64,000 nucleotides of DNA from an uncultured Gammaproteobacteria bacterium (GTDB taxonomy: Bacteria; Pseudomonadota; Gammaproteobacteria; JAKDMP01). Below the pieces are notes generated by a model that was not told the DNA's origin, did no database searches, and saw only the letters and a program-made list of their open reading frames with translations. Where the stretch lies: contig CAZPJI010000001.1 of assembly GCA_964586925.1 (NCBI GenBank), positions 63,280 through 127,279 on the forward strand. Reading direction: 5' to 3'. The translations under genes were made by a program, and so were the position numbers. This document shows, one piece after another, positions 1 to 64,000 of the stretch. How positions within the stretch are numbered: the stretch's first letter is position 1; each line of letters begins with the position of its first letter.

Positions 1-2
1 CG

Positions 3-335
3 GCCGAGAATCTGGCCGAATTCGAAAAGCGCCGTACCGAACTCGAGGCTCAGTTTGGCGAGGAGCTTAAAAAGGCCGAAGCCCGCAAGGCCGAACTCGA
101 GGGCAAGCGCTTTGAAGTTCGTGCCCGTGCCGGCGAAGAAGGCAAGCTCTTTGGTTCGGTAGGCACCACCGATGTGGTCGATGCCCTCAAAGCCGCGGGT
201 ATCGAAGTCGAACGGCGCGAGGTCCGTATGCCCGATACGGGACCGATTCATGAGCTCGGCGAGTTCGAAATCGGCATCCACCTGCATTCCGATGTCGACA
301 CGACCGTAACGATCGCGGTCGTTGCCGAGGAATAA
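3..335 (+). CDS. rplI: 50S ribosomal protein L9, 3' end only (5' end outside window)
   Basis: Frame 3 translates to ...AENLAEFEKRRTELEAQFGEELKKAEARKAELEGKRFEVRARAGEEGKLFGSVGTTDVVDALKAAGIEVERREVRMPDTGPIHELGEFEIGIHLHSDVDTTVTIAVVAEE*, a typical L9 C-terminal domain. The stop is at 333-335. It lies directly upstream of dnaB, as in most proteobacteria. Confidence 0.85.
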   Translation, partial: AENLAEFEKRRTELEAQFGEELKKAEARKAELEGKRFEVRARAGEEGKLFGSVGTTDVVDALKAAGIEVERREVRMPDTGPIHELGEFEIGIHLHSDVDTTVTIAVVAEE

Positions 336-349
336 GGACCTCCGGTCCC

Positions 350-1741
350 GTGGCCAATCCGGCCGAGGGGACTGATCCGGCCGTTGCACGGCTGAAGGTG
401 CCGCCTCACTCGGTTGAGGCGGAGCGTGCCGTGCTGGGCGGCTTGATGCTCGACAATTCCAAGTGGGAAGAAATCGGCGACCGTCTCGAGGCCGCCGATT
501 TCTATCGCCGTGACCATCAACACATCTTCGCCGCAATAGCCGATCACGCCGACCGTGCGGCCCCCTTCGACGTGGTCACGGTCGGTGACTGGCTGAAGGC
601 ACGCGACGAGTTGGAAGAGGCGGGGGGGCTGGCCTATCTGATCAGCCTGTCCCAGGACATTCCCTCGGCTGCGAACGTCAAGGCCTATGGCGATATCGTG
701 GCGGAGCGGGCAATGCTGCGTGCCCTGGTTCGTGCAGGCGGTGATATCGCCGGCGCTGCCTTCACTACGGAAGGGCGCAGCCTGGTGGAGATCATCGACG
801 AGGCGGAACGACGCGTATTCGCGATCGCCGAGCGGGGCAATCGCCGAGGGCAGGGCTTCAAGCCGATCCGTTCCTTGCTTCGCGAAGCAGTTGATCGCCT
901 CGACCAGCTCCAGCACTCCAAGAGCCACATCACCGGCGTGCCCACGGGGCTCCAGGATTTCGATGAGCGTACGGCGGGACTGCAGCCGGGGGATCTAGTC
1001 ATCATCGCGGGCCGTCCATCGATGGGCAAGACGGCGCTGGCCATGAATATCGCCGAGCATGTCGCGGTCGGCGAAAAGCTCGCCACTGCGATCTTCAGCA
1101 TGGAAATGCCGGCGGTACAGCTCACCATGCGTATGCTGTCTTCGCTCGGGCGCATCGACCAGGGCCGACTTAGAACCGGCCACCTCGAAGAAGACGAATG
1201 GCCGCGTGTCACCTCCGTGATCGAGCTGATGGACGGCGCGCCACTGTATGTCGATGATTCTCCGGGACTGTCACCCACGGAACTGCGTACCCGCGCACGC
1301 CGCCTGAAGCGGGAACAACCGAACCTGTCATTGATCGTCATCGATTATCTGCAGCTCATGCAGGTGCCGGGCACGCGTGAAAATCGCGCGACCGAAATTT
1401 CCGAGATTTCGCGCGCACTCAAGGGACTCGCCAAGGAATTGAGTGTGCCCATAGTGGCGCTCTCCCAGCTCAACCGTAGCGTCGAGCAGCGCCCCAACAA
1501 GCGTCCCGTCATGAGTGACCTGCGTGAATCGGGCAGTATCGAACAGGATGCCGACGTGATCGTTATGCTGTACCGCGACGAGTACTACAACGAAAACAGC
1601 CCCGACAAGGGCCTGGCCGAAATTATCATTACCAAGCAGAGAAATGGCCCTACGGGCACTCTCAGGGCCGCTTTCCGCGAGCGTTACACGCGCTTCGAGA
1701 ACTACATTCCGGAGGCCGCGCTGCCGGAGAGCTTCGATTGA
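350..1741 (+). CDS. dnaB: Replicative DNA helicase DnaB
   Basis: The 463-aa protein has the DnaB N-terminal domain (SVEAERAVLGGLMLDN), a Walker A motif (GRPSMGKTALAMN) and the RecA-like C-terminal motifs (SQLNRSVEQR, IITKQRNGPTG). It shows rplI-dnaB-alr synteny. Confidence 0.95.
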   Translation: MANPAEGTDPAVARLKVPPHSVEAERAVLGGLMLDNSKWEEIGDRLEAADFYRRDHQHIFAAIADHADRAAPFDVVTVGDWLKARDELEEAGGLAYLISLSQDIPSAANVKAYGDIVAERAMLRALVRAGGDIAGAAFTTEGRSLVEIIDEAERRVFAIAERGNRRGQGFKPIRSLLREAVDRLDQLQHSKSHITGVPTGLQDFDERTAGLQPGDLVIIAGRPSMGKTALAMNIAEHVAVGEKLATAIFSMEMPAVQLTMRMLSSLGRIDQGRLRTGHLEEDEWPRVTSVIELMDGAPLYVDDSPGLSPTELRTRARRLKREQPNLSLIVIDYLQLMQVPGTRENRATEISEISRALKGLAKELSVPIVALSQLNRSVEQRPNKRPVMSDLRESGSIEQDADVIVMLYRDEYYNENSPDKGLAEIIITKQRNGPTGTLRAAFRERYTRFENYIPEAALPESFD

Positions 1742-2844
1742 CTCGTGTCACTGCGACGATCGACCAGGCAGCCTTGGCCCATAACCTGGAGCTCGCAAGG
1801 CGCCAGGCGGCTGGAAGCCGGGTCTATGCGGTGGTCAAGGCCGATGCCTACGGTCATGGCTTGACCAACCTGGGCCACGCGTTCGACGCTGCGGACGCCC
1901 TGGCCGTGGCCTGCCTCGATGAAGCCCTGGAAGTCCGCGAGATCATGCCGGAGCGCCGTGTGCTCATACTGGAAGGGGTGTTCAGCGGTGCAGAGCTCTC
2001 GCAGGCTCGCCAACAGCATTTCGAACTCGTGATCCACGCTCCCTGGCAGTTGCGGCTGCTGGAGAAAGAGGGCGTGGAGGGCATCGAGAGGGTCTGGATA
2101 AAGTTCGACACCGGGATGCACCGTCTGGGTTTTGCGGCAGAGATGGCCCTTGATGTTCATAAGCGTATTGCGGCACTGGGCATTGAGCAGCCCGGAATCA
2201 TGACGCATCTGGCCTGCGCCGACGAGCCTGAACGCGAGGACACGCAAGAGCAGCTGCAAGTTCTGGAAACGGTCCGCTCGGCCTATCCTGGAAGCCCGGT
2301 AAGCTGTGCCAACAGTGCAGGCGTGCTCCTGCATTCGTCGACTCATGGCGACTGGATACGTCCCGGCCTCATGCTTTACGGCGTTTCGCCGCTGCCGGAT
2401 AGTCATGGCAGTGAGCTTGGGCTGCGTCCTGCCATGACCCTGAGTGCCAAGCTCATGGCCATTCAGGACGTGGCGGCGGGAGAGCGGGTCGGCTACGGCG
2501 CGACGTGGAAAGCCGAGAAAGATTGCCGCATCGGCATTGTGAGCATCGGCTACGGAGACGGCTATCCCTGGCGGGAGCAAGGCGTGGGCCATGTGGTTAT
2601 CCGTGGCCGGCAACTACCTCTGGCTGGCCGCATCTCCATGGACATGCTGGGCGTCGACCTGACCCAACTGCCGGAGGCCAAAGTAGGCGACGAAGTCGTG
2701 CTCTGGGGGCCGGAATTACCGGTGGAACAGGTCGCTCGCGCCGTGGGCACCAGCCCCTACGAACTAGTGTGCCGGGTCTCTCGGCGCGTGCCCCGCCGCA
2801 GCATCGAACTGGAAATGCCACACTCTGCCGAGGCATCCGCCTGA
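1738..2844 (+). CDS. alr: Alanine racemase
   Basis: The 368-aa protein carries the PLP-lysine motif AVVKADAYGHG near its N-terminus and the Alr C-terminal beta domain. It overlaps the dnaB stop. Confidence 0.9.
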   Translation: MTRVTATIDQAALAHNLELARRQAAGSRVYAVVKADAYGHGLTNLGHAFDAADALAVACLDEALEVREIMPERRVLILEGVFSGAELSQARQQHFELVIHAPWQLRLLEKEGVEGIERVWIKFDTGMHRLGFAAEMALDVHKRIAALGIEQPGIMTHLACADEPEREDTQEQLQVLETVRSAYPGSPVSCANSAGVLLHSSTHGDWIRPGLMLYGVSPLPDSHGSELGLRPAMTLSAKLMAIQDVAAGERVGYGATWKAEKDCRIGIVSIGYGDGYPWREQGVGHVVIRGRQLPLAGRISMDMLGVDLTQLPEAKVGDEVVLWGPELPVEQVARAVGTSPYELVCRVSRRVPRRSIELEMPHSAEASA

Positions 2845-4212
2845 ATGGCGAAGCAGCGGACTTACTATGTCTGTGAAGCCTGCGGCGCGCAGGCGCCGCG
2901 CTGGAGTGGCCAGTGCGCCGATTGCGGCGCCTGGAACACCTTGACGGAAACCCGGCCGGTGGTGGCGCGCCCGGGTGCCAGGGCAACACCCAAGACCGGC
3001 TACGCCGGCGACGTCAGCACGGCTCGGCTCGACGAAGTTCGCGCCGAAGGCGAGACGGCAAGGACGGCCACGGGACTGGATGAATTCGACCGGGTGCTCG
3101 GCGGCGGACTGGTAGCGGGCTCGGTATCGCTCATCGGTGGCGATCCCGGAATCGGTAAATCGACCCTGCTACTGCAGGTCATGGCAGCACTGGCCGAACA
3201 GCAGACCGTTCTTTACGTCACCGGCGAAGAATCCTTGACCCAGGTGGCGCTGCGTGCCGAGCGGCTGGGGCTGGAAAACAGCCACATCAACCTGGCTGCA
3301 GAGACCCGCGTCGAGGCGGTGCTCGAGCTGGTGGCACGAGACCGTCCCGCTGTGCTGGTGCTCGACTCCATTCAGACGATCTACACTGAATCGTTGTCTT
3401 CGGCGCCTGGCTCGGTGTCGCAATTGCGTGAAAGCACGGCGCTGCTGGTGCGCCACGCCAAGCAGATTGGCACCACGGTGCTGCTGGTAGGGCATGTGAC
3501 AAAGCAGGGGGCTATTGCGGGCCCGCGCGTGCTGGAACACATGGTCGACACCGTGCTGTATTTCGAGAACGACGCCGGCAGCCGCTATCGGGCCATCCGC
3601 GCCGTCAAGAATCGTTTTGGCGCGGCCAACGAACTCGGCGTATTCGCCATGACCGAGCACGGGCTCAAGGAAGTACGCAACCCGTCGGCGATTTTCCTGG
3701 CCCGCGATACCCAGCCCAGCGCCGGCAGCGTTGTATCCGTGCTCCGCGAGGGCACGCGCCCCTTGCTGATCGAAGTCCAGGCCCTGGTGGACGAAAGCCC
3801 GTTGTCCAACCCGCGGCGGGTGGCGGTAGGCTGCGATCCCAACCGCCTGGGCATGCTGCTGGCCGTCCTGCACCGGCATGGTGGCAGGGCATTGTACGGG
3901 CACGATGTATTCATCAATGTGGTCGGCGGCCTGAAAGTGGCCGAAACCGGTCTCGACCTAGCCTTGGCCCTCGCGCTGGCGTCGAGCCTCGCCGACAGGC
4001 CGCTACCCGAGGATCTCGTCGTTTTTGGCGAGATCGGGTTAGGGGGAGAAGTGCGGCCCGTATACGGCGGCGAGGAGCGTTTGGCGGAAGCGGCCAAGCA
4101 AGGCTTCAAGCAGGCCATCGTGCCCAATGCCAACCTGCCGCGTGGCCGCAAAATCCAAGGTTTGGACCTGAAGCCGGTGCGTACGCTCTACGAGGCGCTC
4201 GCCACCGTCTGA
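2845..4212 (+). CDS. radA: DNA repair protein RadA/Sms
   Basis: The protein has an N-terminal C4 zinc finger (CEACGAQAPRWSGQCADCGAWNT), a Walker A motif (GGDPGIGKSTLLLQ), the KNRFG motif and a Lon-protease-like C-terminal domain. It is 455 aa. Confidence 0.93.
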   Translation: MAKQRTYYVCEACGAQAPRWSGQCADCGAWNTLTETRPVVARPGARATPKTGYAGDVSTARLDEVRAEGETARTATGLDEFDRVLGGGLVAGSVSLIGGDPGIGKSTLLLQVMAALAEQQTVLYVTGEESLTQVALRAERLGLENSHINLAAETRVEAVLELVARDRPAVLVLDSIQTIYTESLSSAPGSVSQLRESTALLVRHAKQIGTTVLLVGHVTKQGAIAGPRVLEHMVDTVLYFENDAGSRYRAIRAVKNRFGAANELGVFAMTEHGLKEVRNPSAIFLARDTQPSAGSVVSVLREGTRPLLIEVQALVDESPLSNPRRVAVGCDPNRLGMLLAVLHRHGGRALYGHDVFINVVGGLKVAETGLDLALALALASSLADRPLPEDLVVFGEIGLGGEVRPVYGGEERLAEAAKQGFKQAIVPNANLPRGRKIQGLDLKPVRTLYEALATV

Positions 4213-4213
4213 G

Positions 4214-4615
4214 TCAGGCCTCGTTACCCTGCGGAATGGGAGCGGGGCGCCTGTCCTTGCCGACGTGTACGTACGTCAGCGTAGCGGTCGCCACCCGGCG
4301 GATATCTTCGCCGCCCCAGTCGCTTTCCGCAAACATGGTTACGTCCACGGCGCAGGAGGTCCGACCCACGCGGCGTATGTCGGTGTAGAAGCTCACCAGG
4401 TCGCCGACAACCACGGGCTTGATGAACACAAATCCATCCACGGCTACGGTGACGACGCGACCACCCGCGCGGCGATAGGCGAGGATCGCCCCGGCGATAT
4501 CCGCGTTGGACATCAGCCAGCCACCGAAGATATCCCCCAGGGCGTTGGTGTCACGCGGCATGGCCACGGTGGACACGGATGCGTGACGATCATTCGGCGG
4601 TGTCTCAAAATGCAT
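4214..4615 (-). CDS. Acyl-CoA thioester hydrolase, hotdog fold (YciA-like)
   Basis: The 133-aa protein resembles the 4HBT/YciA thioesterase family (NALGDIFGGWLMSNADIAGAI...DGFVFIKPVVVGDLVSFY). It is convergent with radA and lies in an apparent operon with the fadB-like gene. Confidence 0.7.
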   Translation of the reverse strand: MHFETPPNDRHASVSTVAMPRDTNALGDIFGGWLMSNADIAGAILAYRRAGGRVVTVAVDGFVFIKPVVVGDLVSFYTDIRRVGRTSCAVDVTMFAESDWGGEDIRRVATATLTYVHVGKDRRPAPIPQGNEA

Positions 4616-4652
4616 TAGATAGTCCTTATAACCACATGAAATATTGAGTTAT

Positions 4653-6707
4653 TCAAAGAGTGTTCCAGCCGTCATCGGGCGTATACAGCGGTCCGTGCTG
4701 TTTCGCCAGCTCGGTCAATTTTGCTTTGACGTTTGCTGCACCGGTATGGCGTGCATAGTGCAGGGGGCCGCCACGGAAAGGCGCGAATCCTGTGCCGAAG
4801 ATGACCCCGGCATCGATGAGATCGGCCTCGGCCACAACGCCTTCACGCAGGCACCGGACGGCTTCGTTCAACATGGGCAGGATGAGTCGGTCTTGTAATG
4901 TCTGGTCGGCAACCCCGGCCCGGCTTTGCTGTTTCCGGGCCTTGCCGTTTTCCCAGGTATAGAGGCCCTGGCCGCTCTTGCGTCCAACGTGGCCCTGGTC
5001 GACCATTTGGCGGGTCTTGTCGGGCGGGCTCACCTTGATCACGTCTTTCAGTTCTTCCGCTACGGCAAGGGCGATGTCCAGACCTACGGTGTCGGCCAAC
5101 TCGGCCGGCCCCATGGGCATGCCAAAGTCCTCGGCAGCCTGGTCGATGGCCTCGAGCGCGATACCGTCGTTCCAGGCCATCAGTGCACCCATCATGTAAG
5201 GCGCCAGGATGCGGTTGACGAGAAATCCCGGGCCGCTACTGACCGGTACGGGCAGCTTGCCCATGGCACGCACTGCGGCGAGTGCGCGCTCCCTGGTTTC
5301 TTCTCCCGTATGCTCGGACGACACCACTTCCACCAGCGGCATGCGCGTTACGGGATTGAAGAAATGAAGGCCAACCAGGCGTGACGGCGACTGCAGGCTG
5401 GTGGCCAGGGTTTCGAGCGGGATGCTCGAGGTGTTGGTGGCCAAAAGAGCCTGTTCGGTCAGCTTTGGTTCGATGGACTTGAGCAGCGACTGTTTGGCCT
5501 CCCGGTTCTCGATGATCGCTTCGATCACGAGTTCGGCGTCGGGCAATGATTTGCCCTCGAGATCCATGTGCAAGCGGGCCACGGCATCTTTTACTTTTTC
5601 CGGGGTCTTGAGTTTCTTTTCAAAGAATTTGCGGGCTCGCCCGAAGGCCTTTTCAACATACTTCGCTTCCTGGTCCTGGACGCTGACTTCCATCCCTCGG
5701 GACGCGCACCAGGCTGCGATATCCCCGCCCATGGTGCCCGCACCGATGACATGCAGTCGGCGCGGCTTGAAGCGGGCCTTGCGGCCCAGTCCCTTGAGCC
5801 GGTCCTGCAGGAAAAAGACCCGGACCAGATTGCGCGCGGTATCTCCGCACATCAAGTCGGCGATGGAGCGCGCCTCGAGTTCGTAACTCCGGGGGCGGTC
5901 CGCCCCGCCATGGCGCTGCCAGAGGCGCACCATGGCGTAGGGTGCGGGATAGTGCTCTGCGCGGACTTTGGCCTGGAGTTGGCGCCGGAGCATGATGGCA
6001 ACCAGGGGGCGTAGCGGGGCCAACGAAAGCAGCTTCTGCAGCAGGGGGGCTTTGCGCGGTGTCGGGGCCGACAACGCGAGATTGCAGGCGCGTTCCCGCA
6101 ATTCGTCCGGTGAAGCGAGGCGGTCGACCAGACCGCTGGCCAGTGCCGGCTTTGCCCGCATCGACTTGCCGGTCAGCATCAGTTGCATCGCAGGCAATAC
6201 GCCCATCACGGCAACACTGCGCACCGTGCCGCCGAAGCCGGGATGGATACCCAGTTTCACTTCGGGCAAACCTAATTGCGTGCTCCCAGCTTCGCTGGCA
6301 ACGCGGTACCGACAGGCGAGTGCCAGTTCCAGGCCGCCGCCGAGGGCAAATCCATGGATCATGGCCACCGTGGGGCAGGGCAGAGCCGCCAGGCGTTCCA
6401 GAACCTGCTGTCCGCCGCGGATCAGCTCATAGGCCTGGTCCGGCGTCTCCAGGGCGGTGAATTCCTTGATGTCGGCGCCGGCCACAAAGCCCTTTTCTTT
6501 GCGGGAGAACATGATCAGAGCCTGCGGCATGTCCTGTTCGATCTCGTCAAGCACGCGTCCCAACTCCTGCATCACCTCGGAACCCAGCGTGTTGGTCGAA
6601 GCTTCGGCCTGATCCAGCCCCAGCCACGCGATGCCTTTTTCGTCGCGTGTGAGTTGCCAATGCTTGTAATCGGTCTCAGCCATCGTGTTCATTAATGTCA
6701 TCCTCAT
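4653..6707 (-). CDS. Multifunctional fatty-acid oxidation enzyme (enoyl-CoA hydratase plus 3-hydroxyacyl-CoA dehydrogenase), FadB/FadJ type
   Basis: The N-terminal part is a crotonase-fold hydratase (KGFVAGADIKEF). The C-terminal part has an NAD-binding Rossmann motif (HVIGAGTMGGDIAAW) typical of 3-hydroxyacyl-CoA dehydrogenase. The ORF is 684 aa but the start is more likely the third Met (MAETDYK, about 6683). Confidence 0.85.
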   Translation of the reverse strand: MRMTLMNTMAETDYKHWQLTRDEKGIAWLGLDQAEASTNTLGSEVMQELGRVLDEIEQDMPQALIMFSRKEKGFVAGADIKEFTALETPDQAYELIRGGQQVLERLAALPCPTVAMIHGFALGGGLELALACRYRVASEAGSTQLGLPEVKLGIHPGFGGTVRSVAVMGVLPAMQLMLTGKSMRAKPALASGLVDRLASPDELRERACNLALSAPTPRKAPLLQKLLSLAPLRPLVAIMLRRQLQAKVRAEHYPAPYAMVRLWQRHGGADRPRSYELEARSIADLMCGDTARNLVRVFFLQDRLKGLGRKARFKPRRLHVIGAGTMGGDIAAWCASRGMEVSVQDQEAKYVEKAFGRARKFFEKKLKTPEKVKDAVARLHMDLEGKSLPDAELVIEAIIENREAKQSLLKSIEPKLTEQALLATNTSSIPLETLATSLQSPSRLVGLHFFNPVTRMPLVEVVSSEHTGEETRERALAAVRAMGKLPVPVSSGPGFLVNRILAPYMMGALMAWNDGIALEAIDQAAEDFGMPMGPAELADTVGLDIALAVAEELKDVIKVSPPDKTRQMVDQGHVGRKSGQGLYTWENGKARKQQSRAGVADQTLQDRLILPMLNEAVRCLREGVVAEADLIDAGVIFGTGFAPFRGGPLHYARHTGAANVKAKLTELAKQHGPLYTPDDGWNTL

Positions 6708-7347
6708 GATGCAGATGCAAAAGTTGTCGCAGACGGGTCCTCAGGCTGCGGTGGGTGAGTGCGCGACCGGGCGGCATTTGTAGCAATCGTAACCGTATTG
6801 CAGCATTCAATCCCCGAATCGCTGCGTCGCGATTGTTCTCTACTACGTGGACAGGCAGACCGGCAATCCGTTCCAAATCCCGCCCGATACTGCTCATGCG
6901 CATCTCAGCAGCCCTGAAATAGACGTCATACCAGTCGCCGCGTGCGCGATCCCCGTAATAAAGGCCCGTCCAGGTACGCAGCAGATCCATGCGCAGCTTC
7001 TCGGCTGCGAGTTGTCGTTCCTGGTTTTGATCGAGCTGCCGGAACTCCGGCAGCCGTTCGGAGACCTGTTCACGCGTGTGCGGATCCAAGGCGGATAGCG
7101 CACGGCGCAAACAGATCCGTTCCATACTGTTCATGAGTTCAGTGCGGCAGCCCAGGCGCCCCTGTTCGGCGTCCCTTTTGACCCATACGCCGATGTGATT
7201 CAGCACGTCTTCACGCACCATTTCGAGTGCCCCGGGGTCGAGCGGGCGGCGTGCGGTCTTGCATCTGCACCAGGCGCGATCGAAGTCTTTTCGCCAGCTA
7301 CCCGGCCGTTGCCGTCCACGGAAGAAATTGGGCATCTTGGGACGCAA
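6676..7347 (-). CDS. Hypothetical protein, no domain recognised
   Basis: This 223-aa ORF is the only long frame in this interval. Its 3' end abuts or overlaps the fadB-like start, suggesting co-transcription. An AT-rich putative promoter region lies upstream at 7348-7460. Confidence 0.45.
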   Translation of the reverse strand: MRPKMPNFFRGRQRPGSWRKDFDRAWCRCKTARRPLDPGALEMVREDVLNHIGVWVKRDAEQGRLGCRTELMNSMERICLRRALSALDPHTREQVSERLPEFRQLDQNQERQLAAEKLRMDLLRTWTGLYYGDRARGDWYDVYFRAAEMRMSSIGRDLERIAGLPVHVVENNRDAAIRGLNAAIRLRLLQMPPGRALTHRSLRTRLRQLLHLHHEDDINEHDG

Positions 7348-7460
7348 ATTCTCAGGGCGTGGCGGGATGCTAACATCCAGTTAGCAACTCCCGCCTGTTT
7401 CCTTCTGTTAAATTACTTTAAGATATGTATTTAACTAATTAATAAATATCACTAATCAGC

Positions 7461-8027
7461 CTATTTTCCGATGCGAAATATCCTTGCGATAACGTGATCT
7501 CCCCGGGCCTCGTGGATGGTGGCGAGCAGCACGTGTCCGCACCAGTAGACGATGAGGAACCAGGCGAACGTCGTATGCAGGTCTTCGATGGTCTCACCGA
7601 GTTCGCTGCGCGACATATGCAGTTTGATGAGGATGAACAAGGTAGTGCCCAGTGCTGCTACCGCGGTGAGCGCAAGCAGTCCGAGCCCGTGAACCAGGCC
7701 CGCCAGGCTCGACCCCGAAGGGCCCGATTGCGGAAGTTTCCCGCCTATGGCAGCACGGGCGTCGGTCACGGCTTGGCCGAGACGCCGGGGGGACCAGGGA
7801 AACAGGTGATGCAGGAGCGGGCGCTCGCGGGTCAGAATCCAGAACCAATGCCAAAGCACCAGTGCGGAAATGGTAAGGCCCAGGTAGAAATGCGTCCAAA
7901 CCAGATTCGGTGTGTGGCGGTCCATGGTCAGTCCGATGATGATCTGGACCGTCACCAGCAGGGCGACGGTCAAATGCAGACGACGTATGGACTGGCTCCA
8001 GCGGGCCGGTATTTGTTCGTTCATCAA
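7461..8027 (-). CDS. Cytochrome b561 family membrane protein (CybB-like)
   Basis: The 188-aa protein has four predicted TM helices with conserved His pairs (WTHFYLG, LHTTFAWFLIVYWCGH). Its size and topology fit the di-haem b561 family. Confidence 0.65.
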   Translation of the reverse strand: MMNEQIPARWSQSIRRLHLTVALLVTVQIIIGLTMDRHTPNLVWTHFYLGLTISALVLWHWFWILTRERPLLHHLFPWSPRRLGQAVTDARAAIGGKLPQSGPSGSSLAGLVHGLGLLALTAVAALGTTLFILIKLHMSRSELGETIEDLHTTFAWFLIVYWCGHVLLATIHEARGDHVIARIFRIGK

Positions 8028-8073
8028 GTCGTTCTCGGCGTAGGGCGGAGCCCTTAGTGTACTGGCAGGCGCG

Positions 8074-9420
8074 ATGCAAGTGAATTACCTTCCGGTAATG
8101 GCCCGAATCGTAGAAAGCACGTTGCATCCTGTACCATTGGGGTGTTTTCCGAACGGAGTGCCCATGGCGGAAAACCTGCAACGCATTTCGGCGAAGGTGC
8201 TGATACCCGGATCGGGTGATCCCATTCACAATGCCACCGCAATCATTCGGGACGGCGTGATCGACTGGGTCGGGCCTGCTTCCAAGGCGCCCGCGACCAA
8301 CGACAATACCTGCAGCTTCGAAGTCCCCGTGCTCATGCCGGGTATGTGGGATTGCCATGTCCATCTCACCGGACTGCGCGGCACCAATCTCGACCTCGCC
8401 ATGCAAGTACCGGTACCGGTGGCGGCCGCACGGGCCGCTGACGATGCGGCACGCGCACTGGATGCGGGCTTTACCACCGTGAGGGAAGTCGGTGGCTACG
8501 GCGTCTACCTGTCCCGGGTCATTGCCGAGGGCCAGGCACGCGGGCCCCATGTTTACGCGGCCGGCGATCTAATTTCCCCGACCGGCGGGCATGCCGACCT
8601 GCACAGTTATTCCATCGGCTGCGTGGCCGACTATGCCGCGCGTGACGGCTGGCTGCACACCTGTGACGGGGAAGCTGAGTGCCTGCGGGCCGTGCGCCTG
8701 CAACTGCGCAAGGGCGCGAAACTGATCAAGATTTGTGCTTCGGGCGGTGTGCTGACCGAATACGACGACCCGATGCACCAGCAGTTCACCGATCATGAAC
8801 TGCGCGTCATAGTTGAAGAAGCCGCGCGGGCCGAGCGCATCGTCGCGGCGCACTGCCACGGCAAGGCGGGAATCATGGCCGCACTCAAGGCGGGCGTGCG
8901 CACCGTCGAGCACGGCACTTTCCTGGACGAGGAAGCCGCTGAGGCGATGAAAGAGTGCGGCGCAGTCCTCGTCGCGACACGTTTCGTGAAAGTGCGTATG
9001 CACGAACACGGACAGCGCAACGGTATGGCCGGGTATGCCTGGAAAAAGCTGCTCGAAACCGCGGACCGGCATCGCGAAGCGATCGCCCTGGCGATCCGTT
9101 CAGGCGTGACCGTGGCCTGTGGCACGGACACGCTGACGTCGGGCCCGGATTCGGCCCTGGCTTGGGGTTTGCACGGCCTGGAACCCGTACTGCTGGTCGA
9201 GGCGGGCATGACGCCGCTGCAGGCGATCGAGGCTGCTACCGCGACCGGACCGTTGACCCTGGGTCCCCAGGCGCCCAAGGCGGGACGCCTGGAAGTCGGT
9301 TGGGATGCCGATCTGTGTGCGCTCTCACGCAACCCCCTCGATGACATCGAAGTCTTGTCCAAACCCGTCAATGTGACCCACGTCTGGAAATCAGGACGGC
9401 TGGAAAAACAGCCGCATTGA
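8074..9420 (+). CDS. Metal-dependent amidohydrolase family protein
   Basis: It has the HxH metal-binding motif (MWDCHVHL), GGHADLHS, the His pair AAHCHGKAG and VACGTDT, typical of the amidohydrolase superfamily. The likely start is the internal Met at about 8164 (MAENLQRISAKVLIPGSG). Confidence 0.75.
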   Translation: MQVNYLPVMARIVESTLHPVPLGCFPNGVPMAENLQRISAKVLIPGSGDPIHNATAIIRDGVIDWVGPASKAPATNDNTCSFEVPVLMPGMWDCHVHLTGLRGTNLDLAMQVPVPVAAARAADDAARALDAGFTTVREVGGYGVYLSRVIAEGQARGPHVYAAGDLISPTGGHADLHSYSIGCVADYAARDGWLHTCDGEAECLRAVRLQLRKGAKLIKICASGGVLTEYDDPMHQQFTDHELRVIVEEAARAERIVAAHCHGKAGIMAALKAGVRTVEHGTFLDEEAAEAMKECGAVLVATRFVKVRMHEHGQRNGMAGYAWKKLLETADRHREAIALAIRSGVTVACGTDTLTSGPDSALAWGLHGLEPVLLVEAGMTPLQAIEAATATGPLTLGPQAPKAGRLEVGWDADLCALSRNPLDDIEVLSKPVNVTHVWKSGRLEKQPH

Positions 9421-9498
9421 CGGACGCCGGCAGCCGTGTCCCGGACAGGGAGACGGCTGCCATGACCGCTATTTCGAGTTCGCAACCGAGGAGCGCTA

Positions 9499-10869
9499 AT
9501 GCCGACAGTGATCAATCCCGCTACCGGAAAAACGATTCGTGACCTGCCGTGGCATACGGCAGCGGAGGTCGAAGCCAAGCTCAAGTCCGCGCGTGACGGC
9601 TACAACGAATGGCGGGACTACGGTTTCAAACAGCGTGCCGAATGCCTGAAGGCCGTGGCCACACAACTGCGCAAGGATCGCGAGCGCCACGCCGCACTGA
9701 TGACCGAGGAAATGGGCAAGCCGGTCCGCGAGGCACTGGGCGAAGTGGAGAAGACGGCCTGGTGCTGCGAGCACTTCGCGGAGCATGCCGAGAACTATCT
9801 CGCCCCGGAAGAGCTTGCTTCCGACGCCACACGCAGCTGGGTCCAGTACCTGCCGCTCGGCACCGTGCTCGGTATCCTGCCCTGGAATTCCCCGTATTGG
9901 CTCGCTGCACGGGTGTTTGCTCCGGCACTGATGGCCGGCAACACCGTCGTGATCAAGCATGATCCGCATGTGCCCGGCTGCGCTGCTGCCATCGAAGATG
10001 CTTTCCGGGAGGCCGGCGCGCCGAAAGGACTGCTGCAAACGGTGCGCATCGACAACGAGGCTACCGGTAACGTGCTGCGTGATCACAGAGTTCAGGCCGT
10101 GTCCTTTACCGGTTCGACCCGGGGAGGGCGAGCGGTCGCGGCCCTAGCCGGCGAACTGGTCAAGCCTGCCGTCTTGGAACTCGGGGGCTCGGATCCGGCC
10201 GTGGTGCTCGCCGACGCCGATATCCCGGCTGCGGTCGATACGATCGCTACTTCCCGCTTCATCTGCGCGGGCCAATCCTGCATCGCCGCCAAGCGCATCC
10301 TGGTCGAACAGCCCGTGTACGATCAATTCGTCGACGCCTTTCGCAAGCGTCTCGAAAGCTTGAAGGTCGGCGATCCGACGCGCGAAGACACCGACATCGG
10401 CCCGCTCGCACGTGCGGAAATCCGCGACCAGTTGCATCGCCAGGTGCGCGACTCGATCGAAAAGGGTGCGCGTTGTCTGCTGGGCGGCGACTTGCCGGAA
10501 GGGCCGGGTTGCCTCTATCCGGTTACCTTGCTCGCGGATGTTCCCCGAACGGCGCCGGCCTTCAGCGAAGAAACCTTCGGCCCAGTCGCTGCGGTCGTAT
10601 CGGTCGCTGACGTCGAAGAAGCCCTGGAAGTAGCCAACGACACCGAATACGGATTGGCCGCAAGCCTGTGGACCACACCCGAGCGAGGCGTGACACTGGC
10701 GCGCCGTTTCGAAGCAGGGCAGGTGGCCGTCAACGGCATCGTCAAGACCGATCCGCGCCTGCCCTCCGGCGGCATCAAGACATCGGGCTATGGCCGCGAA
10801 CTGGGTCCGCACGGCATCCGCGAGTTCGTTAACGCCCAGCAAGTGTGGCTAGGCCCTAAAAAGAAATAA
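9499..10869 (+). CDS. NAD(P)-dependent aldehyde dehydrogenase
   Basis: The 456-aa protein has the ALDH catalytic-Glu motif (ELGGSDPAVV) and the catalytic-Cys motif (FICAGQSCIAAKRILV). The C-terminal EFVN is typical of the family. Confidence 0.85.
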   Translation: MPTVINPATGKTIRDLPWHTAAEVEAKLKSARDGYNEWRDYGFKQRAECLKAVATQLRKDRERHAALMTEEMGKPVREALGEVEKTAWCCEHFAEHAENYLAPEELASDATRSWVQYLPLGTVLGILPWNSPYWLAARVFAPALMAGNTVVIKHDPHVPGCAAAIEDAFREAGAPKGLLQTVRIDNEATGNVLRDHRVQAVSFTGSTRGGRAVAALAGELVKPAVLELGGSDPAVVLADADIPAAVDTIATSRFICAGQSCIAAKRILVEQPVYDQFVDAFRKRLESLKVGDPTREDTDIGPLARAEIRDQLHRQVRDSIEKGARCLLGGDLPEGPGCLYPVTLLADVPRTAPAFSEETFGPVAAVVSVADVEEALEVANDTEYGLAASLWTTPERGVTLARRFEAGQVAVNGIVKTDPRLPSGGIKTSGYGRELGPHGIREFVNAQQVWLGPKKK

Positions 10870-10981
10870 CGTTTTGAGCGCTGGAAACCTGATGGCATTT
10901 AGATAGTGTTCCGTCGGGTGCACGCATGTCCGGTTTAATGCCAGGCGATAAACCACTTTCGATCCATTTCGACCGTAGAAG

Positions 10982-11419
10982 ATGACCAAAAACAGATGGC
11001 CAACCTTGCTGCTCTGTTATGCTCCTCGTATATCCGGGGGATATAAATTTATGAATTTGCCGCCATATAAGGCAATATCCGACATTCTCATGCAGGAGGC
11101 AAAGGCACTGGGATGGCGGGCTCAGATGATGCGGTCTGCCAGGGAGAAAAAACTGCGCAGTAGGTCGCTACACTTTGCTGAATTAAGGGGTGAGATAGAG
11201 AATTTACGGAGTGCCCCAGGTCGTGCCGAAAGATTTACTTCGCATTCATACTCGGCCACAAAATTTATCTGCCCATATTGTTGGGTCATGAAAGGCGTGG
11301 TCAGCTACATAAGTTCCTTGGAAGTTGAACCCGCAACAGATCGGTTGAAGTGCCCAGAATGTGGTCACGGACATTGGTCTAGCTACCTTCAAGTCCTCAA
11401 CGATCGAGAAGATAAATAG
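10982..11419 (+). CDS. Hypothetical zinc-ribbon protein on an AT-rich islet
   Basis: The ORF is 145 aa; the probable start is MNLPPYK at about 11051. It has two CxxC pairs (CPYCWV...CPECGH) forming a putative C-terminal Zn ribbon. Local GC is far below the flanking genes. Confidence 0.4.
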   Translation: MTKNRWPTLLLCYAPRISGGYKFMNLPPYKAISDILMQEAKALGWRAQMMRSAREKKLRSRSLHFAELRGEIENLRSAPGRAERFTSHSYSATKFICPYCWVMKGVVSYISSLEVEPATDRLKCPECGHGHWSSYLQVLNDREDK

Positions 11420-11567
11420 CAATACCGGCTGGTATGCCCCGAGATTTACAGATGCCTGAAATATCGCTTTAGGATCAATTAACGCCTAGGGACCCGGGAT
11501 CTCCGGCATCTTGTGCATCTCATGCAGTGGAGTTGATGCGATGAGCGTATAGTGTTAGGCAATACCT

Positions 11568-11894
11568 ATGAGGATGTCAGAAACCATGATAATTAAGGGC
11601 GGATTCCGTGCATTCTCTAAGAATGATGTCGCTAATGCCCCGGATTCAGAGGGTGTCTATGCGCTCTTTGACCACGAAACCCTGATCTATATTGGGCGCT
11701 CCTATGGGCGTGATAAAACGATCCGTACCCAACTTCAGCACCATAAGGATGGACTCGGCGAGAAGGGTACACGTAGAGCGACTCTTTATTGGCGGGAACT
11801 CTGCGATGATCCGGTAGCGAGAGAGCAGGAATTGCTCGATGAGTACCAGGCCTCAAATGGTGAAATGCCACCTTGCAATGTATTTATGTCATAA
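11568..11894 (+). CDS. Small GIY-YIG-like domain protein
   Basis: GVYALFDHETLIYIGRS followed by RTQLQHH and a downstream Glu match the GIY..YIG, R..H, E spacing of GIY-YIG nuclease cores. The protein is 108 aa. A palindrome TGCATCTCATGCA sits about 50 nt upstream. Confidence 0.5.
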   Translation: MRMSETMIIKGGFRAFSKNDVANAPDSEGVYALFDHETLIYIGRSYGRDKTIRTQLQHHKDGLGEKGTRRATLYWRELCDDPVAREQELLDEYQASNGEMPPCNVFMS

Positions 11895-11999
11895 AGAGAA
11901 CCAGAAAACTTGACAAAAGGGCGATTCAAAATTCGAACGGGGCGCAATTAAGAGTTCAAGATACAGCATGTGTTGCCTCTAAGAGTTTATTTGCCCCCA

Positions 12000-13160
12000 T
12001 TACTTGACTGTGAAGTGGCGGTCTAGGGTGAAGAACGATTCGCAGCCGTCTTCGGTTACGTGCACTGTGTCGGAGATGCCACAGGTCTTGTCGCCGTCTA
12101 TGCCCCACATCCAAGGGATGATGTGCAGAGTCATGCCGGGTTTGAGGATTTCGGGTGAGCCTTGCTTGAGGCTCAGCATGTAGCCCTCGTCCCAGGCCGG
12201 AGCGAAGGCGATGCCGATGGAGTAACCGGCTCGGGTGATCAGGCTTGCGCCGAAGTCGTTGTCGTTGATGATGCGCCGCACCAGCCCGTCGACATCGGAG
12301 ACCGTGACCCCGGGCCGGATAAACGCCTCGACCTCGTCGAGTGCTTCAAGCATGATGCCCTCGGCCTTGCGCATCGAGCGGCTCACCTCGCCGAGCACCA
12401 CGGTGCGCATCATCGCGGTGTGATAGCGCTGCACGCATCCGGCCATCTCCAGGAAAACGTGTTCGCCGGGCTGTACCGTGCGGCCTTCCCAGGTGGCATG
12501 GCCGATCATGGTGCGCGGCCCGGAGGTGATATAGGGCAGCACGGCGGGATACTCGCCGCCGGCGCGGAACATGGCGTCGCAGGCAGCCGCGGCAATATCG
12601 TTTTCGGTCACGCCTTCGGCAGCGGCATCCAGGCCGGCCTGCATCCCGGCTTCGGTTGCTTTTGCAGCATTGCGCATTAGATCGATCTCGGCCTTGGACT
12701 TGCATATCCGGCCTTCCTCGACGATGCCGTAGCAGTCGAGTAGGTTGCCGTTGGTGAAAAGGGTGTGAAATCGATCCTGCTGGTAGGCGGGGAAGAAGTA
12801 GCTGTTACGTTCGTAGCCGACCTGGTTCCCGCCGAGACCCAGGTCGGTGAGTACGCTGTAGAGCATTTGCAGCGCGTCTCCGGTATCGCTGTAGTAGCGC
12901 GCGTCCTCGACCCAGGTGCGCTTTTCGATATTGGAGGCTTCCATCTGGCGGGTGACCGAGACCGGCTCGTCCTCGAGCGGCACGACCAGCGCCTGAAAGA
13001 ACGAGTAGCCGGTGGTCTGATGCCCGCACAGATAGGCCAGGTTCTCCGGATCGGAAATCACGACCGCATCGAGCAGACGCTCCTGCATCCGTTCGCGCAA
13101 TTCGCCCAGGCGGCGTTCGTACTCGGCGATGGGGAAGGCCAGTCCGTCATGCTCTCTCAT
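12000..13160 (-). CDS. M24 family hydrolase (creatinase/prolidase fold), ectoine-hydrolase (DoeA)-like
   Basis: The 386-aa protein has a creatinase-type N-terminal domain (ERMQERLLDAVVISDPENLAYLCG) and a pita-bread C-terminal domain with a conserved HxxE/E metal-ligand pattern. It overlaps and is co-oriented with the DABA aminotransferase gene. Confidence 0.7.
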   Translation of the reverse strand: MREHDGLAFPIAEYERRLGELRERMQERLLDAVVISDPENLAYLCGHQTTGYSFFQALVVPLEDEPVSVTRQMEASNIEKRTWVEDARYYSDTGDALQMLYSVLTDLGLGGNQVGYERNSYFFPAYQQDRFHTLFTNGNLLDCYGIVEEGRICKSKAEIDLMRNAAKATEAGMQAGLDAAAEGVTENDIAAAACDAMFRAGGEYPAVLPYITSGPRTMIGHATWEGRTVQPGEHVFLEMAGCVQRYHTAMMRTVVLGEVSRSMRKAEGIMLEALDEVEAFIRPGVTVSDVDGLVRRIINDNDFGASLITRAGYSIGIAFAPAWDEGYMLSLKQGSPEILKPGMTLHIIPWMWGIDGDKTCGISDTVHVTEDGCESFFTLDRHFTVK

Positions 13161-14404
13161 GATTCCGCCCCCTTGGCGACGGCCTGCTTAAGCAGGTCAA
13201 GGCCTTCTTCAAGGGTATCGTCTTCTATCGTCAGCGGCGGGGTCAGTTTCACCACGCGGCCGCCGGGCCCACAGCTCGGTATCAGCAGACCGTTCTCGAA
13301 GCCGTGCTTTACGACCTTGCTGACGCGTTCACCGGAGCCCATATCAAGTCCCTGAATCATGCCGCGTCCGCGCACTTCGGTTTCAATCGGCAGGCCCTTG
13401 GCGATCTTGTCCAGCCGTGCATGGATGCGCTTGCCTTTCTGATTCACCTCGTCCATGAATTTCTTGTCGGCCAGATAATCGAGTCCCTCGGCCCCCGCCA
13501 CGAAGGACAAATCCTGGCCGCGGAAGGTGCCGGTATGCTCGCCGGGTTTCCACTGGTCGTGTTCGGGTTTGATGAGCAACAAGCCCAGTGGAGTGCCATA
13601 ACCACCGATCCCCTTGGCCAGGCACACCAGGTCGGGATCGAGTCCCATGGCTTCGAAGCTGAAGAAGTCGCCGGTACGGCCGCAGCCGACCTGGATATCG
13701 TCAACGATGAGCAGGCTGCCGTGCTCGCGGGCGAGTTTCTGCAATGATTGCAGCCACTCACGGCTCGCCACGTTTACACCGCCCTCGGCCTGAATCGTCT
13801 CTACGAGGAACGCGGCCGGTGGCGTCATGCCGCTGGAGCTGTCCGCGAGCGCCCGGCGCAGTGGCTCGAGTGTATCCACTCCGGCGCCGAGATAACCGTC
13901 GTAAGGAATCCGCACGACATCATTGAGTGTCACTCCGGCTGCAGAGCGGAAATGCTCGTTGCCGGTGCAGGCCAGTGAGCCTAGCGTCATGCCGTGAAAA
14001 CCGTCCGTGAATGCCATGATCGTGTTGCGGCCGGTGACCTTGCGCGCGAGCTTGAGGGCTGCTTCCACCACGTTGGTGCCGGTAGGGGCGGGAAATTGCA
14101 ACTTGTAATTCAGTTTGTGCGGCTTGAGCGCCACCTCCTCGAAATGTTCCATGAAGTGTTGCTTGGCTCGCGTGTACATATCGAGGCTGTGGCTGACGCC
14201 GTCGCGCATCATGTAATCGATCATGGCTTGGCGCAGCCGCGGGTTGTTGTGGCCAAAGAGCAGCACGCCTGCACCGCCGAAAAAGTCGATGTACTCCTTT
14301 CCATCCACATCCTTCTGGCGGGCGTTGACTGCTGTGTCGAATACGGCCGGCCAGGCACGGCAATAGGCGCGTACTTCGGATTCAAGTCGCTCGAAAATAT
14401 TCAT
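13157..14404 (-). CDS. Diaminobutyrate--2-oxoglutarate aminotransferase (EctB/DoeD type), class III PLP enzyme
   Basis: Its N-terminus MNIFERLESEVRAYCRAWPAVF...YIDFFGGAGVLLFGHNNP and the PLP-lysine region (LAKGIGGYG) closely resemble EctB/DoeD proteins. It is 415 aa. Confidence 0.75.
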   Translation of the reverse strand: MNIFERLESEVRAYCRAWPAVFDTAVNARQKDVDGKEYIDFFGGAGVLLFGHNNPRLRQAMIDYMMRDGVSHSLDMYTRAKQHFMEHFEEVALKPHKLNYKLQFPAPTGTNVVEAALKLARKVTGRNTIMAFTDGFHGMTLGSLACTGNEHFRSAAGVTLNDVVRIPYDGYLGAGVDTLEPLRRALADSSSGMTPPAAFLVETIQAEGGVNVASREWLQSLQKLAREHGSLLIVDDIQVGCGRTGDFFSFEAMGLDPDLVCLAKGIGGYGTPLGLLLIKPEHDQWKPGEHTGTFRGQDLSFVAGAEGLDYLADKKFMDEVNQKGKRIHARLDKIAKGLPIETEVRGRGMIQGLDMGSGERVSKVVKHGFENGLLIPSCGPGGRVVKLTPPLTIEDDTLEEGLDLLKQAVAKGAES

Positions 14405-14700
14405 GGTGGACTCCTTGCGTCTGCGTGTTTCGCGTGTATGCAGATTGCATGGCAGATCTTGTCGTCCGGCAAGACCCCCGGACCATTGCGTGACCGGGTA
14501 GTCCCATCGTAGAACTGCAGGCAGTCGGGAGCAAGTGATAGTGATGCCTCCGGATATTTCGTCACGTGGACGATCGGAGGTGCCTGCTTCTTCTGTCGTC
14601 GGGCCTATTAAGGCGACAACGAAACTGTGGGATTGGTTCCGTGCGAATTATTCGGGTAATGCGTGTCAGGCCACAGTGGAATCGATTTTATTGCCGCGGC

Positions 14701-15378
14701 TCAGGAGGTCTTGCCCTTGACGGCTTGCTCGGTCATATCCGCAACCGTCTCGCAGATTTGTTCGATAATTTCGGGCGTATAGCCGTCTTTCATACCCAGG
14801 CGCCGGAGTATGACTTCGCGGTTGGCGCCGAAGGAGAGCGCCATGCCCAGGCACGCATGGGCCTGCATGATCGTATGCGGTGCATCGGCAGGCGCGCCCT
14901 GGATGAGGCCGACCAATTCACCGACCGCGCCATGCACATGGCGGAACATGCGCTCATAGAGCATCTCGAAGGCTGCGCCGGGTTGCAGTTGTTCGCGCAC
15001 GATGAAACTGCCGTATAGGGTGCGGGTCGGTGAGCGTGTGATGACGCGGATGACACCGGTTATCAGGGTTTTCAAGCGATGAGTGGCCTCCAAAGGGGTG
15101 GAGGGGCGCTCACCTTGAGGGAGTACTTCGGCGATGACATCAAGCATTTCGGTTCCGCAAGTGCTCACCACGTGCTCGGCTACAGCGGCGTAGACTCCCT
15201 CCTTGCCGCCGAAGTGGTAGGGGATCGCAGCCAGATTCACGCCGGCGGCTTCGGCCAGCGCCCGGGTGGTCACGCCATCGAAGCCATGACGGCCGAACAG
15301 CACGAGTCCAGCCTGTACCAGGCGTTCCCTGGTATCGCCGCCTTGTGCGGCGGATTCCTTCTGTTGACTCGCATTCAT
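14701..15378 (-). CDS. TetR/AcrR family transcriptional regulator
   Basis: It has an N-terminal HTH (RERLVQAGLVLFGRHGFDGVTTRALAEAAGVNLAAIPYHFGGKEG). It is 225 aa and divergent from the efflux operon. Confidence 0.85.
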   Translation of the reverse strand: MNASQQKESAAQGGDTRERLVQAGLVLFGRHGFDGVTTRALAEAAGVNLAAIPYHFGGKEGVYAAVAEHVVSTCGTEMLDVIAEVLPQGERPSTPLEATHRLKTLITGVIRVITRSPTRTLYGSFIVREQLQPGAAFEMLYERMFRHVHGAVGELVGLIQGAPADAPHTIMQAHACLGMALSFGANREVILRRLGMKDGYTPEIIEQICETVADMTEQAVKGKTS

Positions 15379-15497
15379 TGCGTTCTACTCATGGTGAGGC
15401 CTCATTCATGCAAAAGATTATAGCGCAATTCATACGATTGACTAATTCGATCGAATGAATTAACCTGCGCAGCCTCCCGAGTCGGAGCAAGTACCAC

Positions 15498-17021
15498 GTG
15501 TATTCCCAGGCAAGCCACAGAGCAGGAAACAAAGCCTTGTCGGCCCTCGTGGCTGGCGTTATTTTCGTGAGTTTGGCCGGATGTGCAGCGGGACCGGACT
15601 GGAAAAAGCCCGCGCTACCGGCCGATACGGCCTATCAGGCCGGAGCCGCTGCTACGGTCGGTGCTCGGGCCACGACCCAAAAAATCGACACCGGGAAACA
15701 GGTTGCGGCCGATTGGTATCGTCTGTTGGGGTCCGATCAGCTCGATTCACTGGTTAGCAGGGCGCTGCGTTCGAGTCCGACTTTGGCTGCCGCGCGGGCC
15801 CGTTTCCGGGCTGCCGGACATGATCTCGAGGCGGTGTCCGGTTCCCGTTATCCCTCGGTCGATGTCGGGGCAGGAGTTTCTCGGAATCGTGCGAATGGCG
15901 CTCAGATCGGTATCGATAACCCCTTGTTCAGCAATATGTTCGACTTGTACACCGCCAATGTGTCGGTGAGTTATGCGCTGGATATCGCCGGTGGCGAGAA
16001 CCGGGCCGTGGAGGAGAGCGCAGCACGGGCACGCCTTGCGCAAGATCAACTGATCGGCGCCCGTGTGTCGCTGGTCGACAACGTGGTCGTTGCAGCCCTG
16101 CAGTCGGCCACATTACAGGACGAAATCACGGCGACACGCCATATCATAGCCCTGGAAAAGAATACGCTCGAGATTGTGAAGGCCCGGGAGCAGGCCGGTG
16201 CGGTGCCCTTGTCCGACACCTTGCAAGCTCGGACAACACTGGCCAACGCGCAGGCCCGGCTGCCCACACTGCAAAAAAACCTCACGGTGGTGCAAACCCG
16301 TCTCGCAGCATTGATCGGTGATACGCCGAGTGTTTTCGATGCACCGGACTTGTCGTTGGAAGACCTGACGTTGCCGCAGGATTTGCCACTCAGTCTGCCC
16401 TCTGCATTGGTGCACCAACGGCCGGACATTCTAGCCGCACAGGCACGATTGCATGTCGCCAGTGCTGCGGTCGGGGTAGCCACCGCCAATCTCTACCCGC
16501 ACATTACGCTGACAGCGCATTACGGTTCTCAGACGAATTCCGCAAGTGACTTGTTCAAATCACCGGCAGCCGTGTGGGGTATCGGTGCCTCGCTCTTGTA
16601 TCCCCTGTTCCACGGGCAGGAACTGCGAGCCAAGCGCGATGCTGCGCGTTCTCGTTTCAATGCCGCTTATGCCGATTACCGCGAGACGGTTTTGCAGGCT
16701 TTTGCCCAGGTTTCCAATGTGCTAGGTGCCCTGGAGCAAGATGCCCGCACGCTGCACGCACGCGAGCAGGCGCTCCAGTCGGCAGCACAGAGCCGCCACC
16801 TGGTCCAAGCGCAGTATCGGGCGGGGGCCGTCGATTACATCGCAGTGCTCGACACAGAGCAGGCCTATCAGGCCGCACTTATTAACCAGATCCAGGCTTT
16901 ATCGGCGAGATACCAGGACACGGCCGCGCTGTACCAGGCGCTTGGCGGCGGTTGGTGGAATGCTGCGCCGTCTCCACATTCGACGACCGCGACAGCGGCC
17001 ACCCAGCAGGAGAAAAACTGA
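15498..17021 (+). CDS. RND/MFS efflux outer-membrane factor lipoprotein (NodT/OprM family)
   Basis: It has a lipobox (LAGCAAG) and two OEP repeats. The stop overlaps the emrA-like start (ATGA). Confidence 0.85.
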   Translation: MYSQASHRAGNKALSALVAGVIFVSLAGCAAGPDWKKPALPADTAYQAGAAATVGARATTQKIDTGKQVAADWYRLLGSDQLDSLVSRALRSSPTLAAARARFRAAGHDLEAVSGSRYPSVDVGAGVSRNRANGAQIGIDNPLFSNMFDLYTANVSVSYALDIAGGENRAVEESAARARLAQDQLIGARVSLVDNVVVAALQSATLQDEITATRHIIALEKNTLEIVKAREQAGAVPLSDTLQARTTLANAQARLPTLQKNLTVVQTRLAALIGDTPSVFDAPDLSLEDLTLPQDLPLSLPSALVHQRPDILAAQARLHVASAAVGVATANLYPHITLTAHYGSQTNSASDLFKSPAAVWGIGASLLYPLFHGQELRAKRDAARSRFNAAYADYRETVLQAFAQVSNVLGALEQDARTLHAREQALQSAAQSRHLVQAQYRAGAVDYIAVLDTEQAYQAALINQIQALSARYQDTAALYQALGGGWWNAAPSPHSTTATAATQQEKN

Positions 17022-18229
17022 TGACTGAAGAACAGGAATCGAAGCAGCAGGATCCGGGAACGGCAGCCGGGCAGGGCGGCGCGAAGAAACGCAAGAAAAT
17101 CCTGATCGGCCTCGCAGCCGTTCTGGTTGCTGGTGTTCTGGTCTATATCGGCTATTGGTTCTTTTACGGTCGCTGGCATGTGAGCACTGATGACGCTTAT
17201 GTGCATGGCAATATCGTCACGGTCACCCCGCAGGTCTCCGGCACGGTGGTTTCGATCGACACGGATGACACTGACTTCGTGCAGCAGGGGCAAGTGCTCG
17301 TCAAACTGGACAACACCGACGCGCGGTCCGCGCTGAGCCAGGCGGAGGCCGCATTGGCGCAGACCGTCAGGCAGGTACGCGGCCTGTATGCAAACGAGTC
17401 CGTGCTCAAAGCCCGGGTGGCGGCGCAATCGACAGCGCTGGCCCAGGCCCGGCGTGATTACGAACGCAACAAGGGACTGCGCCAGGTCAAAGGCGTATCC
17501 GAAGAGGTTTACCAACAATCAAAGACGGCGTACCGGAGCGACACGGCCAAGCTGGCAGCGACCCGCGCCCAGCTAAAGGCAGCCCGGGCAGCCGTGTCCG
17601 GCACGACGCTACGCACCCATCCACTGGTGCTCCAGGCCGAGGCCAAAGTGCGGGATGCCTGGATTGCACTGGCACGCACCCGCATCGTCGCTCCCGTATC
17701 GGGCTTCGTGGCCAATCGCAACGTGCAGCTTGGCGAAAGGGTGCAACCAGGCCAGTCTTTGCTGGCCGTGATACCGCTCGATGAAATCTGGGTCGATGCA
17801 AACTTCAAGGAAACAGACCTGGCCACGGTGCATATCGGTCAACCGGTGACGGTTGTCTCGGATCTTTATGGCAGCGGTGTGAAATACAACGGCCGGGTCG
17901 TGGGGCTCGATGCGGGCACCGGCGGCGTTTTTGCATTGCTACCGCCCCAGAACGCGAGTGGCAACTGGATCAAGGTCGTGCAACGGCTGCCCGTGCGCAT
18001 TGCCCTGAACGATAAACAAGTCAAGAAGCATCCTTTGCGTCTGGGATTGTCGATGACGGCGACGATCGACACACACGATCGTAACGGCCCGGTGCTGGCT
18101 CGGTCTCCTGTGACGGGTCCCGGCAACGTGACCCCGGTTTATGGGCAGGAGTCCAAGGGCGTCAATGCACTCATCGAGCGCATCGTGGATGCCAATGCAG
18201 GCGCTGCCGGAGAGGAAGCCTCCCGGTGA
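17021..18229 (+). CDS. emrA: HlyD/EmrA-family membrane fusion protein
   Basis: It has a single N-terminal TM helix, a coiled-coil region and beta-barrel domains of EmrA type. It is translationally coupled to the upstream and downstream genes. Confidence 0.85.
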   Translation: MTEEQESKQQDPGTAAGQGGAKKRKKILIGLAAVLVAGVLVYIGYWFFYGRWHVSTDDAYVHGNIVTVTPQVSGTVVSIDTDDTDFVQQGQVLVKLDNTDARSALSQAEAALAQTVRQVRGLYANESVLKARVAAQSTALAQARRDYERNKGLRQVKGVSEEVYQQSKTAYRSDTAKLAATRAQLKAARAAVSGTTLRTHPLVLQAEAKVRDAWIALARTRIVAPVSGFVANRNVQLGERVQPGQSLLAVIPLDEIWVDANFKETDLATVHIGQPVTVVSDLYGSGVKYNGRVVGLDAGTGGVFALLPPQNASGNWIKVVQRLPVRIALNDKQVKKHPLRLGLSMTATIDTHDRNGPVLARSPVTGPGNVTPVYGQESKGVNALIERIVDANAGAAGEEASR

Positions 18230-19821
18230 GCGAAGCGGCGGTCGCCGGAGCCATGCCCGCGCGCCAGGGCGTCAGCCCATGGGTGATCGCGCCCGTGGTG
18301 GCGCTCGCTGCGTTCATGGAAGTACTGGATATCTCCATCGCCAACGTGGCGCTCGATCACATTGCGGGCGCCATGTCGGTGTCGATCGACACTTCGACCT
18401 GGATTCTCACCAGCTATACAGTAACCAATGCGATCGTGGTGCCCATCAGCGGTTGGTTGTCGGAAGTAGTAGGTCGCAAGCGTTTTTTCCAGATCTCCAT
18501 CGCGGGCTTTGCGATTGCCTCGCTACTCTGCGGCATTGCGCCAACGATCGGGATGCTGGTGCTGTTCAGGGCCATCCAGGGCATAGCCGGCGGCGGCCTG
18601 CAACCGGTTTCGCAAGCGATTCTGGCCGATGCCTTCCCGCCCGCCAAGCGTGGTACCGCCTTCGCCCTCTATGGACTGGCGGTTGTGTTTGCCCCCGCCA
18701 TTGGACCGACCATCGGTGGCTGGATCACCGACAGCATCAGTTGGCGTTGGGTGTTTTTGATCAATGTCCCGGTCGGCGTAATCGTCTTCGTGCTCGTACA
18801 GGCCCTGGTGACCGATCCGGCACACCAGATCAAGGCTCGCCTTGCACGGTTGAAACGCGGCATCCGGCTCGACTGGATCGGCTTTTCGTTGTTGACCTTG
18901 GGCCTGGGCGGCATGCAGATCGTGCTCGACCGCGGGCAGCAGGACGACTGGTTCGGCTCCAGTTTCATCGTGATCCTCACGGTCGTTTTCGTGGCCTCCC
19001 TGATTGCGTTCGTGGTCTGGGAACTGGGGGATCATGATCCCATCGTCGATCTAAGGTTGCTGCGCGAGCGCAACTTCGGGATTGCCAACCTGCAAATGTT
19101 TGCCGTGGGCATCGTGCTCCTGGCGAGCACTGCACTGTTGCCGATCTTCGTGCAGAGTCGCTTGGGCTATACGGCATTCGACGCTGGTCTCGTGTTGACG
19201 CCGGGTGGCATTGCCCTGGTGCTCATCATGCCCATCATGGGGCGCCTGGTAACCAAGGTGGATTCGAAATGGTTGATCGCGATCGGGTTCCTCGTGAGCG
19301 GCACGGCTATGTTGTGGATGGGAGGGTTCAATACCCAAACTGACTACTGGACGATCGTCTGGGCACGCGCCTTCCAGGCAGCAGGGCTCGCCTTCCTGTT
19401 CATACCCATCAATACAGCGGCCTATATCAATCTGCCCCTGGAGAAATCCAGCAATGCCTCCGCGCTGATCAACATGTCGCGCAACATAGGCGGCAGCATT
19501 GGCATTTCACTGACGACGGCTTTCCTGTCTCGGCGCACGCAAGTGCACCAGAGCCGTATGGTCGAAAATGCGAGTAATTTCAACGATACCTACAAGCATG
19601 CACTGGAGAAACTGGGGCATGCCTTTGCCCAACTGCCGGGCGAGGCGGCCGATGCCATGCAGCACGGCGCCGCCGTGATCTACAACGCGATTCTGAGTCA
19701 GGCGAACATGCTCGCTTTTATCGACGATTTCCATGCCCTGGCATGGATGTCGTTTCTGCTTGTGCCGCTGGCGTTCTTCTTGAGCCGCACGGTCGGAGAG
19801 GGTGTTCACGAAGGGCACTGA
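18226..19821 (+). CDS. emrB: MFS drug-resistance transporter, DHA2 (EmrB/QacA) family, 14 TM
   Basis: The 531-aa protein has EmrB-like N-terminal motifs (ALDISIANVAL, GWLSEVVGRKRFF, FRAIQGIAGGGL). Confidence 0.88.
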   Translation: MSEAAVAGAMPARQGVSPWVIAPVVALAAFMEVLDISIANVALDHIAGAMSVSIDTSTWILTSYTVTNAIVVPISGWLSEVVGRKRFFQISIAGFAIASLLCGIAPTIGMLVLFRAIQGIAGGGLQPVSQAILADAFPPAKRGTAFALYGLAVVFAPAIGPTIGGWITDSISWRWVFLINVPVGVIVFVLVQALVTDPAHQIKARLARLKRGIRLDWIGFSLLTLGLGGMQIVLDRGQQDDWFGSSFIVILTVVFVASLIAFVVWELGDHDPIVDLRLLRERNFGIANLQMFAVGIVLLASTALLPIFVQSRLGYTAFDAGLVLTPGGIALVLIMPIMGRLVTKVDSKWLIAIGFLVSGTAMLWMGGFNTQTDYWTIVWARAFQAAGLAFLFIPINTAAYINLPLEKSSNASALINMSRNIGGSIGISLTTAFLSRRTQVHQSRMVENASNFNDTYKHALEKLGHAFAQLPGEAADAMQHGAAVIYNAILSQANMLAFIDDFHALAWMSFLLVPLAFFLSRTVGEGVHEGH

Positions 19822-19876
19822 AGCATATCCATGCCTTATATGTCAGCATGGGGAAAGACTCGCTCGGGAGAGACGG

Positions 19877-20746
19877 ATGCAAACGATAGGATTCGTTGGT
19901 TTCGGTTCGATGGGCCATCCCATGGCTCAACGCCTGCTGGAGGCCGGTTACCCGGTCTACGGTTACAACCGCACCAAAGAGAAGGTGAGTGATCTGCAGA
20001 AGCAGGGCTTGAAGTGGTGTGACAGCCCGCGGCGCGTAGCCGAAGCGGCCGATGTCGTCATCAGTATGGTGAGCGACGACAATGCGCTGGAAGCTGTGGC
20101 CACCGGTGATGACGGCATCCTGAAAGGGTTGGCTGAAGGCAACATTTATGTCGACATGAGCACGGTAAGTCCCGATACCAGCCGCCGGTTCGCGAAGCAG
20201 GTTGCGGCGCGAGGCGCGAAGATGCTCGATGCTCCCGTGTCAGGCAGCGTACCTCAGGCCGAGAAAGGTATTTTGACCATAGTGGTTGGCGGCGATCGAG
20301 GCGCGTTCGATGAGGTAACGCCGATTCTTGAAACCTGGGGCACACCGCATTACATTGGATCGAATGGGCAGGGAGAGTTATTGAAGCTTGCGATCAATAT
20401 CAGCCTTGCGGCCCAGATGCTTGCCTTCAGCGAAGGGGTCTTGCTGGCCGAGCGGGGTGGCATAGACCACGAGACAGCCGTGGACGTCATGGCGGGCAGC
20501 GCCATCGGTTCGCCGCTGCTCAAAGCCCGAGGACAGCTACTGCAGGAACTGCCCGAGCAGAACTGGTTTACGCTCGATTTGCTGCACAAGGACATTCGAC
20601 TGGCGCTGGATAGCGGCAGAAAGCTGGGCACGCCACTGCCTTCGGCACATGCCTCGGATGAAACCCTGGCTAAGGCCCATGAGGCAGGCCATGGTCAGTT
20701 TGATATTGCCGCCGCTTTCAAGGCACTGTCCGAGATGCCTGGCTGA
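19877..20746 (+). CDS. NAD(P)-dependent 3-hydroxyisobutyrate / 2-hydroxy-3-oxopropionate reductase family oxidoreductase
   Basis: It has a Rossmann motif (IGFVGFGSMGHPMAQRL) and the 6PGDH-like C-terminal domain. The start is taken at MQTIGF (19877) rather than the extended ORF start at 19802. Confidence 0.8.
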   Translation: MQTIGFVGFGSMGHPMAQRLLEAGYPVYGYNRTKEKVSDLQKQGLKWCDSPRRVAEAADVVISMVSDDNALEAVATGDDGILKGLAEGNIYVDMSTVSPDTSRRFAKQVAARGAKMLDAPVSGSVPQAEKGILTIVVGGDRGAFDEVTPILETWGTPHYIGSNGQGELLKLAINISLAAQMLAFSEGVLLAERGGIDHETAVDVMAGSAIGSPLLKARGQLLQELPEQNWFTLDLLHKDIRLALDSGRKLGTPLPSAHASDETLAKAHEAGHGQFDIAAAFKALSEMPG

Positions 20747-23700
20747 ACCGGGAGCGCTCCGCGAATATCGTCGCGAGCTTGTGCAAACGCGGATCCGTAG
20801 CCAGATCATCCAGGCTCACTGGTAAACGGCGTCTCCAGTTTGGTGTCTCGTCGCCCAATCCGGGCAGGTTGGCCTGGTGTTGCAGGCCGAGCACGTCCTC
20901 GATCTGAACGATAATCAGGCGGCTGGCCGTGGCGGCCAGGAAGCGGTGGGCGGAATCGGCAAACAGATGTAAAGCGTTCTCGCCGCCGTACGAGACCAGC
21001 AGTGACTCCAATGCCCGCAAGGCTAGCTGGCGTTCTGCGCGCATGGCATGTGCTTGCGCGGTGGAGGCATACAGGCCGTATGCTTCGCGGTCGTCGATGT
21101 CGGTGCCCGCCAGGAAACCGTTGAGTGTCGGCAGGTCATGCGTGCTCGCCGTCGCCGCCGCAAGTTCCGTGTACGCTTCTGGCGGAATAAAGCGGCCTGA
21201 TCGGTCGCGTTCGAAATAGAGCACCCGATAACCGAGCATGCCCGCAGCAGTGATGTGCTCGCGCAAGCCGGCCGGCGGATTGCCCAGGTCTTCACCGATG
21301 ACCATGCAATTAAATTGTTTGCTCGCTTCTGCTACGCAATCCAGCAGTGCATGGAACGGATAACTTACGTAGGCGCCTTGGCCAGGCGTATCACCGCGTG
21401 GTATCCAGAATTGCCGCATTAAACCCATGACATGATCCATGCGCACGGCGCCGGCGTCTCGCATCACGACTTTGAGCAGGGCGGCGAAAGGTGCGTACTT
21501 CCTGTCGACCAGGCTGTGTGGACGCCAGGGCGGTGCTCCCCAGGCTTGCCCGCGCGGCGCGAAAGCATCCGGCGGTGCACCCAACTCGGCGTCCAGCGCC
21601 ATCAGTCCGGGCCATTGCCAGGCTTCTGCGCTGTCCAGGTCGGTGCCGAGCGCCAGGTCGGTCATCAAGCCGATCTCCATGCCGGCATTCCGCGCTCGCT
21701 GTGCCGCCGTCTGCCACTGGTTGCGAGCCAGCCATTGGAGATAAACGTAAAATTCGACCTGTTCGGAATGTTCCTGCTCGAACCTCTCGACGGCTCCGGT
21801 GTTAGGCTCACGAAATTCCGCCGGCCAGCACATCCAGGGCAAGGGTGCTGCCTGTCGTTCGGCAAACCAGGCACTCAAAGTCTCGAACACTGCGTAATCC
21901 CGCAAGGGACCGCCTTCCGTCTCACGAAAGTACAGAAATGCTTCGCCTAATGCGCTGGGCGTGGTGCCCAGATGACGCTTGCGGAATGCCCGGTGAAGGA
22001 CGTGCAGCGCCCGCAACTTGATGTTTGAAACCGCTGTGTAATCGATCGTTTCGGCTGCATTCAGCCGCTCAATCTTGTCACGGAGCGGGGTGGTTCCAAG
22101 TAATTTATCCAGAGCGCCACCATCCATTTTTGCTGCCTCGGGGACGGAGATCAGCAAGGGGTTCAACATCAAGCGCGAACAGGGAGCATAGGGTGAAGCC
22201 CGTTCCGGATGGCATAGTGAGGGCGCATGAACGGGGCTCAGCAGCACGCCGGCCGCACCGGTTGAAGCAGCGATGTCAATCCACTGCGCCAGATCGGCAT
22301 AGTCCCCAATTCCCCAACTGTTGGCCGAGCGCAGGCTGTAGACCTGTGCCGACAGCGCCCAGAGCCCTGGCGGTTTGCGGATCGCCTCCGGCAGCCAGCA
22401 CCGCGGTTGACGCTGTACGGTGGGCTCGGACTCCGTGATTGCTTTACCGCCGACGGATTTGATCAGTGCCTCCAGTGCAGAAGCCGGCACTTGCCGGCGC
22501 ACGCCGGAAATATCGCGGTATTCGGTAGCGATGCCCGCGGCATTTGCCCGTGTGTGCAGGCTTTCCGGTACGCCCAGGCCGGGTGTTCTGCTCGGGACCA
22601 GCGCAAGCAGGCTTCCGGGCAGAACGGTTACGGTGCTCTGTACTGCATGGAGCGCATCGGCCAGGTCGTCAGACAGTGCGCTGCTGTCCAGAACGCACAG
22701 CCAGTCGCCGTCAACAACAGGGGGCAGCGTGAAGTCGAGCGCCGTATGCCCCGCGTTCACCGCCAGATACAGTTGCCCATGGAGCGGACCCCGGATATCG
22801 TTCATGAAGATGCCGAGGGCTGAGCGGTCCGGCTCTTCCCATTGCGAGGGTTTCAGTTCGCAGGCATCCGGGTTCAGCCAGGCAATGTCTTTCAAATCGT
22901 GTTCAGTGTCGATGGTGTTGCCGTCGAAGAAGCGGTTGTCGCACAGCAGAGGCAACTGCTTGCGCAGAGTCACGGTGCGGTGCACGAACGCCACCAGGTC
23001 GCGCCATGCGTCGCCTTGTGCCGACCAGTCCAGCCAGGAGATTGCATTGTCCTGGCAGTAGGCATTGTTGTTGCCATGCTGGGTCTGGGATAACTCGTCG
23101 CCGGCCAGCAACATGGGGGTGCCGCGCGAAAGGAGCAAAGTCGCTATCAGGGATCTACGCAGGCGCCGCCGGCGTTCAAGAATGTCCGGATTCTCCGTTG
23201 GACCCTCGGCTCCGGCATTGCTGCTCCAATTGGCATCGTTGCCGTCCCGGTTGTTTTCACCGTTGGCCTCGTTGTGCTTGTTCGCATAGGCCGTCAGGTC
23301 GGCGAGAGTGAATCCGTCGTGGGCGGTTACGAAATTGACACTTTCCGACGGACGTTTTCCGTTGTGTTGATAGAGGTCGCCGGAGCCGGCGAATCGTGTG
23401 GCCAGTTCGCCAAGTGTGCCGCTGTCTCCGCGCCAGAAGCGCCGGACAGTATCGCGGTATCGGTCGTTCCATTCGACGAAAGGTTCGGGAAAGGCGCCGA
23501 GGAAATGACCGGGCATTCCCAGGTCCCAGGGTTCCGCGATCAGTTTTAGGCGATTCAGTTCGGGATCGGAGCGGATAGCTTCCAGGAGTGGGGCTTGCGG
23601 GTCGAAGTTGCCATCGCGGTCACGGGCAAGGGCGGCCGCGAGATCGAAGCGGAATCCGTCCACGCCCACTTCGACGGCCCAATAGCGCAATGCGCCGTGG

Positions 23701-24686
23701 ACGAGTTCGACTACGGGGGGTTGGGTGAGGTCGAGCGTGTTGCCGCAACCCGTGAAGTCTTCATAACGATCGGGGCGATCGGCGTGGAGGCGGTAATAGA
23801 CGACATTGTCCAGGCCCCGGTAGGCCAGAGTAGGGCCGAATTCATCGTTTTCTGCGGTGTGATTGAAAACCACGTCGAGAACCACCTCCAGACCGTTCTC
23901 ATGCAAGCGATCTATGGCATGCATGAATTCCCCGATATCGTCGCCGGCCAGGTAGGAGGGTTGCATGACAAACGGTGCCAAGGGGTTATAGCCCCAGTAA
24001 TTGCGCAATCCACGCTGAACCAGATGCCATTCGTCGACGAAGGCCGTTATCGGTAATAGTTCAATCGTTGTTACACCGAGCCTGTGCAGGTGATCGATAA
24101 CGGCCGGGTGTCCCAGGGCGGCCGCTGTGCCGCGCAGGTGTTCAGGAATGTCCTGGTGCTGCATCGTGAAGCCGCGCAGATGCATTTCGTAGATGATCGT
24201 GTCCGGCCAGTGGATATCCGGCCGCGGCGGACGATTGCCCATCTTCGGCGCAGCGATAACGCATGCTTTGGGGACATATGGCGCACTGTCGCGGTCATCC
24301 GGCCGAGCCTGGCCGTCTTTTCCGTTGCCATGATAACCGCAGACGGCATCGTTCCAGGTCAGCTTTCCCTGTATCGCCCGCGCCCAGGGATCCAGGAGCA
24401 ATTTATGTGGATTGAAGCGGTGGCCTTCCGCAGGCTCATAGGGGCCGTGGACCCGGTAGCCATAGATCAGGCCGGGGGCGGCAGCTTCCAGGTAGCCACA
24501 CCAGACATCTTCGTGGCGTGTCGGTAGTGCGAAACGTCTAAGTTCGCGTTGACCGGATTCATCGAAAAGACATAGTTCGACTTTTTCGGCATGCCTGGAG
24601 AAAACCGCGAAATTGACGCCGCGGCCGTCCCAGTGTGCACCCAGGGGCGCGGGTGATCCCTGGGTGAGAGCAGGCGCTGCGGACAT
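20718..24686 (-). CDS. Bifunctional glycogen debranching enzyme (GlgX/isoamylase, GH13) fused to 4-alpha-glucanotransferase (MalQ, GH77)
   Basis: This is a single uninterrupted 1322-aa ORF. The N-terminal about 700 aa is GlgX-like (MSAAPALTQGSPAPLGAHWDGRGVNFAVFS..., catalytic region YRGLDN, FRFDLAAALAR, EPWDLG). The C-terminal about 620 aa is amylomaltase-like (GIGDYADLAQWIDIAASTGAAGVLLSPV..., RMDHVMGL). Confidence 0.85.
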   Translation of the reverse strand: MSAAPALTQGSPAPLGAHWDGRGVNFAVFSRHAEKVELCLFDESGQRELRRFALPTRHEDVWCGYLEAAAPGLIYGYRVHGPYEPAEGHRFNPHKLLLDPWARAIQGKLTWNDAVCGYHGNGKDGQARPDDRDSAPYVPKACVIAAPKMGNRPPRPDIHWPDTIIYEMHLRGFTMQHQDIPEHLRGTAAALGHPAVIDHLHRLGVTTIELLPITAFVDEWHLVQRGLRNYWGYNPLAPFVMQPSYLAGDDIGEFMHAIDRLHENGLEVVLDVVFNHTAENDEFGPTLAYRGLDNVVYYRLHADRPDRYEDFTGCGNTLDLTQPPVVELVHGALRYWAVEVGVDGFRFDLAAALARDRDGNFDPQAPLLEAIRSDPELNRLKLIAEPWDLGMPGHFLGAFPEPFVEWNDRYRDTVRRFWRGDSGTLGELATRFAGSGDLYQHNGKRPSESVNFVTAHDGFTLADLTAYANKHNEANGENNRDGNDANWSSNAGAEGPTENPDILERRRRLRRSLIATLLLSRGTPMLLAGDELSQTQHGNNNAYCQDNAISWLDWSAQGDAWRDLVAFVHRTVTLRKQLPLLCDNRFFDGNTIDTEHDLKDIAWLNPDACELKPSQWEEPDRSALGIFMNDIRGPLHGQLYLAVNAGHTALDFTLPPVVDGDWLCVLDSSALSDDLADALHAVQSTVTVLPGSLLALVPSRTPGLGVPESLHTRANAAGIATEYRDISGVRRQVPASALEALIKSVGGKAITESEPTVQRQPRCWLPEAIRKPPGLWALSAQVYSLRSANSWGIGDYADLAQWIDIAASTGAAGVLLSPVHAPSLCHPERASPYAPCSRLMLNPLLISVPEAAKMDGGALDKLLGTTPLRDKIERLNAAETIDYTAVSNIKLRALHVLHRAFRKRHLGTTPSALGEAFLYFRETEGGPLRDYAVFETLSAWFAERQAAPLPWMCWPAEFREPNTGAVERFEQEHSEQVEFYVYLQWLARNQWQTAAQRARNAGMEIGLMTDLALGTDLDSAEAWQWPGLMALDAELGAPPDAFAPRGQAWGAPPWRPHSLVDRKYAPFAALLKVVMRDAGAVRMDHVMGLMRQFWIPRGDTPGQGAYVSYPFHALLDCVAEASKQFNCMVIGEDLGNPPAGLREHITAAGMLGYRVLYFERDRSGRFIPPEAYTELAAATASTHDLPTLNGFLAGTDIDDREAYGLYASTAQAHAMRAERQLALRALESLLVSYGGENALHLFADSAHRFLAATASRLIIVQIEDVLGLQHQANLPGLGDETPNWRRRLPVSLDDLATDPRLHKLATIFAERSRFSQASRTVP

Positions 24687-24693
24687 GGGGCCG

Positions 24694-26973
24694 TCAGGAA
24701 TCGGGCGACAGAAAGATCAGCGTCGCCAATGGCGGCAAGTCGAGGACCAGCGATTGGGACTCGCCGTGCCAGGGAACCGGCACGGTGCCGGCATGCCCGC
24801 CGTTGCCGACGTCGGAACCGCCGTATATACGCGCGTCGCTGTTGAAAAGTTCGCGGTAAGTCCCGGCAACCGGCGCGCCGACGCGATAGCTGGAGCGGGG
24901 TACGGGCGTGAAATTGCTCATGATCAGTGCAAAGCGTTCCCCACTGCGGCCCATGCGGCACCAGGACAGAACGCTTTGCTCGCTGTCGTTGCAGTCGATC
25001 CAGCGAAAGCCATTGCCCTCGCAATCGTAGCGATGGAGGCAATCGAGTGTGCGATAGAGGTTATTGAGATCGCGGACCATGTCCCGGACTCCGCGGTGGG
25101 CGGGATCACCCAGTAGCCCCCAGTCCAGTTCGCGATCATGATCCCATTCGCGTTCCTGAGCTAATTCTCCGCCCATGAACAACAACTTCTTCCCCGGTTG
25201 CGTGTATTGAAACGACAGATACAGGCGCAGGTTGGCAAATGCCTGCCAGCGATCGCCGGGCATTTTGCCCAGCAGCGATCCTTTGCCGTGCACGCTCTCG
25301 TCATGCGAAAGCGGCAGGATGAAATTTTCGCTGTAAGCGTAAAGTTGGCCGAAAGTCAGTTTGTCGTGATGGAAGCGGCGATGGACTGGATCGTGACGCA
25401 TGTAGTCCAGCGTGTCGTTCATCCAGCCCATGTTCCACTTGTAATCGAAACCCAGACCGCCCACGTAAGTCGGACGGGTCACCATCGGCCAGGCGGTTGA
25501 CTCTTCCGCAATCGTCAGTGTGCCCGCGGGCGCTTCGCGGTGCACGATTTCGTTGAGTTTTTTCAGGAAGGCCACGGCTTCCAGGTTCTCGCGCCCGCCA
25601 TAGGCATTGGGCAACCATTCGCCGGGCTTGCGGTTGTAGTCGAGGTAAAGCATCGAGGCGACGGCGTCAACGCGCAGACCGTCGATGTGGAATTCACGCA
25701 GCCAGTAAAGCGCGTTGGCAATGAGAAAATTGGCGACCTCGCGGCGGCCATAGTTGTAGACCGAGGTGTCCCATTCCGCGTGATGTCCAAGGCGCGGGTC
25801 TTCATGCTCGTACAGGTGGGTGCCGTCGAACGTGGTCAAGCCGTGTTCATCGGTGGGGAAATGGGCCGGAACCCAATCGAGCAGGACACCGAGCCCTGCC
25901 TGATGGCATCGGTCGACAAAGCGCCGGAACGCGTCCGGCGTTCCCCATCTTGCGGAAGGCGCGAAAAGAGCGGTGGGCTGGTAGCCCCAGGAGCCGGAAA
26001 AGGGGTGCTCGTTGATCGGGAGCAGCTCGATGTGCGTGAAGCCCAGGTCACAGGCATAGGGAATCAGGGCATCGGCCATTTCCTCGTAGGTGTAATAACG
26101 TCCGTCGGGATGGCGCCGCCAAGACCCCAGGTGCAGTTCGTAGATCGAAAGCGGCGCATCCAATGCCTGTACCTGTGGTCGTCGCGCCATCCACTCCTGG
26201 TCGTTCCAATGGAAATCCGGATTCAAACAGACCCGGGAGGCCGTCGCCGGCGGTACTTCCGTCAAAAAGGCATAGGGGTCGGACTTGAGGGTGATGTCTC
26301 CGTTAGGCGCGCGCACCTCGAACTTGTACAAGGTGCCGTCAGCAATGGCGGGCAGGAATATTTCCCAGACCCCGCATTCGAGGCGCTTGCGCATCACGTT
26401 TACCCGGCCGTCCCAATGATTGAAGGGACCGACGACACTGACGCGCTGCGCGTTGGGTGCCCAGACGGCAAAAGCCACGCCCGTCACGCCATCCAGCGTA
26501 CGCGGATGGGCGCCCAGCACTTGATAAGCGTGCCAGTGAGCGCCTTCGGCCAGAAGGTGGCAGTCGAGTTCGCCCAGCAGGGGCGGGAAGGCATAGGGGT
26601 CTTCGGCCTCGTACACGCCGTGGTCGTCGGTGACTCGCAGACGATAAGGAAAGCGTTCCCTGATCTGGTTCAACTCCAGCGAAAAACAGCCGGCCGAATC
26701 CAGTTTGCTGAACGTGCCGAGAGCACGTCCGCTGCCTCGCTCCAGAAGTTCGACCCGATTGGCCCCGGGCAGGAAGCAACGTACGGCCAAGCAGTCCGTC
26801 TCCCGGATATAGTGCATGCCGAGCACGGCATAAGGGTCGTCATGCTCGCCGCGCAGCAAGCGCGCCCAATCGTTCCGCAGAGTCACCTCTGCCACGGATT
26901 GTGAAGATCCGCCCCAACGCGAGTGCAGGGCGCGCTCAGCCCGGGCGGTGCGGTAGGTAGGCTTCTGCGGCAT
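24694..26973 (-). CDS. glgB: 1,4-alpha-glucan branching enzyme
   Basis: The 759-aa protein has CBM48 plus GH13 catalytic motifs (DWVPAHF, GFRVDAVASMLY, GEL...QE) and the GlgB N-terminus. Confidence 0.92.
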   Translation of the reverse strand: MPQKPTYRTARAERALHSRWGGSSQSVAEVTLRNDWARLLRGEHDDPYAVLGMHYIRETDCLAVRCFLPGANRVELLERGSGRALGTFSKLDSAGCFSLELNQIRERFPYRLRVTDDHGVYEAEDPYAFPPLLGELDCHLLAEGAHWHAYQVLGAHPRTLDGVTGVAFAVWAPNAQRVSVVGPFNHWDGRVNVMRKRLECGVWEIFLPAIADGTLYKFEVRAPNGDITLKSDPYAFLTEVPPATASRVCLNPDFHWNDQEWMARRPQVQALDAPLSIYELHLGSWRRHPDGRYYTYEEMADALIPYACDLGFTHIELLPINEHPFSGSWGYQPTALFAPSARWGTPDAFRRFVDRCHQAGLGVLLDWVPAHFPTDEHGLTTFDGTHLYEHEDPRLGHHAEWDTSVYNYGRREVANFLIANALYWLREFHIDGLRVDAVASMLYLDYNRKPGEWLPNAYGGRENLEAVAFLKKLNEIVHREAPAGTLTIAEESTAWPMVTRPTYVGGLGFDYKWNMGWMNDTLDYMRHDPVHRRFHHDKLTFGQLYAYSENFILPLSHDESVHGKGSLLGKMPGDRWQAFANLRLYLSFQYTQPGKKLLFMGGELAQEREWDHDRELDWGLLGDPAHRGVRDMVRDLNNLYRTLDCLHRYDCEGNGFRWIDCNDSEQSVLSWCRMGRSGERFALIMSNFTPVPRSSYRVGAPVAGTYRELFNSDARIYGGSDVGNGGHAGTVPVPWHGESQSLVLDLPPLATLIFLSPDS

Positions 26974-28684
26974 ATCGGCGCATCATGCGATGTGAGTTGA
27001 ATATGGTTCCGATCTTGCTGATGGCCTGGCGCATCATCCAGATCCAGCGTTCGCGATCGTTGTAATACAAAGGCAGCACGACGCGTTCGAGCTTGTCGTA
27101 CAGGTGCTCGGCGTCGGCCGCCGCCAGCCTTTGGTCGCTATGCCCGATCCCCCATCCGGTGACATCCTCGATGCAACCTTCTATCCACCACCCATCGAGG
27201 ACGCTGAGGTTAAGGACACCATTGATGGCAGCCTTCATGCCGCTGGTCCCCGACGCCTCGAGCGGAGGCTCCGGCGTATTCAACCAGACATCCGATCCAC
27301 TGATGACGGTACGCGCGATGCTGATGTCGTAGTTGGACAGGAAAACAACGCGCAGGGTCGGTCCCAGTTCGTCGATCAGCTCATGGATGCGGTGAATCAT
27401 GTCCTTGGCCGGATGGTCGTGGGGGTGAGCCTTGCCGGCCATGACGATCTGGAAGGGGTGCTCGGCATGAATAGCCTTGAGTTTTTCGAGATCACTGAAC
27501 AGCAGCGTGGCGCGCTTATAGGCCGCGAACCGGCGGGCAAAACCCAGAATCGGCAGCTTCGGATCGAGTTCTATGCCCACACTACGGTGTATCAAATTAA
27601 TCAGGTCGGACTTCGCGTTCTGATGGGCGCTCCAGATCCCCGCACTGGGCAATTGATCGAATCGCGCCATGACCTCGGGCGAATAGCCCCACTCATGTGA
27701 ATGGCGGTTGAATACTTCGCTGAACGCGGGATGGATCCAGGTGGGCACATGGATGCCATTGGTAATCGCACGAATCTCGTATTCCGGAAACATCCGGGTC
27801 GTGGTTTCCGCGTGGCGCGTCGCGACGCCGTTGATGTAGCCGCTGAGATTGAGTGCAAGCCGCGTCATGTTGAGGCGATCCTCTCCGCCGAGCTGCCTGA
27901 CCTGGTCCAGCGCAATGTAGCCTTTCAACAGATGACCGAACAGCTCGTAGGAAAATCGATCGTGGCCGGCTTCGACCGGCGTGTGTGTCGTGAAGATACA
28001 TGCGGAGCGCACCCGCGAGACATCGTACTTGAGTTCACCGGGAGCGATGAGATCGGCCGGGCGCGGATGGCGGCGCAACAGGTCGAGGGCCAGCAATGCG
28101 GCATGGCCTTCGTTGAGGTGGAAGGTCGTGATCTGGAAGCCCAGCGCAGGCAGGAGGCGCAGGCCGCCGATGCCCAGCACGATCTCCTGCTTAAGCCGGT
28201 AGACTTCGTCGCCGCCATAGAGCACATCCGTGATCGAGCGATCTTCGGGACGGTTTTCGGGCAGGTCGGTATCCAACAGAAGCACCGGAACGGTGTTGCC
28301 CTTGGGGCTCACCAAGGGATAAAGCCAGGGGCGTACCCAGACCTCATGCCCTTCGATGATGACGGCGACTTTTGCGCGCAGAGGCGTGGCATAGTCCTCC
28401 GGCGACCAGGGATCGGGATGATCGACCTGCCGGCCCGATTCATCGATCTCCTGGCGCAGGTAACCCTGACGGCAGAGCAGGGTTACGAACACCATGGGCA
28501 GGCCCAGGTCGGCACTGGCCTGGACGGTGTCCCCGGCCAGCACGCCGAGGCCGCCGCTGTAGGTATGGATCTCGGGGCGTAGCGCGATTTCCATGGAAAA
28601 GTAAGCGATGCGGGTGCCTCTCAGGTAGGGACCTATCGTCGCCCCGGAACTCTGTCCATGGGGTGAATTGTACGAGCTTGTCAT
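26936..28684 (-). CDS. Alpha-glucan family phosphorylase (GT35), short form without N-terminal DUF3417
   Basis: It has the GT35 motifs SMEIALRPEIHTYSGGLGVLAGD and EASGTSGMKAAINGVLNLSVLDGWW. It is 582 aa. Confidence 0.85.
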   Translation of the reverse strand: MTSSYNSPHGQSSGATIGPYLRGTRIAYFSMEIALRPEIHTYSGGLGVLAGDTVQASADLGLPMVFVTLLCRQGYLRQEIDESGRQVDHPDPWSPEDYATPLRAKVAVIIEGHEVWVRPWLYPLVSPKGNTVPVLLLDTDLPENRPEDRSITDVLYGGDEVYRLKQEIVLGIGGLRLLPALGFQITTFHLNEGHAALLALDLLRRHPRPADLIAPGELKYDVSRVRSACIFTTHTPVEAGHDRFSYELFGHLLKGYIALDQVRQLGGEDRLNMTRLALNLSGYINGVATRHAETTTRMFPEYEIRAITNGIHVPTWIHPAFSEVFNRHSHEWGYSPEVMARFDQLPSAGIWSAHQNAKSDLINLIHRSVGIELDPKLPILGFARRFAAYKRATLLFSDLEKLKAIHAEHPFQIVMAGKAHPHDHPAKDMIHRIHELIDELGPTLRVVFLSNYDISIARTVISGSDVWLNTPEPPLEASGTSGMKAAINGVLNLSVLDGWWIEGCIEDVTGWGIGHSDQRLAAADAEHLYDKLERVVLPLYYNDRERWIWMMRQAISKIGTIFNSHRMMRRYAAEAYLPHRPG

Positions 28685-28894
28685 TGACGGGTAATCTCCC
28701 CAATGCTGTTACACGATCGCTTTCCGTTCCGTTTCAGGATACTCTCGGCATAGCGTGAGGATTCTTGACTTCGGTCAACTCCGGCACTTCGGCCAAGTCA
28801 TAACATCGGCTGTACACGCGAATCGGTTATGCGAGGCCTGGAGGACGGGATGACAGCCAATCCCGAAAAATGTCGGGAAGGCGTAAGCCCGCAA

Positions 28895-30493
28895 ATGCAT
28901 CGAAACGATGGCTTGCGGGTTTTGTTTACCGCATCGGAAATTTACCCGCTGGCCAAGACCGGCGGTTTGGCAGACGTGAGCGCTTCGTTACCCGTCCAGC
29001 TTGTCCGTCAGGGCGTTAACGTCAGGCTTTTGATGCCGGGTTACACCTGCGCGTTGGAGCAGATATCCAAGCCCCAGGTCGTGGCTGATCTGGGCGAAAT
29101 CCTGCCCGGAGCTTCGGTTCGGCTGGTGGCCGGCTGGACACCGGATTCCGGGTTGCCGATCTGGCTGGTCGACTGTCCGTCGCTATTCCAGCGCCCGGGA
29201 ACGGTCTATCAGGATCCGGATGGGAGAGATTGGGAAGACAACGCCCTGCGATTCGGGTTGTTGAGCCACGTCGCGGCCCGCATCGGGCTCGGTCAAACGG
29301 CATTGGGCTGGCGCCCGGATATCGTGCATGCTCACGATTGGCATACGGGATTGGTGCCACTCTTGTTGAAGCAAGCAGGCCAGCAGCGGCCCCGTACGGT
29401 TTTCACGATACATAACGCAGCCTTCCTGGGCTGTTTCCCCGTCGAAAGCCTCAATCATCTCGGTTTGGCCACCGGAGCCTTGTCCGCGAGCGATATCGAG
29501 TTCTACGGACAGGTTTCCTTCCTCAAGGCGGGGGTGGCTTTTGCGGACAAACTGACTACGGTCAGTCCGAGCTATGCCTGCGAAATCCAGACGCCCGAGT
29601 ATGGGGCTGGGCTCGATGGGCTGTATCGGGCCCGTTCGAGTGATCTGTCCGGCATCATGAACGGGATTGACTCATCGTTGTGGAATCCGGCATTGGATCC
29701 GATGTTGCCCCGTACCTATTCCGCGGATCATATCGAAGGCAAGCAGATCTGCAAGGCCAGTCTGCAGCATCATTCCGGTCTCCACATAGATCGTTGCGCT
29801 CCCCTCGTAGCCTTCGTGAGCCGCCTGGCCCAGCAAAAGATGGCTGACATCGTCCTTGAGCATTTACCGCAGATTCTTGAACAACATCCGCGGTTGCAAT
29901 TCGTCGTGCATGGCCGCGGGGAAAGGAGTCTGGAGGAGGGTTTCAGTCGGCTTGCCCTGGAATATCCGGGCCGTCTGGCGGTCAGGATCGGTTATGAGGA
30001 ATCCTATGCCCATCGTCTCCAGGCAGGCGCAGATATCCTTCTCCACGGCGCGCGCTTCGAGCCGTGTGGCCTGACCCAGTTATATGCCATGCGCTATGGG
30101 ACGATTCCCGTGGTCCGCCGGGTTGGAGGCCTGGCGGACAGCGTCGTCGATGCTGCGATGCAGGACGCGACCGGTTTTGTCTTTGAAGAGCCCAACGGCG
30201 CCTCGATGTGTCAGGCCTTGGAGCGTTGCATCGATTTCTATCGGAATTGCTCGCAGGATTGGGTGCGCATGCGTATACGTGCGATGAGGATGGACTTCAG
30301 CTGGGCACGGTCTGCCGACAAGTACATCCAGCTCTATTCCGAACTCGTGCCGGAATTCCAGCCCGGTTACGCATCGGAGACGGAAACGCAGCCGACAAGC
30401 AAGGTAATAACGGGACACGGGCCCTATGGGAAAGCCATGGTTCCCCTCGCGGGCGCGAGAGATCAATTGGCAATCATGCCGAATTTCGGGTAA
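28895..30493 (+). CDS. glgA: Glycogen synthase (ADP-glucose type) with about 50-aa C-terminal extension
   Basis: RVLFTASEIYPLAKTGGLADV is the classic GlgA N-terminus and the fold is GT5/GT1. The start is taken at 28895 rather than the ORF-track start at 28829. Confidence 0.9.
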   Translation: MHRNDGLRVLFTASEIYPLAKTGGLADVSASLPVQLVRQGVNVRLLMPGYTCALEQISKPQVVADLGEILPGASVRLVAGWTPDSGLPIWLVDCPSLFQRPGTVYQDPDGRDWEDNALRFGLLSHVAARIGLGQTALGWRPDIVHAHDWHTGLVPLLLKQAGQQRPRTVFTIHNAAFLGCFPVESLNHLGLATGALSASDIEFYGQVSFLKAGVAFADKLTTVSPSYACEIQTPEYGAGLDGLYRARSSDLSGIMNGIDSSLWNPALDPMLPRTYSADHIEGKQICKASLQHHSGLHIDRCAPLVAFVSRLAQQKMADIVLEHLPQILEQHPRLQFVVHGRGERSLEEGFSRLALEYPGRLAVRIGYEESYAHRLQAGADILLHGARFEPCGLTQLYAMRYGTIPVVRRVGGLADSVVDAAMQDATGFVFEEPNGASMCQALERCIDFYRNCSQDWVRMRIRAMRMDFSWARSADKYIQLYSELVPEFQPGYASETETQPTSKVITGHGPYGKAMVPLAGARDQLAIMPNFG

Positions 30494-30541
30494 TCACGAT
30501 TGATCGCCATGAATCATGAAAGCTATTCATGAGTCAAAGAG

Positions 30542-30829
30542 GTGTTAATGATGAAACAGACGAGCACAGGCAGTAGTACTGCAGGCAGGAAGGGGACCCG
30601 AATCCCCGTCGCAGCCCGCAAAAAGGCATTAGCCAAGAGTTCAACCACACGCAAACCGGCAACGGCCAGATCGCCCACCTTGGAGCATCCCATTGACGAA
30701 GATGCAAGGCACGCGATGATTGCACAAGCGGCCTATTTTCGTGCAGAGCACCGAGGTTTTGCTCACGGTGAGGAATTGAATGATTGGCTGGAGGCAGAGC
30801 GCGAGATATCGCGCATCATTGAAAGCTGA
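30542..30829 (+). CDS. DUF2934 family small protein with basic low-complexity N-terminus
   Basis: The C-terminal AYFRAEHRGFAHGEELNDWLEAEREI matches the DUF2934 signature. The N-terminal 45 aa are Lys/Arg/Thr/Ser-rich. It is embedded between glgA and the long phosphorylase. Confidence 0.7.
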   Translation: MLMMKQTSTGSSTAGRKGTRIPVAARKKALAKSSTTRKPATARSPTLEHPIDEDARHAMIAQAAYFRAEHRGFAHGEELNDWLEAEREISRIIES

Positions 30830-30834
30830 TCATT

Positions 30835-30864
30835 CCGGGGTTATGTGCTTCGCGGTAACCCCGG
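30835..30864 (+). terminator. GC-rich hairpin (CCGGGGTTA-N12-TAACCCCGG) immediately after the DUF2934 gene stop
   Basis: It is a perfect 9-bp stem seen directly in the sequence. There is no downstream T-tract, so it may be an intra-operon attenuator or stability element rather than an intrinsic terminator. Confidence 0.4.
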
Positions 30865-30966
30865 CACACGCTAATCCGGACGGGTCGTGTCGCCGACCGT
30901 CAGGCGATTCGAAGAGTCGCTTGGGCTTGTGACGAGTAGAGGGCGACTGATCCAGGAGAAGCGGGT

Positions 30967-33468
30967 ATGTTTGCATTTCTGCCTCGAACCCTGCCGGAAA
31001 AGCTTTCGGTTCTCACGGAATTGGCCCTGAACCTGCACTGGACGTGGAATCATGGGCTGGACACTTTATGGGAGATTATCGATCCCGAGTTGTGGGAACG
31101 CAGTCATAATCCCTGGGTGATCCTGCAGAACGCGTCCAAGCAGCGTCTGGACGAGCTCGAAGGGAACAAGGATTTTCTGAGAAAACTCGATCAGGCGCTG
31201 GAAGATCATAGGTGCTATCACAGCGAGCCCAGTTGGTACGAACAACACTCCTCGGGTGATGATCCCGCGGTTATTGCCTATTTCAGCATGGAGTTCGGCC
31301 TGAGTGAAGCCTTTCCGCTCTATGCGGGTGGGCTGGGCGTGCTGGCGGGCGATTATCTCAAGACCGCCAGTGACATGGGCGTGCCGTTGATTGGCATCGG
31401 CCTGCTTTATCAGGAAGGTTATTTTCGCCAGATCATCGACGCCGGTGGTATGCAGCGCGAAGCGTATCCATTCAATGACCCGACCAGCTTGCCGATCCAG
31501 CCCGTCATCAGCAGCGACGGAAGCTGGCTCAAGTTGGAGCTTCCGTTACCCGGCCGGACGTTGTACCTGCGCGTATGGCAGGCGATCGTCGGGCGGACGA
31601 AGCTCTATCTGCTGGACAGTAATGATCTGCGCAACGGTGCCACTGACCGCGGTATTACAGCCAAGCTTTATGGCAGCGGGTCTGAAATGCGTTTGCTTCA
31701 GGAGGTCGTGCTCGGGATCGGCGGCTGGTCGATGCTCGAGGATCTCGGTTTGAATGTGGATGTCTGTCATCTCAATGAAGGACACGCAGCACTGGCTGTC
31801 GTCGAGCGGGCGCGACGTTTCATGTCGAAGCGGGACACGAACTTCCATGAGGCGTGGTGGGGCGCGCGCGCCGGCAACGTTTTCACAACGCATACGCCGG
31901 TACCCGCCGGTTTCGATGAATTCCCGCCCTCCCTGATATACAAATACGTCCACGAACATTTAAATGAATTCAGGATTTCCTTGCGTGAATTCCTGGCGCT
32001 GGGACGCCGCGATCCATTCGATGACGATGAACCATTCAATATGACTTTTCTGGCCTTGCATGGCTGCGCGCAATCCAATGGTGTCAGCCGGTTGCACGGA
32101 GAAGTCAGCCGTCGCCTGTTTTCGCGGCTATATCCGCGTTGGCCCCAACAAGAAGTCCCCATTAGACACGTGACCAACGGTATTCATGTGCCGTCTTGGG
32201 ACTCCATCTGGTCCGATAATCTGTGGACCAGCGCCTGCGGCAAACAACGTTGGCTTGGAGAGATAAGAACACTGACTGAAAATATGTCGCAGACGGACGA
32301 TGAATCGTTATGGGCCTTGGCCGCCGAGCAACGCCGGGATCTGGTGCACTACACCCGTGACCGCCTTTCCTGGCAACTCGGCCAGCGTGGCGAATCCCCG
32401 GCGAAGGTGGAAGTGGCTTCGCAAGTGTTGGATCCAAACTGTCTTACCATGGGCTTGGCTCGCCGATTCACCGATTACAAACGCCCGAACCTTCTGTTGC
32501 ATGACCCTCAACGTCTTGAGCGCCTGCTGACTTCGGAGCAATGGCCCGTGCAATTGATTGTCGCCGGCAAGGCACATCCGCAGGACGAGCATGGGAAGCA
32601 AATGATCCACGCGTGGTTCGAATTCTCCCACCAATCCGCTCTGCGAAAACGTGTTGTTTTTCTTGAAGATTACGATATGGCGCTGGCGCAACAACTGGTG
32701 CAAGGTATAGACGTCTGGATCAATACCCCACGCAGGCCCTGGGAGGCTTGCGGAACCAGCGGCATGAAAGTCATTGCCAATGGAGGGCTGAACCTGTCCG
32801 AATGTGATGGCTGGTGGGCCGAAGCTTATAAACCCGCTTATGGTTGGGTTATCGGGAATGGTGATCCCAGCAACGACAAAGATGACGCGAATCGTCTCTA
32901 CGAGTTGCTGGAACAGGAGGTGGTGCCGACGTTTTATGCACGTGATGCACAGGGTATTCCGCGTCAGTGGGTACAGCGAATGCGCGACAGCATGTCCGAG
33001 TTGGGTCCCAGGTTCAGCAGCAATCGCATGTTGATCGATTACCTGGACCATTTCTATCGGCCGGCCACGCATGCCTACCGATCACGGGAAAATGACAAGG
33101 CACGGCTGGCGCGCGAACTGCGTACCTGGAACAAGGCACTCGATACGCAATGGGATGAACTCCATTTTGGCGAAAAGCAGACAGATCGCGAGGGCAACCA
33201 ATGGCGTATCAGCGTTCAGGTCTATCTTGGAGAAATCGCACCGGAGTGGGTGCGTGCTGAATTGTATGCCGATGCCGACGAGAATCATCCTGCCGAGATT
33301 CTCCCAATGACTACGGAGGGCACCATGCCAGGGGCTTTCGAGGGTTATATATTTTCGGTCACTTTTAATTCAGACAGGCCGGCTGAGGATTACACACCCA
33401 GGGTTCGTGCCTGGCACGAGGCAGCGTTTCTACCCGCCGAATGCCATTTGATCGCCTGGCAAGGTTAA
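30967..33468 (+). CDS. Alpha-glucan family phosphorylase (GT35), long form with N-terminal DUF3417
   Basis: The 833-aa protein has an N-terminal LALNLHWTWNH (DUF3417-like), plus YFSMEFGLSE..GGLGVLAGD and ACGTSGMKVIANGGLNLSECDGWW. Confidence 0.88.
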   Translation: MFAFLPRTLPEKLSVLTELALNLHWTWNHGLDTLWEIIDPELWERSHNPWVILQNASKQRLDELEGNKDFLRKLDQALEDHRCYHSEPSWYEQHSSGDDPAVIAYFSMEFGLSEAFPLYAGGLGVLAGDYLKTASDMGVPLIGIGLLYQEGYFRQIIDAGGMQREAYPFNDPTSLPIQPVISSDGSWLKLELPLPGRTLYLRVWQAIVGRTKLYLLDSNDLRNGATDRGITAKLYGSGSEMRLLQEVVLGIGGWSMLEDLGLNVDVCHLNEGHAALAVVERARRFMSKRDTNFHEAWWGARAGNVFTTHTPVPAGFDEFPPSLIYKYVHEHLNEFRISLREFLALGRRDPFDDDEPFNMTFLALHGCAQSNGVSRLHGEVSRRLFSRLYPRWPQQEVPIRHVTNGIHVPSWDSIWSDNLWTSACGKQRWLGEIRTLTENMSQTDDESLWALAAEQRRDLVHYTRDRLSWQLGQRGESPAKVEVASQVLDPNCLTMGLARRFTDYKRPNLLLHDPQRLERLLTSEQWPVQLIVAGKAHPQDEHGKQMIHAWFEFSHQSALRKRVVFLEDYDMALAQQLVQGIDVWINTPRRPWEACGTSGMKVIANGGLNLSECDGWWAEAYKPAYGWVIGNGDPSNDKDDANRLYELLEQEVVPTFYARDAQGIPRQWVQRMRDSMSELGPRFSSNRMLIDYLDHFYRPATHAYRSRENDKARLARELRTWNKALDTQWDELHFGEKQTDREGNQWRISVQVYLGEIAPEWVRAELYADADENHPAEILPMTTEGTMPGAFEGYIFSVTFNSDRPAEDYTPRVRAWHEAAFLPAECHLIAWQG

Positions 33469-33540
33469 GGGGCACAGGCCGCACGGGAACTAATCGGTTT
33501 CCGCGGCCACTAAAGCTGTACTTGTGCGAGCGGAGAGGGC

Positions 33541-34494
33541 GTGAGATCCACTACCTTATTCTTGGGCACCTTGCTCGCAAGCACCCTTCCTCTCGCGGCA
33601 GCACATGCAGGCATCCGATCTCGTAAATGGCTTGAATCCGACTGTAGTCTTTCGTCTTACGCGGAATGCTCGTTCGAATATAAAAATCATCAACAATTCT
33701 CATATTCCAATGCCTCTTCCACTAGCCAGTTGAATGAACACCCGACTCGCCGTTTTGATGGCCGACTTGCCCTGAATTTCCACGCGGCGCAACAACGCAG
33801 GCCGGACGCTGCGCCTTATCCTGGCACCTCAGGAAGTTCAGAACGATCCGATCTCGCTAAATTTTCGCCGGGTGAATCGACGGCGTTTGGCCGGCACACG
33901 GTCGAGTGGACATTAGTGACGGCACCTCTGGCCGCCTTCGCCTTGAGCCCGGTTCTCGACCGCCGTCTCCATTACCAGGACAACGGAATATGGCAACGCA
34001 AACGCCAGCTCGATTTCGAATATGCAGTCATCCTGGGGGAAGTCGGCGGCGGTTTGTGGTTCGGTGGACAAAGCCGTATCGGTAAGACTTTCTGGCGATC
34101 GATGGATGCGTCGTTATATACCGCAATTACGGTCCAGGGCATGAAATACATTTTCAGCCGGGCGCGCCCCCGCCAATCCTCCAGTCCCAATCACTGGTTC
34201 CAGGGTAGCTGCTGTCAGAGTTTCCCAAGCGGTGAAGTGTCATTCCAAGCCAGTGCCGTTACCCCCTTTATCGTCGAGTACCACAAACAGTACCCCTGGG
34301 TCTGGGCATTGGAAGCACTTCCTGCCTACGATGCCTTGGCTCGCATGAAAGCCCACGGCCATTGGCAGACCGATGTTCTGGCTGCGTGGGCCATCGGTAC
34401 CGCATGGGGCATTTATGCGCAATACGAGCCGAAACCGCTCATTCTCAGCATCATGCCGCATGGCATCCTGATAGGTATTCACACCAAATTCTAG
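33541..34494 (+). CDS. Secreted PAP2-superfamily phosphatase
   Basis: It has a signal peptide (MRSTTLFLGTLLASTLPLAAAHA) and the PAP2 motifs KYIFSRARP, PSGE and ARMKAHGHWQTD. It is 317 aa. Confidence 0.7.
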   Translation: MRSTTLFLGTLLASTLPLAAAHAGIRSRKWLESDCSLSSYAECSFEYKNHQQFSYSNASSTSQLNEHPTRRFDGRLALNFHAAQQRRPDAAPYPGTSGSSERSDLAKFSPGESTAFGRHTVEWTLVTAPLAAFALSPVLDRRLHYQDNGIWQRKRQLDFEYAVILGEVGGGLWFGGQSRIGKTFWRSMDASLYTAITVQGMKYIFSRARPRQSSSPNHWFQGSCCQSFPSGEVSFQASAVTPFIVEYHKQYPWVWALEALPAYDALARMKAHGHWQTDVLAAWAIGTAWGIYAQYEPKPLILSIMPHGILIGIHTKF

Positions 34495-34925
34495 CGGGCT
34501 TCGGTGTGTCCCGTTGACCTGTATTCTCAGTGGCTGCTGCGGTCTATTCTGGAATGAACTCGTTGGGTTTGATTCAGTGAGCCTTCAGATGATTCGCTAA
34601 CCAGGAGTTGTAGCATTCCATAAGGCTGATGGTAAACTGCTCCGTATCAGTATTCACCAGCCTTGGGGATTACTTGCATGAATCATCATGCCTGCCGCAG
34701 ACTGCCAGGCATGGATATACGCTGCAGATTACGGCACGGTTCATAAAGTCCATTAAGCCGTCTGGGAGGGTGGCAGTGTGAGAGACGGAACTGGTTATAC
34801 GTTTTCGCTATAATATTTAGTATTTTCTGTCACGCGTTGACGGCTACCGGTACGTTCATGATGCGCCTGTCTGTTTTTATGGAAAGCGAAAAACCGATAA
34901 GCACACGTCTTATATCTACTGCGGC

Positions 34926-35834
34926 ATGAAGACGGCGTTGTCCAGTCCTCTCGACATGATAGACATCGCGACTGGCGCGATCCATCTTTGGCTTGCCGAT
35001 CCAGATGCAGTGGATGCAAAGTTACAGGCCACATACCTTTCTCTTTTGAGTGCTGAAGAAAGAGACCAACAACGACGTTTTCATTTTGAACCGGATCGAC
35101 GCCGGTATCTAGTTACAAGAGCGCTTGTACGCACGGTGCTGTCCCGCTATGCACCGGTGGCACCGTGCGATTGGTCCTTCGCCAAAAACAAGTACGGATG
35201 CCCGCGGATCGACGATACGCACGGAGCGGCCACTCACATCCGTTTCAACCTGTCGCATACGCACAGCCTGATCGTCCTTGCGGTAGGTAAAGGTAATGCG
35301 CTCGGCGTCGACGTTGAGAACGTTAGCATTCGCGATATTTCAATCGATCTTGCGGACCAATTTTTTGCGCCTGACGAAGTCGAAGCTCTGCGTAGAACAG
35401 AAACGAATCGTCAGAAGGATAGATTCTTCGAATATTGGACGTTCAAAGAGTCCTACATTAAGGCCCGCGGCATGGGCCTGTCGCTTCCCCTTGATCAATT
35501 CAGCTTCGAACTTTTGCAAGCGGGCGCGGTCTCTTTTCGAGTGGCCCCAGAATTGGAGGATCGGGCCTCGCGATGGCGATTTTGTCAGCTTCGCCCGAGT
35601 TCCGACTACATCGTGGCTCTGTGCGTGGAATCCGTCGGTGAGCAGGTTACTCCAGTGAGTCTCATACGGACTATGCCGCTGGTGTGGTACAAGCAGCAGC
35701 AACTCTCGCTTTCAAGGATTTCAATGCGGCCGGATTCAGTGCCGAATTTCAAGTCATCTGAGCGAGGCCTGCAACTGGATGGGCGAGGCGGGAATCTGAC
35801 TGGTTTCGCTGCCACGCCTGCTGGATGGATGTAA
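34926..35834 (+). CDS. 4'-phosphopantetheinyl transferase, Sfp/EntD type
   Basis: It has the motifs FNLSHT, GVDVENV and FFEYWTFKESYIKARG (W/FxxKEAxxK). It is 302 aa and sits in a lower-GC region flanked by about 400-nt and about 170-nt non-coding stretches. Confidence 0.8.
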   Translation: MKTALSSPLDMIDIATGAIHLWLADPDAVDAKLQATYLSLLSAEERDQQRRFHFEPDRRRYLVTRALVRTVLSRYAPVAPCDWSFAKNKYGCPRIDDTHGAATHIRFNLSHTHSLIVLAVGKGNALGVDVENVSIRDISIDLADQFFAPDEVEALRRTETNRQKDRFFEYWTFKESYIKARGMGLSLPLDQFSFELLQAGAVSFRVAPELEDRASRWRFCQLRPSSDYIVALCVESVGEQVTPVSLIRTMPLVWYKQQQLSLSRISMRPDSVPNFKSSERGLQLDGRGGNLTGFAATPAGWM

Positions 35835-36002
35835 TTCCCAAAACGCTATTCGAAGCCTGCTGGCGCCGAGGGATTAGATGCCTCATCCGTTTGGTGGCAC
35901 TAGGTCAGACTAAGAAAATATCTCGATATATGGGATATTTTCAGTCGATTATCTGGTAATGTTAACTTGATTCATACCGTAGCCGCATAGGCTGCTATAG
36001 CC

Positions 36003-38963
36003 ATGAAACCTGAGCTCGGGCGGCACAAGCGGTTACCGCGTCTACGATCTCTTCGATTGCGACTGTTCCTGATTTTTCTTGCTATCGGAACGGGCGCAAT
36101 GGGAATGGTTGTCTGGGGATTTCTCACGAACCTCGAAGAGATTGATATCGCTGCTCGCAGCAGATTGATTAATAATGTTCGTGCAGTCCAGAATGTATAC
36201 CTAGAAAGGGAATTGCGCGCCCAGGCTCATTTCTGGAGAGTCTTCGGTAAACGCTCCGAGCTGCTGGATACTGCCCGATGTCCTGCCATGCTCAAGGCTG
36301 AGATTGGGAATAATCCCGAAATCGTGAATGCCGGACTTGTAGATCCGCAGGGTCATATCATCTGTTCGATACTTCCCATTCCAGCCGATCATCTAAACCT
36401 CAGCGGGGATCCATATTTCGATGCCGCGTTAAATTCCGAAGAACTGGTGAGAGGAGGGTTTTTCATAGGCCCCATATCTCACCGACCCGTCATACTTTTG
36501 GCCGCCCGTATCAGACTAGATAAATTAGCAGCCGACCCTGTCGGTTTTCTCAGCATTCAAACCAATGGATTGAATGCGCTGGAAAAAATGCATGAATTAT
36601 CGAACACGGATGTGCTGACACTCTTGAATTCTCAAGGAACAGTTGTCGCAACATGGCCCTCTAGTGCGAGTGCAATCGGTAAACGTTTTGCTCCAAGAGA
36701 TGCAGACGGTGCTGCTTTCGATCTCAATGGATTGCCTCAAGCCGCTATCAGTATAATTCGCATTGATGGCAAATATTTCGGGATAGGGCGGGTCGCCGGG
36801 CTTGGTTATGTCGTATTGCAATCCACACAAAGCACGCTTTACGGAACAACCTATAAGAACTTCCTGACGAATTCATTGATTGCTGCGTTTCTGGTACTTG
36901 CTGGAGCGATTATTATTTGGCGGCTATTTATGGTTCCGGTAATTCGGAGAAGTCATCTGCTTCGCACGGTCGCAAACGACTTGACGCATGGCAATAGTGA
37001 AGCACGCACCGGAATGAAATCGGGTCGTGATGATCTGGATGAGGTCGGTTATGCGTTTGACAAAATGGCTGATGCATTAGGCGATAGGGCTTCTCAGCTG
37101 GAAGAAAAAACGCGACAAATAGAGGCGAATCGAGACAAGCTGGAAAAACTGAATAGGATCCATCGAATACTTACCTCGGTATCTCGCATGCTTGTGGGCG
37201 TGCAGGATAGAAGCGATTTGTTCCTGGCCGTATGCCGTATAGCGGTCGAGCAAGGATTATTCAAAGTAGTTTGGATCTCGCGAATAGCTGATGACGGCAC
37301 GACGGCGACGTCGGTTGCGTGGGCAGGACAGGGCGCGGAATATCTTGAAGACTTTACTCTGAATATTGCGACACTCCCTGATCGCGAAGGCATTGTGGGA
37401 AGGGCGCTGAGGTATGAAGCACCGGCTATTAGTGACGATTTCGTGAATGATCCGAGATTGAGCTCCTGGAAAGAGATCGGGTTGAGACTCAAATACGGAG
37501 CAGGAGCAGCCTTTCCTATCGTTCATCAGGACAGAATCGCCTACATGCTTTCAGCCTATGCGGAGAAGGGTTTTTTCGATGACGAAGCTCTTTCGCTACT
37601 GGAATCCCTGGTAGGGGACATCGAACATGGCCTGCGCAGAATAACAGCGGAGAGCAAAGCAGACTTTCTAGCCACCCACGATGCAGCTACGGGACTTCCA
37701 AACGTTCGCAATCTTGAAGACAAACTGGACGCCTTAATTCAAAGAGATCGCAATAGCAATCAAGCAACCGCATTATTGTGTATCGAGGTCTCGAACTACG
37801 AAAAAATCATAGACGATCACGGACTTCTAATTGGAGCTGAAGTAATACGGAAAATCTCTCAGAACATCGAAAGAGGGGAGCACGACAGAGATTTGATGGC
37901 TCGGCTTTCAGGGAACAAAATCGGCATCGCGTTGACCAACGTGCAAAGTATTCAGAATATGAGCCAGATAGTACGAAAGATTTCAGACTCGCTCCCCGGA
38001 AAAATCGTGGCGGCAAAAGAACAAATTTTTCCGACCTATCGTTGCGGCGTGTCGATTAGTCCGAATGACGCAGATTCAGCGGCAGGGCTGGTGGGCAATT
38101 CACAACGCGCCTGTGTCCGTGCAGATCCTGGCGCAGTGCGCTTTTTCGAAAAAAACATCGATACAGAGGCCCAGGAAGTCAGACGACTGGAACTTGCAAT
38201 GCGTGCCTCAATTCAAGCGAAAGCATTCGTGTTGCATTATCAGCCGATCATTGATGTCGAAAAAATGCAGATTGTCGGATTCGAGGCATTGGCACGTTGG
38301 CCCGAGGGGCCTGATGGGGTGCCCGTCCCGCCAGCACGCTTTATCCCTATATTGGAGCGTGCTGATCTGATCCCATCGTTCGGGCAATGGGTCCTGGAAG
38401 AGGCTGCAAACCAAGCTGCGCGCTGGGCGGCCAAGGGGCATGAAAACATATATTTGGCGGTGAACGTATCGGCACTCCAACTACAGGAAGCCACGTTTTC
38501 CGATGATGTGCGGAGGGCACTGGAGGAAGCAGGTGACCTGGGAGCAAATAGCCTCATGCTGGAAATCACCGAAAGTATGCTGCTCGAGGCCCAATCAGCC
38601 ACACGCCTGCACTTGGATCGGTTGCAGGAAATGGGAGTCAATTTGATCCTGGACGATTTTGGAACAGGCTATTCCTCTCTATCGTATCTTCACACATTGC
38701 CGTTTACAGTCCTCAAAATAGATAAGAGCTTCATCGCCACGATATGTGACAGCAGCCGAAGTATGGCGCTAGTGAAGGCGATCATGGGTTTCGGCGAGGC
38801 ATTGAAGTTGCGCATCATAGCTGAGGGAATCGAAACCGCCGAGCATAAGAACCTGATGCAACAATTGGGGTGTCGGTATATGCAAGGATTTTATTTTGCA
38901 AAACCTATGGCCGCCGGAGAGGCCGAGGCACTTCTCAGCAATCGCAGCCCATTCACTTCATGA
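36003..38963 (+). CDS. Membrane sensor protein with periplasmic sensor, HAMP, GAF, degenerate GGDEF and EAL domains (probable c-di-GMP phosphodiesterase)
   Basis: The 986-aa protein has two TM segments flanking a periplasmic domain of about 270 aa, a coiled coil/HAMP and a GAF-like region. Its GGDEF position reads SGNKIG (degenerate). An intact EAL domain follows (ELLEITESMLL, DDFGTGYSSLSYL, QGFYFAKP). Confidence 0.85.
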   Translation: MKPELGRHKRLPRLRSLRLRLFLIFLAIGTGAMGMVVWGFLTNLEEIDIAARSRLINNVRAVQNVYLERELRAQAHFWRVFGKRSELLDTARCPAMLKAEIGNNPEIVNAGLVDPQGHIICSILPIPADHLNLSGDPYFDAALNSEELVRGGFFIGPISHRPVILLAARIRLDKLAADPVGFLSIQTNGLNALEKMHELSNTDVLTLLNSQGTVVATWPSSASAIGKRFAPRDADGAAFDLNGLPQAAISIIRIDGKYFGIGRVAGLGYVVLQSTQSTLYGTTYKNFLTNSLIAAFLVLAGAIIIWRLFMVPVIRRSHLLRTVANDLTHGNSEARTGMKSGRDDLDEVGYAFDKMADALGDRASQLEEKTRQIEANRDKLEKLNRIHRILTSVSRMLVGVQDRSDLFLAVCRIAVEQGLFKVVWISRIADDGTTATSVAWAGQGAEYLEDFTLNIATLPDREGIVGRALRYEAPAISDDFVNDPRLSSWKEIGLRLKYGAGAAFPIVHQDRIAYMLSAYAEKGFFDDEALSLLESLVGDIEHGLRRITAESKADFLATHDAATGLPNVRNLEDKLDALIQRDRNSNQATALLCIEVSNYEKIIDDHGLLIGAEVIRKISQNIERGEHDRDLMARLSGNKIGIALTNVQSIQNMSQIVRKISDSLPGKIVAAKEQIFPTYRCGVSISPNDADSAAGLVGNSQRACVRADPGAVRFFEKNIDTEAQEVRRLELAMRASIQAKAFVLHYQPIIDVEKMQIVGFEALARWPEGPDGVPVPPARFIPILERADLIPSFGQWVLEEAANQAARWAAKGHENIYLAVNVSALQLQEATFSDDVRRALEEAGDLGANSLMLEITESMLLEAQSATRLHLDRLQEMGVNLILDDFGTGYSSLSYLHTLPFTVLKIDKSFIATICDSSRSMALVKAIMGFGEALKLRIIAEGIETAEHKNLMQQLGCRYMQGFYFAKPMAAGEAEALLSNRSPFTS

Positions 38964-39069
38964 ATTCAGTTGATGAGCGATGCATTTGACTCCGATTTTC
39001 ACCCTATATGGAATATATAGTTAATCCAACGAGCATCGTTATAGATAATATCGGCTGTGACTGACGGCA

Positions 39070-39446
39070 GTGCCTGAACTCCTGTCGGTTCAAACGGATT
39101 ACCCGCGTCCGCCGGTACTAAGCCGTGAACTGGGAGTTGTGACGTTCTTCTACGCCACAGCCATGAAAGAGGGGCTTGAAGAGCGGGAACGGGGAACCAC
39201 GGAATAACGCGGCACACAGCGCTTCTGGCCGGGTGGGCCGCGTTACTTGGGCGCATTTCGTGCCAGGACAATCTCGTCGTTGGAACGTTAATGCCCGTGT
39301 CTGATCGATCGGAAGACGTGGCCAGAGAGCCAACTGCCCAGACGTTTCCGGTACGACTGGATCTTGCGGGGCGACCGTCTGTAGCTGAACTTGTGAGACG
39401 CGTAAAACAATGCACTAGCCAAGCCCTTGTCGGTCGTCATAACTAA
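39070..39446 (+). pseudogene. Remnant of a non-ribosomal peptide synthetase condensation domain (frameshifted fragment)
   Basis: Two adjacent frames translate to PELLSVQTDYPRPPVLSRELGV... and ...TALLAGWAALLGRISCQDNLVVGTLMPVSDRSEDVAREPTAQTFPVRLDLAGRPSVAELVRRVKQCTSQALVGRHN*. These match the conserved NRPS C-domain stretch (L.LP.DRPRP....G..; LLAAF..LL.R.SGQ.D..VGTP.A.R...E.E..IG.F.N.L.LR.DL.G.P.F.EL..RV...). It is disrupted by a frameshift near 39205-39215. No intact ORF is present and the flanks are very AT-rich. Coordinates are approximate (plus or minus a few nt). Confidence 0.6.
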
Positions 39447-39655
39447 TGTCAAAAAATAGAAAATTACAATATAACAGCTACTAATAGAGATATTTTAATA
39501 ATCTAGATTAGAAATACGCGAAAAAATGACATGAACTTTGACAATTGGTAGCTTCGCCAGAAAGCCCGAATTACATCGTGAACGTGGTCGTGGTTTCTGT
39601 TCAATACGTCCTTTAACCTGAATAATGAGCGGGAGCACCGGCATCCCAAGGCTTT

Positions 39656-40681
39656 TTAGAATCTGATGTTGGGCCAGACAGCTCCGGCTGCCAAGCCCAG
39701 AATGTAGAGCCATCCGAAGAACCGGTTATGGAGCAGGCACGCGCGGTGATACCACAGCGGCCAACCTATGTAGCCCTCTGGCGGAGATGCCGGTCTCGGG
39801 TGCGTGAATCGCGCAACCGCCCGCACTGCGCGCGGGGCAGCTACCAGGACAATAAGGCAGAACGGGCTAAGTACGCCGGATGCGACCAATACTGTCATTA
39901 CGGCATACATGCCAACGATCGCGGCTATTTCGAGCCTGCAAGCCGCGCGTATACCAAGGAGCACAGGAAGGGTATGGATTTTCCTGCTCCTGTCGAAGTC
40001 GATTTGATCGATATGCTTGCCGACCAGGATGGACATGACACCCAGTCCATACGGAACTGACGCGAAGAAAACGGTCAGCGATAGATGGCCCGCGATCATG
40101 GCGTACCCGCCACCTACCATGAGTGGCCCCCAGACCAAAAACACGGCCACTTCACCCAGGCCTATGTTTTTGAGAGGAATCGGTGCCGCGTCATAAGCGA
40201 AGAGCAAGGTTACGCCAGCAATCAGAAAGCCCGCGGCAAGCCAGCCGTATTCGATTATGAAGAAGGCCGATATCGCTATTCCGATCATGGCTAGAATTGC
40301 CAAACCGATGCCCAGTGCGGCCGGATCTATAATGCCGCTTGTCAAAGGGTGCAACGTATAGCGCATGCGCGGAGAGTCCGGCGTATCGTCACCGCGTCTG
40401 TAACCGAAGTAATCGTTGCTCAGATTGCTGATCATATGAGCGGTGAGGTACCCGACAAGTACGAGGATAAAGCCGTCCCAGCGAAAATGTCTGGAAGTGG
40501 CAGCAAGTAAGCCCGAGATCAACGCAGCCTGTGCCGAGATAACCAGAATCACGCTGCGTGCCGCGTATAGAAAACGCGAAACAATATCGAGAGAACTTAT
40601 TTTGTCGGGATTGGGCCTGTAGAAACCGGTAAATGCTCCTAGCCAGCGGGCCATTGTCAAGCGGAGGATGGATGTCGGCAT
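39656..40681 (-). CDS. UbiA-superfamily prenyltransferase, MenA-like (DHNA octaprenyltransferase family)
   Basis: The 341-aa protein has about 8-9 TM helices and a first Asp-rich motif NDYFGYRRGDD of MenA type (NDYxDxxxGxD with G at the second position). Confidence 0.7.
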   Translation of the reverse strand: MPTSILRLTMARWLGAFTGFYRPNPDKISSLDIVSRFLYAARSVILVISAQAALISGLLAATSRHFRWDGFILVLVGYLTAHMISNLSNDYFGYRRGDDTPDSPRMRYTLHPLTSGIIDPAALGIGLAILAMIGIAISAFFIIEYGWLAAGFLIAGVTLLFAYDAAPIPLKNIGLGEVAVFLVWGPLMVGGGYAMIAGHLSLTVFFASVPYGLGVMSILVGKHIDQIDFDRSRKIHTLPVLLGIRAACRLEIAAIVGMYAVMTVLVASGVLSPFCLIVLVAAPRAVRAVARFTHPRPASPPEGYIGWPLWYHRACLLHNRFFGWLYILGLAAGAVWPNIRF

Positions 40682-40892
40682 GAATTCTTTCCTGATCCGT
40701 GCGGTTGTTCAGCGAGTTTTTTATTGGGCGCTGAAATTATCAGCAGTTAAAAATATTCCTTGTCTCTTGTATCCATAGAGTAGCGTTACAGCAGAGCGAT
40801 TCAATTCATGGCCCAAGTGAGTAAACCGGTATCACAGTTTCTATATACGGGGTAATTCCGAAATGCTCTGTCCTGACTATCAACAATCATTA

Positions 40893-41426
40893 TTAGCCAT
40901 GTTCGACAGGCGTGAGTATAAGCTCATCATGATCATCGATACTAGCGCTCATGAGTTTGTCATCCAGATAGATTGCAACATCCCCGTAGCCGCCGGAACG
41001 TAATTGCCGGGCCGATGCAACCTCCAGGATGGCTGCGGCCTTACGGCGGTCACTCGCCGGCACCCGGTATATGCCGAATGTCTTACGCTGACCGTCGGGT
41101 TGAACATAATACTCATGAATGCTGATCGTATGATCGGATACCGGCTTGGAAGAGGTGTCGGCCAGTGTGGCGTCGCCCGCATTCTGCGGCCTTTTCGACC
41201 GAGTAATATTGAGTTTGTTATGGCTGTCAACGAATACATCTACCGGCGTATCGTCCAGGTATACGGCAGTTTTCAGATAGCCGCCGGCGCGAAGGCCTTC
41301 CGCCGAGAGCACATCGAGGAGTGCTGCGACTTTGTCGGTCTCAGTGTCGGGTATGCGGTATGAACCCAGAAGCTCCCTGGTTCCGTCGGGACGCGGATAG
41401 TATTCTTCAATGCGGAACATAGCCAT
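40893..41426 (-). CDS. Hypothetical protein built from two tandem copies of an about 75-aa domain
   Basis: Residues about 1-75 and about 100-175 are recognisably homologous. The alignable blocks are EEYYPRPDGTRELLGSYRIPDTETDKVAALLDVLSAEGLRAGGY...VYLDD versus HEYYVQPDGQRKTFGIYRVPASDRRKAAAILEVASARQLRSGGY...IYLDD. There is no signal peptide. Confidence 0.45.
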   Translation of the reverse strand: MAMFRIEEYYPRPDGTRELLGSYRIPDTETDKVAALLDVLSAEGLRAGGYLKTAVYLDDTPVDVFVDSHNKLNITRSKRPQNAGDATLADTSSKPVSDHTISIHEYYVQPDGQRKTFGIYRVPASDRRKAAAILEVASARQLRSGGYGDVAIYLDDKLMSASIDDHDELILTPVEHG

Positions 41427-41587
41427 TTGCTTACTCCATTCCGATCAACCACATATGTTTATTCAGTATTTCATCAAGATCGGACATCCGTCTTGATCGC
41501 GGTCAATCAAGGAAATCCCCGGTTCACCATCGTCCCTGAAGTAGAGTTATCATTATTGAAAGTTTTGGGTATTCCGGGAGCAGACAT

Positions 41588-41914
41588 ATGAAAGCATCTC
41601 AGATATTGTTATCGTTGGGTTTGTTGACCATACCGCTGGTTTCTATGGCCGCAGCGCCCTCCAAACAAGCAAAAAAACTGTATGGCGATCATTGTGCAAT
41701 GTGCCATGGCAGTGACGGAAAGGCAGTTATGCCGGGCGCAGGAGATATGACAGATCCCAAAGGTCCCCTGTCGAAGCCGGATAGCGTCCTGGTCGAGAAT
41801 ACACTCGCTGGGATCGGGAATATGCCCGGGTTCAAGGGACAGCTGACCAAGGATCAGATTTCCGCGATCCTTGCTTACATGCGGGCGGAATTCAAGGTAA
41901 AGGCCAAGCACTGA
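41588..41914 (+). CDS. Class I monohaem c-type cytochrome (periplasmic)
   Basis: It has a signal peptide, a single CAMCHG haem-binding site and a distal Met ligand region (GNMPGF). It is 108 aa. Confidence 0.8.
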   Translation: MKASQILLSLGLLTIPLVSMAAAPSKQAKKLYGDHCAMCHGSDGKAVMPGAGDMTDPKGPLSKPDSVLVENTLAGIGNMPGFKGQLTKDQISAILAYMRAEFKVKAKH

Positions 41915-41988
41915 AATCCACCGGTGCAGCCCATTGGAGGCATTGGCCGGAATAAAGCGGCGGGTCGAATATATTTCTGGTCTGCCAT

Positions 41989-42474
41989 TTGAATTCCGGC
42001 GCTTCGGGTGAGGGGAAAGCCGTGGAAGAATATGTGCTTGCGCGTTCTTTTCCCCAGGATCGGCGCCTTCTTTACGGCTTGATTGCAGGCATAGAAAAAT
42101 ACCCCGATTTCGTCCCCGGGTATAAGTCCGTGAATGTTCGCGGTCGTGAAGAGCGCAAGCTTTATGTAACGCAAACGGTGAGCATGCTCGGCCTGGAAAC
42201 GACATTCGATTCCATGGCCACTTTCGATCCGCCGCAGCTTCTCATTATCGACGCTTTCCCACCGGGTTTTAGCAGCATGCGGATCGAATGGAGATTTGAC
42301 GAGTTGGCGGTTGAGGCCACCCGGATTCAGATTAAAATCCGTTACGAAGCAAAGGGGTTTCTGATGAGGCGGTTTTCCCGACCTTGGATTCGGGCCTATG
42401 CGGACATGCAGGTAAGGGCTTTTCGGGAGCGCGCGAACAGACTGGACAGGGATGAGAACCGATCCGGCCCGTAG
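41989..42474 (+). CDS. SRPBCC-fold protein (Coq10/RatA-YfjG family)
   Basis: The START/polyketide-cyclase-like core (VLARSFPQDRRLLYGLIAGIEKYPDFVPGYKSV...) is typical of the RatA/Coq10 ubiquinone-binding family. The true start is probably an internal or alternative codon. Confidence 0.65.
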   Translation: MNSGASGEGKAVEEYVLARSFPQDRRLLYGLIAGIEKYPDFVPGYKSVNVRGREERKLYVTQTVSMLGLETTFDSMATFDPPQLLIIDAFPPGFSSMRIEWRFDELAVEATRIQIKIRYEAKGFLMRRFSRPWIRAYADMQVRAFRERANRLDRDENRSGP

Positions 42475-42616
42475 TGCCGGCCGGACGGTTTGGCGTGGAG
42501 GCGGGCGGCTATGCGATTGACCTGGATCAACTCGAAGCCTGTTTACAGGCCGGGAATCCGGCATGATATTCGATCAGGTGTAATCTGGTAGCGGTTCACC
42601 AGTGGGTGGTTCTGCA

Positions 42617-42859
42617 ATGGGTATCGATGGCATAAGCATTTGGCAGCTGCTTATTATTCTGCTTCTGGTCGTTGTGCTTTTCGGCACGGGTAAACTGCGC
42701 CGGGTGGGTACGGACATGGGACATGCAATCCGGGGCTTTAAACGCGGCCTCCGCGGCGACGGTGAAGAGTCCTCGGCAACGCAACAGGAAGTATCGTCCG
42801 ACACGAATGACGGAAGGAAGGGGAAAGCCCGAAAAGCAGCATCGGCCGAGCGGAAATAA
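42617..42859 (+). CDS. tatA: Twin-arginine translocase subunit TatA/E
   Basis: [44 protein letters not shown] is the canonical TatA TM helix plus amphipathic helix. The start is the internal Met of track ORF 42602-42859. Confidence 0.88.
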
Positions 42860-42874
42860 CCGCTTAGCAACGCA

Positions 42875-43165
42875 ATGTTCAGTGGCAGCTCGGGCGAGTT
42901 GGCCCTCATATTTCTGCTGATGCTGCTCGTTTTCGGACCGGAGCGGCTGCCTGGGCTTGCCCGTAATTTCGGCAAACTGGTCCGCCGCTCCCGGATCCTC
43001 GTGCAGTCGGTATGGAATCAACTGGAAGATGAAATAGACCGTAGCGAAAAAGCTCAACGTAACAAGACCGCTGCTGCAGAACTCGGACGGCAAGTACAGG
43101 TTCCCGGCTCGGACAGGCAGGCACGGTCTGCCGAAAACGTGACAAATGATGATGCACAAGCTTGA
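42875..43165 (+). CDS. tatB: Twin-arginine translocase subunit TatB
   Basis: MFSGSSGELALIFLLMLLVFGPERLPGLARNFGKLVRRSR matches the TatB N-terminal consensus. It is 96 aa. Confidence 0.85.
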   Translation: MFSGSSGELALIFLLMLLVFGPERLPGLARNFGKLVRRSRILVQSVWNQLEDEIDRSEKAQRNKTAAAELGRQVQVPGSDRQARSAENVTNDDAQA

Positions 43166-43253
43166 GTATGACCGCCACATACAGTGCAGCTTTGGCCGGC
43201 TTACAAAACAGCTTGAATACGAATATGAGCATATGGTTGGGGTCTGGTGATCG

Positions 43254-44033
43254 ATGTTGGGTCTGCATAAACGCCGCGACGATAATGAGGAAGCCACGCC
43301 CCTTATTGCGCATTTGCTGGAAATAAGACGGCGGTTGCTGATTGTTGTCGGGGTCTTTGTCGTGGTTTTGATCCCGTGCGCCCTGTTTTCCCGCCAATTG
43401 TTCGTGCTCCTGGCTCTGCCGATCATGCAGCGCCTTCCGGCCGGTTCCTCGATGATCGCAACGGGGGTTGCATCTCCCTTCCTTACGCCGTTCAAGCTTG
43501 CGGCCGGCGTGGCTGCATTCGCCTCCGTTCCCGTGGCTCTGTATCAGGCGTGGGCTTTTCTGGTTCCGGGGCTTTACAGACGTGAGCGTCACCTGCTTGG
43601 CCCATTGCTTGCCCTCAGCCTGTTACTTTTCTACCTCGGCATGGCTTTTGCCTATTTCGTAATTGCGCCCCTGGCGTTGCATTTCTTCATTTCCATGGCG
43701 CCGCCCGGTGTTAAGGTCATGACGGACATCGGAAGCTATTTGAGCTTCACTATGACGTTGTTCTTTGCTTTCGGCTTTGCCTTCGAACTCCCGATTATCG
43801 AGGTGGCCCTGGTCTGGCTGGGTGCGTTAAACGTGGAAAAACTGCGCAAATTCCGTCCCTATATGCTGATTAGCGCATTCATTTTAGGCATGTTGCTCAC
43901 GCCGCCTGACATGTTCTCCCAAACCTTGCTTGCGATTCCGCTCTACGGGCTTTATGAGCTGGGAATACTATTGTCCCGTTTCATGCTCAATCCAGATGCT
44001 GAGTTGGCGACGGAAACGGGCAACTCCGAATAG
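43254..44033 (+). CDS. tatC: Twin-arginine translocase subunit TatC
   Basis: The 259-aa protein has six TM helices and TatC N-terminal motifs (PLIAHLLEIRRRLL, FSRQLFVLLALP). Confidence 0.9.
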   Translation: MLGLHKRRDDNEEATPLIAHLLEIRRRLLIVVGVFVVVLIPCALFSRQLFVLLALPIMQRLPAGSSMIATGVASPFLTPFKLAAGVAAFASVPVALYQAWAFLVPGLYRRERHLLGPLLALSLLLFYLGMAFAYFVIAPLALHFFISMAPPGVKVMTDIGSYLSFTMTLFFAFGFAFELPIIEVALVWLGALNVEKLRKFRPYMLISAFILGMLLTPPDMFSQTLLAIPLYGLYELGILLSRFMLNPDAELATETGNSE

Positions 44034-44065
44034 ATCATCCGCTGAATATTTAAATCCCGCTCGCC

Positions 44066-45073
44066 TCAACAGATGCGGGGCAGGGGCTCGTTCTCGAGTT
44101 CTTCGAGTACTCGTTCCCCGCCAAATTCCGTACGGACGACCACTTCCGGGTAGCCTGATTGGACTTCGCCGATAATGACCGCACCAGGTGCCGCCCCCGT
44201 TTCCCGCAGCCTGCTCACCGCGGCCTCGGCTTCTTTTCCGTCCATGACGGCGACAATACGTCCCTCGCAAGCCAGATAGTAAGGATCGAAGCCCAGGATT
44301 TCACACACCGAAGCAACCGGGGGGCTCACAGGTATGAAAACTTCCGACAGGTACAGTCCGAGACCGGTCGCGCGTGCGATTTCGTTGGCGACGGTCGCGA
44401 CGCCGCCGCGCGTGGGATCCCGCATGAAGCGCAGCCCCGAAAACATGCGCAAAACACGGGCCGCGGGCAGTACGCTGGCCGCATCTGAGTGCAAGTCTCC
44501 GCTCAAGCCATAGTCTTCCCGGGCAAGCAGGACCGCGGCGCCATGATCGCCAACGGAGCCCGTCAGCACGATTTTGTCGCCGGGGCGAATCCGGTCCATT
44601 CCCAGGCTAAGTCCTTGCTGCTTGAGCCCGACGCCGGTGGTGGCGAAGTAAACACCGCCACACTCCCCACGTCCCACAACCTTGGTGTCGCCCGCAACGA
44701 TGGTCACCTCGCAGGCACGGGCGGCGGCAGACATGGAATCCAGCAGGCGTTCGAGAAGGGCAATCTCGAGCCCTTCCTCGAGGAAGGCGTTGAGAGTGAG
44801 GTATCTGGGTTCGGCGCCAGAGACGGCCAGGTCGTTGACGGTGCCGTGAATGGCTAACGAACCGATATCGCCACCGGGAAATTCCAGCGGCTGCACGGTG
44901 AAGCCATCGGTGGTGATCATCAGCTCTCCCTCCGCCGGCCAGGGTAGTTGCGCCGCATCGACGTTGACATCCAGGAGGGGGGAGGCAAGCCGGGACGCGA
45001 AAACGTTTTCGATCAGTTGCCGCATGAGTTTGCCGCCGTTACCGTGCGCAATGATGACATGGCTATCGTGCAT
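44066..45073 (-). CDS. hypE: [NiFe]-hydrogenase maturation factor HypE (carbamoyl dehydratase)
   Basis: It has the PurM-like fold, an N-terminal HGNGG and the C-terminal PRIC cysteine motif. It is 335 aa. Confidence 0.92.
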   Translation of the reverse strand: MHDSHVIIAHGNGGKLMRQLIENVFASRLASPLLDVNVDAAQLPWPAEGELMITTDGFTVQPLEFPGGDIGSLAIHGTVNDLAVSGAEPRYLTLNAFLEEGLEIALLERLLDSMSAAARACEVTIVAGDTKVVGRGECGGVYFATTGVGLKQQGLSLGMDRIRPGDKIVLTGSVGDHGAAVLLAREDYGLSGDLHSDAASVLPAARVLRMFSGLRFMRDPTRGGVATVANEIARATGLGLYLSEVFIPVSPPVASVCEILGFDPYYLACEGRIVAVMDGKEAEAAVSRLRETGAAPGAVIIGEVQSGYPEVVVRTEFGGERVLEELENEPLPRIC

Positions 45074-45085
45074 GAGCCCCCCGAA

Positions 45086-47431
45086 TCAAGTTAATCCGTT
45101 ATCCGTGCCTGGCACGGACTGAACCATGCCCGCGCGTGCCGCGGCCTCTATTATCTGACCATAAGACAAGCCGCCATCGTTAACCGGTAACTGCCGGGGA
45201 AGCAGCACTTCAAAGCCTTCCCGCTCCAGGCGTGCAATTGCGGCCTCGGTAAGGACGCGGTTCTGGAAAACGCCGCCGGTCAATGCAATCCTTGAGATGT
45301 CGTGCCGTTCACGCAGAGTCATGGCCTGATCCACCAGAGCCCGGGCCAGGGTGGCATGGAATGCCGCGGCGCGTTCCGCCGCCGGACGTGAATGGTCGAG
45401 CTGGGCGGAAAGCAACGGCTTCCAATCGGTGACGAGCAGGCCCTTTTCCGTTTCCCGGATGGGCAACGGCATGCCCTCGGCTTGAAGATCCTGCGCCAGT
45501 GCCTCCAGTTGCATGGGAGCCTGTCCGTCGTAGCTGACGGAATGGGTACCGGCGACAATGGCCGAGGCCGCATCGAAAAGCCGCCCCACGCTGCTGGTAT
45601 GGGGGCTGTTGAGGCCATCATGCCAGGCTGTGCGCAGCAGCGGATCGGCAAAAGCTTCTCCCGCTTTCCAGGCAAGACCAGCTTCCCAGCACAGTCCGAG
45701 TGCCGAACGCCAGGGTTCGGTGATGACACGTTCTCCCCCCGGCAGGCGGAATGGCCGCCAGGTTGCGACGCGCCGCCACGCGCCGGGATACCCGAACAAG
45801 GCTTCCCCGCCCCAGATCGTGCCGTCTTCGCCCAGCCCGGTGCCGTCCCAGGCAAAACACAGCAGCGGTTCGTTCAGCATGTCGAATTCGCCTGCGGCGA
45901 CACTGGCGTGGGCGTGATGGTGGAACACTTCCGTTACCGGCAGACCGCTGTTCTTTGCCCATCGGGAGTTGGGGAAGTCGGGGTGAGCGTCGCAGACGAG
46001 CGCTTCGGCACGTACGCCGTAAAGTTTTTGCAGATCGGCGCACACTTGTCGGAATACCCGGCGCGAGCGGGGGCTTGCGAGATCGCCTATATGGGGCGAG
46101 ACCACAATACGGTCTTCCCAGGCGAGCGCCACAGTAGTCTTCATGAAGGCGCCGACGGCAAGGAGCGGGCGCTGCAGGCGGAAAGGCAAATCGAGTTCCA
46201 GCGGGGCGATGCCGCGGCCGAGCCGGATCCGCAGCAGTCCGCCCGCGGCGGGCCGCAGCACCGGGTCGTCGGCAGGCCGCTCGATGGGCCGGTTGTGATG
46301 CAGGAACGCGTCGGCGACCCCACCCAGGCGTTTCTCGGCCTCGTTGGGATCGGTCAGGACCGGTTCGCCGCTGACGTTCCCCGAAGTCGCCACCACGGGG
46401 CGTTCGAAGCCCCCCAGCAATAGGTGGTGCAGCGGACTGTATGGCAGCATGAGCCCGATCTCGGTCAACGAGGGCGCGATTCCAGGGGCGAGCGGGGCAT
46501 CGTCGCGGCGCTCGACCAGCACGATGGGACGGACGGGATCGAGCAGGGCTTCGGCTTCCGTAGACCCCATGCCGGCGAGAGCGCGGGCCCACTCAAGTCC
46601 GTCATCGCCGGTCGCCGGAATCATGAGCGCAAGCGGCTTGTCGGGCCGGTGCTTGCGGCCGCGCAGCCGCATAACGGCGTCTTGGTCCGCTGCATCACAA
46701 AGCAGGTGATAGCCGCCGATGCCGCGCACGGCAACGGTTTCGCCGGCGCGCAGGGCGTCCAGGCAGGCCGCGAGGGCCGCTTCCGTATCCTCCACGGCCG
46801 GTTCGCCCGGGCGCGACCATGTCAAACCGGGACCGCATACCGGGCAGGCCAGGGGTTGGGCATGGAAGCGCCGATCCAGCGGATTTTCGTATTCCTTCCG
46901 GCAATCCGGGCAGAGCGTGAAGCCGGCGAGCGTCGTGTTGGGCCGGTCGTAGGGCATTGCGCGGATGATCGTGTAGCGTGGCCCGCACTGCGTGCAATTG
47001 ATGAACGGGTAACGGTTGCGGCGGGCGGCAGGATCGTTGAGTTCGGCAAGACAATCGTCGCAGGCGAACTGATCGGGGGGCACGTGGATGCTTGCCGACT
47101 TTGCGGTCTCGCTTTCACGGATGACGAAGCGGTCGTAACCCTTCCGCGCACTTTCTTCATCACGCAACAGATGGGGGCGTGCCAGCGGAGGCGCTTGGGC
47201 GATCAGTTCCCGGCTGAATTGGGCCAGTGCCGAATCATTGCCTTCGACGTGAATATGGACTTCTCCACCGGTATTGCACACCCAGCCGGCGAGCTGGTAA
47301 TGGTGTGCCAGACGATAGACGAAGGGACGGAAGCCGACGCCCTGCACGCGCCCGACGACCGTAATATTGCGCCCCGCCAATACCGGCATTGCGACGGTTG
47401 CCGATGTCGGGTTTGAATTGGAGCGCGGCAT
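45086..47431 (-). CDS. hypF: [NiFe]-hydrogenase maturation carbamoyltransferase HypF
   Basis: It has an N-terminal acylphosphatase domain (VVGRVQGVGFRPFVYRLA), two CxxC-x18-CxxC zinc fingers and YrdC and Kae1-like carbamoyltransferase domains. It is about 780 aa. Confidence 0.93.
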   Translation of the reverse strand: MPRSNSNPTSATVAMPVLAGRNITVVGRVQGVGFRPFVYRLAHHYQLAGWVCNTGGEVHIHVEGNDSALAQFSRELIAQAPPLARPHLLRDEESARKGYDRFVIRESETAKSASIHVPPDQFACDDCLAELNDPAARRNRYPFINCTQCGPRYTIIRAMPYDRPNTTLAGFTLCPDCRKEYENPLDRRFHAQPLACPVCGPGLTWSRPGEPAVEDTEAALAACLDALRAGETVAVRGIGGYHLLCDAADQDAVMRLRGRKHRPDKPLALMIPATGDDGLEWARALAGMGSTEAEALLDPVRPIVLVERRDDAPLAPGIAPSLTEIGLMLPYSPLHHLLLGGFERPVVATSGNVSGEPVLTDPNEAEKRLGGVADAFLHHNRPIERPADDPVLRPAAGGLLRIRLGRGIAPLELDLPFRLQRPLLAVGAFMKTTVALAWEDRIVVSPHIGDLASPRSRRVFRQVCADLQKLYGVRAEALVCDAHPDFPNSRWAKNSGLPVTEVFHHHAHASVAAGEFDMLNEPLLCFAWDGTGLGEDGTIWGGEALFGYPGAWRRVATWRPFRLPGGERVITEPWRSALGLCWEAGLAWKAGEAFADPLLRTAWHDGLNSPHTSSVGRLFDAASAIVAGTHSVSYDGQAPMQLEALAQDLQAEGMPLPIRETEKGLLVTDWKPLLSAQLDHSRPAAERAAAFHATLARALVDQAMTLRERHDISRIALTGGVFQNRVLTEAAIARLEREGFEVLLPRQLPVNDGGLSYGQIIEAAARAGMVQSVPGTDNGLT

Positions 47432-47597
47432 AAAGCGGCCTCAGGTCCGGGCGTCGGCCGGTGAGGGAATGGCGTTGAAAGAAGTCACGTTGCAGTCTCC
47501 GGCCGTGCGAAAAACACTGGTGCTCTCGCAAAGCTGCAGAACCCGCAAAAAATAATTTCTTTTCTTTGCGACTTGGCGCCTTTGCGGGAGTTTCTTT

Positions 47598-49340
47598 TCA
47601 CGTCTTTATATCCATTGGCGCAGCCTCGGGAACCTGCCACCCGAGCTGCCGGTGCCGGGCCAGGTAGAGCGGCGTCCAGGCATGGGGCACGCGGTAGACG
47701 AATTTGTAGCGGGCGACGTGATAGCTCGGATCGAATCCGTAGAAGTTGAGCCGCATCCGCTCCAACTCTTCCTCGCGGTAGGCCCTAAGCGGCTTGGCGG
47801 CCTCGTCGCGACTCCTGCGCCGGTCTTTCGCGGCGAGGCGGCGGGCGAAGTCCGCGGGATGCGCAAGCCTTTGTGCACGCGCACGCACGTCCTCCATGAA
47901 AGCGCCGGGTTCGGGGCCTGCTTCATCGTCAAGCAGGCCCCAGGATTTTGCCGCTCCGGACAGCACCGGAAGCCGGTGTTGCATGATGCGTCCCGATTCG
48001 TCCGCGCCCACGCGCCGCGGGAGCAGGTACGTCCAGTATTCCGAGCCGTACAGGTTACCCATGTTCTGGTAATGGGGATTGAGGACGATGCCCCGGCGCG
48101 CATAGATTTCATCGGCCGCCAGGGCCAGGAAAACTCCGCCCGCGCCCGCATTGCCCCTGAGCGCTGCGATTGTGAGCTTGTCCGCGGTAGTGATGATCTC
48201 CTCCGCGAGATCATCCATGGCATTGATGTTGCGCCAGGATTCATCGGCCGGGCTGGCGGCGGCCTCGATGGTATTGAGGTCGAGGCCGTTCGACCAGAAA
48301 TCCCGTCCACCCATGAGAACGATGACCCGCGTGGGGCGAGAGCACGCGTGGCGATACGCCGCCAGGAGCCGGCGGCAGCGCGCCGTGCTCATGGCGCCGT
48401 TGTAGAAATCGAAGTACAGATATCCGACCGCGCCGTCTTCCTGGTAAAGGATGTCCATGTATCCGATATCGTTCGGGGCAGCCGTTTCTGAACACGCTTC
48501 CGGCACTCCTGCAAGGCGTGAATCGCCGAGTGCGGCGACTGCCGGCAGTTTGAAAGGCAGGGCGGCTTCGCCGAGGGCGCGCAGATGACCGATCCAGATC
48601 GCACCGTCGCCTGTCGCCCGGCAAACCGCGCCGTGGTATTGGGTCAGGATATCTCCGGGTTTGCCCCGAAAACCCATGGCAGGATGTGCGTCGACGGTCC
48701 GGCAGGGCAGGCCGAGGATTTCATCCTCGACGCCGGGATTGCCGTCGCCGGCCCATATCTTGCGTAGCGCGGTGCGCGTGTCGTCGCCGGCCCAATCGAT
48801 CCTGCGCTCAGATTGGCGCATCATTGGCCGCCAGCCGCGGCCAGCGGCGCCCGGGAAATTTGCAGCAGGAATCGGTTCGAAGCCGGGTTCGCCGGCGTGC
48901 GCCACGGCCTCGAGCACCGCCTGCACGGCCGCTTCCGTTACTTCGAATCGGTAGAGACTGCTCTTTCGCGCTTCGCGCATGGGGAAACCGCGCGCTGCCC
49001 ATACCGGTCCGGCGTCCATTTCGGCCTCGGCTTGCAACACGGTTACGCCCCAGTATGCCTCCTGTTCGAGAATCGCCCGGTCCAACGCGGAAGGGCCGCG
49101 GTCGCCGGGCGGACCAGGATGGACGATGAGGCAGCGGTGCCGGCGCCACACGGCTTCGGGGATGGCACGCTTGAGGTATGGGGCAACGATGAGGTCGGGC
49201 TGAAACAGATCGACCGCTTCGATCGTGGCCGGATCGTTGATGTCGAGTTCGACCGAAAGTTCGTGCCCGCGCTCTGCCAACTCCGCGTAAATACGTTGGC
49301 TCAGGCTGTTGAATGTATGACAGAGCAGGAGAATACGCAT
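47598..49340 (-). CDS. hypX: HypX/HoxX hydrogenase maturation factor
   Basis: It has an N-terminal N10-formyl-THF transformylase-like domain (MRILLLCHTFNSLSQRIYAELAERGHEL...VHPGPPGDRGPSALD) and a C-terminal crotonase-like domain. The start chosen is MRILLL (49340), which overlaps the hypD stop (TGATG-type coupling). The track ORF extends to 49535. Confidence 0.8.
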   Translation of the reverse strand: MRILLLCHTFNSLSQRIYAELAERGHELSVELDINDPATIEAVDLFQPDLIVAPYLKRAIPEAVWRRHRCLIVHPGPPGDRGPSALDRAILEQEAYWGVTVLQAEAEMDAGPVWAARGFPMREARKSSLYRFEVTEAAVQAVLEAVAHAGEPGFEPIPAANFPGAAGRGWRPMMRQSERRIDWAGDDTRTALRKIWAGDGNPGVEDEILGLPCRTVDAHPAMGFRGKPGDILTQYHGAVCRATGDGAIWIGHLRALGEAALPFKLPAVAALGDSRLAGVPEACSETAAPNDIGYMDILYQEDGAVGYLYFDFYNGAMSTARCRRLLAAYRHACSRPTRVIVLMGGRDFWSNGLDLNTIEAAASPADESWRNINAMDDLAEEIITTADKLTIAALRGNAGAGGVFLALAADEIYARRGIVLNPHYQNMGNLYGSEYWTYLLPRRVGADESGRIMQHRLPVLSGAAKSWGLLDDEAGPEPGAFMEDVRARAQRLAHPADFARRLAAKDRRRSRDEAAKPLRAYREEELERMRLNFYGFDPSYHVARYKFVYRVPHAWTPLYLARHRQLGWQVPEAAPMDIKT

Positions 49341-50506
49341 CAGGCCGGCGACCGACATATTTTTTCGGATACAGGCTGCTCGGCAAGACCGCGGTGATGG
49401 CGGTACTTGTAGTAAGCGGCGCAGGCGCCTTCGGAGGACACCATGCACGATCCGATAGGGTTGCTCGGGGTGCAGACGGTCCCGAATATCTTGCAATCCA
49501 TGGGCTTCTTTGCGCCGCGTATGATGGCTGGGCACTGGCAGGCCTTGTTTTCGGGCACCGGCCGCGCCACCAATCCGAACCGGCGTTCGGCATCGAACGC
49601 CGCGTATGCGTCTTTAATTTTAAGGCCGCTGTAGGGCACGTTCCCGAGGCCCCGCCACTCGAATTCGGCACGCAGTTCGAACACTTCGGCCACCAGCCGT
49701 TGTGCCTTCAGGTTGCCCTCGCGCGTAACGCCGCGCAAGAACTGGTTCTCTACCGTAGCCCGGCCCGAGTTGAGCTGATCGACGAGCATGCGGATCGAAA
49801 GGAGCACGTCGAGCGGTTCGAAGCCCGAAATCACGACCGGCTTCTGGTACTCCCGGGCGAAATACTCGTAAGGGCGGCTGCCGATGACGGTGCTCACATG
49901 CGACGGGCCGATGAAACCGTCCACCTTCACGCTACCCAGGGAGCGCACTTCCGGAGAGTCGAGGATGCTCTGGATGGCCGAAGGGGTCAGCACGTGATTG
50001 CAGTACACCGTAAAGTTGCGCAGCCCGAGGCGGCTTGCTTCCAGGATGGCCAACGCCGTGGGCGGGGTCGTGGTCTCGAAACCGATGGCGAAAAACACGA
50101 CGTTGTTTTCCGGGTTCTCCTGTGCGATCCGTACCGCCTCGGTTGCGGATGTAACGACTCTGACGTCGCTGCCCCTGGAACGCGCTTTGACCAGGCTGCG
50201 CTTTCGCGAGGCGGGGACACGCAACATATCGCCGTAGCTCGCAAGTATCACGTCGTCCCGTTCGGCCAGCTCGACAGCCAGATCCAGGCGCGGGATCGCC
50301 AGCACGCACACCGGGCAGCCGGGGCCGTGCACCAGCTCCACATTCTCCGGCAACAGATCCTGGACACCATGGCGAAAAATCGCATGGGTATGGCCGCCGC
50401 AGAACTCCATCAAGTGATAGCTGCGGCGCGGATCTACCTCTTGCGCCAACTTTCCGGCGAGGGCCGCGGCCGCCTGGCCGTTACGAAACTCGCGGATATA
50501 CCGCAT
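49340..50506 (-). CDS. hypD: [NiFe]-hydrogenase maturation factor HypD
   Basis: MRYIREFRN is the typical HypD N-terminus. It has the CGxH, GPGCPVC and C-terminal Fe-S cysteine motifs. The start is taken at the internal Met (50506) of the track ORF. Confidence 0.9.
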   Translation of the reverse strand: MRYIREFRNGQAAAALAGKLAQEVDPRRSYHLMEFCGGHTHAIFRHGVQDLLPENVELVHGPGCPVCVLAIPRLDLAVELAERDDVILASYGDMLRVPASRKRSLVKARSRGSDVRVVTSATEAVRIAQENPENNVVFFAIGFETTTPPTALAILEASRLGLRNFTVYCNHVLTPSAIQSILDSPEVRSLGSVKVDGFIGPSHVSTVIGSRPYEYFAREYQKPVVISGFEPLDVLLSIRMLVDQLNSGRATVENQFLRGVTREGNLKAQRLVAEVFELRAEFEWRGLGNVPYSGLKIKDAYAAFDAERRFGLVARPVPENKACQCPAIIRGAKKPMDCKIFGTVCTPSNPIGSCMVSSEGACAAYYKYRHHRGLAEQPVSEKICRSPA

Positions 50507-50738
50507 CGGGCGATTCTCCAATGGCCTCTGCCAGCTCGGCAAAGAGCGCCAGTGTCTTTTCCGCTTCTTCGACGTCGAGCTTGTTGATGGCATGGCCTAC
50601 GTGCACGATGACATAGTCGCCCGGTTGCACGTCATCCAGGAGTGCAACGGATATATGACTGCGGATGCCGCCGGTATCCACGAGTGCGATCTCGTCCGGA
50701 AGCAATTCCACGACTTGTGCGGGCACCGCGAGGCACAT
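50481..50738 (-). CDS. hypC: [NiFe]-hydrogenase maturation chaperone HypC
   Basis: MCLAVPAQVVEL... has the N-terminal Cys2 signature of HypC/HupF. It is 85 aa and overlaps the hypD start. Confidence 0.9.
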   Translation of the reverse strand: MCLAVPAQVVELLPDEIALVDTGGIRSHISVALLDDVQPGDYVIVHVGHAINKLDVEEAEKTLALFAELAEAIGESPDAVYPRVS

Positions 50739-50741
50739 GAT

Positions 50742-51503
50742 TTAGCCCGTCCTGGACAAGTGCAGCGAGGGACGCATGCTCATTTGCTCTCCAAGCCATC
50801 CGAGCCAGGGATCAAGTGACTCAGCGAGTCGAGAGGATACCAGGAAGACAGGCGCTGCGTTGCCGATCGTACGCACGGCCTTTTCGGCTTTGTCCGGATC
50901 GAAATCGCCCTGCAAGGCTTGGAGCAGATCGGTCTTGGTCAATAGCACTAGATCCGACTCACGGAACATGACGGGATACTTGGCGGGCTTGTCATCGCCT
51001 TCGGTCGTACTCAGCAAGGTAACGTTGAGATGTTGCCCGAGATCGAAACTGGCCGGGCAAACCAGGTTGCCGACGTTCTCGATAAAAAGGACGTCGATTT
51101 CGTCGAGATCCATGCCGTGCAAGGCATCGTGCACCAGGTGGGCATCCAGATGGCAGGCCGTGCCGGTCGTGATCTGTACGGCCGGTACGCCGCAACTCCG
51201 GATCCTTTCTGCATCGTTTTCCGTTTCTAGGTCACCTTCTATGACTGCGATACGCAGATTCTTGTCCAAATTCCGAATTGTCGCTTCCAGGAGGCTCGTT
51301 TTTCCGGCCCCGGGGGATGACATCAGGTTTATTGCAAGGACACCATGGGCATCGAAATGCTCGCGGTTGTGCGCTGCCTGACGGTCGTTGACATCCAACA
51401 AGTCGGTCAACACCTCGATGGTATCTTTCCCGGAATTCGCATGAATCGCATGTGCATGCTGTTTATTTCCGGAAGTAATCGTGCAGCCGCATGTTTCACA
51501 CAT
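50742..51503 (-). CDS. hypB: [NiFe]-hydrogenase nickel-incorporation GTPase HypB
   Basis: It has an N-terminal metal-binding CxxCGC (MCETCGC), a G1 motif (SSPGAGKTSLLE) and the SIMIBI-class GTPase fold. The start is taken at the internal Met. Confidence 0.9.
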   Translation of the reverse strand: MCETCGCTITSGNKQHAHAIHANSGKDTIEVLTDLLDVNDRQAAHNREHFDAHGVLAINLMSSPGAGKTSLLEATIRNLDKNLRIAVIEGDLETENDAERIRSCGVPAVQITTGTACHLDAHLVHDALHGMDLDEIDVLFIENVGNLVCPASFDLGQHLNVTLLSTTEGDDKPAKYPVMFRESDLVLLTKTDLLQALQGDFDPDKAEKAVRTIGNAAPVFLVSSRLAESLDPWLGWLGEQMSMRPSLHLSRTG

Positions 51504-51903
51504 CTCTATGTTCCTCCACAAAGTCAGCGGATGCCGGCAGCGGTTCATACGAAGAGTCTTCGGTTTGCAGCTCCAGGCTCGCCAGTATCAGTTCATCTCC
51601 ACCCAGAAGCGTGGTGTGGTAGTCGCCGCAATTGGGACACAGCAGTTTGTTTGTCGGTACGACCGACTCCATACCGCAACCTTGGCAGCGTACCCTCGGG
51701 GGCATCTCCTCGGTCGCCAGAACCGCTTCTTCGGCCAGCGTCCCGTGGCGGGCAACAAGGAAAGTACGCTGCAACAGAACGGGTACGACGCCCGAAAGCG
51801 GACCGATCTTCAGGTCGATTCGAGTGACTCGTACAGCCCGGTTTTGCTGAGCAATTTCTTCGACTTGGGACAATAAAGCCTGGCATATGGCAAGTTCGTG
51901 CAT
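51496..51903 (-). CDS. hypA: [NiFe]-hydrogenase nickel-insertion protein HypA (with about 20-aa C-terminal extension)
   Basis: It has MHELAICQALL..., a MHE nickel-binding N-terminus and two CxxC pairs (CQGCG...CPNCG). Confidence 0.88.
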   Translation of the reverse strand: MHELAICQALLSQVEEIAQQNRAVRVTRIDLKIGPLSGVVPVLLQRTFLVARHGTLAEEAVLATEEMPPRVRCQGCGMESVVPTNKLLCPNCGDYHTTLLGGDELILASLELQTEDSSYEPLPASADFVEEHRDV

Positions 51904-51950
51904 CGGCATTCACCTCACAAAAAGTATAGAAGCAGCACAGCCGTAACCTC

Positions 51951-52051
51951 TTTGACTCAGATCAAATCCATGCCTTTCCAGTCTGTCCGGGCGTTGCGAG
52001 GCGGGTCGGAAAAGCAGATTGGATTAATTTCGCTCCTTTTGATCTGAGTCA
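51951..52051. promoter_or_regulatory. Long-range perfect inverted repeat TTTGACTCAGATCAAA ... TTTGATCTGAGTCA in the hypA / hoxM divergent intergenic region
   Basis: The sequence seen at about 51951-51966 is exactly reverse-complementary to about 52038-52051 (14-15 nt), about 70 nt apart. Each half contains a TGA-N6-TCA core. Coordinates are approximate (plus or minus 1). Confidence 0.5.
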
Positions 52052-52086
52052 GGTCACAGTCCCAACCGGCGAGCTAGCCTTTTCAA

Positions 52087-52632
52087 GTGGCTTGGCGGAG
52101 GGACAGAGGAATGCAGGCCAATAGTCTCGATTCGGAACTGGACATGGAAAGCGTGCAGGCCGAAACCGCGGTCCGCGCCACGGTATTGGGAATCGGCAAC
52201 ATCCTTCTCGGCGATGATGGTGTCGGCATAGCCGTTGTGGAAGCATTGAGGGATGAGTTGTCCGCGCAGGGCGTCAAGATCGTGGATGGCGGCACATTGA
52301 GCTATACGCTGCTTCCGCTGATTGAAGATACCAACGTGATGATAACGGTCGATGCTGGCCGCCTCGGAAGTGTGCCCGGGTCAGTCTCTACCTTCAAGGG
52401 TGCGGCCATGGACGAATACCTCGGGAGGGCTTCATCCGGCACGGTCCATGAAGTCAGTTTGCGGGACCTTATGGATATGGCCAGGTTGAGAGATTCACTG
52501 CCCGAACACCGTGCCCTGGTGGCCATTCAACCTGATAGCGTCGACTGGGGCAGCACATTGACGCCGCGGGTGGCCGAAGCGGTACCCGTTGCAGCCGATG
52601 CCGTGCGCCGGCTGCTGGAGGTGTGGCAATGA
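52087..52632 (+). CDS. Hydrogenase maturation endopeptidase (HoxM/HupD/HyaD family)
   Basis: It has LGIGNILLGDDGVGIAVVEAL (a GNxxxxDDGxG nickel-dependent protease motif). The likely start is MESVQAE (52144). Confidence 0.85.
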   Translation: MAWRRDRGMQANSLDSELDMESVQAETAVRATVLGIGNILLGDDGVGIAVVEALRDELSAQGVKIVDGGTLSYTLLPLIEDTNVMITVDAGRLGSVPGSVSTFKGAAMDEYLGRASSGTVHEVSLRDLMDMARLRDSLPEHRALVAIQPDSVDWGSTLTPRVAEAVPVAADAVRRLLEVWQ

Positions 52633-53102
52633 ACGAACCGATGGACATGGCCGGGTCCGCAGCGGCTGCCGGCCGACAACCGCCCCCGGATGAAGCGGAG
52701 ACGATAGGCGCGGGCTTCGCCGCCATTCTAGGCGAGCTGGTTCAGCTTCTCGAGCGTTTTTCAGAAACCGGCGAACGCGGCGTGATCGATCTTCACACCC
52801 TTCCCATGTCGCCGGTGGAGTACGAGAATCTGCGCGATGTCCTCGGACGGGGAGAAGTGGCCGCCGAGCTTGACATTGGCGGTCCATCGTCAATTTACGA
52901 AACGAGTTTTCACGGCGCTTGGTGGGTGCAGCACTGCACGCCGGACGGTGAGGTTGCGGCGGAATATATCGAGGTCGCCGCGGTGCCTGAAATGCTGCTT
53001 GCGGATGCCTCCGAAGCCCGCCGCGACGCACAGCGATTGAGGACCCGGATTGCGCACTGGGAACCCTTAGCGAGTAACGAGGGGGTGACAGAAGATGACT
53101 AG
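52623..53102 (+). CDS. Hydrogenase-operon protein of unknown function (159 aa)
   Basis: Its start overlaps hoxM and its stop overlaps hynS. It has an acidic C-terminus and no motif I can assign to HyaE/HybE/HupH with confidence. Confidence 0.5.
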   Translation: MAMNEPMDMAGSAAAAGRQPPPDEAETIGAGFAAILGELVQLLERFSETGERGVIDLHTLPMSPVEYENLRDVLGRGEVAAELDIGGPSSIYETSFHGAWWVQHCTPDGEVAAEYIEVAAVPEMLLADASEARRDAQRLRTRIAHWEPLASNEGVTEDD

Positions 53103-54240
53103 ATCCGAATCCGTCCAAACGGTCAATGACGCACTTGACAGGCAAGGCATCAGTCGACGGACTTTCCTGAAGAGCTGCATGCTTGCCGCTTCCGCGATGG
53201 CTTTGTCGCCGCTGGCCGGATCGGCCATGGCAAAGCAGCTGGGCAAGATGAAACGGCCGTCCGTAATCTACCTTTCGTTCCAGGAGTGTACGGGATGCCT
53301 GGAATCGCTGACCCGTTCTTTCAGCCCCACGTTGGAGCATTTGATATTCAACGTAATCTCCCTGGACTACGACGACACCCTCATGGCCGCCGCCGGCCAC
53401 CAGGCCGAAGCCGCCAAGGAGCAGGCGATGCGCGACAACTACGGCAAATACGTCCTTGTCGTAGACGGTGCCATCCCCTTGGCGTTCGGCGGAGCATGCC
53501 ATACGGCGGCGGGCAAGAGCGCGATCCAGATCCTCAAGGAGGCGGCCAAAGGAGCCAGGGCGATCGTTGCGGTGGGCACATGCGCGACCTTCGGTGGCCT
53601 TCCGCATGCCAATCCGAATCCGACCGGCGCGATAGGCGTGTCGGATCTGATCAAGGACAAGCCTGTGATCAACGTCTCGGGTTGTCCGCCCATTCCCGTG
53701 GTCATGGCGGGAACGATCATGCACTTCTTCGCTTTCGACAAGGTCCCGGAACTGGATGAGCTGCATCGCCCGAAGATGTTCTATGGCAATACGATCCACG
53801 ACCGTTGTTACCGCCGGCCTTTCTACGATGCCGGCAAGTTTGCCGAGAGCTTCGACGACGAAGGTGCGCGCAACGGCTGGTGCCTGTACAAGCTCGGCTG
53901 CAAGGGGCCGACCACGTACAACTCCTGTGCCACGCTGAAATGGAACCAGGGGGTGAGTTTCCCGATCGAGTCCGGACATCCTTGCCTGGGCTGTTCCCAG
54001 CCGAATTTCTGGGACGGCGGCAGCTTCTACGCGGCGTTACCCACGCCGAAGTGGGGCAAGGCCGGCGAAGGCAATCCTTCCAAGGCGGGAGAGATCGCCG
54101 GTGCCGCGGCCGGTATCGGGGCTGGGGTCGGGCTTGCGGCTGCGGGACTGTCGCGTTATCGCCAATACCGCCGGGCCATAAAGGCGGCGGCTGCCGCAGA
54201 AAATGGCGACGACAGCGACGGGCAATCAAAGGAGGAATGA
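53095..54240 (+). CDS. hynS: [NiFe] hydrogenase small subunit (HynS, Isp-type group 1)
   Basis: It has a Tat signal (SRRTFLKSCMLAASAMALSPLAGSAMA) and the Fe-S cluster Cys ladder (CTGC...GTCATFGG...CPP...C..C) of small subunits. It is 381 aa. Confidence 0.9.
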   Translation: MTRSESVQTVNDALDRQGISRRTFLKSCMLAASAMALSPLAGSAMAKQLGKMKRPSVIYLSFQECTGCLESLTRSFSPTLEHLIFNVISLDYDDTLMAAAGHQAEAAKEQAMRDNYGKYVLVVDGAIPLAFGGACHTAAGKSAIQILKEAAKGARAIVAVGTCATFGGLPHANPNPTGAIGVSDLIKDKPVINVSGCPPIPVVMAGTIMHFFAFDKVPELDELHRPKMFYGNTIHDRCYRRPFYDAGKFAESFDDEGARNGWCLYKLGCKGPTTYNSCATLKWNQGVSFPIESGHPCLGCSQPNFWDGGSFYAALPTPKWGKAGEGNPSKAGEIAGAAAGIGAGVGLAAAGLSRYRQYRRAIKAAAAAENGDDSDGQSKEE

Positions 54241-54243
54241 GTC

Positions 54244-54981
54244 ATGGATCTTCTGAGCATTGCACGCGGGCCGGCTCTCAAGGCGGCGTTGGCCATCTTT
54301 TTCTTCGGCATTACCTGGCGTCTGGTAACCATTTTCCTGCTGCGTCATAACTGGCAATTGAGCTTTGCCCGTGAGGGCAGGGCGGGCGCCTGGTCCGGAG
54401 CATTGAAATCGGTGTTTACTTTCCGCAGACCACGGCTCAGCCGGGCCAGGCGTAGTTCGATGGAAGCGACCGCAGACGCAGCCGTAGCGGTAGGCTCCCG
54501 ATCCTGGCCCCATCCGCCATTCGTACGCCGAACGCTCTATGGCGAGACGATCGGGTATCTCTATCACATCGGCCTGGCGCTCGTGGTCATTTTCGGTGCG
54601 CCGCATATCCTGGTGCTGAAAAGCTTCTTCGGTGTCGGATGGCCGGCTTTGCCGACGCCGATCATTACCATTATTTCCGTGCTTACGCTGGCGCTGCTCT
54701 TTGCGGCATTGATGCGTCGCTTGGGCAGCCCGGTGCTGCGCCATCTATCCAATTTTGACGATTATTTCAGCTGGAGCATCGTAACGCTGGTTTTTGCTAC
54801 CGGCCTCATGGCGCACGGACACCTTGGTGGCCCGTACCAGGATGTGCTGGCATGGCACATCCTCAGTTTTGATCTGTTGCTGGCGTGGTTCCCGTTCGGA
54901 AAACTCATGCACGCATTCTTCCTTACGCCGTCACGGGCCATCGCAGGTTATCTGCTCAAGAGAAGGGGGGCGCCGGTATGA
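54244..54981 (+). CDS. isp1: Isp1: NarI-like b-type cytochrome membrane subunit of the Hyn hydrogenase
   Basis: The 245-aa protein has five predicted TM helices with conserved His residues. It sits between hynS and the hdrD-like gene exactly as in the hynS-isp1-isp2-hynL loci of purple sulfur bacteria. Confidence 0.75.
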   Translation: MDLLSIARGPALKAALAIFFFGITWRLVTIFLLRHNWQLSFAREGRAGAWSGALKSVFTFRRPRLSRARRSSMEATADAAVAVGSRSWPHPPFVRRTLYGETIGYLYHIGLALVVIFGAPHILVLKSFFGVGWPALPTPIITIISVLTLALLFAALMRRLGSPVLRHLSNFDDYFSWSIVTLVFATGLMAHGHLGGPYQDVLAWHILSFDLLLAWFPFGKLMHAFFLTPSRAIAGYLLKRRGAPV

Positions 54982-56339
54982 CACCAGACAATCGTGTGTC
55001 GAGTGCGGCTGCCATCGCGGCCAGTGATATCCGCCAACCGCACGGTCATTATGACGAGGAGGGTGGGGCAAGCGCCCAGGCCCGAGTCAATGCCGCGGTG
55101 CGCAGCTTCGTGCTGGACGTGGGAGCCGTCTCGGCCCTGAGACTGGATTCATGCGTGCATTGCGGCATGTGCGCGGATGCCTGTCCCTTTTATGTCGCCA
55201 CGGACGATCCCCGCTATACGCCGATCCACAAGGTAGAGCCCCTGAAACAGACCTATAAGCGCGAAGCGGGACCCTTCGCGCCGTTCTTCAAGCTGTTGGG
55301 ACTCAAGCGCAAGGTTACGATCGAAGAGCTGCATGAATGGGAAGAGCTGCTATTCGACAGTTGCACCCTGTGCGGACGCTGCAGTCTGATTTGTCCGATG
55401 GGGATAGACATTACCGCGCTGATAGAAGATGCGCGCCACGGGATGTCGGAAGCCGGACTGGTGCCGAAGGCATTGTATGAGAAGGCCTACAGGCAACATC
55501 GCAGTGGCAATGTGTTCGGTCTGAGCAACGAAGAAATTACCCGCCGCCTTGCCGGGATAGGGCAGGAGCATGGGATAGATATTCCGATCGACCGTGCCGG
55601 TGCCGAGATCATGGTATGCACGACAGTCGAAGAAATGGATGCCTATCCGGCCACGGTTGCGGCCATGGTGCGGGTGCTCGAACATGTCGGTGCCAATTAC
55701 ACCTTCTGCAGCCAGGCGGTCGACGCGAGCAATTACGGTTACGTCGGAGGCAGTCTCGCATGGGAACGTGAAGGCATAGTGCGAATTGTCGAAGCGGCTA
55801 AGCGCTACGGTGTGAGAACCGTCGTCATGCCCGAAGATGCCTTTGCCTATGTTGCTTTGCGCTGGGAAGGGACCGAGCTGTATGGCAAAGCGCTGCCCTT
55901 CGAAGTGAAGCACATCAGTGAATTCATGCAGGAGGAACTGGCAGCCGGACGTCTTCGCCTGAAGAAAGGCAACGGTGCAGACGGCGGGGCCGTGGTGCTC
56001 CATGAGTCCAGCCAACTGCTTCGCCGCGGTGGTGTGGTGGGTGCGCCTCTCGACCTTTTGGAGGCGATGGGGGTGGCCTTCAAGCGGCCTGCCGATCACG
56101 GCGCCTTCGCATGGTGTTGCGGCGGAGGCGGAGGGGTTCTGGAAAACGAACGGGCTCAACCGTTGCGCTACCGGGTATTCGAAGCCCGGATGCGCGAAAT
56201 CGAGGCAACACAGGCCGACGAGATCGTTACCTGCTGCTCGGTCTGTCGGCGGACGTTTGATGATGGCGTGGACCGTTTCGGCTGGGACAAGCGCATTGTC
56301 GGACTCACGGAAATGGTGGCGGCGCACCTGGCCGGGTAA
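54978..56339 (+). CDS. isp2: Isp2: heterodisulfide-reductase (HdrD)-like Fe-S subunit
   Basis: It has two ferredoxin-type CxxCxxCxxxCP motifs (CVHCGMCADACP, CTLCGRCSLICP) and two CCG domains (WCCGGGGG). The start at 54978 overlaps the isp1 stop. Confidence 0.85.
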   Translation: MTPDNRVSSAAAIAASDIRQPHGHYDEEGGASAQARVNAAVRSFVLDVGAVSALRLDSCVHCGMCADACPFYVATDDPRYTPIHKVEPLKQTYKREAGPFAPFFKLLGLKRKVTIEELHEWEELLFDSCTLCGRCSLICPMGIDITALIEDARHGMSEAGLVPKALYEKAYRQHRSGNVFGLSNEEITRRLAGIGQEHGIDIPIDRAGAEIMVCTTVEEMDAYPATVAAMVRVLEHVGANYTFCSQAVDASNYGYVGGSLAWEREGIVRIVEAAKRYGVRTVVMPEDAFAYVALRWEGTELYGKALPFEVKHISEFMQEELAAGRLRLKKGNGADGGAVVLHESSQLLRRGGVVGAPLDLLEAMGVAFKRPADHGAFAWCCGGGGGVLENERAQPLRYRVFEARMREIEATQADEIVTCCSVCRRTFDDGVDRFGWDKRIVGLTEMVAAHLAG

Positions 56340-56386
56340 AAGGGCATCGCTTGAGCATGGGAGATGCCGGGAATCAAGGAAACGAT

Positions 56387-58132
56387 ATGAGTACGCAGAC
56401 CATAGTTGTAGATCCAATCACCCGTATCGAAGGCCATCTTCGGATTCAGGCCGAGATGAACGGAAATGCAATTGCACAGGCCTCGAGTTCGGGCATGATG
56501 GTTCGCGGTATCGAAATCATTCTTCGCGACCGCGACCCTCGCGATGCCTGGGCGTTTGCCCAGCGCGCTTGCGGGGTATGTACGCTGGTGCATGGAATTG
56601 CCTCCGTTCGCGCGGTTGAGAATGCGCTGCACTATCCGATACCCGACAATGCGCGTTTGATTCGCAATCTGATGATTGCACAGCAGTACGTGCACGATCA
56701 CGTCATGCACTTCTACCAGCTTCATGCGCTGGACTGGGTGGATGTTGTCTCGGCGTTGAAGGCCGATCCCAAGGCGACTTCTGCGCTGGCGCAATCGATT
56801 TCTGACTATTCGCGCTCTTCGCCCGGCTATTTCGCCGACGTGCAGGACAAAGTCAAACGGCTGGTGGAATCTGGACAGCTTGGCATTTTCGCGAACGGCT
56901 ATTGGGGGCATCCGGCATACAAGCTGCCGCCCGAGGCGAACCTGATGGCCGTGGCCCATTATCTGGAAGCACTTGCCTGGCAACGGGAGGCATGCAAGAT
57001 CCATACCGTGTTCGGAGGCAAGAACCCCCATCCGAACTTCGTGGTGGGAGGCGCACCAGTCGCCATCAGCGCTTCATCCGGCGGACAGTCGACCAATACG
57101 ACGGCTGTTGACATGGAAGGACTTGCACTCGTCGAGGACATCATCGGGAAACTTCGCAACTTCGTCGATAAGGTTTATCTGCCGGATACCGTTGCTATTG
57201 CTTCCTTCTACAAGGATTGGTTCAAGCCGGGTCACGGGGAAGGCACGGGCAATTTCATGACCTACGGGGAATTTCCCGGGAAAAGCATTGACGATCTTTC
57301 GAGTCTGATGATTCCACGTGGCGCGATCCTGAATCGGGATCTCACGCGCATTCACCCGGTGGATCTAGACGACCCGACTCAGGTACAGGAATTCGTCTCC
57401 CATTCCTGGTACGACTATTCGTCCGGGAAGAATACCGGTCTGCACCCTTACAAGGGCCAGACCAAACTCGATTACACGGGTCCCAAACCGCCCTTCAAAC
57501 TACTCGACACCAAGGGCAGTTATTCATGGTTGAAATCGCCGCGTTGGCGGGGACATCCCATGGAGGTGGGGCCGCTCTCGCGGGTGCTCATGCTGTATGC
57601 CAGCGGGCACGAGCAGACGAAATCGCTCGTCGACCAGACGCTCGCCAGGCTGGATTTGCCGATCGAAGCCGTCTTCTCGACCATGGGGCGCACAGCGGCC
57701 CGCACATTGGAAAGCAAGATCATTGCCGACGCGATGTCAGGCTGGTTCAGCGAGTTGATGAGCAACGTGAAGAAGGGCGATTTGAACACTTGGAACGGCA
57801 AGCTGTGGGAACCCTCTAGTTGGCCGAAGCATGCCGAAGGCGCCGGCTATACGGAGGCGCCGCGAGGTGCGCTCGCGCACTGGATCGTCATCGAAGACGG
57901 TTTGATCGACAACTACCAGATGGTGGTGCCGACTACCTGGAACGCGGGTCCGCGCGATGCGCAAGGCCAGGACGGCGTCTATGAGTCATCGATCATCGGG
58001 CAGAAGCTTTACGATACGACGCAACCGCTTGAGATACTGAGGACGATACACAGTTTCGATCCCTGCATTGCCTGCGCCGTGCACGTCAGCGACCCTGATG
58101 GCAAGGAACTGCTTCAGGTCAAGGTCTGTTGA
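56387..58132 (+). CDS. hynL: [NiFe] hydrogenase large subunit (HynL)
   Basis: It has the N-terminal RIEGH...RACGVCT motif (L1) and the C-terminal DPCIACAVH motif (L2) with the endopeptidase cleavage site. Confidence 0.93.
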   Translation: MSTQTIVVDPITRIEGHLRIQAEMNGNAIAQASSSGMMVRGIEIILRDRDPRDAWAFAQRACGVCTLVHGIASVRAVENALHYPIPDNARLIRNLMIAQQYVHDHVMHFYQLHALDWVDVVSALKADPKATSALAQSISDYSRSSPGYFADVQDKVKRLVESGQLGIFANGYWGHPAYKLPPEANLMAVAHYLEALAWQREACKIHTVFGGKNPHPNFVVGGAPVAISASSGGQSTNTTAVDMEGLALVEDIIGKLRNFVDKVYLPDTVAIASFYKDWFKPGHGEGTGNFMTYGEFPGKSIDDLSSLMIPRGAILNRDLTRIHPVDLDDPTQVQEFVSHSWYDYSSGKNTGLHPYKGQTKLDYTGPKPPFKLLDTKGSYSWLKSPRWRGHPMEVGPLSRVLMLYASGHEQTKSLVDQTLARLDLPIEAVFSTMGRTAARTLESKIIADAMSGWFSELMSNVKKGDLNTWNGKLWEPSSWPKHAEGAGYTEAPRGALAHWIVIEDGLIDNYQMVVPTTWNAGPRDAQGQDGVYESSIIGQKLYDTTQPLEILRTIHSFDPCIACAVHVSDPDGKELLQVKVC

Positions 58133-59112
58133 TGATGGCGCGGGAGGCAAAGTTCGGACACCGCCTGCTGGGGGTTGGATTGGTCGTTGCGGCCCTGAAT
58201 CTGGTGGCATTCGCCGGCTTGCTCAAGCTGGCAAGCATGGGTGCGGCCATTGGAGGCATTGGCACGCTCGCATACCTGCTCGGTGCCCGGCATGCCTTTG
58301 ATATCGATCACGTCGCTGCCATCGACAATGTGACGCGACGATTGCGCCAGAATGGACACAAGCCGACTGCCGTGGGGTTGTTCTTTTCCATGGGACATTC
58401 CACGATTGTTGTCGCGGCCACGGCTGTATTGCTTCTGGGGGGCGAGCATTTCCGCCGCTTGTTGCCGGTCTTGCAAGGGTGGGGGGGTGTCCTCGGCGCC
58501 GGGATATCGGCGGCGTTCCTCATCATGATCGGTACGGCCAATGTCGCTATCGCCCGGCAGGTATGGAGGACACGCGGGGAATCCACGGACGAGGCGGGCG
58601 CATGGGAAATCGAGGCTCTGCTCGAACGCCGCGGTTTTATGGCCCGGATCATGAGCTTTGCCTACCGGCGCATCGACAAGAGCCGGAAAATGTATCTGGT
58701 CGGCCTGCTGTTCGGTCTGGGTTTCGATACAGCCAGCGAGATCATACTGCTGGCCTTGACGGCTGCTGCCATGCACCAATACGGTCTGAGTCCCTGGTCG
58801 TTGCTCGGACTGCCCCTGCTGTTCGCGGCCGGGATGACACTGATGGATTCCGCCTGTGGTCTGGGCATATTGAGTCTCTACAATTGGTCCATTGCCGGAG
58901 GGCGGCGTACGTGGATAGTCAATATCGGCGTTACCGGGCTCTCGACACTGCTCGCGTTAGGGGTAGGGACCGTGGAGCTTTCCACGTCGTTTCATTGGTC
59001 CATGGTGCCTACCCTGGGCCTTGTTGCCGGCATCGGCGTCATGTTTACTTTGTTTACATTCAGGCGTCAGCCCGTGACCGGTCCCATCGAAGCCGAAGGG
59101 ATAAGGAATTGA
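58129..59112 (+). CDS. hoxN: NiCoT-family high-affinity nickel permease (HoxN/HupN/NixA)
   Basis: It has the signature HAFDIDHVAAIDN in TM2 and FFSMGHST. It is 327 aa with 8 TM helices. Confidence 0.85.
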   Translation: MMMAREAKFGHRLLGVGLVVAALNLVAFAGLLKLASMGAAIGGIGTLAYLLGARHAFDIDHVAAIDNVTRRLRQNGHKPTAVGLFFSMGHSTIVVAATAVLLLGGEHFRRLLPVLQGWGGVLGAGISAAFLIMIGTANVAIARQVWRTRGESTDEAGAWEIEALLERRGFMARIMSFAYRRIDKSRKMYLVGLLFGLGFDTASEIILLALTAAAMHQYGLSPWSLLGLPLLFAAGMTLMDSACGLGILSLYNWSIAGGRRTWIVNIGVTGLSTLLALGVGTVELSTSFHWSMVPTLGLVAGIGVMFTLFTFRRQPVTGPIEAEGIRN

Positions 59113-59223
59113 ATCCAGGCCACGACATGTGATAAGACTCGGTGTTTTCCCATGTCTGCCGGCTATAGAGGGATGAAATTCAGGGCAAGTGCCCATCGTC
59201 CGAATCGACAAAAGGAAGAACAG

Positions 59224-60927
59224 ATGCAGGAGAAGGGATTCGACCACGCAGCCGCACACCCATTGGCCCGATCGACCATATTTTCCATATTGACTTTGAG
59301 CGGCCTCGCCGTACTGCTGCTCGTCGGTTGCATGGCCGCTTCGGCAAGAACGCCTATGACCGCGGCTCCGGCGCCGGGTAGCACTGATACCGCGGCCGGC
59401 ATCCCGAATGCGATCTGTCTCGCCTGCCATACGCATGGACCGGGACCACACGTCGATAACAAGGCGTTCTCCCATTCCGTACATGCCAAGCTGCAATGCA
59501 CGAGTTGCCATCGCGATATCAGGGCGGTACCGCACCCGGCGAAGCCCGCGCCCGTCCAGTGCGGCACCTGCCATACCGATGTGGCTGCGGCTTATGCCAA
59601 AGGTCTGCATGGAAAACTGCACGCAGCCGGCTTAAAAACCGCGCCTACCTGTAAGACTTGCCACGGCACCCACGGTATAAAGAACGTTCACTCGCAAGCA
59701 TTTTTCCAGGCCATGCCGAAGCGGTGCGCATCCTGCCACCGGAGAGCCTACGCGAGCTATCGCAGCACCTTTCACGGCGAGGCCGGGCAATTGGGAATGC
59801 GCGGTGCGGCAACATGCTGGAACTGTCACCGCCCGCATGACGTGTTGTCGCCGGGCAATCCTCGTTCGCAGGTTGCAGCGGGCAACCTGATCAATACCTG
59901 CAGTCAGTGCCATGCCGGCGCAAACAGGAACTTCGTGCAGTTCGACGTTCATCCCGACCCCTCCGATCCTTCGCGGTCGCTGCCGGTTTACCTGACACAC
60001 GTGTTCATGGTGGGGTTGCTGATTTTCGTATTCGGATTTTTCGGTCTCCATACGATCCTCTGGCTGCAACGCAGCGCTGTTGCGTTGATTCGAGGCGAGG
60101 TGCAGAGGCATCGCAGCGATACCGTTTACGTTCGCAGATTCAATCTGGTGGCGCGCCTCATGCATATTACGGTCGTCGTCAGTTTTATGCTGCTAGCGTT
60201 GACGGGACTGCCGTTGCTCTATCACGACGCGGTCTGGGCCAGGCCAATATCGCATCTGCTGGGAGGTGAGACCGTTGCGAGGGTCATTCATCACGTTTGT
60301 GGCGTCGTCACCTTCGGCTATTTCTTCTTCCATTTGCTGTACCTGACTTATTTACGGCTTCGGAAAAAACGGCATGGATTGCTTTACGGGCCCGATTCGA
60401 TGACCCCCAGATGGCAAGACATCACCGACATGTTCAAAAACTTTCGGTGGTTCCTGTATCTGGGTAAACAGCCGCAACTCGATCGCTGGACCTATTGGGA
60501 AAAATTCGACTACTGGGCCGTGTTTTGGGGCGTTGCGCTGATCGGGCTCTCGGGCCTGGCGATATGGTTCTATGCACCGTTCACACATGTGTTCTCCGGC
60601 GCCTACCTGAACGTGGCCTGGGTTGTGCATGGCGAAGAGGCTCTGCTTGCCGTCGGATTCATCTTTATCTTCCATTTCTTCCATAATCACTTGCGGCCCG
60701 AGAATTTTCCGATCGACATCACGATTTTTACCGGCCGACTGCCGCTCAGCCGTTTTCGAGAGGAGCGCCCACTGCAATACGAACGGCTCAGGCAGGAAGG
60801 TACGCTGGACGAGGTACTTGTGCCGCCGCCTTCGCGCTTGACGGTCCTGTGGTGGCAGTTCTTCGGCTATACGGTGGTTTTTGTCGGGGTGGCGCTGATT
60901 ATCAGTGTGATCTATGCAATGATTTAG
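59224..60927 (+). CDS. Fusion of a periplasmic heptahaem c-type cytochrome with a dihaem b-type cytochrome membrane domain (CbcL-like)
   Basis: It has an N-terminal signal/anchor, then seven CxxCH sites (CLACH, CTSCH, CGTCH, CKTCH, CASCH, CWNCH, CSQCH). These are followed by about 300 aa with 5-6 TM helices bearing conserved His pairs typical of the HydC/FdnI (Ni/Fe-hydrogenase b-type cytochrome) family. The track ORF starts at 59152; the probable start is 59224. Confidence 0.75.
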   Translation: MQEKGFDHAAAHPLARSTIFSILTLSGLAVLLLVGCMAASARTPMTAAPAPGSTDTAAGIPNAICLACHTHGPGPHVDNKAFSHSVHAKLQCTSCHRDIRAVPHPAKPAPVQCGTCHTDVAAAYAKGLHGKLHAAGLKTAPTCKTCHGTHGIKNVHSQAFFQAMPKRCASCHRRAYASYRSTFHGEAGQLGMRGAATCWNCHRPHDVLSPGNPRSQVAAGNLINTCSQCHAGANRNFVQFDVHPDPSDPSRSLPVYLTHVFMVGLLIFVFGFFGLHTILWLQRSAVALIRGEVQRHRSDTVYVRRFNLVARLMHITVVVSFMLLALTGLPLLYHDAVWARPISHLLGGETVARVIHHVCGVVTFGYFFFHLLYLTYLRLRKKRHGLLYGPDSMTPRWQDITDMFKNFRWFLYLGKQPQLDRWTYWEKFDYWAVFWGVALIGLSGLAIWFYAPFTHVFSGAYLNVAWVVHGEEALLAVGFIFIFHFFHNHLRPENFPIDITIFTGRLPLSRFREERPLQYERLRQEGTLDEVLVPPPSRLTVLWWQFFGYTVVFVGVALIISVIYAMI

Positions 60928-61247
60928 GAATTTCTGATTGATTCGACATTCCGGCGAAGGTAAGGGAACATTAATCAGAGATTTCCTGGCAACAACGAGG
61001 CGGAGCCAAGCATTCCCGGAATCATAGATACGGAGCCGATTGCCGGCAAATTTAATTTGTATCAAGCAGGGTTGTTTCCACCCCGTTTGTCAAACACCCG
61101 GCGCGGATTTTCTTGGCTATACTCATATATCAATGATATCGGCTGCATAATGGCTGATTTATTCTTCATCTTCACCGTTGCGGAAACATTGACAAAAATG
61201 CTGTCGTTATTTCTTGCCCATCCAGACATGTCGAAGGGAGCCATTGC

Positions 61248-62135
61248 ATGCAATCGATACTCTCATCATTGAGAATGAATTTCCTGACCTTGACGCTCGC
61301 TTGCGTTTTCCTCGGGACGACCGTTTCCTACAGGCTGGTCGGACACCTGCAGATTGTTGACATAGTACTGGTCTTGATAGGCGCGCTGCTGGCTCATGCA
61401 TGCGTAAACCTGCTTAACGAATACCAGGACTATAGAAGCGGGCTGGATGTCATTACGGTAAAAACGCCGTTCAGCGGTGGCAGCGGCGCATTGCCGGCGC
61501 ATCCGGAAGCGGCTGGAGCAACGCTTACTGCAGCCGTCATCACATTCTCTGCAACGGCTGTAATCGGCGTGTATTTCCTTCTCTCGCATGGCCTATGGCT
61601 GCTGCCGGTTGGAATACTCGGCTTGCTTACGATCGTCTTCTATACCAACTGGATCACCCGCCATGCCTTGTTGTGCCTGGTTGCACCGGGGTTCGGCTTT
61701 GGCCCCCTGATGGTGATGGGAACTGGTTTCGTTCTCACCAATCACTATACTTGGCAAGCATTCATCGCTTCGTTGACGCCGTTTTTCCTGGTCAGCGAAC
61801 TCCTGTTGATCAATCAATTTCCCGACGTGGAAGCTGATCGGCAGGTAGGGCGGCAGCATTACCCCATTCTGATCGGGCGCCGGCGCAGTGCTCTGATCGG
61901 CGGTGCTTTTCTTCTGCTGGCTTATGCACCTATCGCTGGTGGGGTATTGACTGGTTTCTTTCCGAAGATGGCAGCGCTGGGATTGATTCCGTTGCTGTTC
62001 GCAGTGCCGCTGGCATGGAACATGTGGCGCAAATCCGAAAGCCCCAATTCGATTGTCTCTTATCTGGGTTTCAATGTGGCCGTGATCATGGCAACCATTA
62101 TTCTGTTTGCCGCCGGCTGGCTGTTCAAGTATTGA
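61248..62135 (+). CDS. UbiA-superfamily prenyltransferase, MenA-like (second copy)
   Basis: It has the motif NEYQDYRSGLD (MenA-type NDYxDxxxGxD with Glu at position 2) and about 8 TM helices. It is 295 aa. Confidence 0.7.
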   Translation: MQSILSSLRMNFLTLTLACVFLGTTVSYRLVGHLQIVDIVLVLIGALLAHACVNLLNEYQDYRSGLDVITVKTPFSGGSGALPAHPEAAGATLTAAVITFSATAVIGVYFLLSHGLWLLPVGILGLLTIVFYTNWITRHALLCLVAPGFGFGPLMVMGTGFVLTNHYTWQAFIASLTPFFLVSELLLINQFPDVEADRQVGRQHYPILIGRRRSALIGGAFLLLAYAPIAGGVLTGFFPKMAALGLIPLLFAVPLAWNMWRKSESPNSIVSYLGFNVAVIMATIILFAAGWLFKY

Positions 62136-62200
62136 AGGAATGATACGCCATGAGAGGCAAACCGGAAGCCCAAGTGTTTAAAACCTTGTGAGGAGACGAA

Positions 62201-62554
62201 ATGGGTACACAACAACGGATCAATGCTCTGTTTGCGAGTATCGACCGGAAGGATGTCCGGGGATTTTCATCCTATCTCGCCAAGAATGTGGATTTTCGTT
62301 TTGGAAACGCCCCGATGGTTTCGGATCGGGAAACGGCTTCTTCAGCAGTGCAACAGTTTTTCGAAAGCGTCAAGGCTTTGCGGCATACTATTGAAGAAAC
62401 CTGGGAGCAGGGGGATCAAGTCGTCTGCCACGGAACCGTCACCTATACACGCCATGACGACAGCCGACTATCGGTGCCGTTTGCAAACATCTTTACGCTG
62501 CGTGAGGATCAAATATCGCGTTATCTGATTTTTGCCGATCTCTCGGACCTTTGA
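62201..62554 (+). CDS. SnoaL-like / NTF2-fold small protein
   Basis: The 117-aa protein has an alpha+beta cone-fold pattern (short N-terminal helix and C-terminal beta strands) resembling SnoaL-like polyketide cyclase / ketosteroid isomerase-like domains. Confidence 0.5.
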   Translation: MGTQQRINALFASIDRKDVRGFSSYLAKNVDFRFGNAPMVSDRETASSAVQQFFESVKALRHTIEETWEQGDQVVCHGTVTYTRHDDSRLSVPFANIFTLREDQISRYLIFADLSDL

Positions 62555-62872
62555 TTCAGAGATTCCTTCGGTTCAGTTCTGCCAGTAAGCAATCCTCAAT
62601 TCGCTTTCTCGCCGACGCTTCGAACTGTACAGGCTCTGTTCAGGCAGTCGAATCCCGGCTGAAATGGCTCAACTTCAATCATATCCGCAGCAGGGCGAGG
62701 TGCTTCCGGTATTGCTTGCAGCCCGAACACATCAGTGAGGAGGCGAGTCGTCTCGTGGTTCCCCGTAGCGCTTTTGCGGCCGATCCGTGATTTGCATCAA
62801 TGGCAACTCCAGCCGTATTTGCCATAGTAAATGCTGTGATCCGACAGGGAGCCGGACGGGAAGAGGAGACGC

Positions 62873-64000
62873 ATGGAAGGAGGGCCGGCGGGCGGTAACC
62901 GCAGAGTAATAGGCCGGGAGGGACTCGGGACGCTTCTCGAAGCACTGCACAGGGACGGCTACGAGGTGCTTGGTCCCACGGTGCGCGACGGCGCCATCGT
63001 GTACGCGCGTCTCGCCGGTGTCGAGGACCTGCCGGAAGGCTGGACAGATAGCCAGGAAGCGGGAAGCTATCGCTTGGAGCGGCGCGGCGACCGGGCGCTT
63101 TTCGGCTACGCCGTCGGGCCGCATTCGTGGAAGCAATTTCTGTATCCGCCGATCCAGCGCCTCTGGAAAGCGCAGAAAAAAGGTCGCGAAGTTACCATCA
63201 CCGGCGGCGAAAAACCGGCTGACAAGAAGTACGCTTTCATCGGTGTCCGGGCCTGCGAACTGCATGCCATGTCCATTCAGGACAGAGTTTTCCTGGGCGG
63301 ACCCTACCGCGATCCCGGGTATGAGGCGCGGCGGAGAAAGAGTTTCATCGTGGCCGTCAATTGCGGCCAGGCCGCGGCTACCTGTTTCTGCGTGTCGATG
63401 AAAACGGGGCCGAAGGTTGAATCCGGCTACGATCTTGCGCTCACGGAACTGCTCGATGGTGAGCACCACGAGTTCGTGGTGGAGGCAGGCAGCAAAGCCG
63501 GCCGCGCGATGCTCCGACGGCTTCCCGCGGCTGGACCGACCGCGGCGCAGCTTACCGCTGCGGTCGCCGTTGCCCGGCGCACGGCGGAACAGATGAGACG
63601 CCGCCTCGATACCGACGGATTGAAGACGTTGCTCCAGTCCAATCCCGAGCATCCTCGTTGGGAAGCGGTCGCCGAGCGTTGTCTGAGCTGCGGCAATTGC
63701 ACGATGGTGTGTCCCACCTGCTTCTGTACAACGGTGGAGGATCACAGCGACCTTGCCGGTTCAACCGCCGAGCGGGTACGCAAGTGGGACTCCTGTTTCA
63801 CGATGGATTTTTCTTATATCCACAGCGGCAGCGTTCGCAAGACGGCGAGTTCCCGCTATCGGCAATGGATGACGCACAAGCTGGCGAGCTGGCACGACCA
63901 GTTCGGCACGTCGGGGTGCGTCGGGTGCGGGCGCTGCATCGCGTGGTGCCCCGTCGGCATCGACATTACGGAAGAGGCTGCCGCCATTCGAGCAGACTTG
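62873..64000 (+). CDS. AsrA-like 4Fe-4S dicluster protein (anaerobic sulfite reductase subunit A / sulfhydrogenase beta-subunit family), 3' end outside window
   Basis: It is not in the ORF track because it runs off the window. An ATG at 62873 is preceded by GAGGAG. Translation gives [36 protein letters not shown]... with Cys clusters [26 protein letters not shown] and [14 protein letters not shown]. The antisense 337-aa ORF 62732-63745 in the track is judged spurious. Confidence 0.7.

Follow-up and report, generated by a model that had tools for sequence, protein, structure and literature searches.

The window (the whole 64,000-nucleotide stretch of DNA analysed here) encodes a single 1322-residue protein in which a GlgX glycogen debranching enzyme is joined head-to-tail with a MalQ amylomaltase. 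The protein is probably a bifunctional glycogen-catabolic enzyme that was born by loss of a stop codon. Fusions of this kind are neither rare nor new, and this one is genuine but ordinary, a putative enzyme of a familiar type.

One reading frame for two enzymes

The first-pass annotation had described one uninterrupted GlgX-MalQ frame of 1322 residues, and the ORF listing together with the Pfam and NCBIfam searches showed its coordinates, length and domain identities to be exact (Table 1). The ORF listing and a check of the sequence revealed no internal stop codon. The GlgX part (CBM48 plus GH13) spans residues ~10-700 and is followed by the MalQ part (GH77) at residues ~707-1322; the Pfam search placed the GH13 alpha-amylase catalytic domain at residues 197-357 and detected no domain beyond CBM48, Alpha-amylase and GH77 in the fused protein at E ≤ 0.01. 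The GlgX half matched TIGR02100 at 915.3 bits, against a curated equivalog cutoff of 640.9, over profile positions 2-670 of 688. The MalQ half matched TIGR00217 at 357.6 bits (curated cutoff, 205.65; residues 774-1304) and PF02446 at 370.6 bits (cutoff, 25; profile positions 2-460 of 465).

Table 1. Positions in the window of the fused gene, its domains and catalytic codons, and the neighbouring genes.
Feature	Position (nt)	Strand	Details
glgX::malQ fused ORF, 1322 aa	20718..24686	(-)	ATG 24684-24686, TGA 20718-20720
CBM48 (isoamylase N-terminal domain), aa 14-102	24381..24647	(-)	Pfam PF02922, 68 bits
GlgX half (GH13 debranching enzyme), aa 10-680	22647..24659	(-)	TIGR02100
GlgX-half catalytic codons	D348 23643-23645; E385 23532-23534; D457 23316-23318	(-)	Aligned to E. 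coli GlgX 2wsk
Fusion junction, aa 700-775	22362..22589	(-)	Alignment with unfused glgX/malQ pairs; AF2 confidence
GH77 4-alpha-glucanotransferase catalytic domain, aa 781-1289	20820..22346	(-)	Pfam PF02446
GH77-half catalytic codons	D1084 21435-21437; E1132 21291-21293; D1184 21135-21137	(-)	Aligned to E. coli MalQ 4s3p
glgB (branching enzyme), immediately upstream of the fusion	24694..26973	(-)	NF003811, 1002 bits
582-aa alpha-glucan phosphorylase, first gene of the same-strand cluster	26936..28684	(-)	TIGR02094, 544 bits
glgA (glycogen synthase), divergent	28829..30493	(+)	NF001899, 610 bits
833-aa alpha-glucan phosphorylase (DUF3417-type GlgP)	30967..33468	(+)	TIGR02094, 787 bits

Residues D348, E385 and D457 of the fused protein (the GH13 nucleophile, acid/base and stabiliser) aligned with D336, E371 and D443 of E. 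coli GlgX, and D1084, E1132 and D1184 with D448, E496 and D548 of E. coli MalQ, which we take to be the catalytic residues of the two E. coli enzymes. All six carboxylates are intact and were invariant across an alignment of 56 fused proteins. The motifs around them, GFRFD, AEPWD and TAHDG of the GlgX half and RMDHV, IGEDLG and THDLPT of the GH77 half are likewise intact, and on this alignment both halves look catalytically competent.

The GH77 enzyme had also been described as complete. Its catalytic domain and the first ~40 MalQ residues are present, but the N-terminal beta-sandwich of ~100 residues (MalQ_N, PF21226) is absent: a profile search gave no PF21226 match in the window protein, whereas the domain was found in P0079, P0043, P0053 and P0076. 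The model of the long, E. coli-type MalQ (NF008274, PRK11052) scored 485.7 bits against a cutoff of 806 and was matched just from profile position 129. Judged by these profiles, the clade of the window protein represents a shorter form that lacks the beta-sandwich at the MalQ N-terminus, and the donor and acceptor preference of its GH77 half could therefore differ from that of E. coli MalQ. The best NCBIfam match of the window protein was NF011082, at 1130.4 bits in two stretches against an equivalog cutoff of 2511; the match is split because the clade lacks the MalQ_N domain that this 1410-position model includes. The window protein has the architecture of NF011082, GlgX then MalQ in one chain, but by this score is not an equivalog member. 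The NF011082 cutoff was reached by none of the seven fused proteins tested.

The TGA of glgB lies 7 nt before the ATG of the fusion, which is consistent with one operon. The gene for the 582-aa phosphorylase is conserved in the nearest relative (L081), and that for the 833-aa GlgP recurs in the modules of Ralstonia and Burkholderia. A core module with GlgP-GlgA divergent from GlgB-GlgX::MalQ is retained in R. solanacearum and B. thailandensis.

Authenticity, junction and distribution of the fusion

The nearest relative (P0003), 76% identical to the window protein, is a 1323-aa fused ORF in identical gene order on a 337-kb contig from an independent assembly. Of 100 codons around the junction, 62 differ between the two loci (35 silently and 27 by replacement), without any indel. 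The fused ORF was also found in 12 Ralstonia and 19 Burkholderia contigs, including the complete B. thailandensis chromosome, and all ~50 clusters in the window protein's clade carry the fusion. A comparison with orthologous loci had been proposed by the first-pass annotation, and the orthologues in this clade proved to be fused throughout, not two genes differing by one indel. It is true that adjoining co-oriented glgX-malQ pairs are common and that in one of them (L066) 6 nt separate the glgX TGA from a malQ ATG in the same frame, where one substitution would merge both genes. The idea that two separate genes were merged in sequencing or assembly, through an erroneous indel or the loss of a stop codon, is nevertheless scarcely credible against the independent assembly with its identical synteny, the many fused contigs, the indel-free divergence at the junction and the loss of the MalQ start described below; from these sequence comparisons the artefact explanation is effectively refuted, and the fusion is taken as genuine.

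In unfused glgX/malQ pairs, the GlgX C-terminus aligned to about residues 703-706 of the fused protein, where its GlgX part ends, and the MalQ initiator Met directly after. At the site aligned to this Met the start codon is gone in the fused ORF, and inspection of the sequence near the junction found neither an in-frame ATG nor an evident ribosome-binding site. An internal start for a separate MalQ was considered and rejected, as just two in-frame GTGs occur (codons 729 and 733), both without a ribosome-binding site. The helix-hairpin-helix motif of the MalQ N-terminus is kept (aa 708-745, nt 22452-22565), and the ~15-aa loop that follows it is the site of the MalQ_N beta-sandwich in long-form proteins. 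Since the GlgX stop and the MalQ start of adjacent unfused genes fall at the junction, the fusion is, by this alignment, a read-through that arose when neighbouring glgX and malQ genes of the same orientation lost the stop codon and the short spacer between them. P0076 and L066 were considered as a recent fused/unfused sister pair and rejected, with a mere 55% identity between them and masked N runs in L066.

The architecture had been thought rare, a view that the database searches contradict. Full-length fusions made up 120 of the 120 best 90%-identity clusters, a figure that is no fair gauge of frequency, since a protein with both domains scores higher than one with a single domain. Both halves were present in at least 42 representatives at 50% identity (42 of the best 150), compared with 5976 homologues of either half at E ≤ 1e-30 in the exhaustive search, and NCBIfam holds curated bifunctional models. 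The named genera bearing the fusion are Ralstonia, Burkholderia, Pandoraea, Rhodanobacter, Dyella, Methylocystis and Magnetococcus. The closest database proteins are metagenomic and at most 76% identical; the nearest named ones come from a Gammaproteobacteria MAG (70%) and Rhodanobacter sp. (64%). A contig scan, whose listed matches centred on the very conserved motif NNNAYCQD and were ~50%-identity loci with no close orthologue among them, supplied the unfused comparison set but gave no estimate of frequency: by ORF-level classification glgX stood alone in 80 of the 80 loci among the matches listed, with malQ directly downstream in about 13 of these 80.

At least three transitions between the fused and unfused states were recovered in every bootstrap replicate, and on these trees the fusion appears to have arisen or reverted at least three times. 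The window clade and the Methylocystis-type clade were grouped by the GlgX half (74% bootstrap) but not by the MalQ half (0%), and an independent fusion of the two clades, read from midpoint-rooted NJ trees, was withdrawn after these conflicting half-tree bootstraps. Because GlgX and MalQ are mostly encoded by separate genes, the pathway does not depend on the fusion, which could be selectively near-neutral.

Proposed role in glycogen breakdown

GlgX and MalQ of E. coli carry out consecutive steps in the catabolism of glycogen and maltodextrin (PMC8062543). Their coupling is therefore a reasonable idea, and the fused protein probably serves to link two successive steps in glycogen breakdown. 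If the E. coli pathway is a guide, the alpha-glucan phosphorylases of the cluster would shorten the outer chains of glycogen to stubs of 3-4 glucoses, and the GlgX half would then cut the alpha-1,6 bond to yield maltotriose or maltotetraose. The GH77 half would disproportionate these short chains into longer linear maltodextrins or transfer them back to glycogen ends, after which phosphorylase could use the products and glucose would be freed. The order of these steps is that of the bacterial pathway (PMC8062543, PMC11046441). Because the two consecutive steps lie on one polypeptide, they are bound to be expressed 1:1 and co-localised. No characterised GlgX-MalQ fusion was found in a literature search that covered few subscription-journal papers, and no structure with both halves in a search of solved structures.

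A more specific reading, which we regard as unlikely, is that the GH77 half mainly returns GlgX-freed branches to the same glycogen particle's non-reducing ends, in place of disproportionating free maltodextrins, with channelling by proximity. The phosphorylases of the cluster would then release almost all of the glucose as glucose-1-phosphate, and the protein would be an analogue of the eukaryotic transferase/glucosidase. The AF2 model of residues 123-1322, which counts in favour of the main reading as well, is confident and forms a single body (pLDDT 89.7, pTM 0.87) in which the junction is ordered. Both enzymes are predicted as one rigid unit, the pTM being just an indirect sign of fixed geometry between the domains. 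It is conceivable, though improbable, that such fixed active-site geometry could hand GlgX-released maltotetraose to the GH77 site for re-attachment to glycogen outer chains; if it did, the kinetic advantage of the handover would explain several independent origins of the fusion, and the short form without MalQ_N would be a further specialisation for a tethered substrate. The gene is also grouped with glgB and two phosphorylase genes rather than with genes for maltose uptake, and the enzyme could be kept on glycogen by the CBM48 in its GlgX half. The recurrence of the fusion suggests an advantage, but simple glgX-malQ adjacency alone also predicts it; moreover, the genes are separate in most bacteria, and both the sequence of steps, with hydrolysis ahead of transfer, and the families of the domains are unlike those of the eukaryotic enzyme.

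That one half is non-catalytic and serves just as a glucan-binding or scaffolding module is very improbable, given that the six catalytic residues and the motifs are intact and conserved among the fused proteins and that both halves score above curated equivalog cutoffs. Such decay does occur in other alpha-glucan enzyme fusions, as in the chlamydial GlgA-GlgB fusion with its inactive GlgB domain (PMC11046441), and the window's clade has lost the MalQ_N domain. An enzyme with two active halves acting in consecutive steps is the reading preferred here.

Members of the clade are named just 'glycogen debranching protein GlgX' by their sources, and some UniRef entries '4-alpha-glucanotransferase'. 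Because each name covers a single activity, the other is invisible to pathway reconstruction, and a genome could wrongly appear to be without malQ. The locus is a clean case of gene fusion that supports a functional link from GlgX to MalQ; its practical value is modest, and no new kind of system is opened.

Comparison with known systems

E. coli GlgX (2wsk) and MalQ (4s3p), whose catalytic residues are identical to those of the two halves, are clear homologues of them (633 and 354 bits). In E. coli the genes are unlinked and yield two polypeptides, whereas the window encodes one polypeptide, and about 127 N-terminal residues of E. coli MalQ, including the beta-sandwich, are unmatched in it.

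GlgX is a direct debrancher that releases whole branches of 3-4 glucoses, so hydrolysis would precede transfer, the reverse of the eukaryotic order. The parallel drawn by the first-pass annotation with eukaryotic indirect debranching is loose: a transferase and a debrancher do share one polypeptide, but the GDE_C/GH133 domain of the eukaryotic enzyme was not detected in the fused protein by Pfam at E ≤ 0.01, and the steps are reversed. Eukaryotic AGL/GDE and archaeal TreX also combine alpha-1,4-transferase and alpha-1,6-debranching activity in one polypeptide (PMC4236520, PMC11046441). GDE pairs a GH13-type transferase with a GH133 glucosidase, transferring first and then removing a single glucose, and TreX performs both reactions at one GH13 site, whereas the window protein has a GH77 transferase and a direct GlgX-type isoamylase. 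The likeness to the eukaryotic debranching enzyme is an analogy and does not reflect homologous architecture.

MalQ has repeatedly been fused to neighbouring alpha-glucan enzymes (PMC11046441). In MalQ-TreY (NCBIfam NF011077, PRK14507), against whose MalQ portion the GH77 half scores 593 bits, and in the MalQ-GlgB of Neisseria (PMC11046441), the partner enzyme and the domain order differ from those of the window protein. The same order, CBM48-GH13(GlgX)-GH77(MalQ) in one chain, is found in the NCBIfam models NF011082 and NF011083 (PRK14510 lineage), named 'bifunctional glycogen debranching protein GlgX/4-alpha-glucanotransferase', to the first of which the Methylocystis-type fusions, unlike the window protein, align end to end. 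The fusions of Ralstonia solanacearum, Burkholderia thailandensis/cepacia, Pandoraea, Rhodanobacter, Dyella and Dokdonella are 50-64% identical to the window protein over 99-100% of its length. They fall in the same clade as that protein in both half-trees and share the same short junction and the same glgP-glgA / glgB-fusion module, to which the window locus adds the 582-aa phosphorylase gene upstream of glgB.

The fused reading frame and its catalytic halves

The first-pass annotation had described a GlgX-MalQ fusion, and its coordinates, length and domain call were all exact when compared with the ORF listing, Pfam and NCBIfam (table below). No internal stop was found within the ORF. The GlgX model TIGR02100 matched aa 10-680 at 915 bits, exceeding its curated cutoff of 640.9, and the C-terminal half scored 358 bits against the MalQ model TIGR00217, above the cutoff of 205.65. 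The top NCBIfam match was NF011082 ('bifunctional glycogen debranching protein GlgX/4-alpha-glucanotransferase', 1130 bits), whose strict cutoff of 2511 was not reached.

Features of the window protein (aa) and of the window (nucleotides).
Feature	Position	Strand	Details
glgX::malQ	20718..24686	-	single ORF, 1322 aa, ATG to TGA
CBM48	aa 14-102		Pfam
GH13 alpha-amylase catalytic domain	aa 197-357		Pfam
GH77	aa 781-1289		Pfam, 370 bits
GlgX-half catalytic motifs	D348, E385, D457		GFRFD, AEPWD, TAHDG
GH77-half catalytic motifs	D1084, E1132, D1184		RMDHV, IGEDLG, THDLPT
Alpha-glucan phosphorylase, 582 aa	26936..28684	-	TIGR02094 full-length match
Alpha-glucan phosphorylase, 833 aa	30967..33468		paralogue with DUF3417 N-domain and GlgP_C
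glgA-phosphorylase gap	30493..30967		only a 95-aa ORF (30542..30829), no phosphoglucomutase gene
Aminotransferase/M24-peptidase pair	12000..14404
TetR-like regulator and efflux operon	14701..19821		EmrA/EmrB/NodT-type
Dehydrogenase	19802..20746
GAF-GGDEF-EAL protein	36003..38963	+	986 aa, cyclic-di-GMP signalling
NiFe-hydrogenase maturation genes	44066..49535	-	HypE-like (AIRS domains), HypF (781 aa), HypX-like (645 aa)

The tabulated catalytic residues aligned, in order, with D336/E371/D443 of E. coli GlgX (2wsk) and D448/E496/D548 of E. coli MalQ (4s3p), which we take to be the catalytic residues of these published structures. All six were invariant across 56 aligned fused proteins. Judged by sequence, both halves look active and the protein is probably bifunctional. 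A search of solved structures for one chain with both halves found none. An AF2 model built for aa 123-1322 from the 56-sequence alignment had an average pLDDT of 89.7, and its pTM of 0.87 suggests that the two enzymes of ~600 residues hold a defined mutual orientation in the predicted structure.

Conservation, junction and recurrence of the fusion

The fusion is not an artefact, and the fused gene is real and conserved. Orthologous loci were compared, as the first-pass annotation had proposed, and the relatives carried the fused ORF in a kept gene order. P0003, the nearest match in the database at 76% identity, is encoded by a single 1323-aa ORF on a 337-kb contig; its locus reproduces the order 582-aa phosphorylase, GlgB, fusion and convergent dehydrogenase, with GlgA and the 833-aa phosphorylase divergent from this set as in the window. 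In 12 contigs of Ralstonia solanacearum and 19 of Burkholderia thailandensis, including the complete chromosome CP004090.1, the core of this module is likewise kept, with GlgP-GlgA running divergently from GlgB-GlgX::MalQ. Over 100 junction codons, the window and P0003 differed by 35 silent and 27 replacement changes with no gaps, indicating that the fused frame was kept through substantial divergence. Neither an in-frame ATG nor a ribosome-binding site for a separate MalQ start was found near the junction. The fusion ATG sits 7 nt past the glgB stop, consistent with one shared operon.

Unfused genes were sampled from 80 loci listed by a genome scan (~50% identity). ORF-level analysis found a stand-alone glgX in all 80 and a separate same-strand malQ in 34, directly downstream of glgX in about 13. 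When unfused pairs were aligned with fused proteins, the GlgX C-terminus fell at window aa 703-706 with the MalQ initiator Met immediately after, and aa ~708-745 (ESLHTRANAAGIATEYRDISGVRRQVPASALEALIKSV) corresponded to a conserved N-terminal motif of stand-alone MalQ, indicating that a complete GlgX runs into the first residues of MalQ essentially without a linker. The model was ordered here (helix aa 708-716, hairpin, helix aa 735-745), with low confidence only at about aa 746-762, the site occupied in long fusions by the MalQ_N beta-sandwich (PF21226). In a Steroidobacter MAG (L066, 7007..7018), the malQ ATG lies 6 nt from the glgX TGA in the same frame, and one substitution would fuse the pair. 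This locus includes 300 masked N.

Long fusions of ~1400 aa (Methylocystis, Magnetococcus, Burkholderiales MAGs) carry MalQ_N between GlgX and GH77 and match the NF011082 profile (1410 positions) end-to-end. Short fusions of the window's clade (~1320 aa) lack it, and the window protein matches the E. coli MalQ profile only from position ~129. Stand-alone MalQ occurs both with MalQ_N (L038, L066) and without (L011, L032).

All of the best 120 clusters at 90% identity were full-length fusions (1282-1464 aa), a ranking that overstates their frequency because two-domain proteins are favoured. An exhaustive search of 1.84 billion representatives at 50% identity yielded 5976 sequences homologous to either half (E <= 1e-30). 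Of the 150 top-ranked representatives, 104 were GlgX only, 4 MalQ only and 42 had both halves in one chain, 41 as GlgX then MalQ and one reversed (P0144, 1590 aa). P0166 and P0180 (~1650 aa) join GlgX to a ~950-aa C-terminal extension without a match to MalQ, which may be another alpha-glucan enzyme partner. The architecture is a small minority of the GlgX/MalQ families, yet diverse and well established. Curated models exist for it (NF011082/NF011083), the gene is genomically ordinary, and the earlier description of the architecture as rare did not hold.

Neighbor-joining trees of each half placed the window protein in a clade of about 50 clusters, every one of them fused. Monophyly of all fusions had 0% support for either half (200 bootstrap replicates), and no replicate could be explained by fewer than 3 fused/unfused transitions for the GlgX half or 4 for the MalQ half. 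On a single ancestral fusion for the window clade and the Methylocystis-type clade the two halves disagree: the clades are joined in the GlgX half (74%), not in the MalQ half (0%). As these are distance trees with a biased sample of stand-alone genes, only qualitative recurrence is relied upon.

The glycogen cluster and neighboring genes

The operon context of the fusion comprises two alpha-glucan phosphorylases, GlgB and GlgA. Following the established bacterial pathway (PMC8062543, PMC11046441), phosphorylase would shorten the outer chains until maltotriosyl or maltotetraosyl stubs are left. GlgX would free these stubs, and MalQ would turn them by disproportionation into glucose and longer chains. 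The last two, consecutive steps would be coupled by the fusion in a 1:1 ratio, which may also allow direct channelling or the return of branches to glycogen.

The 582-aa phosphorylase lacks both additional domains of its paralogue, opens the phosphorylase-glgB-glgX::malQ cluster with a 38-nt overlap with the glgB ORF start, and is conserved in the P0003 locus (L081) but missing from the modules of Ralstonia and Burkholderia. DUF2934 and phosphoglucomutase genes lie between glgA and the 833-aa phosphorylase in L081 (2074..4134). The R. solanacearum locus L083 has a second alpha-glucan set (GH57 enzyme, second GlgA-like glycosyltransferase; 21671..23993) ~8 kb downstream of the fusion. The genes flanking the window's efflux operon, the dehydrogenase and the aminotransferase/peptidase pair, are adjacent in L081; this region is a synteny insertion or deletion. 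The GAF-GGDEF-EAL gene and the glycogen cluster are a few kb apart, and the HypX-like protein is itself a formyltransferase-enoyl-CoA hydratase fusion.

Comparison with known systems

The GlgX-MalQ architecture is already catalogued in NF011082/NF011083, and JGI names among the database matches include 'glycogen debranching enzyme GlgX/4-alpha-glucanotransferase'. Being below the NF011082 equivalog cutoff and without MalQ_N, the window protein fits best as a new member of a known architecture, in its short variant, with at most 76% identity to any deposited sequence. For members of its clade, sources say only 'GlgX', or '4-alpha-glucanotransferase' in some UniRef entries; one paper lists GlgX and MalQ of Methylotuvimicrobium alcaliphilum under the same accession, CCE25166, and does not remark on it (PMC8062543). 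A literature search of incomplete coverage found no paper characterising such a fusion. What value remains is for annotation and for the question of possible channelling.

The likeness to the eukaryotic indirect debranching enzyme is only an analogy. The domain families differ, with no GDE_C in the window protein by Pfam, and so does the order of steps: the eukaryotic enzyme begins with the transfer and removes a single glucose afterwards (PMC4236520), whereas GlgX takes off the whole branch first.

Follow-up and report, generated by a model that had tools for sequence, protein, structure and literature searches.

A segment of 5.16 kb (positions 34495–39655) in the window, i.e., in the whole 64-kb stretch of DNA analysed here, probably represents the remains of a biosynthetic gene cluster of the non-ribosomal peptide synthetase (NRPS) type that has undergone ordinary cluster decay. 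An earlier note on this DNA had proposed just such a relic, with the synthetase gone and the phosphopantetheinyl transferase (PPTase) intact, and this is supported by the gene order and by the sequence of the synthetase stub when compared with the related metagenomic contig L002 (SRR26074209). Nothing was found behind the label of a siderophore cluster, which the note had also used. The novelty of the case is low, as it implies no new mechanism or family.

Boundaries and Composition of the Segment

The segment sits where two conserved chromosomal blocks meet and is specific to the window, its limits being set by two relatives, L168 (GCA_975972135.1) and L100, the one syntenic relative among 80 loci in a UbiA scan of metagenomes. 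On the left, L168 matches window positions 21031–34484 with 84.1% nucleotide identity in a single block, which stops at the stop codon of a PAP2-family gene (33541–34494, + strand; Pfam PAP2), the final gene of the conserved left block and a flank outside the segment. Beyond PAP2, L168 continues with yaaH/satP-acs in place of the PPTase segment. On the right, L100 is collinear with the window from position 48806 down to 39672 (hypF-hypE-tatCBA-ratA-cyt c-177 aa-UbiA), and homology ends at the stop codon of the UbiA-family prenyltransferase gene (39656–40681, − strand; Pfam UbiA), which opens the conserved right block and likewise lies outside the segment. After UbiA, L100 carries a YncE-like propeller gene and then a different PAS-GGDEF-EAL gene. 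The hydrogenase large subunit finds its best PDB match in 3MYR, from Allochromatium vinosum, which gives a hint of the affinity of the source. Since PAP2 and UbiA are adjacent in neither relative, the segment is located at a synteny break.

Both edges of the segment are formed by spacer DNA. The left spacer (34495–34626) lies between the last position matched by L168 (34484) and the first one matched by the cluster (34627), and it has no detectable homology to the relatives or to the cluster. A candidate PCP relic in this interval was dropped, as it amounted to just a 13-aa likeness ('VDLYSQWLLRSIL', E-value, 13). The right spacer (39447–39655), between the NRPS stub and the UbiA stop codon, is AT-rich, has no homology to L002, L084, L169 or L100, and contains no site scored as terminator-like. 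Comparison of the AT-rich spacers of the window with the downstream DNA of L169 or L084 also revealed no homology.

The G–C content of the segment is 50.1%, compared with 59.4% in the remainder of the window. The drop in G–C content described in the earlier note is therefore real, but the immediate flanks have 54–56% rather than the 62% given there, and the intergenic stretches said to lie below 35% have 47.6% (34.5–34.9 kb) and 37.3% (39.45–39.65 kb), with the lowest 200-nt window at 33.5%. The two lowest GC3 values among 34 genes belong to the segment, the GGDEF/EAL gene being at the bottom (49.7%, z = −2.45).

The G–C content stays under the window mean across about 30 to 44 kb, which would fit a classical integrative island, with all of 34.5–41.5 kb inserted as a single low-GC mobile unit. 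Such an insertion is very improbable and is already contradicted by the flanks. The proteins encoded by UbiA, the 177-aa gene (40893–41426; part of the conserved right block together with UbiA), cytochrome c, RatA and TatABC share 70–86% amino acid identity with those of L100 and are collinear, so that the right edge is at 39655 and not, as first proposed, at 41500. A moderate dip of the same relative kind over UbiA–Tat is also present in L100, and that dip is thus native; in L168, glgP and PAP2 are found in collinear order and with similar G–C content. An integrase, transposase or other mobility domain is absent from every ORF of 34.5–41.6 kb, no tRNA was found (Rfam also gave no match), and the plasmid search by megablast returned no match. 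The repeats at the segment termini, namely a 21-nt, 81%-complementary AT-rich inverted pair (35907/39484) and direct repeats of 14–16 nt, are at chance level. The segment accordingly shows none of the marks of an integrative island or mobile element (integrase or transposase, tRNA/att-like target, flanking direct repeats).

The Phosphopantetheinyl Transferase Gene

The ORF at 34926–35834 (+ strand) is intact and codes for a 302-aa Sfp-type 4'-phosphopantetheinyl transferase, in agreement with the earlier note. Its product has the two pseudo-symmetric subdomains of group II enzymes, which are single chains of about 230–280 aa, namely AASDHPPT_N (PF22624; 43.6 bits) and ACPS (PF01648; 72.3 bits), both over cutoff, and the catalytic part covers approximately residues 1–273. 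Residues 36–215 match Sfp of Bacillus subtilis (1QR0/4MRT; 101.8 bits; E-value, 4 × 10−28). Alignment to 1QR0 revealed that the equivalents of Sfp H90, D107, E109, W147, E151 and K155 are conserved, with 'FNLSHTH', 'LGVDVEN' and 'YWTFKESYIKARG' at the Mg2+/CoA-binding positions, the His, Asp-x-Glu and W..KE..K motifs being common to both proteins. The enzyme is thus predicted to move the 4'-phosphopantetheine arm of CoA onto a serine in apo carrier proteins. It differs from Sfp by a C-terminal tail of ~28 aa, which comes from the start of a neighbouring gene, and by the loss of its cognate synthetase. The Sfp gene accompanies the surfactin cluster, and the close relatives of the window PPTase are likewise encoded inside NRPS clusters. 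The best NCBIfam model is HetI (NF042922), but the score of 133.4 bits is far under the equivalog cutoff of 370, and therefore the PPTase falls in no named orthologous group.

A start of the gene at 34926 is backed by the L002 protein, with which the product aligns from residue 1 onward. Upstream of it, a non-coding leader/promoter region (34627–34925, + strand) is conserved, as revealed by blastn matches to L084 (328–412 against 34630–34716; 76%), L002 (matches to 34627–34715 and 34851–34929) and L085 (3144–3396 against 34663–34925; 69%). The leader has no match in Rfam at gathering thresholds and noise alone at E < 1, and its consensus fold is weak (−8.6 kcal/mol; four sequences). Promoter and terminator scans gave fewer sites than shuffled sequence.

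The closest PPTase homologs (62–71% amino acid identity) directly adjoin NRPS genes, all three informative contexts (L002, L003 and L085/L086) being NRPS clusters. The earlier note had named a related locus free of NRPS as an observation that would speak against it, and the outcome was in its favor. At greater distance, a scan of genome contigs with the PPTase gave a best match of 57% identity, and a C domain occurs within 10 kb of PPTases 45–57% identical at just 3 of 80 genome loci. This scarcity is what a stand-alone housekeeping PPTase, lying beside the NRPS fragment by coincidence, would lead one to expect. Such a reading is largely contradicted by the contexts of the closest homologs and by L002, in which the ortholog of the stub is the immediate downstream neighbour of the PPTase ortholog, and it appears highly unlikely; the more distant homologs are also found in biosynthetic contexts, with a downstream acyltransferase at 42 loci, a ~2600-aa megaenzyme starting with an ACP at 25, and a ketosynthase at 19.

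The PPTase is under purifying selection, with dN/dS of 0.09–0.23 in five pairwise comparisons, which may largely date from the time when the NRPS was still intact. If the gene had been decaying at the rate of the stub, the chance of finding zero lesions would be, by our own estimate, about 0.01–0.1; judged within the window itself, the case for a continuing need for the enzyme is weak. In the sister contig L084 (SRR8557214; same sample), the PPTase (83% amino acid identity, 810 nt) is intact as well, and the adjoining PCP contains a frameshift and three in-frame stops, one of them in place of the attachment serine. Based on purifying selection and on this survival beside a pseudogenised PCP, the PPTase has probably been kept to serve a carrier protein encoded elsewhere. 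The case suggests that Sfp-type PPTases can persist once the cognate megasynthase is lost, and it should not be concluded from the PPTase that the organism has an active NRPS pathway.

Stubs of the NRPS Gene and of a BtrH_N-like Gene

The second component of the putative cluster is a pseudogene at 39049–39446 (+ strand), in which an NRPS gene survives as a 5' stub (codons ~19–145) equivalent to the C-terminal lobe of a condensation-like domain. In tblastn, residues 19–67 of the L002 NRPS match 39049–39195 and residues 67–145 match 39195–39428 (E-value, 1 × 10−30), which bears out the two out-of-frame C-domain pieces located by the earlier note at 39070–39446. The stub shares 63–67% amino acid identity with the first 145 residues of the L002 NRPS and 35–36% with the other C domains of that protein, and blastn gives 77.5% nucleotide identity over 329 nt (E-value, 1 × 10−67). 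Among structures in the PDB, C-domain residues 207–320 of Txo2 are matched (E-value, 1 × 10−10) by an alignment that spans the frame change; it covers the 'TDRPRP' region and the beginning of the C-terminal lobe of the teixobactin synthetases Txo1/Txo2 (6P1J, 6OYF). Compared with these C domains, the stub has about a quarter of one, frameshifted and without HHxxxDG. The Pfam Condensation model (PF00668) scores 25.1 bits (E-value, 8.7 × 10−6; profile positions 234–323), under the gathering cutoff of 30.6 bits. Despite this score, homology of the stub to NRPS condensation domains is established at the sequence level by the searches against the PDB C domains and the L002 NRPS, so that the alignment on which the earlier note had staked its reading came out in its favor.

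The low Pfam score, together with a word-indexed protein search in which the 123-aa joined fragment found no match, would be compatible with an artefact, either a chance similarity to C domains or a junction mis-assembled in the metagenome bin. The latter null result is attributable to the fragment being too divergent to share 5-mers with the indexed representatives. The E-values given above argue against chance, and a Logan contig (single-run assembly) is 99.98% identical to window positions 33617–53391 and has the same arrangement, which is thus not an assembly artefact. Proteins of the segment and its flanks have also been recorded from NCBI and JGI contigs. An artefact is the least credible of the explanations considered.

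The start codon of the stub is missing, an in-frame TGA is present at 39058–39060, the G run at 39191–39194 has a surplus of 2 nt relative to L002, which changes the frame, and the 3' end is cut off near 39440. The stub covers C-domain residues ~205–325 and lacks the HHxxxDG motif of the N-terminal lobe; an uninterrupted C-A-T module is precluded by the TGA at 39058, the frame change at 39191–39195 and the absence of an A or T domain from the window. The C domain had previously been described as decayed, which holds for the frameshift and the stop but not for its half-domain extent. The L002 and L085 NRPSs start at Pfam Condensation positions 191–453 and 196–456, respectively, and, as both intact synthetases thus begin with the C-terminal lobe alone, these alignments indicate that decay did not produce the "half C domain", with which the synthetase natively starts. 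For the same reason, the L002 NRPS is similar at its start to the partial C-like N-terminal regions found ahead of A domains in some initiation modules; its N-terminus is also matched by the Lys2-type model TIGR03443 (positions 2–221).

Relative to the L002 NRPS, the stub has dN of 0.187 and dS of 0.72 (ratio 0.26), and the window PPTase relative to that of L002 has dN of 0.175 and dS of 0.78 (ratio 0.23). The close agreement of the two sets of values, along with a lesion count of just a single frameshift and a single stop over about 390 nt, indicates that inactivation of the NRPS was recent. A tblastn search of the 64-kb window with the cluster proteins of L002, L003 and L085 found no further NRPS, PCP or cluster gene, and a T-domain HMM had no match in its six-frame translation.

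A second stub, at 35739–35834 (+ strand), consists of the initial ~31 codons of a BtrH_N-like cluster gene, which continue the reading frame of the PPTase ORF and form its C-terminal tail. Residues 1–31 of a 333-aa L085 protein match 35739–35831 with 58% identity (tblastn; E-value, 4 × 10−6). In L085, L086 and L003, the BtrH_N-like gene comes after the PPTase gene in another frame; in the window, its stub has become joined to the 3' end of the PPTase gene as pseudogene debris. Both 39049–39446 and 35739–35834 deserve to be flagged as pseudogene stubs in annotation.

The GGDEF/EAL Gene

The gene between the two stubs (36003–38963, + strand) codes for a membrane sensor which, based on Pfam hits, motifs and two TM segments, has the architecture TM/Cache-like/TM/GAF/GGDEF/EAL. 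The Pfam scores are 228.8 bits for EAL (PF00563), 85.5 for GGDEF and 51 for GAF_2, and the periplasmic N-terminal domain is weakly Cache-like, under the Pfam cutoff. The EAL domain, over cutoff, contains the EAL, DDFGTG, KID, EGIE and QGF motifs of phosphodiesterases at residues 761, 884, 905, 941 and 961, respectively. The GGDEF site reads SGNKI and RxxD is absent, as in the copy of contig L169 (ERZ27257072), which is not the pattern of an active diguanylate cyclase. The degenerate-GGDEF/EAL sensor of the earlier note was thus recovered, and, as predicted from its motifs, it most likely works as a c-di-GMP phosphodiesterase regulated by a signal. Its GGDEF-EAL tandem (residues ~549–980) matches DibA, PRK10060 and DosP (NCBIfam; E-values from 1 × 10−81 to 1 × 10−89), with which it shares a degenerate GGDEF site and intact EAL catalytic motifs, but every score is far under the equivalog cutoff. 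Just two relatives with >34% identity were found in 5.8 billion clusters.

Related Loci and Probable History of the Segment

Contig L002 carries PCP-PPTase-NRPS in the order and orientation of the PPTase and the stub of the window; its PPTase ortholog has 71% amino acid identity, and an intact NRPS of 4765 aa starts 247 nt downstream. By analogy, the ancestral order would have been a free-standing PCP, the PPTase, more cluster genes and a multi-modular NRPS in which a half condensation-like domain comes first and A and T domains next. In the lineage of the window, the PCP would have been lost, the gene after the PPTase reduced to 31 codons, and the NRPS to about 130 codons with a frameshift and a stop. 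The GGDEF/EAL gene may either have replaced the intervening cluster DNA or have belonged to this version of the cluster for a long time. Remnants of the L002 PPTase–NRPS spacer were sought on both sides of this gene, with local alignments no better than shuffles, so that a step of insertion between PPTase and NRPS would be placed by gene order. The comparison with relatives called for in the earlier note did yield an intact cluster, in L002, but in no genome was one found between PAP2 and UbiA; we therefore infer, rather than observe, that deletion occurred in place and not elsewhere, and the same applies to the succession of events and to the substrate that the PPTase now has.

A related possibility, which we regard as unlikely, is that the genome received the PPTase, GGDEF/EAL gene and NRPS 5' stub in truncated form, through illegitimate or homologous recombination with DNA of a donor in which the cluster was intact, the synthetase never having been complete here. 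The break in synteny relative to both L168 and L100 and the two lowest GC3 values would fit such an event, and the low dN/dS and few lesions of the stub fit recent transfer from a functional donor equally well as local deletion. The PPTase-GGDEF/EAL pair without a stub in L169 also suggests that the two genes are able to move or persist as a unit. Horizontal acquisition, as put forward in the earlier note, is to this extent plausible, the segment being absent here in two relatives. Against it stand the lack of an integrase, transposase, tRNA or flanking repeat and the fact that low G–C content is typical of this PPTase gene family, intact clusters included. Moreover, internal deletions within a resident cluster offer a simpler account of two separate gene starts that are both truncated yet correctly ordered and oriented, and in L084, from the same sample, this cluster is seen at a stage of decay reached independently. 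Decay of a resident cluster is thus the preferred explanation.

An orphan PPTase in a decaying or fragmentary biosynthetic cluster is a general phenomenon, and the window resembles such cases in that an activating or tailoring gene survives the loss of the megasynthase and short pseudogene stubs remain. It differs from them in having no known product or named cluster, and in that it can be lined up with the cluster in its intact form (L002), at an independent stage of decay (L084) and in a third arrangement (L169). With two independent decay stages, its own and that of L084, available for comparison, the locus is a well-bounded example of cluster erosion.

In L169, a GGDEF/EAL copy with 81% identity is again located immediately 3' of a PPTase (about 80% nucleotide identity for the pair), and this adjacency is thus seen in a second lineage. 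No NRPS stub was found in the 475 nt downstream of the L169 pair, and L084 lacks the GGDEF/EAL gene, so that several independent rearrangements have to be assumed. It is conceivable, if somewhat less likely still than entry as a truncated fragment, that PPTase and degenerate-GGDEF/EAL genes form a conserved two-gene unit in which the PPTase outlived the synthetase in at least three lineages (window, L084 and L169) and was recruited to a carrier elsewhere, being perhaps the only Sfp-type enzyme of the cell, with its expression or use linked to c-di-GMP. The PPTase tree is star-like apart from the pairing of the window enzyme with that of L084.

Segment Boundaries and Base Composition

Comparison with relatives limits the window-specific segment to positions 34495–39655 (5161 nt). 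On the left, contig L168 (GCA_975972135.1) is 84% identical to 21031–34484 in a single unbroken block that ends at the stop codon of the PAP2 gene (33541–34494); beyond PAP2, L168 continues with yaaH/satP, acs, and an ABC transporter. On the right, collinearity with contig L100 extends from 48806 leftwards as far as 39672, the stop codon of the UbiA-family gene (39656–40681, minus strand). Past UbiA, L100 carries genes for a YncE-like propeller, an unrelated PAS-GGDEF-EAL protein (27% identity), and an ABC-F protein. The earlier note had extended a low-GC island to 41.5 kb; this right edge was wrong, as the collinearity with L100 places it at 39655, and the UbiA gene and a 177-aa orphan (40893–41426, minus strand) are both assigned by synteny to the conserved right block. 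Family-supported ORFs to the left of the segment include glgA (28829–30493), glgP (30967–33468), and PAP2, and those to the right include the UbiA gene, cytochrome c (41588–41914), a RatA-like gene (41989–42474), tatA, tatB, tatC (42602–44033), and hypE, hypF (44066–47431). The segment itself contains family-supported ORFs for a phosphopantetheinyl transferase (PPTase, 34926–35834) and a GAF-GGDEF-EAL protein (36003–38963).

The glg–PAP2 and UbiA–tat–hyp blocks are joined in the window and non-adjacent in both available relatives, L168 and L100; therefore, the segment marks a chromosomal rearrangement point with junctions at 34495 and 39655. An assembly artefact was ruled out by an independent single-run assembly (Logan contig), which shows 99.98% identity over 33617–53391.

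The G–C content of the segment is 50.1%, compared to 59.4% for the rest of the window (mean for the whole window, 58.6%). It falls gradually from about 30 kb, is 47–50% at 36–38 kb, and again exceeds 60% by 44 kb. Values of below 35% at 34.5–34.9 kb and of 62% in the flanks, as given in the earlier note, were not upheld by the measured composition; its description of the locus holds for the contents, and not for the GC figures or the right boundary. The tat–UbiA genes have the same relative GC dip in L100, the GC of glgP–PAP2 is similar in L168, and the PPTase gene has a lower GC than its neighbours, intact clusters included. The truly anomalous composition is limited to the GGDEF/EAL gene (GC3 of 49.7%, z = −2.45) and the spacers.

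NRPS Gene Remnant

The stub at 39049–39446 represents the 5' remnant of an NRPS gene. The out-of-frame condensation (C) domain pieces that had been noticed here are real: the translations of 39070–39207 and 39210–39446 lie in two different frames, and once joined they align over the frame change with structurally solved NRPS condensation domains (Txo2, residues 207–320; E-value, 1e-10), while the Pfam Condensation match (E-value, 8.7e-6) is under the curated cutoff. The counterpart is found in L002, a contig whose PPTase (71% amino acid identity) is the nearest homolog to have flanking sequence that could be used, and in which an 80-aa free-standing PCP, the PPTase, 247 nt, and an intact 4765-aa NRPS follow each other. 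The stub shares 63–67% amino acid identity (E-value, 1e-30) with the first 145 residues of this NRPS and 77.5% nucleotide identity over 329 nt, and only 35–36% with its remaining C domains, which makes it an ortholog of the 5' end of that gene. It is placed and oriented with respect to the PPTase as in L002, and this counterpart supports the core of the earlier reading of the locus as the relic of an NRPS cluster.

The start codon and the first ~18 codons of the stub are absent, an in-frame TGA is present at 39058, the G run at 39191–39194 has a 2-nt surplus compared to L002, and all sequence past codon ~145 is gone. The frameshift, stop, and truncation stand, but what had been read as a "decayed" C domain is for the most part the original start of the protein. 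Two independent NRPSs, those of L002 and L085, start at Pfam Condensation position ~191–196, with the C-terminal lobe alone directly before the first A domain (L002, 1657–2460; L085, 2766–2070, minus strand). The Lys2-type model TIGR03443 matches this N-terminal half-C region.

Against the L002 NRPS, the stub has dN of 0.187, dS of 0.72, and dN/dS of 0.26 (Nei-Gojobori), practically equal to the PPTase values for the same pair (0.175, 0.78, and 0.23). With just a single frameshift and a single stop, it would have spent little time as a pseudogene, and loss of the synthetase is probably recent compared with the split between the window and the PPTase-bearing contig L169 (dS about 1). The loss may have taken place either in this lineage or in a donor, as none of the contigs compared combines these flanks with an intact cluster.

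A second stub was found at the 3' end of the PPTase ORF. Downstream of the PPTase, L085, L086, and L003 carry in turn genes for a 333-aa BtrH_N-like protein, FkbH, a small ACP, and a MaoC/KR protein, with the NRPS divergent and upstream. The last ~30 codons of the window PPTase ORF (35739–35831; stub, 35739–35834) match residues 1–31 of the BtrH_N-like protein (58%; E-value, 4e-6), and the homologous stretch is in another reading frame in relatives. Thus, the GGDEF/EAL gene is flanked by two truncated cluster-gene starts. A tblastn search with all available cluster proteins revealed no more cluster genes in the window, and no carrier protein was found in its six-frame translation with a T-domain HMM, even at E ≤ 10. 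The PPTase, the degenerate-GGDEF/EAL phosphodiesterase, and NRPS pseudogene stubs are all of known kinds, new but unremarkable here.

Phosphopantetheinyl Transferase

The presence of an Sfp-type PPTase was confirmed (Sfp; E-value, 4e-28). It retains the catalytic His, Asp-x-Glu, and W..KE..K motifs and every sequence feature expected of a working enzyme of this type, and is predicted to be active; dN/dS is 0.09–0.23 in five pairwise comparisons (Nei-Gojobori). Alignment to homologs supports the ATG at 34926 as the likely start, whereas the 232-aa product called in the NCBI record (P0001) would drop most of the N-terminal subdomain.

Retention of the PPTase may be explained by modification of another carrier protein. 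For this, the window by itself makes a weak case; the best support comes from L084, a contig that shares its sequencing run with the Logan contig, and where the neighbouring PCP is heavily decayed and the PPTase (83% identical) is not. The PCP pseudogene (118–336; 78% identity to the L002 PCP; E-value, 1e-15) has three in-frame stops, including a TGA that replaces the phosphopantetheine-attachment serine (DLD*FD), at least one frameshift, and no 3' end; the adjoining PPTase gene is intact (810 nt).

A non-coding leader lies upstream of the PPTase (window, 34627–34716 and 34851–34925; L002, 350–462; L084, 328–412; L085, 3144–3396). It contains the motif GGTAAACT...ATGAATCATCATGCCTGCC and equals the coding sequence in conservation (69–76% nucleotide identity) across contigs with synonymous sites near saturation. 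The leader has no Rfam match and a weak consensus fold, and may be an operator or promoter.

The gene neighbourhood of PPTases 45–57% identical to that of the window is conserved in Thermoanaerobaculia, Lysobacterales, and Steroidobacteraceae (80 genome loci). C domains are rarely nearby (3 of 80). A calcineurin-like metallophosphoesterase is encoded just upstream in 60 and a FabD-like acyltransferase just downstream in 42; 25 neighbourhoods encode a ~2600-aa megaenzyme that begins with an ACP, and 19 encode a ketosynthase. Therefore, the wider PPTase family is also tied to biosynthetic clusters.

GGDEF/EAL Protein

The protein has a GAF domain and two predicted membrane segments. As had been proposed, its GGDEF domain is degenerate (SGNKI signature); the EAL domain has the full set of usual catalytic motifs, the hallmarks of an active phosphodiesterase, so the protein is best read as a sensor phosphodiesterase with predicted activity. 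Within the N-terminal 400 aa (36003–37200), the periplasmic domain between the membrane segments is only faintly Cache-like (24 bits vs. a 45-bit cutoff). In a database of 5.8 billion clusters, just two relatives exceed 34% identity.

Downstream of its PPTase, L169 carries a GGDEF/EAL gene 81% identical to that of the window (dN/dS of 0.11 between the two, Nei-Gojobori) and then 475 nt of AT-rich DNA, in which the NRPS stub was not found; the adjacency of the pair, therefore, predates the lineage of the window. About 40 nt before the GGDEF/EAL start codon, the window (35948–35963) and L169 (703–718) share the identical 16-nt sequence ATTATCTGGTAATGTT, while the upstream intergenic region is otherwise diverged.

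Remainder of the Window

Outside the segment, the gene content is that of an ordinary chromosome (dnaB, radA, glycogen genes, an efflux pump, and NiFe hydrogenase), and no tRNA genes or Rfam families were found across the whole 64 kb. Further lower-GC patches occur at 10000–13000 (54.9%) and 60000–63000 (52.6%). The latter includes another UbiA-family gene (61248–62135), which adjoins a multihaem cytochrome/cytochrome b fusion (59152–60927) downstream of an Isp-type NiFe hydrogenase, the large subunit of which has its best PDB match to 3MYR. The 177-aa protein consists of two ~85-aa internal repeats, without Pfam or NCBIfam match, and a database of 1.84 billion protein representatives has a single related entry (65% identity); even so, the protein is kept in L100 (70% amino acid identity) in the same place between cytochrome c and UbiA.

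Follow-up and report, generated by a model that had tools for sequence, protein, structure and literature searches.

Why should a perfect inverted repeat lie between two divergently transcribed hydrogenase operons? In the stretch of DNA analysed here (64 kb in full; hereafter, the window), the genes for hydrogenase maturation and those for the enzyme itself are read away from each other, and the region that separates them holds two complementary arms. These could be recognised as DNA by a dimeric regulator, could pair with each other in RNA, could mark the ends of a recombining segment or could owe their likeness to chance. As judged from the sequence and from its comparison with related loci, the arms belong to two boxes which are very likely activator sites of the FNR/FixK family at two class II promoters.

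The two operons and the repeat between them

The genes on both sides were identified as listed in Table 1. The preliminary description, which had placed a hyp maturation operon opposite a structural hydrogenase operon, proved essentially right in its gene calls; the gene that it termed hoxM is hynD. On the basis of its sequence, the structural operon on the plus strand is assigned to an Isp-type [NiFe] hydrogenase. The HynD protease forms a singleton cluster and its best match in contigs of species-representative genomes is 56% identical. The minus-strand operon includes a hypX-like gene. HypX has been linked to the maturation of hydrogenases when oxygen is present, which suggests that microaerobic control would fit this operon better than strictly anaerobic control.

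Table 1. Positions of genes, boxes and predicted promoter elements in the window
Feature	Position	Strand	Remarks
Glycogen phosphorylase/branching-enzyme operon	start 28684	minus	
Exact box, glgA	28765-28778		TTGACTTCGGTCAA
glgA	start 28829	plus	
Gene upstream of cytochrome c	40893-41426	minus	177 aa; internal duplication; no family match
Exact box, cytochrome c region	41493-41506		TTGATCGCGGTCAA
Small cytochrome c	41588-41914	plus	
Exact box, tatABC	42517-42530		TTGACCTGGATCAA; adjoins the hyp cluster
tatA	ATG about 42617		
tatB	42875-43165		after tatA
tatC	43254-44033		after tatA
hypE	44066-45073	minus	Pfam
hypF	45086-47431	minus	Pfam
One-mismatch box	47475-47488		TTGAAAGAAGTCAC
hypX/hoxX-like	47598-49535	minus	Pfam; formyltransferase and enoyl-CoA hydratase domains
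hypD	49340-50593	minus	Pfam
hypC	about 50481-50738	minus	from position and HupF_HypC calls in relatives
hypB	50742-51548	minus	Pfam
hypA	51496-51903	minus	first hyp gene; 135 aa; NCBIfam TIGR00100, E = 6.9e-25; aligns with PF01155 HypA of relatives
hypA Shine-Dalgarno	51910-51916	minus	GAGGTGA; ACCTC invariant in alignment A3; starts a predicted leader of about 13 nt
Predicted -10, hypA promoter	51923-51928	minus	TATACT; AGTATAG block almost invariant in alignment A3
Box 1	51952-51965		TTGACTCAGATCAA; contains arm 1; hypA promoter side
Arm 1	51953-51966		TGACTCAGATCAAA
A/T-rich block	52023-52030		ATTAATTT in the window, TTAATCGG in relatives
Arm 2	52038-52051		TTTGATCTGAGTCA
Box 2	52039-52052		TTGATCTGAGTCAg; contains most of arm 2; hynD promoter side
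Predicted -10, hynD promoter	52075-52080	plus	TAGCCT then TTTT; block CTAGnC-TTTT, same spacing in relatives
hynD	52111-52632	plus	HyaD/HybD-family maturation endopeptidase; PF01750; TIGR00072, E = 3.2e-37
hupH-like	52623-53102	plus	
hynS	53095-54240	plus	
isp1	54244-54981	plus	TmcC/HmcE/DsrM-like membrane anchor
isp2	54885-56339	plus	HdrD-like Fe-S/CCG protein
hynL	56351-58132	plus	
nicO	58129-59112	plus	NicO nickel permease

The length of the intergenic region, given earlier as 180 nt, had to be corrected: from the hypA ATG (51903) to the protease ATG (52111) it measures 207 nt (51904-52110). A repeat search recovered a perfect inverted repeat in it, with two 14-nt arms that are 100% complementary and lie 71 nt apart, so that the 14-15 nt arms about 70 nt apart reported previously were borne out. 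The 16-mer quoted at that time, TTTGACTCAGATCAAA (51951-51966), is present, but it is repeated over 14 nt only. In a scan of the whole window for perfect inverted repeats with arms of 14 nt or more at distances up to 150 nt, this was the only spaced pair, and a window search for the 14-mer with up to two mismatches found just these two places. The naive expectation for such a repeat is 64,000 x 150 x 4^-14, i.e. about 0.04 per window; under a random-sequence model, the repeat exceeds chance.

Each arm belongs to a complete FNR/FixK-type dyad

Inspection of the sequence around the arms revealed that each of them sits in its own 14-bp dyad with two half sites, sufficient for one dimer. In box 1 the half sites TTGAC and ATCAA surround TCAG; the TTGA-N6-TCAA core is exact and 9 of the 10 positions of TTGAT-N4-ATCAA are matched. 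Box 2, in which TTGAT and GTCAg surround CTGA, matches 8 of these 10 positions and has one mismatch to TTGA-N6-TCAA, located in the core (TCAg). Half sites of the FNR/FixK type read TTGA, whereas the CRP type reads GTGA...TCAC; in both boxes of the window the base before TGA is T rather than G. The preliminary description had likened the TGA-N6-TCA core of each arm to a half site of the CRP/FNR family. As to the family this was correct, with the FNR/FixK and not the CRP type being indicated, but each arm corresponds to a full dyad and not to a half site. Its proposal that a dimeric regulator could be bound at both promoters agrees with the presence of one site per divergent promoter.

Two near-palindromic copies of a consensus are automatically complementary at their core, so that only the six inner bases make the pair perfect. 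Since both arms are copies of one constrained binding-site consensus, the identity of these six bases is also all that is still unusual about the repeat. When read toward its own gene, each box is TTGATCTGAGTCA(A/G).

Conservation of the boxes in related loci

A total of 80 loci was fetched from species-representative genomes by means of an alignment of protease homologues (alignment A1); they are mostly from uncultured sulfur- and iron-oxidising Gamma- and Betaproteobacteria. Nine more loci, chosen around the closest metagenomic relatives, yielded six distinct sequences in which the protease is 57-69% identical to that of the window. The comparison set consisted of 90 loci, a few of which are near-duplicates, and alignment A3 was made of the window and the six distinct relatives.

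The divergent hypA / protease-hupH-hynS layout was found in 53 of the 90 loci. Exact TTGA-N6-TCAA boxes numbered 49 in the 36.3 kb upstream of the protease genes and 4 in the 615 kb elsewhere (1.35 versus 0.006 per kb), a more than 200-fold enrichment to which many lineages contribute. The preliminary description was ready to regard the repeat as a chance occurrence should the motif not be conserved upstream of hyp/hyn loci in related genomes; the motif turned out to be strongly conserved there. At least one exact box was present in 30 of the 53 divergent loci, two in 15 and none in 23; the arrangement is widespread, but not universal. In an unbiased count of N-TGA-N6-TCA-N dyads, those of the promoter regions had T/T flanks in 42 out of 67 cases and G/G flanks, as in CRP sites, in a single one, whereas outside the promoter regions T/T was the rarest class (4 out of 185). 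This excess of T/T flanks indicates that the sites are of the FNR/FixK type and not of the CRP type. A CRP-type site was ruled out by the same flanking base.

Invariant intergenic columns of alignment A3 are almost all confined to the hypA Shine-Dalgarno sequence, AGTATAG, box 1, box 2 and CTAGnC-TTTT; between the boxes, the sequence is not conserved. The six distinct closest relatives all retain box 1, box 2 and the two -10 elements, and each of them has an exact box at the position orthologous to box 2. The distance from box 1 to the hypA ATG is 47-49 nt in all close relatives. The spacing from box to box, 87 bp in the window, amounts to 83, 87, 96, 97, 99 and 100 bp in the relatives; a fixed helical phasing between the boxes was rejected, these spacings not being phase-conserved. 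A variable spacing together with an unconserved spacer points to two independent promoter modules and not to one structure of fixed geometry. The exact inverted repeat also failed to emerge as a conserved feature, since the two boxes of the relatives agree at 10-13 of the 14 positions and at variable spacing. The inverted repeat as such is not the functional unit.

How much of the repeat might then be due to chance, or be left over, without function, from a local duplication? None of the relatives has six identical inner bases, and the likeness of boxes within a locus does not significantly exceed that between loci (3.5 versus 3.06 shared inner bases out of 6; permutation test, P = 0.07), a result on which the idea that both boxes of a genome evolve in concert was also discarded. 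Both observations would suit chance. However, the boxes are enriched in this promoter region in many lineages, their distance to -10-like hexamers is conserved (see below) and the pattern of invariant blocks in alignment A3 suggests that selection acts on them. For the boxes, chance is refuted by conservation, and as an account of the feature it is very improbable; for the exact 14/14 identity it is the default reading. None of 132 cross-locus box pairings reaches the 6/6 inner identity of the window, which is a mild outlier, most economically explained by chance or by a local copying event. The paired boxes themselves are a real and almost certainly functional feature, and an ordinary one.

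Variant sites were noticed in two loci from Thiobacillus / Thiobacillaceae (L028 and L016), where two to three copies of TTGAT-N5-GTCAT replace the exact boxes between hypA and the protease gene; L028 has the variant box TTGATTCCTGTCAT twice. Such copies may represent a form of the site peculiar to that lineage.

Position of the boxes relative to predicted -10 elements

The -10 elements were located through alignment and positional statistics alone, and both predicted hexamers are moderate matches only. Box 1 is separated from TATACT by 23 nt and box 2 from TAGCCT by 22 nt. Similar distances were observed in the comparison set. All 16 modules of the hypA side, which come from several lineages, have a TAnnnT hexamer 21 or 23 nt past the box; among the 25 modules of the protease side, an offset of 22 nt from box to TAnnnT is the commonest (9 modules), and most of the others visibly have TA at 22.

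In class II FNR promoters of E. coli, the consensus TTGAT-N4-ATCAA is centred at -41.5; the box ends at -35 and the -10 hexamer is at -12, which leaves 22 nt between them, and the regulator, on a site that overlaps the -35 region, touches RNA polymerase. Relative to the predicted -10 elements only, the box-to-hexamer spacing in the window appears to be that of class II FNR promoters, with the box centre at about -41.5. Transcription would start at about 51916-51917 on the minus strand (hypA) and about 52087 on the plus strand (hynD). A generic sigma-70 scan of the intergenic region detected no -35/-10 pair, an outcome which is expected for activator-dependent promoters and is not positive evidence for them. 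The window promoters thus resemble those of E. coli in the match of the dyads to the E. coli consensus (9/10 and 8/10), in having T and not G before TGA, in the 22-23 nt to the -10 hexamer and in lacking a recognisable -35 element. They differ in that they belong to another organism and in the half-site preference of the set to which they belong: across loci, boxes read in the direction of transcription tend to TTGAT in the promoter-distal half and to GTCAA in the promoter-proximal half. Paired boxes have 3.5 out of 6 inner bases alike when mirrored and 2.3 out of 6 in direct orientation, and this mirrored likeness makes back-to-back promoters look like an inverted repeat.

According to the model that we favour, the region would contain two separate sites for a dimeric transcription factor from the FNR/FixK branch of the CRP/FNR family, recognising TTGA-N6-TCAA. 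As in class II activation, each site would have its centre about 41.5 bp upstream of the transcription start of a sigma-70 promoter, the two promoters standing back-to-back. Box 1 would activate hypA-hypB-hypC-hypD-hypX-hypF-hypE and box 2 would activate hynD-hupH-hynS-isp1-isp2-hynL-nicO. With a box of its own for each operon, the hydrogenase and the proteins for its maturation would be switched on jointly, most likely at low oxygen. The inverted repeat would result from the mirror-image arrangement of the two promoter modules.

Two further elements of the intergenic region were considered. The A/T-rich block, which is about 10 nt upstream of box 2 and partly conserved, may be a UP-like element or may be meaningless. 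A sigma-54 promoter was looked for by eye and rejected: the distance between GG (52021-52022) and GC (52032-52033) falls one base short of that of a -24/-12 pair, and the stretch lacks conservation in alignment A3.

Pairing of the arms in RNA and recombination between them

A long stem in either transcript had been raised as another use of the two arms. Paired in RNA, they would give the hypA or the hynD leader a long-range stem, which could act as an attenuator, a stabiliser or a processing site. The region does fold with the arms paired on both strands and does so better than shuffled sequences (z = -2.75 and -2.12), but the fold energy derives from the repeat itself. In alignment A3, 89.7% of the cells pair versus 85.4% in shuffles, with 10 out of 500 shuffles reaching the observed value, and five pairs are changed on both sides; however, related sequences without structure are known to surpass this kind of shuffle control, and the excess lies within the range that they give. 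Palindromic copies of a consensus pair by construction, and the seven invariant pairs are those of the TTGA/TCAA core, whereas the inner pairs are broken in one to four of the seven sequences. The arms are spaced by anything from 83 to 100 nt, across sequence that is not conserved. Both of them, moreover, lie upstream of the conserved -10 hexamers that they serve, so that neither predicted transcript includes both arms. An Rfam search gave no match for the region and a terminator scan of the intergenic region gave no terminator-like site. With the arms outside the predicted transcripts and the inner complementarity not kept in the relatives, a functional stem is highly unlikely.

Inverted repeats may also delimit a small invertible or recombinogenic segment, in this case a switch by which the two operons would undergo phase variation. 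With 14 bp of perfect inverted repeat on either side of 71 bp between divergent operons, the region has the outward form of such a switch. Yet the arms of the relatives, although they match at 10-13 positions out of 14, retain the FNR consensus, the -10 elements are outside the segment, and the flanking genes are hypA and the protease gene, with no recombinase adjacent. Known invertible promoters are far longer than 71 bp. The drift of both the spacing and the inner bases in the relatives argues against an RNA stem and a DNA switch alike, and for the latter we see next to no chance of its being correct.

Which regulator would bind the boxes?

The absence of a hoxA/hupR/hupUV-like gene from the window, noted in the preliminary description, was confirmed by Pfam scans, in which no NtrC-type and no cNMP-binding/Crp protein was found. 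A tblastn search of the 64-kb window for a CRP/FNR homologue, with E. coli FNR and CRP as queries, returned nothing better than E = 0.8. By analogy, control may be exerted by a global anaerobic regulator, as had been proposed. Four exact TTGA-N6-TCAA boxes are present in the window, all of them intergenic (glgA, the cytochrome c region, tatABC and hyp/hyn), and their location before genes of unrelated functions suggests a global regulon.

The TTGA-N6-TCAA motif is common to FNR, FixK, Anr, Dnr and FnrN, so that DNA alone cannot discriminate between several members of the family. The sites might bind a member that does not sense oxygen (FixK, Dnr/NnrR or another Cys-less protein), possibly dedicated to the hydrogenase genes and responding to a signal other than oxygen as such. 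The hypX-like gene, which suggests expression with some oxygen, would be in line with this, and so would the only hyn-linked regulator found. It is encoded in locus L025, from an uncultured proteobacterium, by a CRP/FNR-family gene (2881-3654) situated directly upstream of the hyn operon; TTGA-N6-TCAA boxes precede both the regulator gene (2649-2662) and the operon (about 3841-3854). The protein keeps an ETVSR recognition helix, which together with these boxes also speaks for the FNR/FixK reading in general, and is without the N-terminal Cys cluster; its match to the Fnr model runs from model position 50 on and scores 111.6 bits against a cut-off of 228. On the other hand, L025 is the sole locus out of 90 with such a linked gene, and the four exact boxes before unrelated functions look like a global and not a dedicated regulon. 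A sensor other than oxygen-sensing FNR is possible but not probable, and would be a refinement of the FNR/FixK reading (same mechanism, other sensor) more than a true alternative to it.

A more specific version of the same idea takes the inner bases into account. At inner position 9, both boxes of the window have A; of the 12 boxes of the relatives in alignment A3, 11 have G and the other has T. The boxes could be served by a Cys-less CRP/FNR regulator similar to that of L025, with a specialised role in hydrogen and sulfur metabolism and a signal that is not oxygen, in which case the mirror-identical 14-mers with A at position 9 would reflect an adaptation of both promoters to the specificity of this regulator. 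We consider this unlikely; were it true, it would amount to an undescribed hydrogenase regulon in uncultured sulfur-oxidising proteobacteria.

Relation to known hydrogenase promoters

A close parallel to the arrangement with an FNR/FixK-type box at each promoter is offered by the hyn (Isp-type) hydrogenase of Thiocapsa roseopersicina, the promoter of which is reportedly controlled by FnrT. Common to both are a hynS-isp1-isp2-hynL hydrogenase in a sulfur-oxidising proteobacterial setting and FNR-type boxes upstream of the structural genes, with induction at low oxygen being a prediction in the present case. Unlike the Thiocapsa operon, that of the window starts with the protease gene and hupH, and its promoter stands back-to-back with that of hypA, with a putative regulator site for each direction. 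In three Chromatiaceae loci of the comparison set (L035, L037 and L043), no exact box was found just upstream of the protease gene; lacking a clear box there, they argue that the window architecture was not simply inherited from the Thiocapsa system.

A second parallel concerns the maturation genes. According to PMC3534401, the hypBFCDEX operon of R. leguminosarum has an Fnr-type promoter (Hernando et al. 1995). In R. leguminosarum bv. viciae, as in the window, the hyp operon includes hypX, and the promoter described there has an anaerobox of the Fnr/FnrN type and drives the operon under microaerobic conditions (PMC3534401). As given in the same source, that promoter is an internal one of the cluster, preceding hypB, and a NifA-dependent promoter serves the structural genes, whereas in the window the structural and the maturation operons have a box each within one divergent region. 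More generally, hydrogenase transcription in facultative anaerobic proteobacteria has been described as being under Fnr control (Kovacs et al. 2005, cited in PMC5357620).

FNR-type control of hyp/hyn genes is therefore already known, and general knowledge of hydrogenase gene regulation is unchanged by the finding; what differs here is the operon layout, with one box per divergent operon. For a lineage that has been little studied, the finding yields a concrete promoter model that can be tested, in which one signal of the FNR/FixK family (presumably low oxygen) would turn on both the operon of an Isp-type uptake hydrogenase and that of its maturation genes. Among uncultured Gamma- and Betaproteobacteria that oxidise sulfur and iron, this back-to-back design is widespread, which should help to predict when they use hydrogen.

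Other boxes in the window

Further boxes occur in the window (Table 1). The exact box of the tat region is about 90 nt upstream of tatA, and no clear -10 hexamer was seen at 22 nt from it. The Tat system exports the hydrogenase small subunit, so that co-regulation of the tat genes would make sense. The hypX-like gene and hypF are separated by a short gap that holds a box with one mismatch; this box may belong to an internal promoter or may be there by chance. The exact box near the small cytochrome c gene lies between this gene and the divergent gene for a 177-amino acid protein, and AATACT is found 22 nt away from it on the minus-strand side. The segment from about 33500 to about 39600 contains few long ORFs of high GC3, according to a crude gene call, and may be foreign, degraded or non-coding DNA. 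The exact box between the glycogen phosphorylase/branching-enzyme operon and glgA is followed by TAACAT exactly 22 nt past its end, a class II geometry like that of the hyp/hyn boxes; the regulon may extend to glycogen synthesis.

Follow-up and report, generated by a model that had tools for sequence, protein, structure and literature searches.

A [NiFe] hydrogenase operon from an uncultured gammaproteobacterium, located within a 64,000-nucleotide window of genomic DNA, raises the question of whether its 5' end is out of the ordinary. An earlier note on this DNA had regarded the position of the maturation protease gene upstream of hynS as unusual and a small ORF between the two genes as a protein of unknown family, possibly a new assembly or Tat-proofreading chaperone. 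The analysis presented here indicates that the operon very probably encodes a typical periplasm-facing, membrane-bound Isp-type (group 1e) [NiFe] hydrogenase with the usual 5' maturation module, and that the ORF encodes a single-domain HupH_C protein.

Gene organization and hydrogenase class

The locus consists of six plus-strand ORFs in the order protease, small ORF, hynS, isp1, isp2, and hynL (Table 1), and the majority of the junctions are overlaps of 4 to 8 nt or gaps of 3 to 11 nt. The hynD stop and the start of the small ORF are joined by a 4-nt overlap (ATGA) and the small ORF overlaps hynS by 8 nt, which bears out the earlier description of a protease gene and a tightly coupled small ORF preceding hynS. 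Farther downstream, hynS and isp1 are separated by 3 nt, isp1 and isp2 overlap by 4 nt provided that isp2 starts at ATG 54978, an 11-nt gap lies between isp2 and hynL, and the hynL stop is overlapped by nicO. The longest ORFs do not always give the favored starts. For hynD, whose longest ORF runs from GTG 52087, the gene call in the identical contig L002 places the start at ATG 52111 (173 aa), which is a possible start here too. For isp2, ATG 54978 (453 aa), which overlaps the isp1 stop, is the most likely start; the longest ORF runs from 54885, and the length of Isp2 in relatives is 441 to 453 aa. The probable hynL start, shared with the related locus L003, is ATG 56387 (581 aa).

Table 1. 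Coordinates of the hydrogenase operon and its flanking features, numbered from the first nucleotide of the window.
Feature	Coordinates	Strand	Evidence
hypA-hypB-hypC-hypD-hypX-hypF-hypE, divergent maturation operon	44066..51909	-	gene calls and Pfam matches in identical contig L002
hypE	~44066-45073	-	L002 gene calls/Pfam
hypF	~45086-47431	-	L002 gene calls/Pfam
hypX	~47598-49340	-	domains Formyl_trans_N/C and ECH_1
hypD	~49340-50506	-	L002 gene calls/Pfam
hypC	~50481-50738	-	L002 gene calls/Pfam
hypB	~50742-51503	-	L002 gene calls/Pfam
hypA	~51496-51903	-	L002 gene calls/Pfam
Two FNR/CRP-type boxes, divergent hypA/hynD promoter region	51952-51965 TTGACTCAGATCAA; 52039-52052 TTGATCTGAGTCAG	.	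pattern search
hynD, HyaD/HybD-type [NiFe]-hydrogenase maturation endopeptidase	52111..52632	+	HycI PF01750 68.5 bits; TIGR00072 127.5 bits
Short single-domain HupH-family gene (small ORF), 157 aa	52629..53102	+	PF04809 HupH_C 81.6 bits; GGAGG and ATGA overlap
hynS, small subunit	53095..54240	+	TIGR00391 431 bits; PDB 3myr_A 411 bits (best match); motif scan
isp1, integral-membrane NarI/HmcE/TmcC-like cytochrome b	54244..54981	+	profile matches, hydrophobic segments
isp2, cytoplasmic HdrD/DsrK-like Fe-S protein	54978..56339	+	DsrK 174 bits; TmcB 138 bits; PF02754 CCG; PF13183
hynL, large subunit	56351..58132	+	PF00374 766 bits; PDB 3myr_B 880 bits, E=6e-264 (best match)
nicO, HoxN/NixA-type (NicO) nickel permease	58129..59112	+	PF03824 202 bits; TIGR00802 245 bits

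Gene order and family matches agree that the hydrogenase is an Isp-type (group 1e) periplasmic group 1 [NiFe] enzyme, as the earlier note had proposed from the order hynS-isp1-isp2-hynL. The two isp genes separate hynS from hynL (gaps of +3, -4, and +11 nt). A motif scan located a twin-arginine signal (SRRTFLK, residues 20-26) in HynS, which indicates a periplasm-facing enzyme; the subunit also has a standard ECTGC proximal-cluster motif and a hydrophobic C-terminal anchor at residues ~334-352. The same type of scan found RIEGH, RACGVCTLVH at 72, and DPCIACAVH at 570 in HynL, so that the four Ni-Fe cysteines are present as N- and C-terminal CxxC ligands, and DPCIACAVH is followed by a cleavable 15-residue C-terminal extension, the substrate of the protease. 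Among solved structures, 3MYR, which we take to be the Allochromatium vinosum hydrogenase, is the top match for both subunits, 135 bits over the next (group 1d) match.

The descriptions of the two intervening proteins in the earlier note likewise hold. Isp1 is a NarI-like cytochrome b of the TmcC/HmcE kind (NF045723 TmcC, 98 bits; NF045716 HmcE, 89 bits; both under their cutoffs) with 1136 homologues, to which JGI gives the name "nitrate reductase gamma subunit." Isp2 is an HdrD-like Fe-S protein of the DsrK/TmcB/HmcF kind, in which two CxxCxxCxxxC motifs occur along with CCG-type Cys motifs.

Some flanking features recur in related loci. The NicO permease gene has the same position in L003, L008, and L017, and FNR/CRP-type boxes occupy the corresponding intergenic region in L003, L008, L011, L012, and L013; the pattern used gave 17 matches in the window versus 5.15 expected. 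A heptahaem cytochrome c/b fusion is encoded downstream of hynL.

Family and fold of the small ORF product

The small ORF probably starts at ATG 52629, which gives 157 aa (159 aa if counted from GTG 52623). A GGAGG sequence lies 7 nt before this ATG, and the same start is used in an identical database protein (P0001). Its product matched the Pfam family PF04809 (HupH_C) with 81.6 bits and E=5.1e-23 against a gathering cutoff of 23, with residues 34-144 aligned to profile positions 6-116 of 118. HupH_C was the only family returned by the Pfam scan (E<=0.01), with no match to HyaE (PF07449) or HybE, and HyaE was also absent among the eight proteins scanned with Pfam; the HyaE profile in the same library does detect Escherichia coli HyaE. 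Comparison with hhalign aligned the product with the C-terminal HupH_C domain of E. coli HyaF (residues 184-274) at a probability of 90.8%.

The structural data lead to the same family. A profile match to PDB entry 3sb1 was obtained with E=2.3e-28. This entry is HupH of Thiobacillus denitrificans ATCC 25259, a 160-aa protein with a single HupH_C domain. In the AF2 model of the small ORF product (pLDDT 87), the first 27 residues are disordered and the fold extends over residues ~28-149. Foldseek superimposed the model on 3sb1 with an rmsd of 1.1 Å over 114 columns (TMt 0.91, E=2e-12, 38% identity) and returned no other PDB match below 1e-3. The predicted structure, like the profile search, placed the protein in a known family where a novel one had been suspected. 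No functional work linked to 3SB1 came out of our literature search, and the entry gives the fold of T. denitrificans HupH rather than its mechanism. An exhaustive HMMER search returned about 940 cluster representatives that match the family, and the best-scoring 150 of these consist almost entirely of single-domain proteins, ~125-190 aa long. Public pipelines name the homologues "hydrogenase-1 operon protein HyaF" or [quoted passage not shown] We conclude that the small ORF encodes a short member of the known HupH/HyaF hydrogenase-assembly family that folds like the T. denitrificans protein.

Two other readings of the ORF were considered. The window is ~60% GC and holds many spurious long ORFs in other frames, as would suit a chance open frame between real genes. 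However, five other database proteins match the ORF product at 51-64% identity (55 invariant columns) with no break in the reading frame, and the ORF is therefore a real gene; together with the strong domain match, the confident fold, the Shine-Dalgarno sequence at the correct spacing, and a position kept in 10 other loci, this reduces the chance-frame explanation, which we reject, to a negligible probability. A new accessory family, whether an assembly or a Tat-proofreading chaperone, might be read from the lack of an NCBIfam equivalog match and from a first word-indexed search that found just six homologues. The PF04809 score far above its cutoff, the sequence and fold shared with 3SB1, the 940 representatives, and the names already given to homologues speak against it and make it very improbable. 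The small ORF matches a well-known accessory family, an outcome named beforehand as refuting a new chaperone, and that idea is accordingly rejected. What survives of it is the suggested role, which agrees with the small-subunit or Tat-signal chaperone function proposed for HupH/HoxQ (PMC3126725) and is thus one already ascribed to a known family.

Conservation of the arrangement and known systems

The protease and HupH_C genes lie directly 5' of hynS in ten related loci (L003, L007, L008, L009, L011, L012, L013, L014, L016, and L017), and in these, as here, the HupH_C gene sits inside a [NiFe]-hydrogenase cluster between hynD and hynS. Five of the loci were picked through HupH_C and five through Isp1 alone, and the pair precedes hynS in all five of the latter. 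The order hynD-hynH-hynS-isp1-isp2-hynL has been published for Acidithiobacillus ferrooxidans (hynD, AFE_3281; hynH, 3282; PMC5021923), and Alteromonas macleodii has hynD-hupH-hynS-hynL and needs HupH for maximal activity (PMC3102683). A protease gene upstream of hynS, considered unusual in the earlier note, is a conserved arrangement of the Isp-type hydrogenase and no peculiarity of this locus.

A close parallel is A. ferrooxidans, which has an enzyme assigned to Isp-type group 1e and shares the six-gene hyn order, the protease and small "H" gene directly before hynS, and the HynS Tat signal (PMC5021923, PMC7735108, PMC2621215); its hynH is equated with the small ORF by name and position. The two loci differ in the hyp genes (hypX among them), which lie upstream in divergent orientation here but downstream there, and in the NicO permease and the haem c/b fusion, which follow hynL here. 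T. denitrificans also carries hynS-isp1-isp2-hynL (PMC2621215). The Alteromonas cluster is likened to this locus by gene order, with hynD-hupH immediately 5' of hynS and a cytochrome gene in the cluster (PMC3102683), but lacks isp1 and isp2 between hynS and hynL. The Hyn (Hyd) enzymes of A. vinosum and Thiocapsa roseopersicina have isp1-isp2 between the structural genes, as here, and in vivo electron transfer, but not maturation, requires Isp1 and Isp2 (PMC3102683, PMC10892978). The accessory genes of Thiocapsa are reported to be scattered in the genome (PMC3102683), whereas those of the present locus are gathered in a single compact, divergent cluster.

The small ORF shares its Pfam domain with the two-domain HupH/HoxQ/HyaF proteins of Rhizobium leguminosarum, Ralstonia eutropha, and the E. 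coli hya operon, which belong to O2-tolerant group 1d enzymes. These proteins are ~280 aa long with two HupH_C stretches (the E. coli protein, HyaF, is 285 aa long and is encoded after hyaD-hyaE), their genes lie downstream of those for the large subunit, cytochrome b, and protease, and they usually occur with HyaE/HupG. The small ORF product has 157 aa, one domain, an upstream gene, and no HyaE/HupG partner; it falls outside the classical two-domain group.

Possible role of the short HupH protein

From family knowledge, HypABCDEF, here with HypX, would assemble the Ni-Fe(CN)2CO site in HynL, HynD would cut off the HynL tail after His578, and Tat co-export of HynS and HynL would follow removal of the tail. 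Electrons from H2 would then pass through the three HynS Fe-S clusters to the Isp1 haems and on to quinone and/or to Isp2 and a putative sulfur-linked acceptor. By analogy with two-domain HupH/HoxQ, the short HupH may be an assembly chaperone that would hold or protect pre-HynS or a HynS-HynL intermediate until the large subunit is processed. The binding data come from the two-domain HupH/HoxQ proteins: pre-HupS is bound by HupH, and the Tat signal peptide by HoxQ/HoxO (PMC3126725). Transfer of HupH function is uncertain because the HupH proteins of Alteromonas (AltDE) and Thiocapsa are just 11% similar (PMC3102683).

The invariable coupling to the protease gene suggests that the short HupH acts at the step of large-subunit processing. 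A more specific, and at present rather doubtful, reading is that the protein is a partner of HynD acting on the large subunit and not a small-subunit or Tat-signal chaperone; it could, for example, present the C-terminal tail of HynL or check Ni insertion before cleavage. hynD and the short hupH are always adjacent, in the 10 related loci as here, where the ATGA junction couples their translation, and HycI and HupH_C are fused into one protein in two cluster representatives, P0213 (332 aa) and P0238 (305 aa). With these fusions, the pairing could mean that the target is the large subunit instead of the small-subunit Tat signal. However, the 8-nt overlap couples the small ORF equally tightly to hynS, and the binding data for homologues favor the small-subunit precursor (PMC3126725). 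Moreover, the fusions occur in just 2 of the 150 best-scoring representatives and may be explained by the insertion or deletion of one base at the ATGA junction during metagenome assembly. It is a tentative, minority hypothesis that the short single-domain HupH is a distinct factor, a physical partner of HynD that couples large-subunit processing to small-subunit docking, and not a HoxQ-like masker of the Tat signal.

Taken as a whole, the locus is one more uncultured gammaproteobacterial case of a well-described hydrogenase type. The small ORF can leave the list of candidate new chaperones, since its family already has a Pfam profile, a solved crystal structure, and routine annotation. The short form of HupH is widespread and, in the loci examined, strictly linked to the protease gene; Alteromonas is the one system in which it has been shown to matter. 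Its conserved pairing with hynD, together with the rare fusion of the two, recommends the short HupH as a tractable target for studies of hydrogenase assembly or heterologous expression.

Hydrogenase genes and enzyme type

All six ORFs that the earlier note described for a hydrogenase operon were found where it had placed them, on the + strand, each with strong family support and with minor corrections to start codons. The product of isp1 had no match in Pfam, and JGI names its homologues 'nitrate reductase gamma subunit'. At the junctions, hynD and the small ORF that follows it share an ATGA overlap, the ORF and hynS overlap by 8 nt, hynS and isp1 are separated by 3 nt, isp1 and isp2 share an ATGA overlap provided that isp2 starts at ATG 54978, isp2 and hynL are separated by 11 nt, and hynL overlaps nicO. 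The small ORF is most likely 157 aa long since a GGAGG lies 7 nt from ATG 52629, a spacing that fits this start, and only 1 nt from GTG 52623. An identical database protein, P0001, is likewise 157 aa, as for the ORF read from ATG 52629.

Features of the hydrogenase locus and its surroundings (window coordinates)
Feature	Coordinates	Strand	Support or description
Low-GC stretch	32000-44000		GC 0.49-0.55 vs ~0.60 elsewhere
tatA/tatB/tatC	~42600-44033	+	adjoin hypE
HypX-like gene	47598-49340	-	within hyp operon; formyltransferase N/C and enoyl-CoA hydratase
FNR/CRP-type box (predicted)	51952-51965		TTGACTCAGATCAA
FNR/CRP-type box (predicted)	52039-52052		TTGATCTGAGTCAG
hynD (protease)	52087/52111-52632	+	HycI PF01750 68.5 bits; TIGR00072 127.5 bits
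Small ORF (short HupH)	52623/52629-53102	+	HupH_C (PF04809) 81.6 bits
hynS	53095-54240	+	TIGR00391 431 bits
isp1	54244-54981	+	NCBIfam TmcC 98 bits, HmcE 89 bits, both below equivalog cutoffs
isp2	54885/54978-56339	+	DsrK 174 bits, TmcB 138 bits, CCG domain
hynL	56351-58132	+	PF00374 766 bits
c/b fusion gene	59152-60927	+	591 aa; directly after hynL-nicO
UbiA-family prenyltransferase gene	61248-62135	+	downstream of hydrogenase cluster
SnoaL_2 gene	62201-62554	+	downstream of hydrogenase cluster

The encoded subunits carry features that fit a periplasmic group 1 enzyme. In a motif scan, HynS showed SRRTFLK (residues 20-26) as its Tat motif; it also has a hydrophobic segment at its C-terminal end (residues 334-352). 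Its proximal-cluster motif is the standard ECTGC and not the six-cysteine form, which marks O2-tolerant group 1d enzymes. HynL contains the motifs RIEGH, RACGVCTLVH, and DPCIACAVH, the last followed by 15 residues, a predicted tail of the kind that HyaD-type endopeptidases usually cleave. In Isp2, CxxCxxCxxxC and CC motifs, two of each, give an HdrD-type pattern. Among solved structures, 3MYR is closest for both subunits, one chain matching each (large, 880 bits; small, 411 bits); group 1d enzymes come next, with scores well below these. 3MYR is the Allochromatium vinosum enzyme, which is of the Isp type. Taken together, the motifs, the gene order, and the best solved relative support the assignment to Isp-type group 1 already proposed from the sequence.

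The small ORF as a short HupH

The small ORF had been described as being of unknown family and as a possible new chaperone. The result set beforehand as refuting a new chaperone, assignment to an established accessory family, was obtained: residues 34-144 match Pfam HupH_C with E=5e-23, far over the gathering cutoff of 23 bits. Because this is a known accessory family, the idea of a new chaperone is refuted. At E<=0.01, HupH_C was the sole Pfam match, with none to HyaE, HybE, or other models; the HyaE model of the same library does detect E. coli HyaE. NCBIfam returned no match, and the ORF therefore carries no equivalog name.

Structural comparison agrees with this assignment. A profile built from the ORF, its five closest database relatives, and the identical P0001 had one sequence match in the PDB, the 160-aa 'hydrogenase expression protein' 3sb1 (E=2.3e-28). 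The AlphaFold2 model of the ORF (60-sequence alignment, mean pLDDT 87) consists of ~27 disordered residues followed by an α/β domain at ~28-149, and a Foldseek search of the PDB with this model returned 3SB1, 'HupH from Thiobacillus denitrificans ATCC 25259' (E 2e-12; rmsd 1.1 Å over 114 columns, TM 0.91 on the target, identity 38%), and no other match below 1e-3. With hhalign, the ORF family aligned at a probability of 90.8% with residues 184-274 of E. coli HyaF, which form its C-terminal HupH_C domain. E. coli HyaF is 285 aa long and has two HupH_C stretches. The one test with a negative outcome was that for the classical two-domain HupH/HyaF subfamily, to which the ORF does not belong because it has one domain and lacks a HyaE/HupG partner. 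The ORF belongs instead with the short HupH form represented by 3SB1.

When 1.84 billion cluster representatives were searched exhaustively with HMMER, 940 HupH matches were obtained at E<=1e-3, 614 of them also reaching E<=1e-10; among the best 150 of the 940, nearly all are single-domain proteins of 125-190 aa. A word-indexed search with the ORF alone had returned 6 matches, and the resulting reading of a rare family was ruled out by the exhaustive HMMER and profile searches as a sensitivity artefact. Scanning genome contigs with the ORF alignment gave one short MAG contig. Short HupH homologues are named 'hydrogenase-1 operon protein HyaF' by JGI, 'hydrogenase expression/formation C-terminal domain-containing protein' by NCBI, and 'hydrogenase expression/formation protein' by RefSeq.

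Conserved gene order and the proposed role of short HupH

The earlier note regarded a protease gene upstream of hynS as unusual. This expectation is fair for a hya-type enzyme because the protease gene of the E. coli hya operon comes after those for the large subunit and cytochrome b; for Isp-type enzymes, however, the upstream protease is the rule. Five loci (L007, L008, L009, L016, and L017) were chosen only through an Isp1 homologue of ~55% identity, ignoring HupH, and all five have HycI-HupH_C directly 5' of hynS, then isp1-isp2-hynL, with hypA-B-C-D divergent upstream and, in four, a hypX-like gene after hypD. The same 5' module is present in the loci reached through the HupH protein (L003 and L011-L014). 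L003 has the same gene order as the window, tatABC, hypE/F/X, and NicO included, and a multihaem cytochrome c gene stands where the window has a c/b fusion; L013 is fragmented but equivalent. L011 (Acidimangrovimonas) and L012 read hynD-hupH-hynS-isp1-hynL-isp2, and L014, the RefSeq plasmid pHY1 of Methylovirgula sp. HY1, reads isp2-protease-'hydrogenase expression/formation protein'-hynS-isp1-hynL. In these variants isp2 alone moves, and the hynD-hupH-hynS-isp1 core is constant. The literature also documents the module, as hynD-hynH-hynS-isp1-isp2-hynL in Acidithiobacillus ferrooxidans (PMC5021923) and as hynD-hupH-hynS-hynL in Alteromonas macleodii, for which maximal activity on heterologous expression needed HupH (PMC3102683). 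In Thiocapsa, a 99%-identical environmental enzyme was obtained in active form with hyaD and hupH as the sole co-expressed accessory genes (PMC7460606).

By analogy with HupH/HoxQ, the best-supported role for short HupH would be that of an assembly chaperone of the small-subunit precursor. HupH of Rhizobium leguminosarum complexes with pre-HupS, and HoxQ/HoxO of Ralstonia eutropha bind the Tat signal peptide, shield the Fe-S clusters, and keep export from starting too early (both summarised in PMC3126725). Alternatively, short HupH could partner the HynD protease and act on the large subunit, as the hynD-hupH pair is always adjacent and coupled and in two cluster representatives, P0213 and P0238, HycI and HupH_C are fused in one protein, which may constitute a Rosetta-stone link from protease to short HupH. 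These fusions could, however, stem from indel artefacts where ATGA joins the two genes, and fusion is seen in only 2 of the 150 best-scoring HupH representatives. The chaperone and protease-partner roles would not be mutually exclusive. P0213 (332 aa) and P0238 (305 aa) have the HycI domain N-terminal and the HupH_C domain C-terminal; Pfam thereby ruled them out as classical two-domain HupH proteins.

Maturation may then proceed as follows. Based on established [NiFe]-hydrogenase maturation, HypA-F would build the Ni-Fe(CN)2CO centre and insert it into HynL, with nickel brought in by NicO; HynD would remove the 15-residue HynL tail, and Tat would export the HynS-HynL dimer. Electrons from H2 would pass through HynS to the Isp1 haems and on to quinone and/or Isp2. 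Thiocapsa requires Isp1/2 for in vivo electron transfer and not for maturation (PMC3102683).

Regulation, surroundings, and comparison with known clusters

The divergent hypA/hynD intergenic region contains two boxes of the FNR/CRP type (TTGAY-N4-RTCAA). This degenerate pattern is commoner than expected in the window (17 matches vs 5.15 expected); in L003, L008, L011, L012, and L013, the corresponding region contains one or two exact boxes. Because the boxes recur at this position in five loci, they suggest that FNR-type (anaerobic or microaerobic) control of the two divergent operons is conserved. This agrees with the FNR-type control of hyn in Thiocapsa. A scan of the operon for sigma-70 promoters and terminators gave no more sites than shuffled sequence, and the window as a whole had no Rfam match at gathering thresholds.

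The tatABC genes lie ~8 kb upstream, past the hyp operon, and adjoin hypE also in L003 and in L002, a contig identical to the window. HypX combines formyltransferase and enoyl-CoA hydratase domains, and its conservation extends to L003, L008, L009, L016, and L017; two genes without a Pfam match occupy its position in L007, and no gene does in L012. Isp-type hydrogenases are regarded as O2-sensitive, and HypX beside such a supposedly sensitive type hints at maturation under oxic conditions. The 591-aa c/b fusion has seven CXXCH motifs in its N-terminal half and a HyaC/formate-dehydrogenase-gamma-type cytochrome b561 membrane domain in its C-terminal half, and may offer the hydrogenase a second way out for electrons. 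In L003, a gene for a multihaem cytochrome c (569 aa) has the same position downstream; in L007 such a gene (715 aa) lies near it, and there Pfam reports the c-type part alone. A UbiA gene also follows hynL or nicO in L008, L009, and L017, and in L008 and L009 a SnoaL_2 gene comes after it, there on the opposite strand. The low-GC stretch, with genes for PAP2, a phosphopantetheinyl transferase, a GAF-GGDEF-EAL protein, and a second UbiA, may be acquired DNA; the remaining window is ordinary chromosome (dnaB, radA, and glycogen metabolism genes).

Compared by published descriptions, the Hyn clusters of the Acidithiobacillus ferrooxidans and T. denitrificans type have the same hyn order and 5' module as this locus. 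The A. ferrooxidans gene names for AFE3281-2 come from PMC5021923; the supplement of Valdés et al. covers structural genes only. Unlike A. ferrooxidans, the locus has its hyp genes, hypX among them, upstream in divergent orientation, a NicO permease gene after hynL, and a haem c/b fusion gene downstream. All three differences are found in L003 too, and NicO is common to several other compared loci. The locus is a further example of an already known hydrogenase type.
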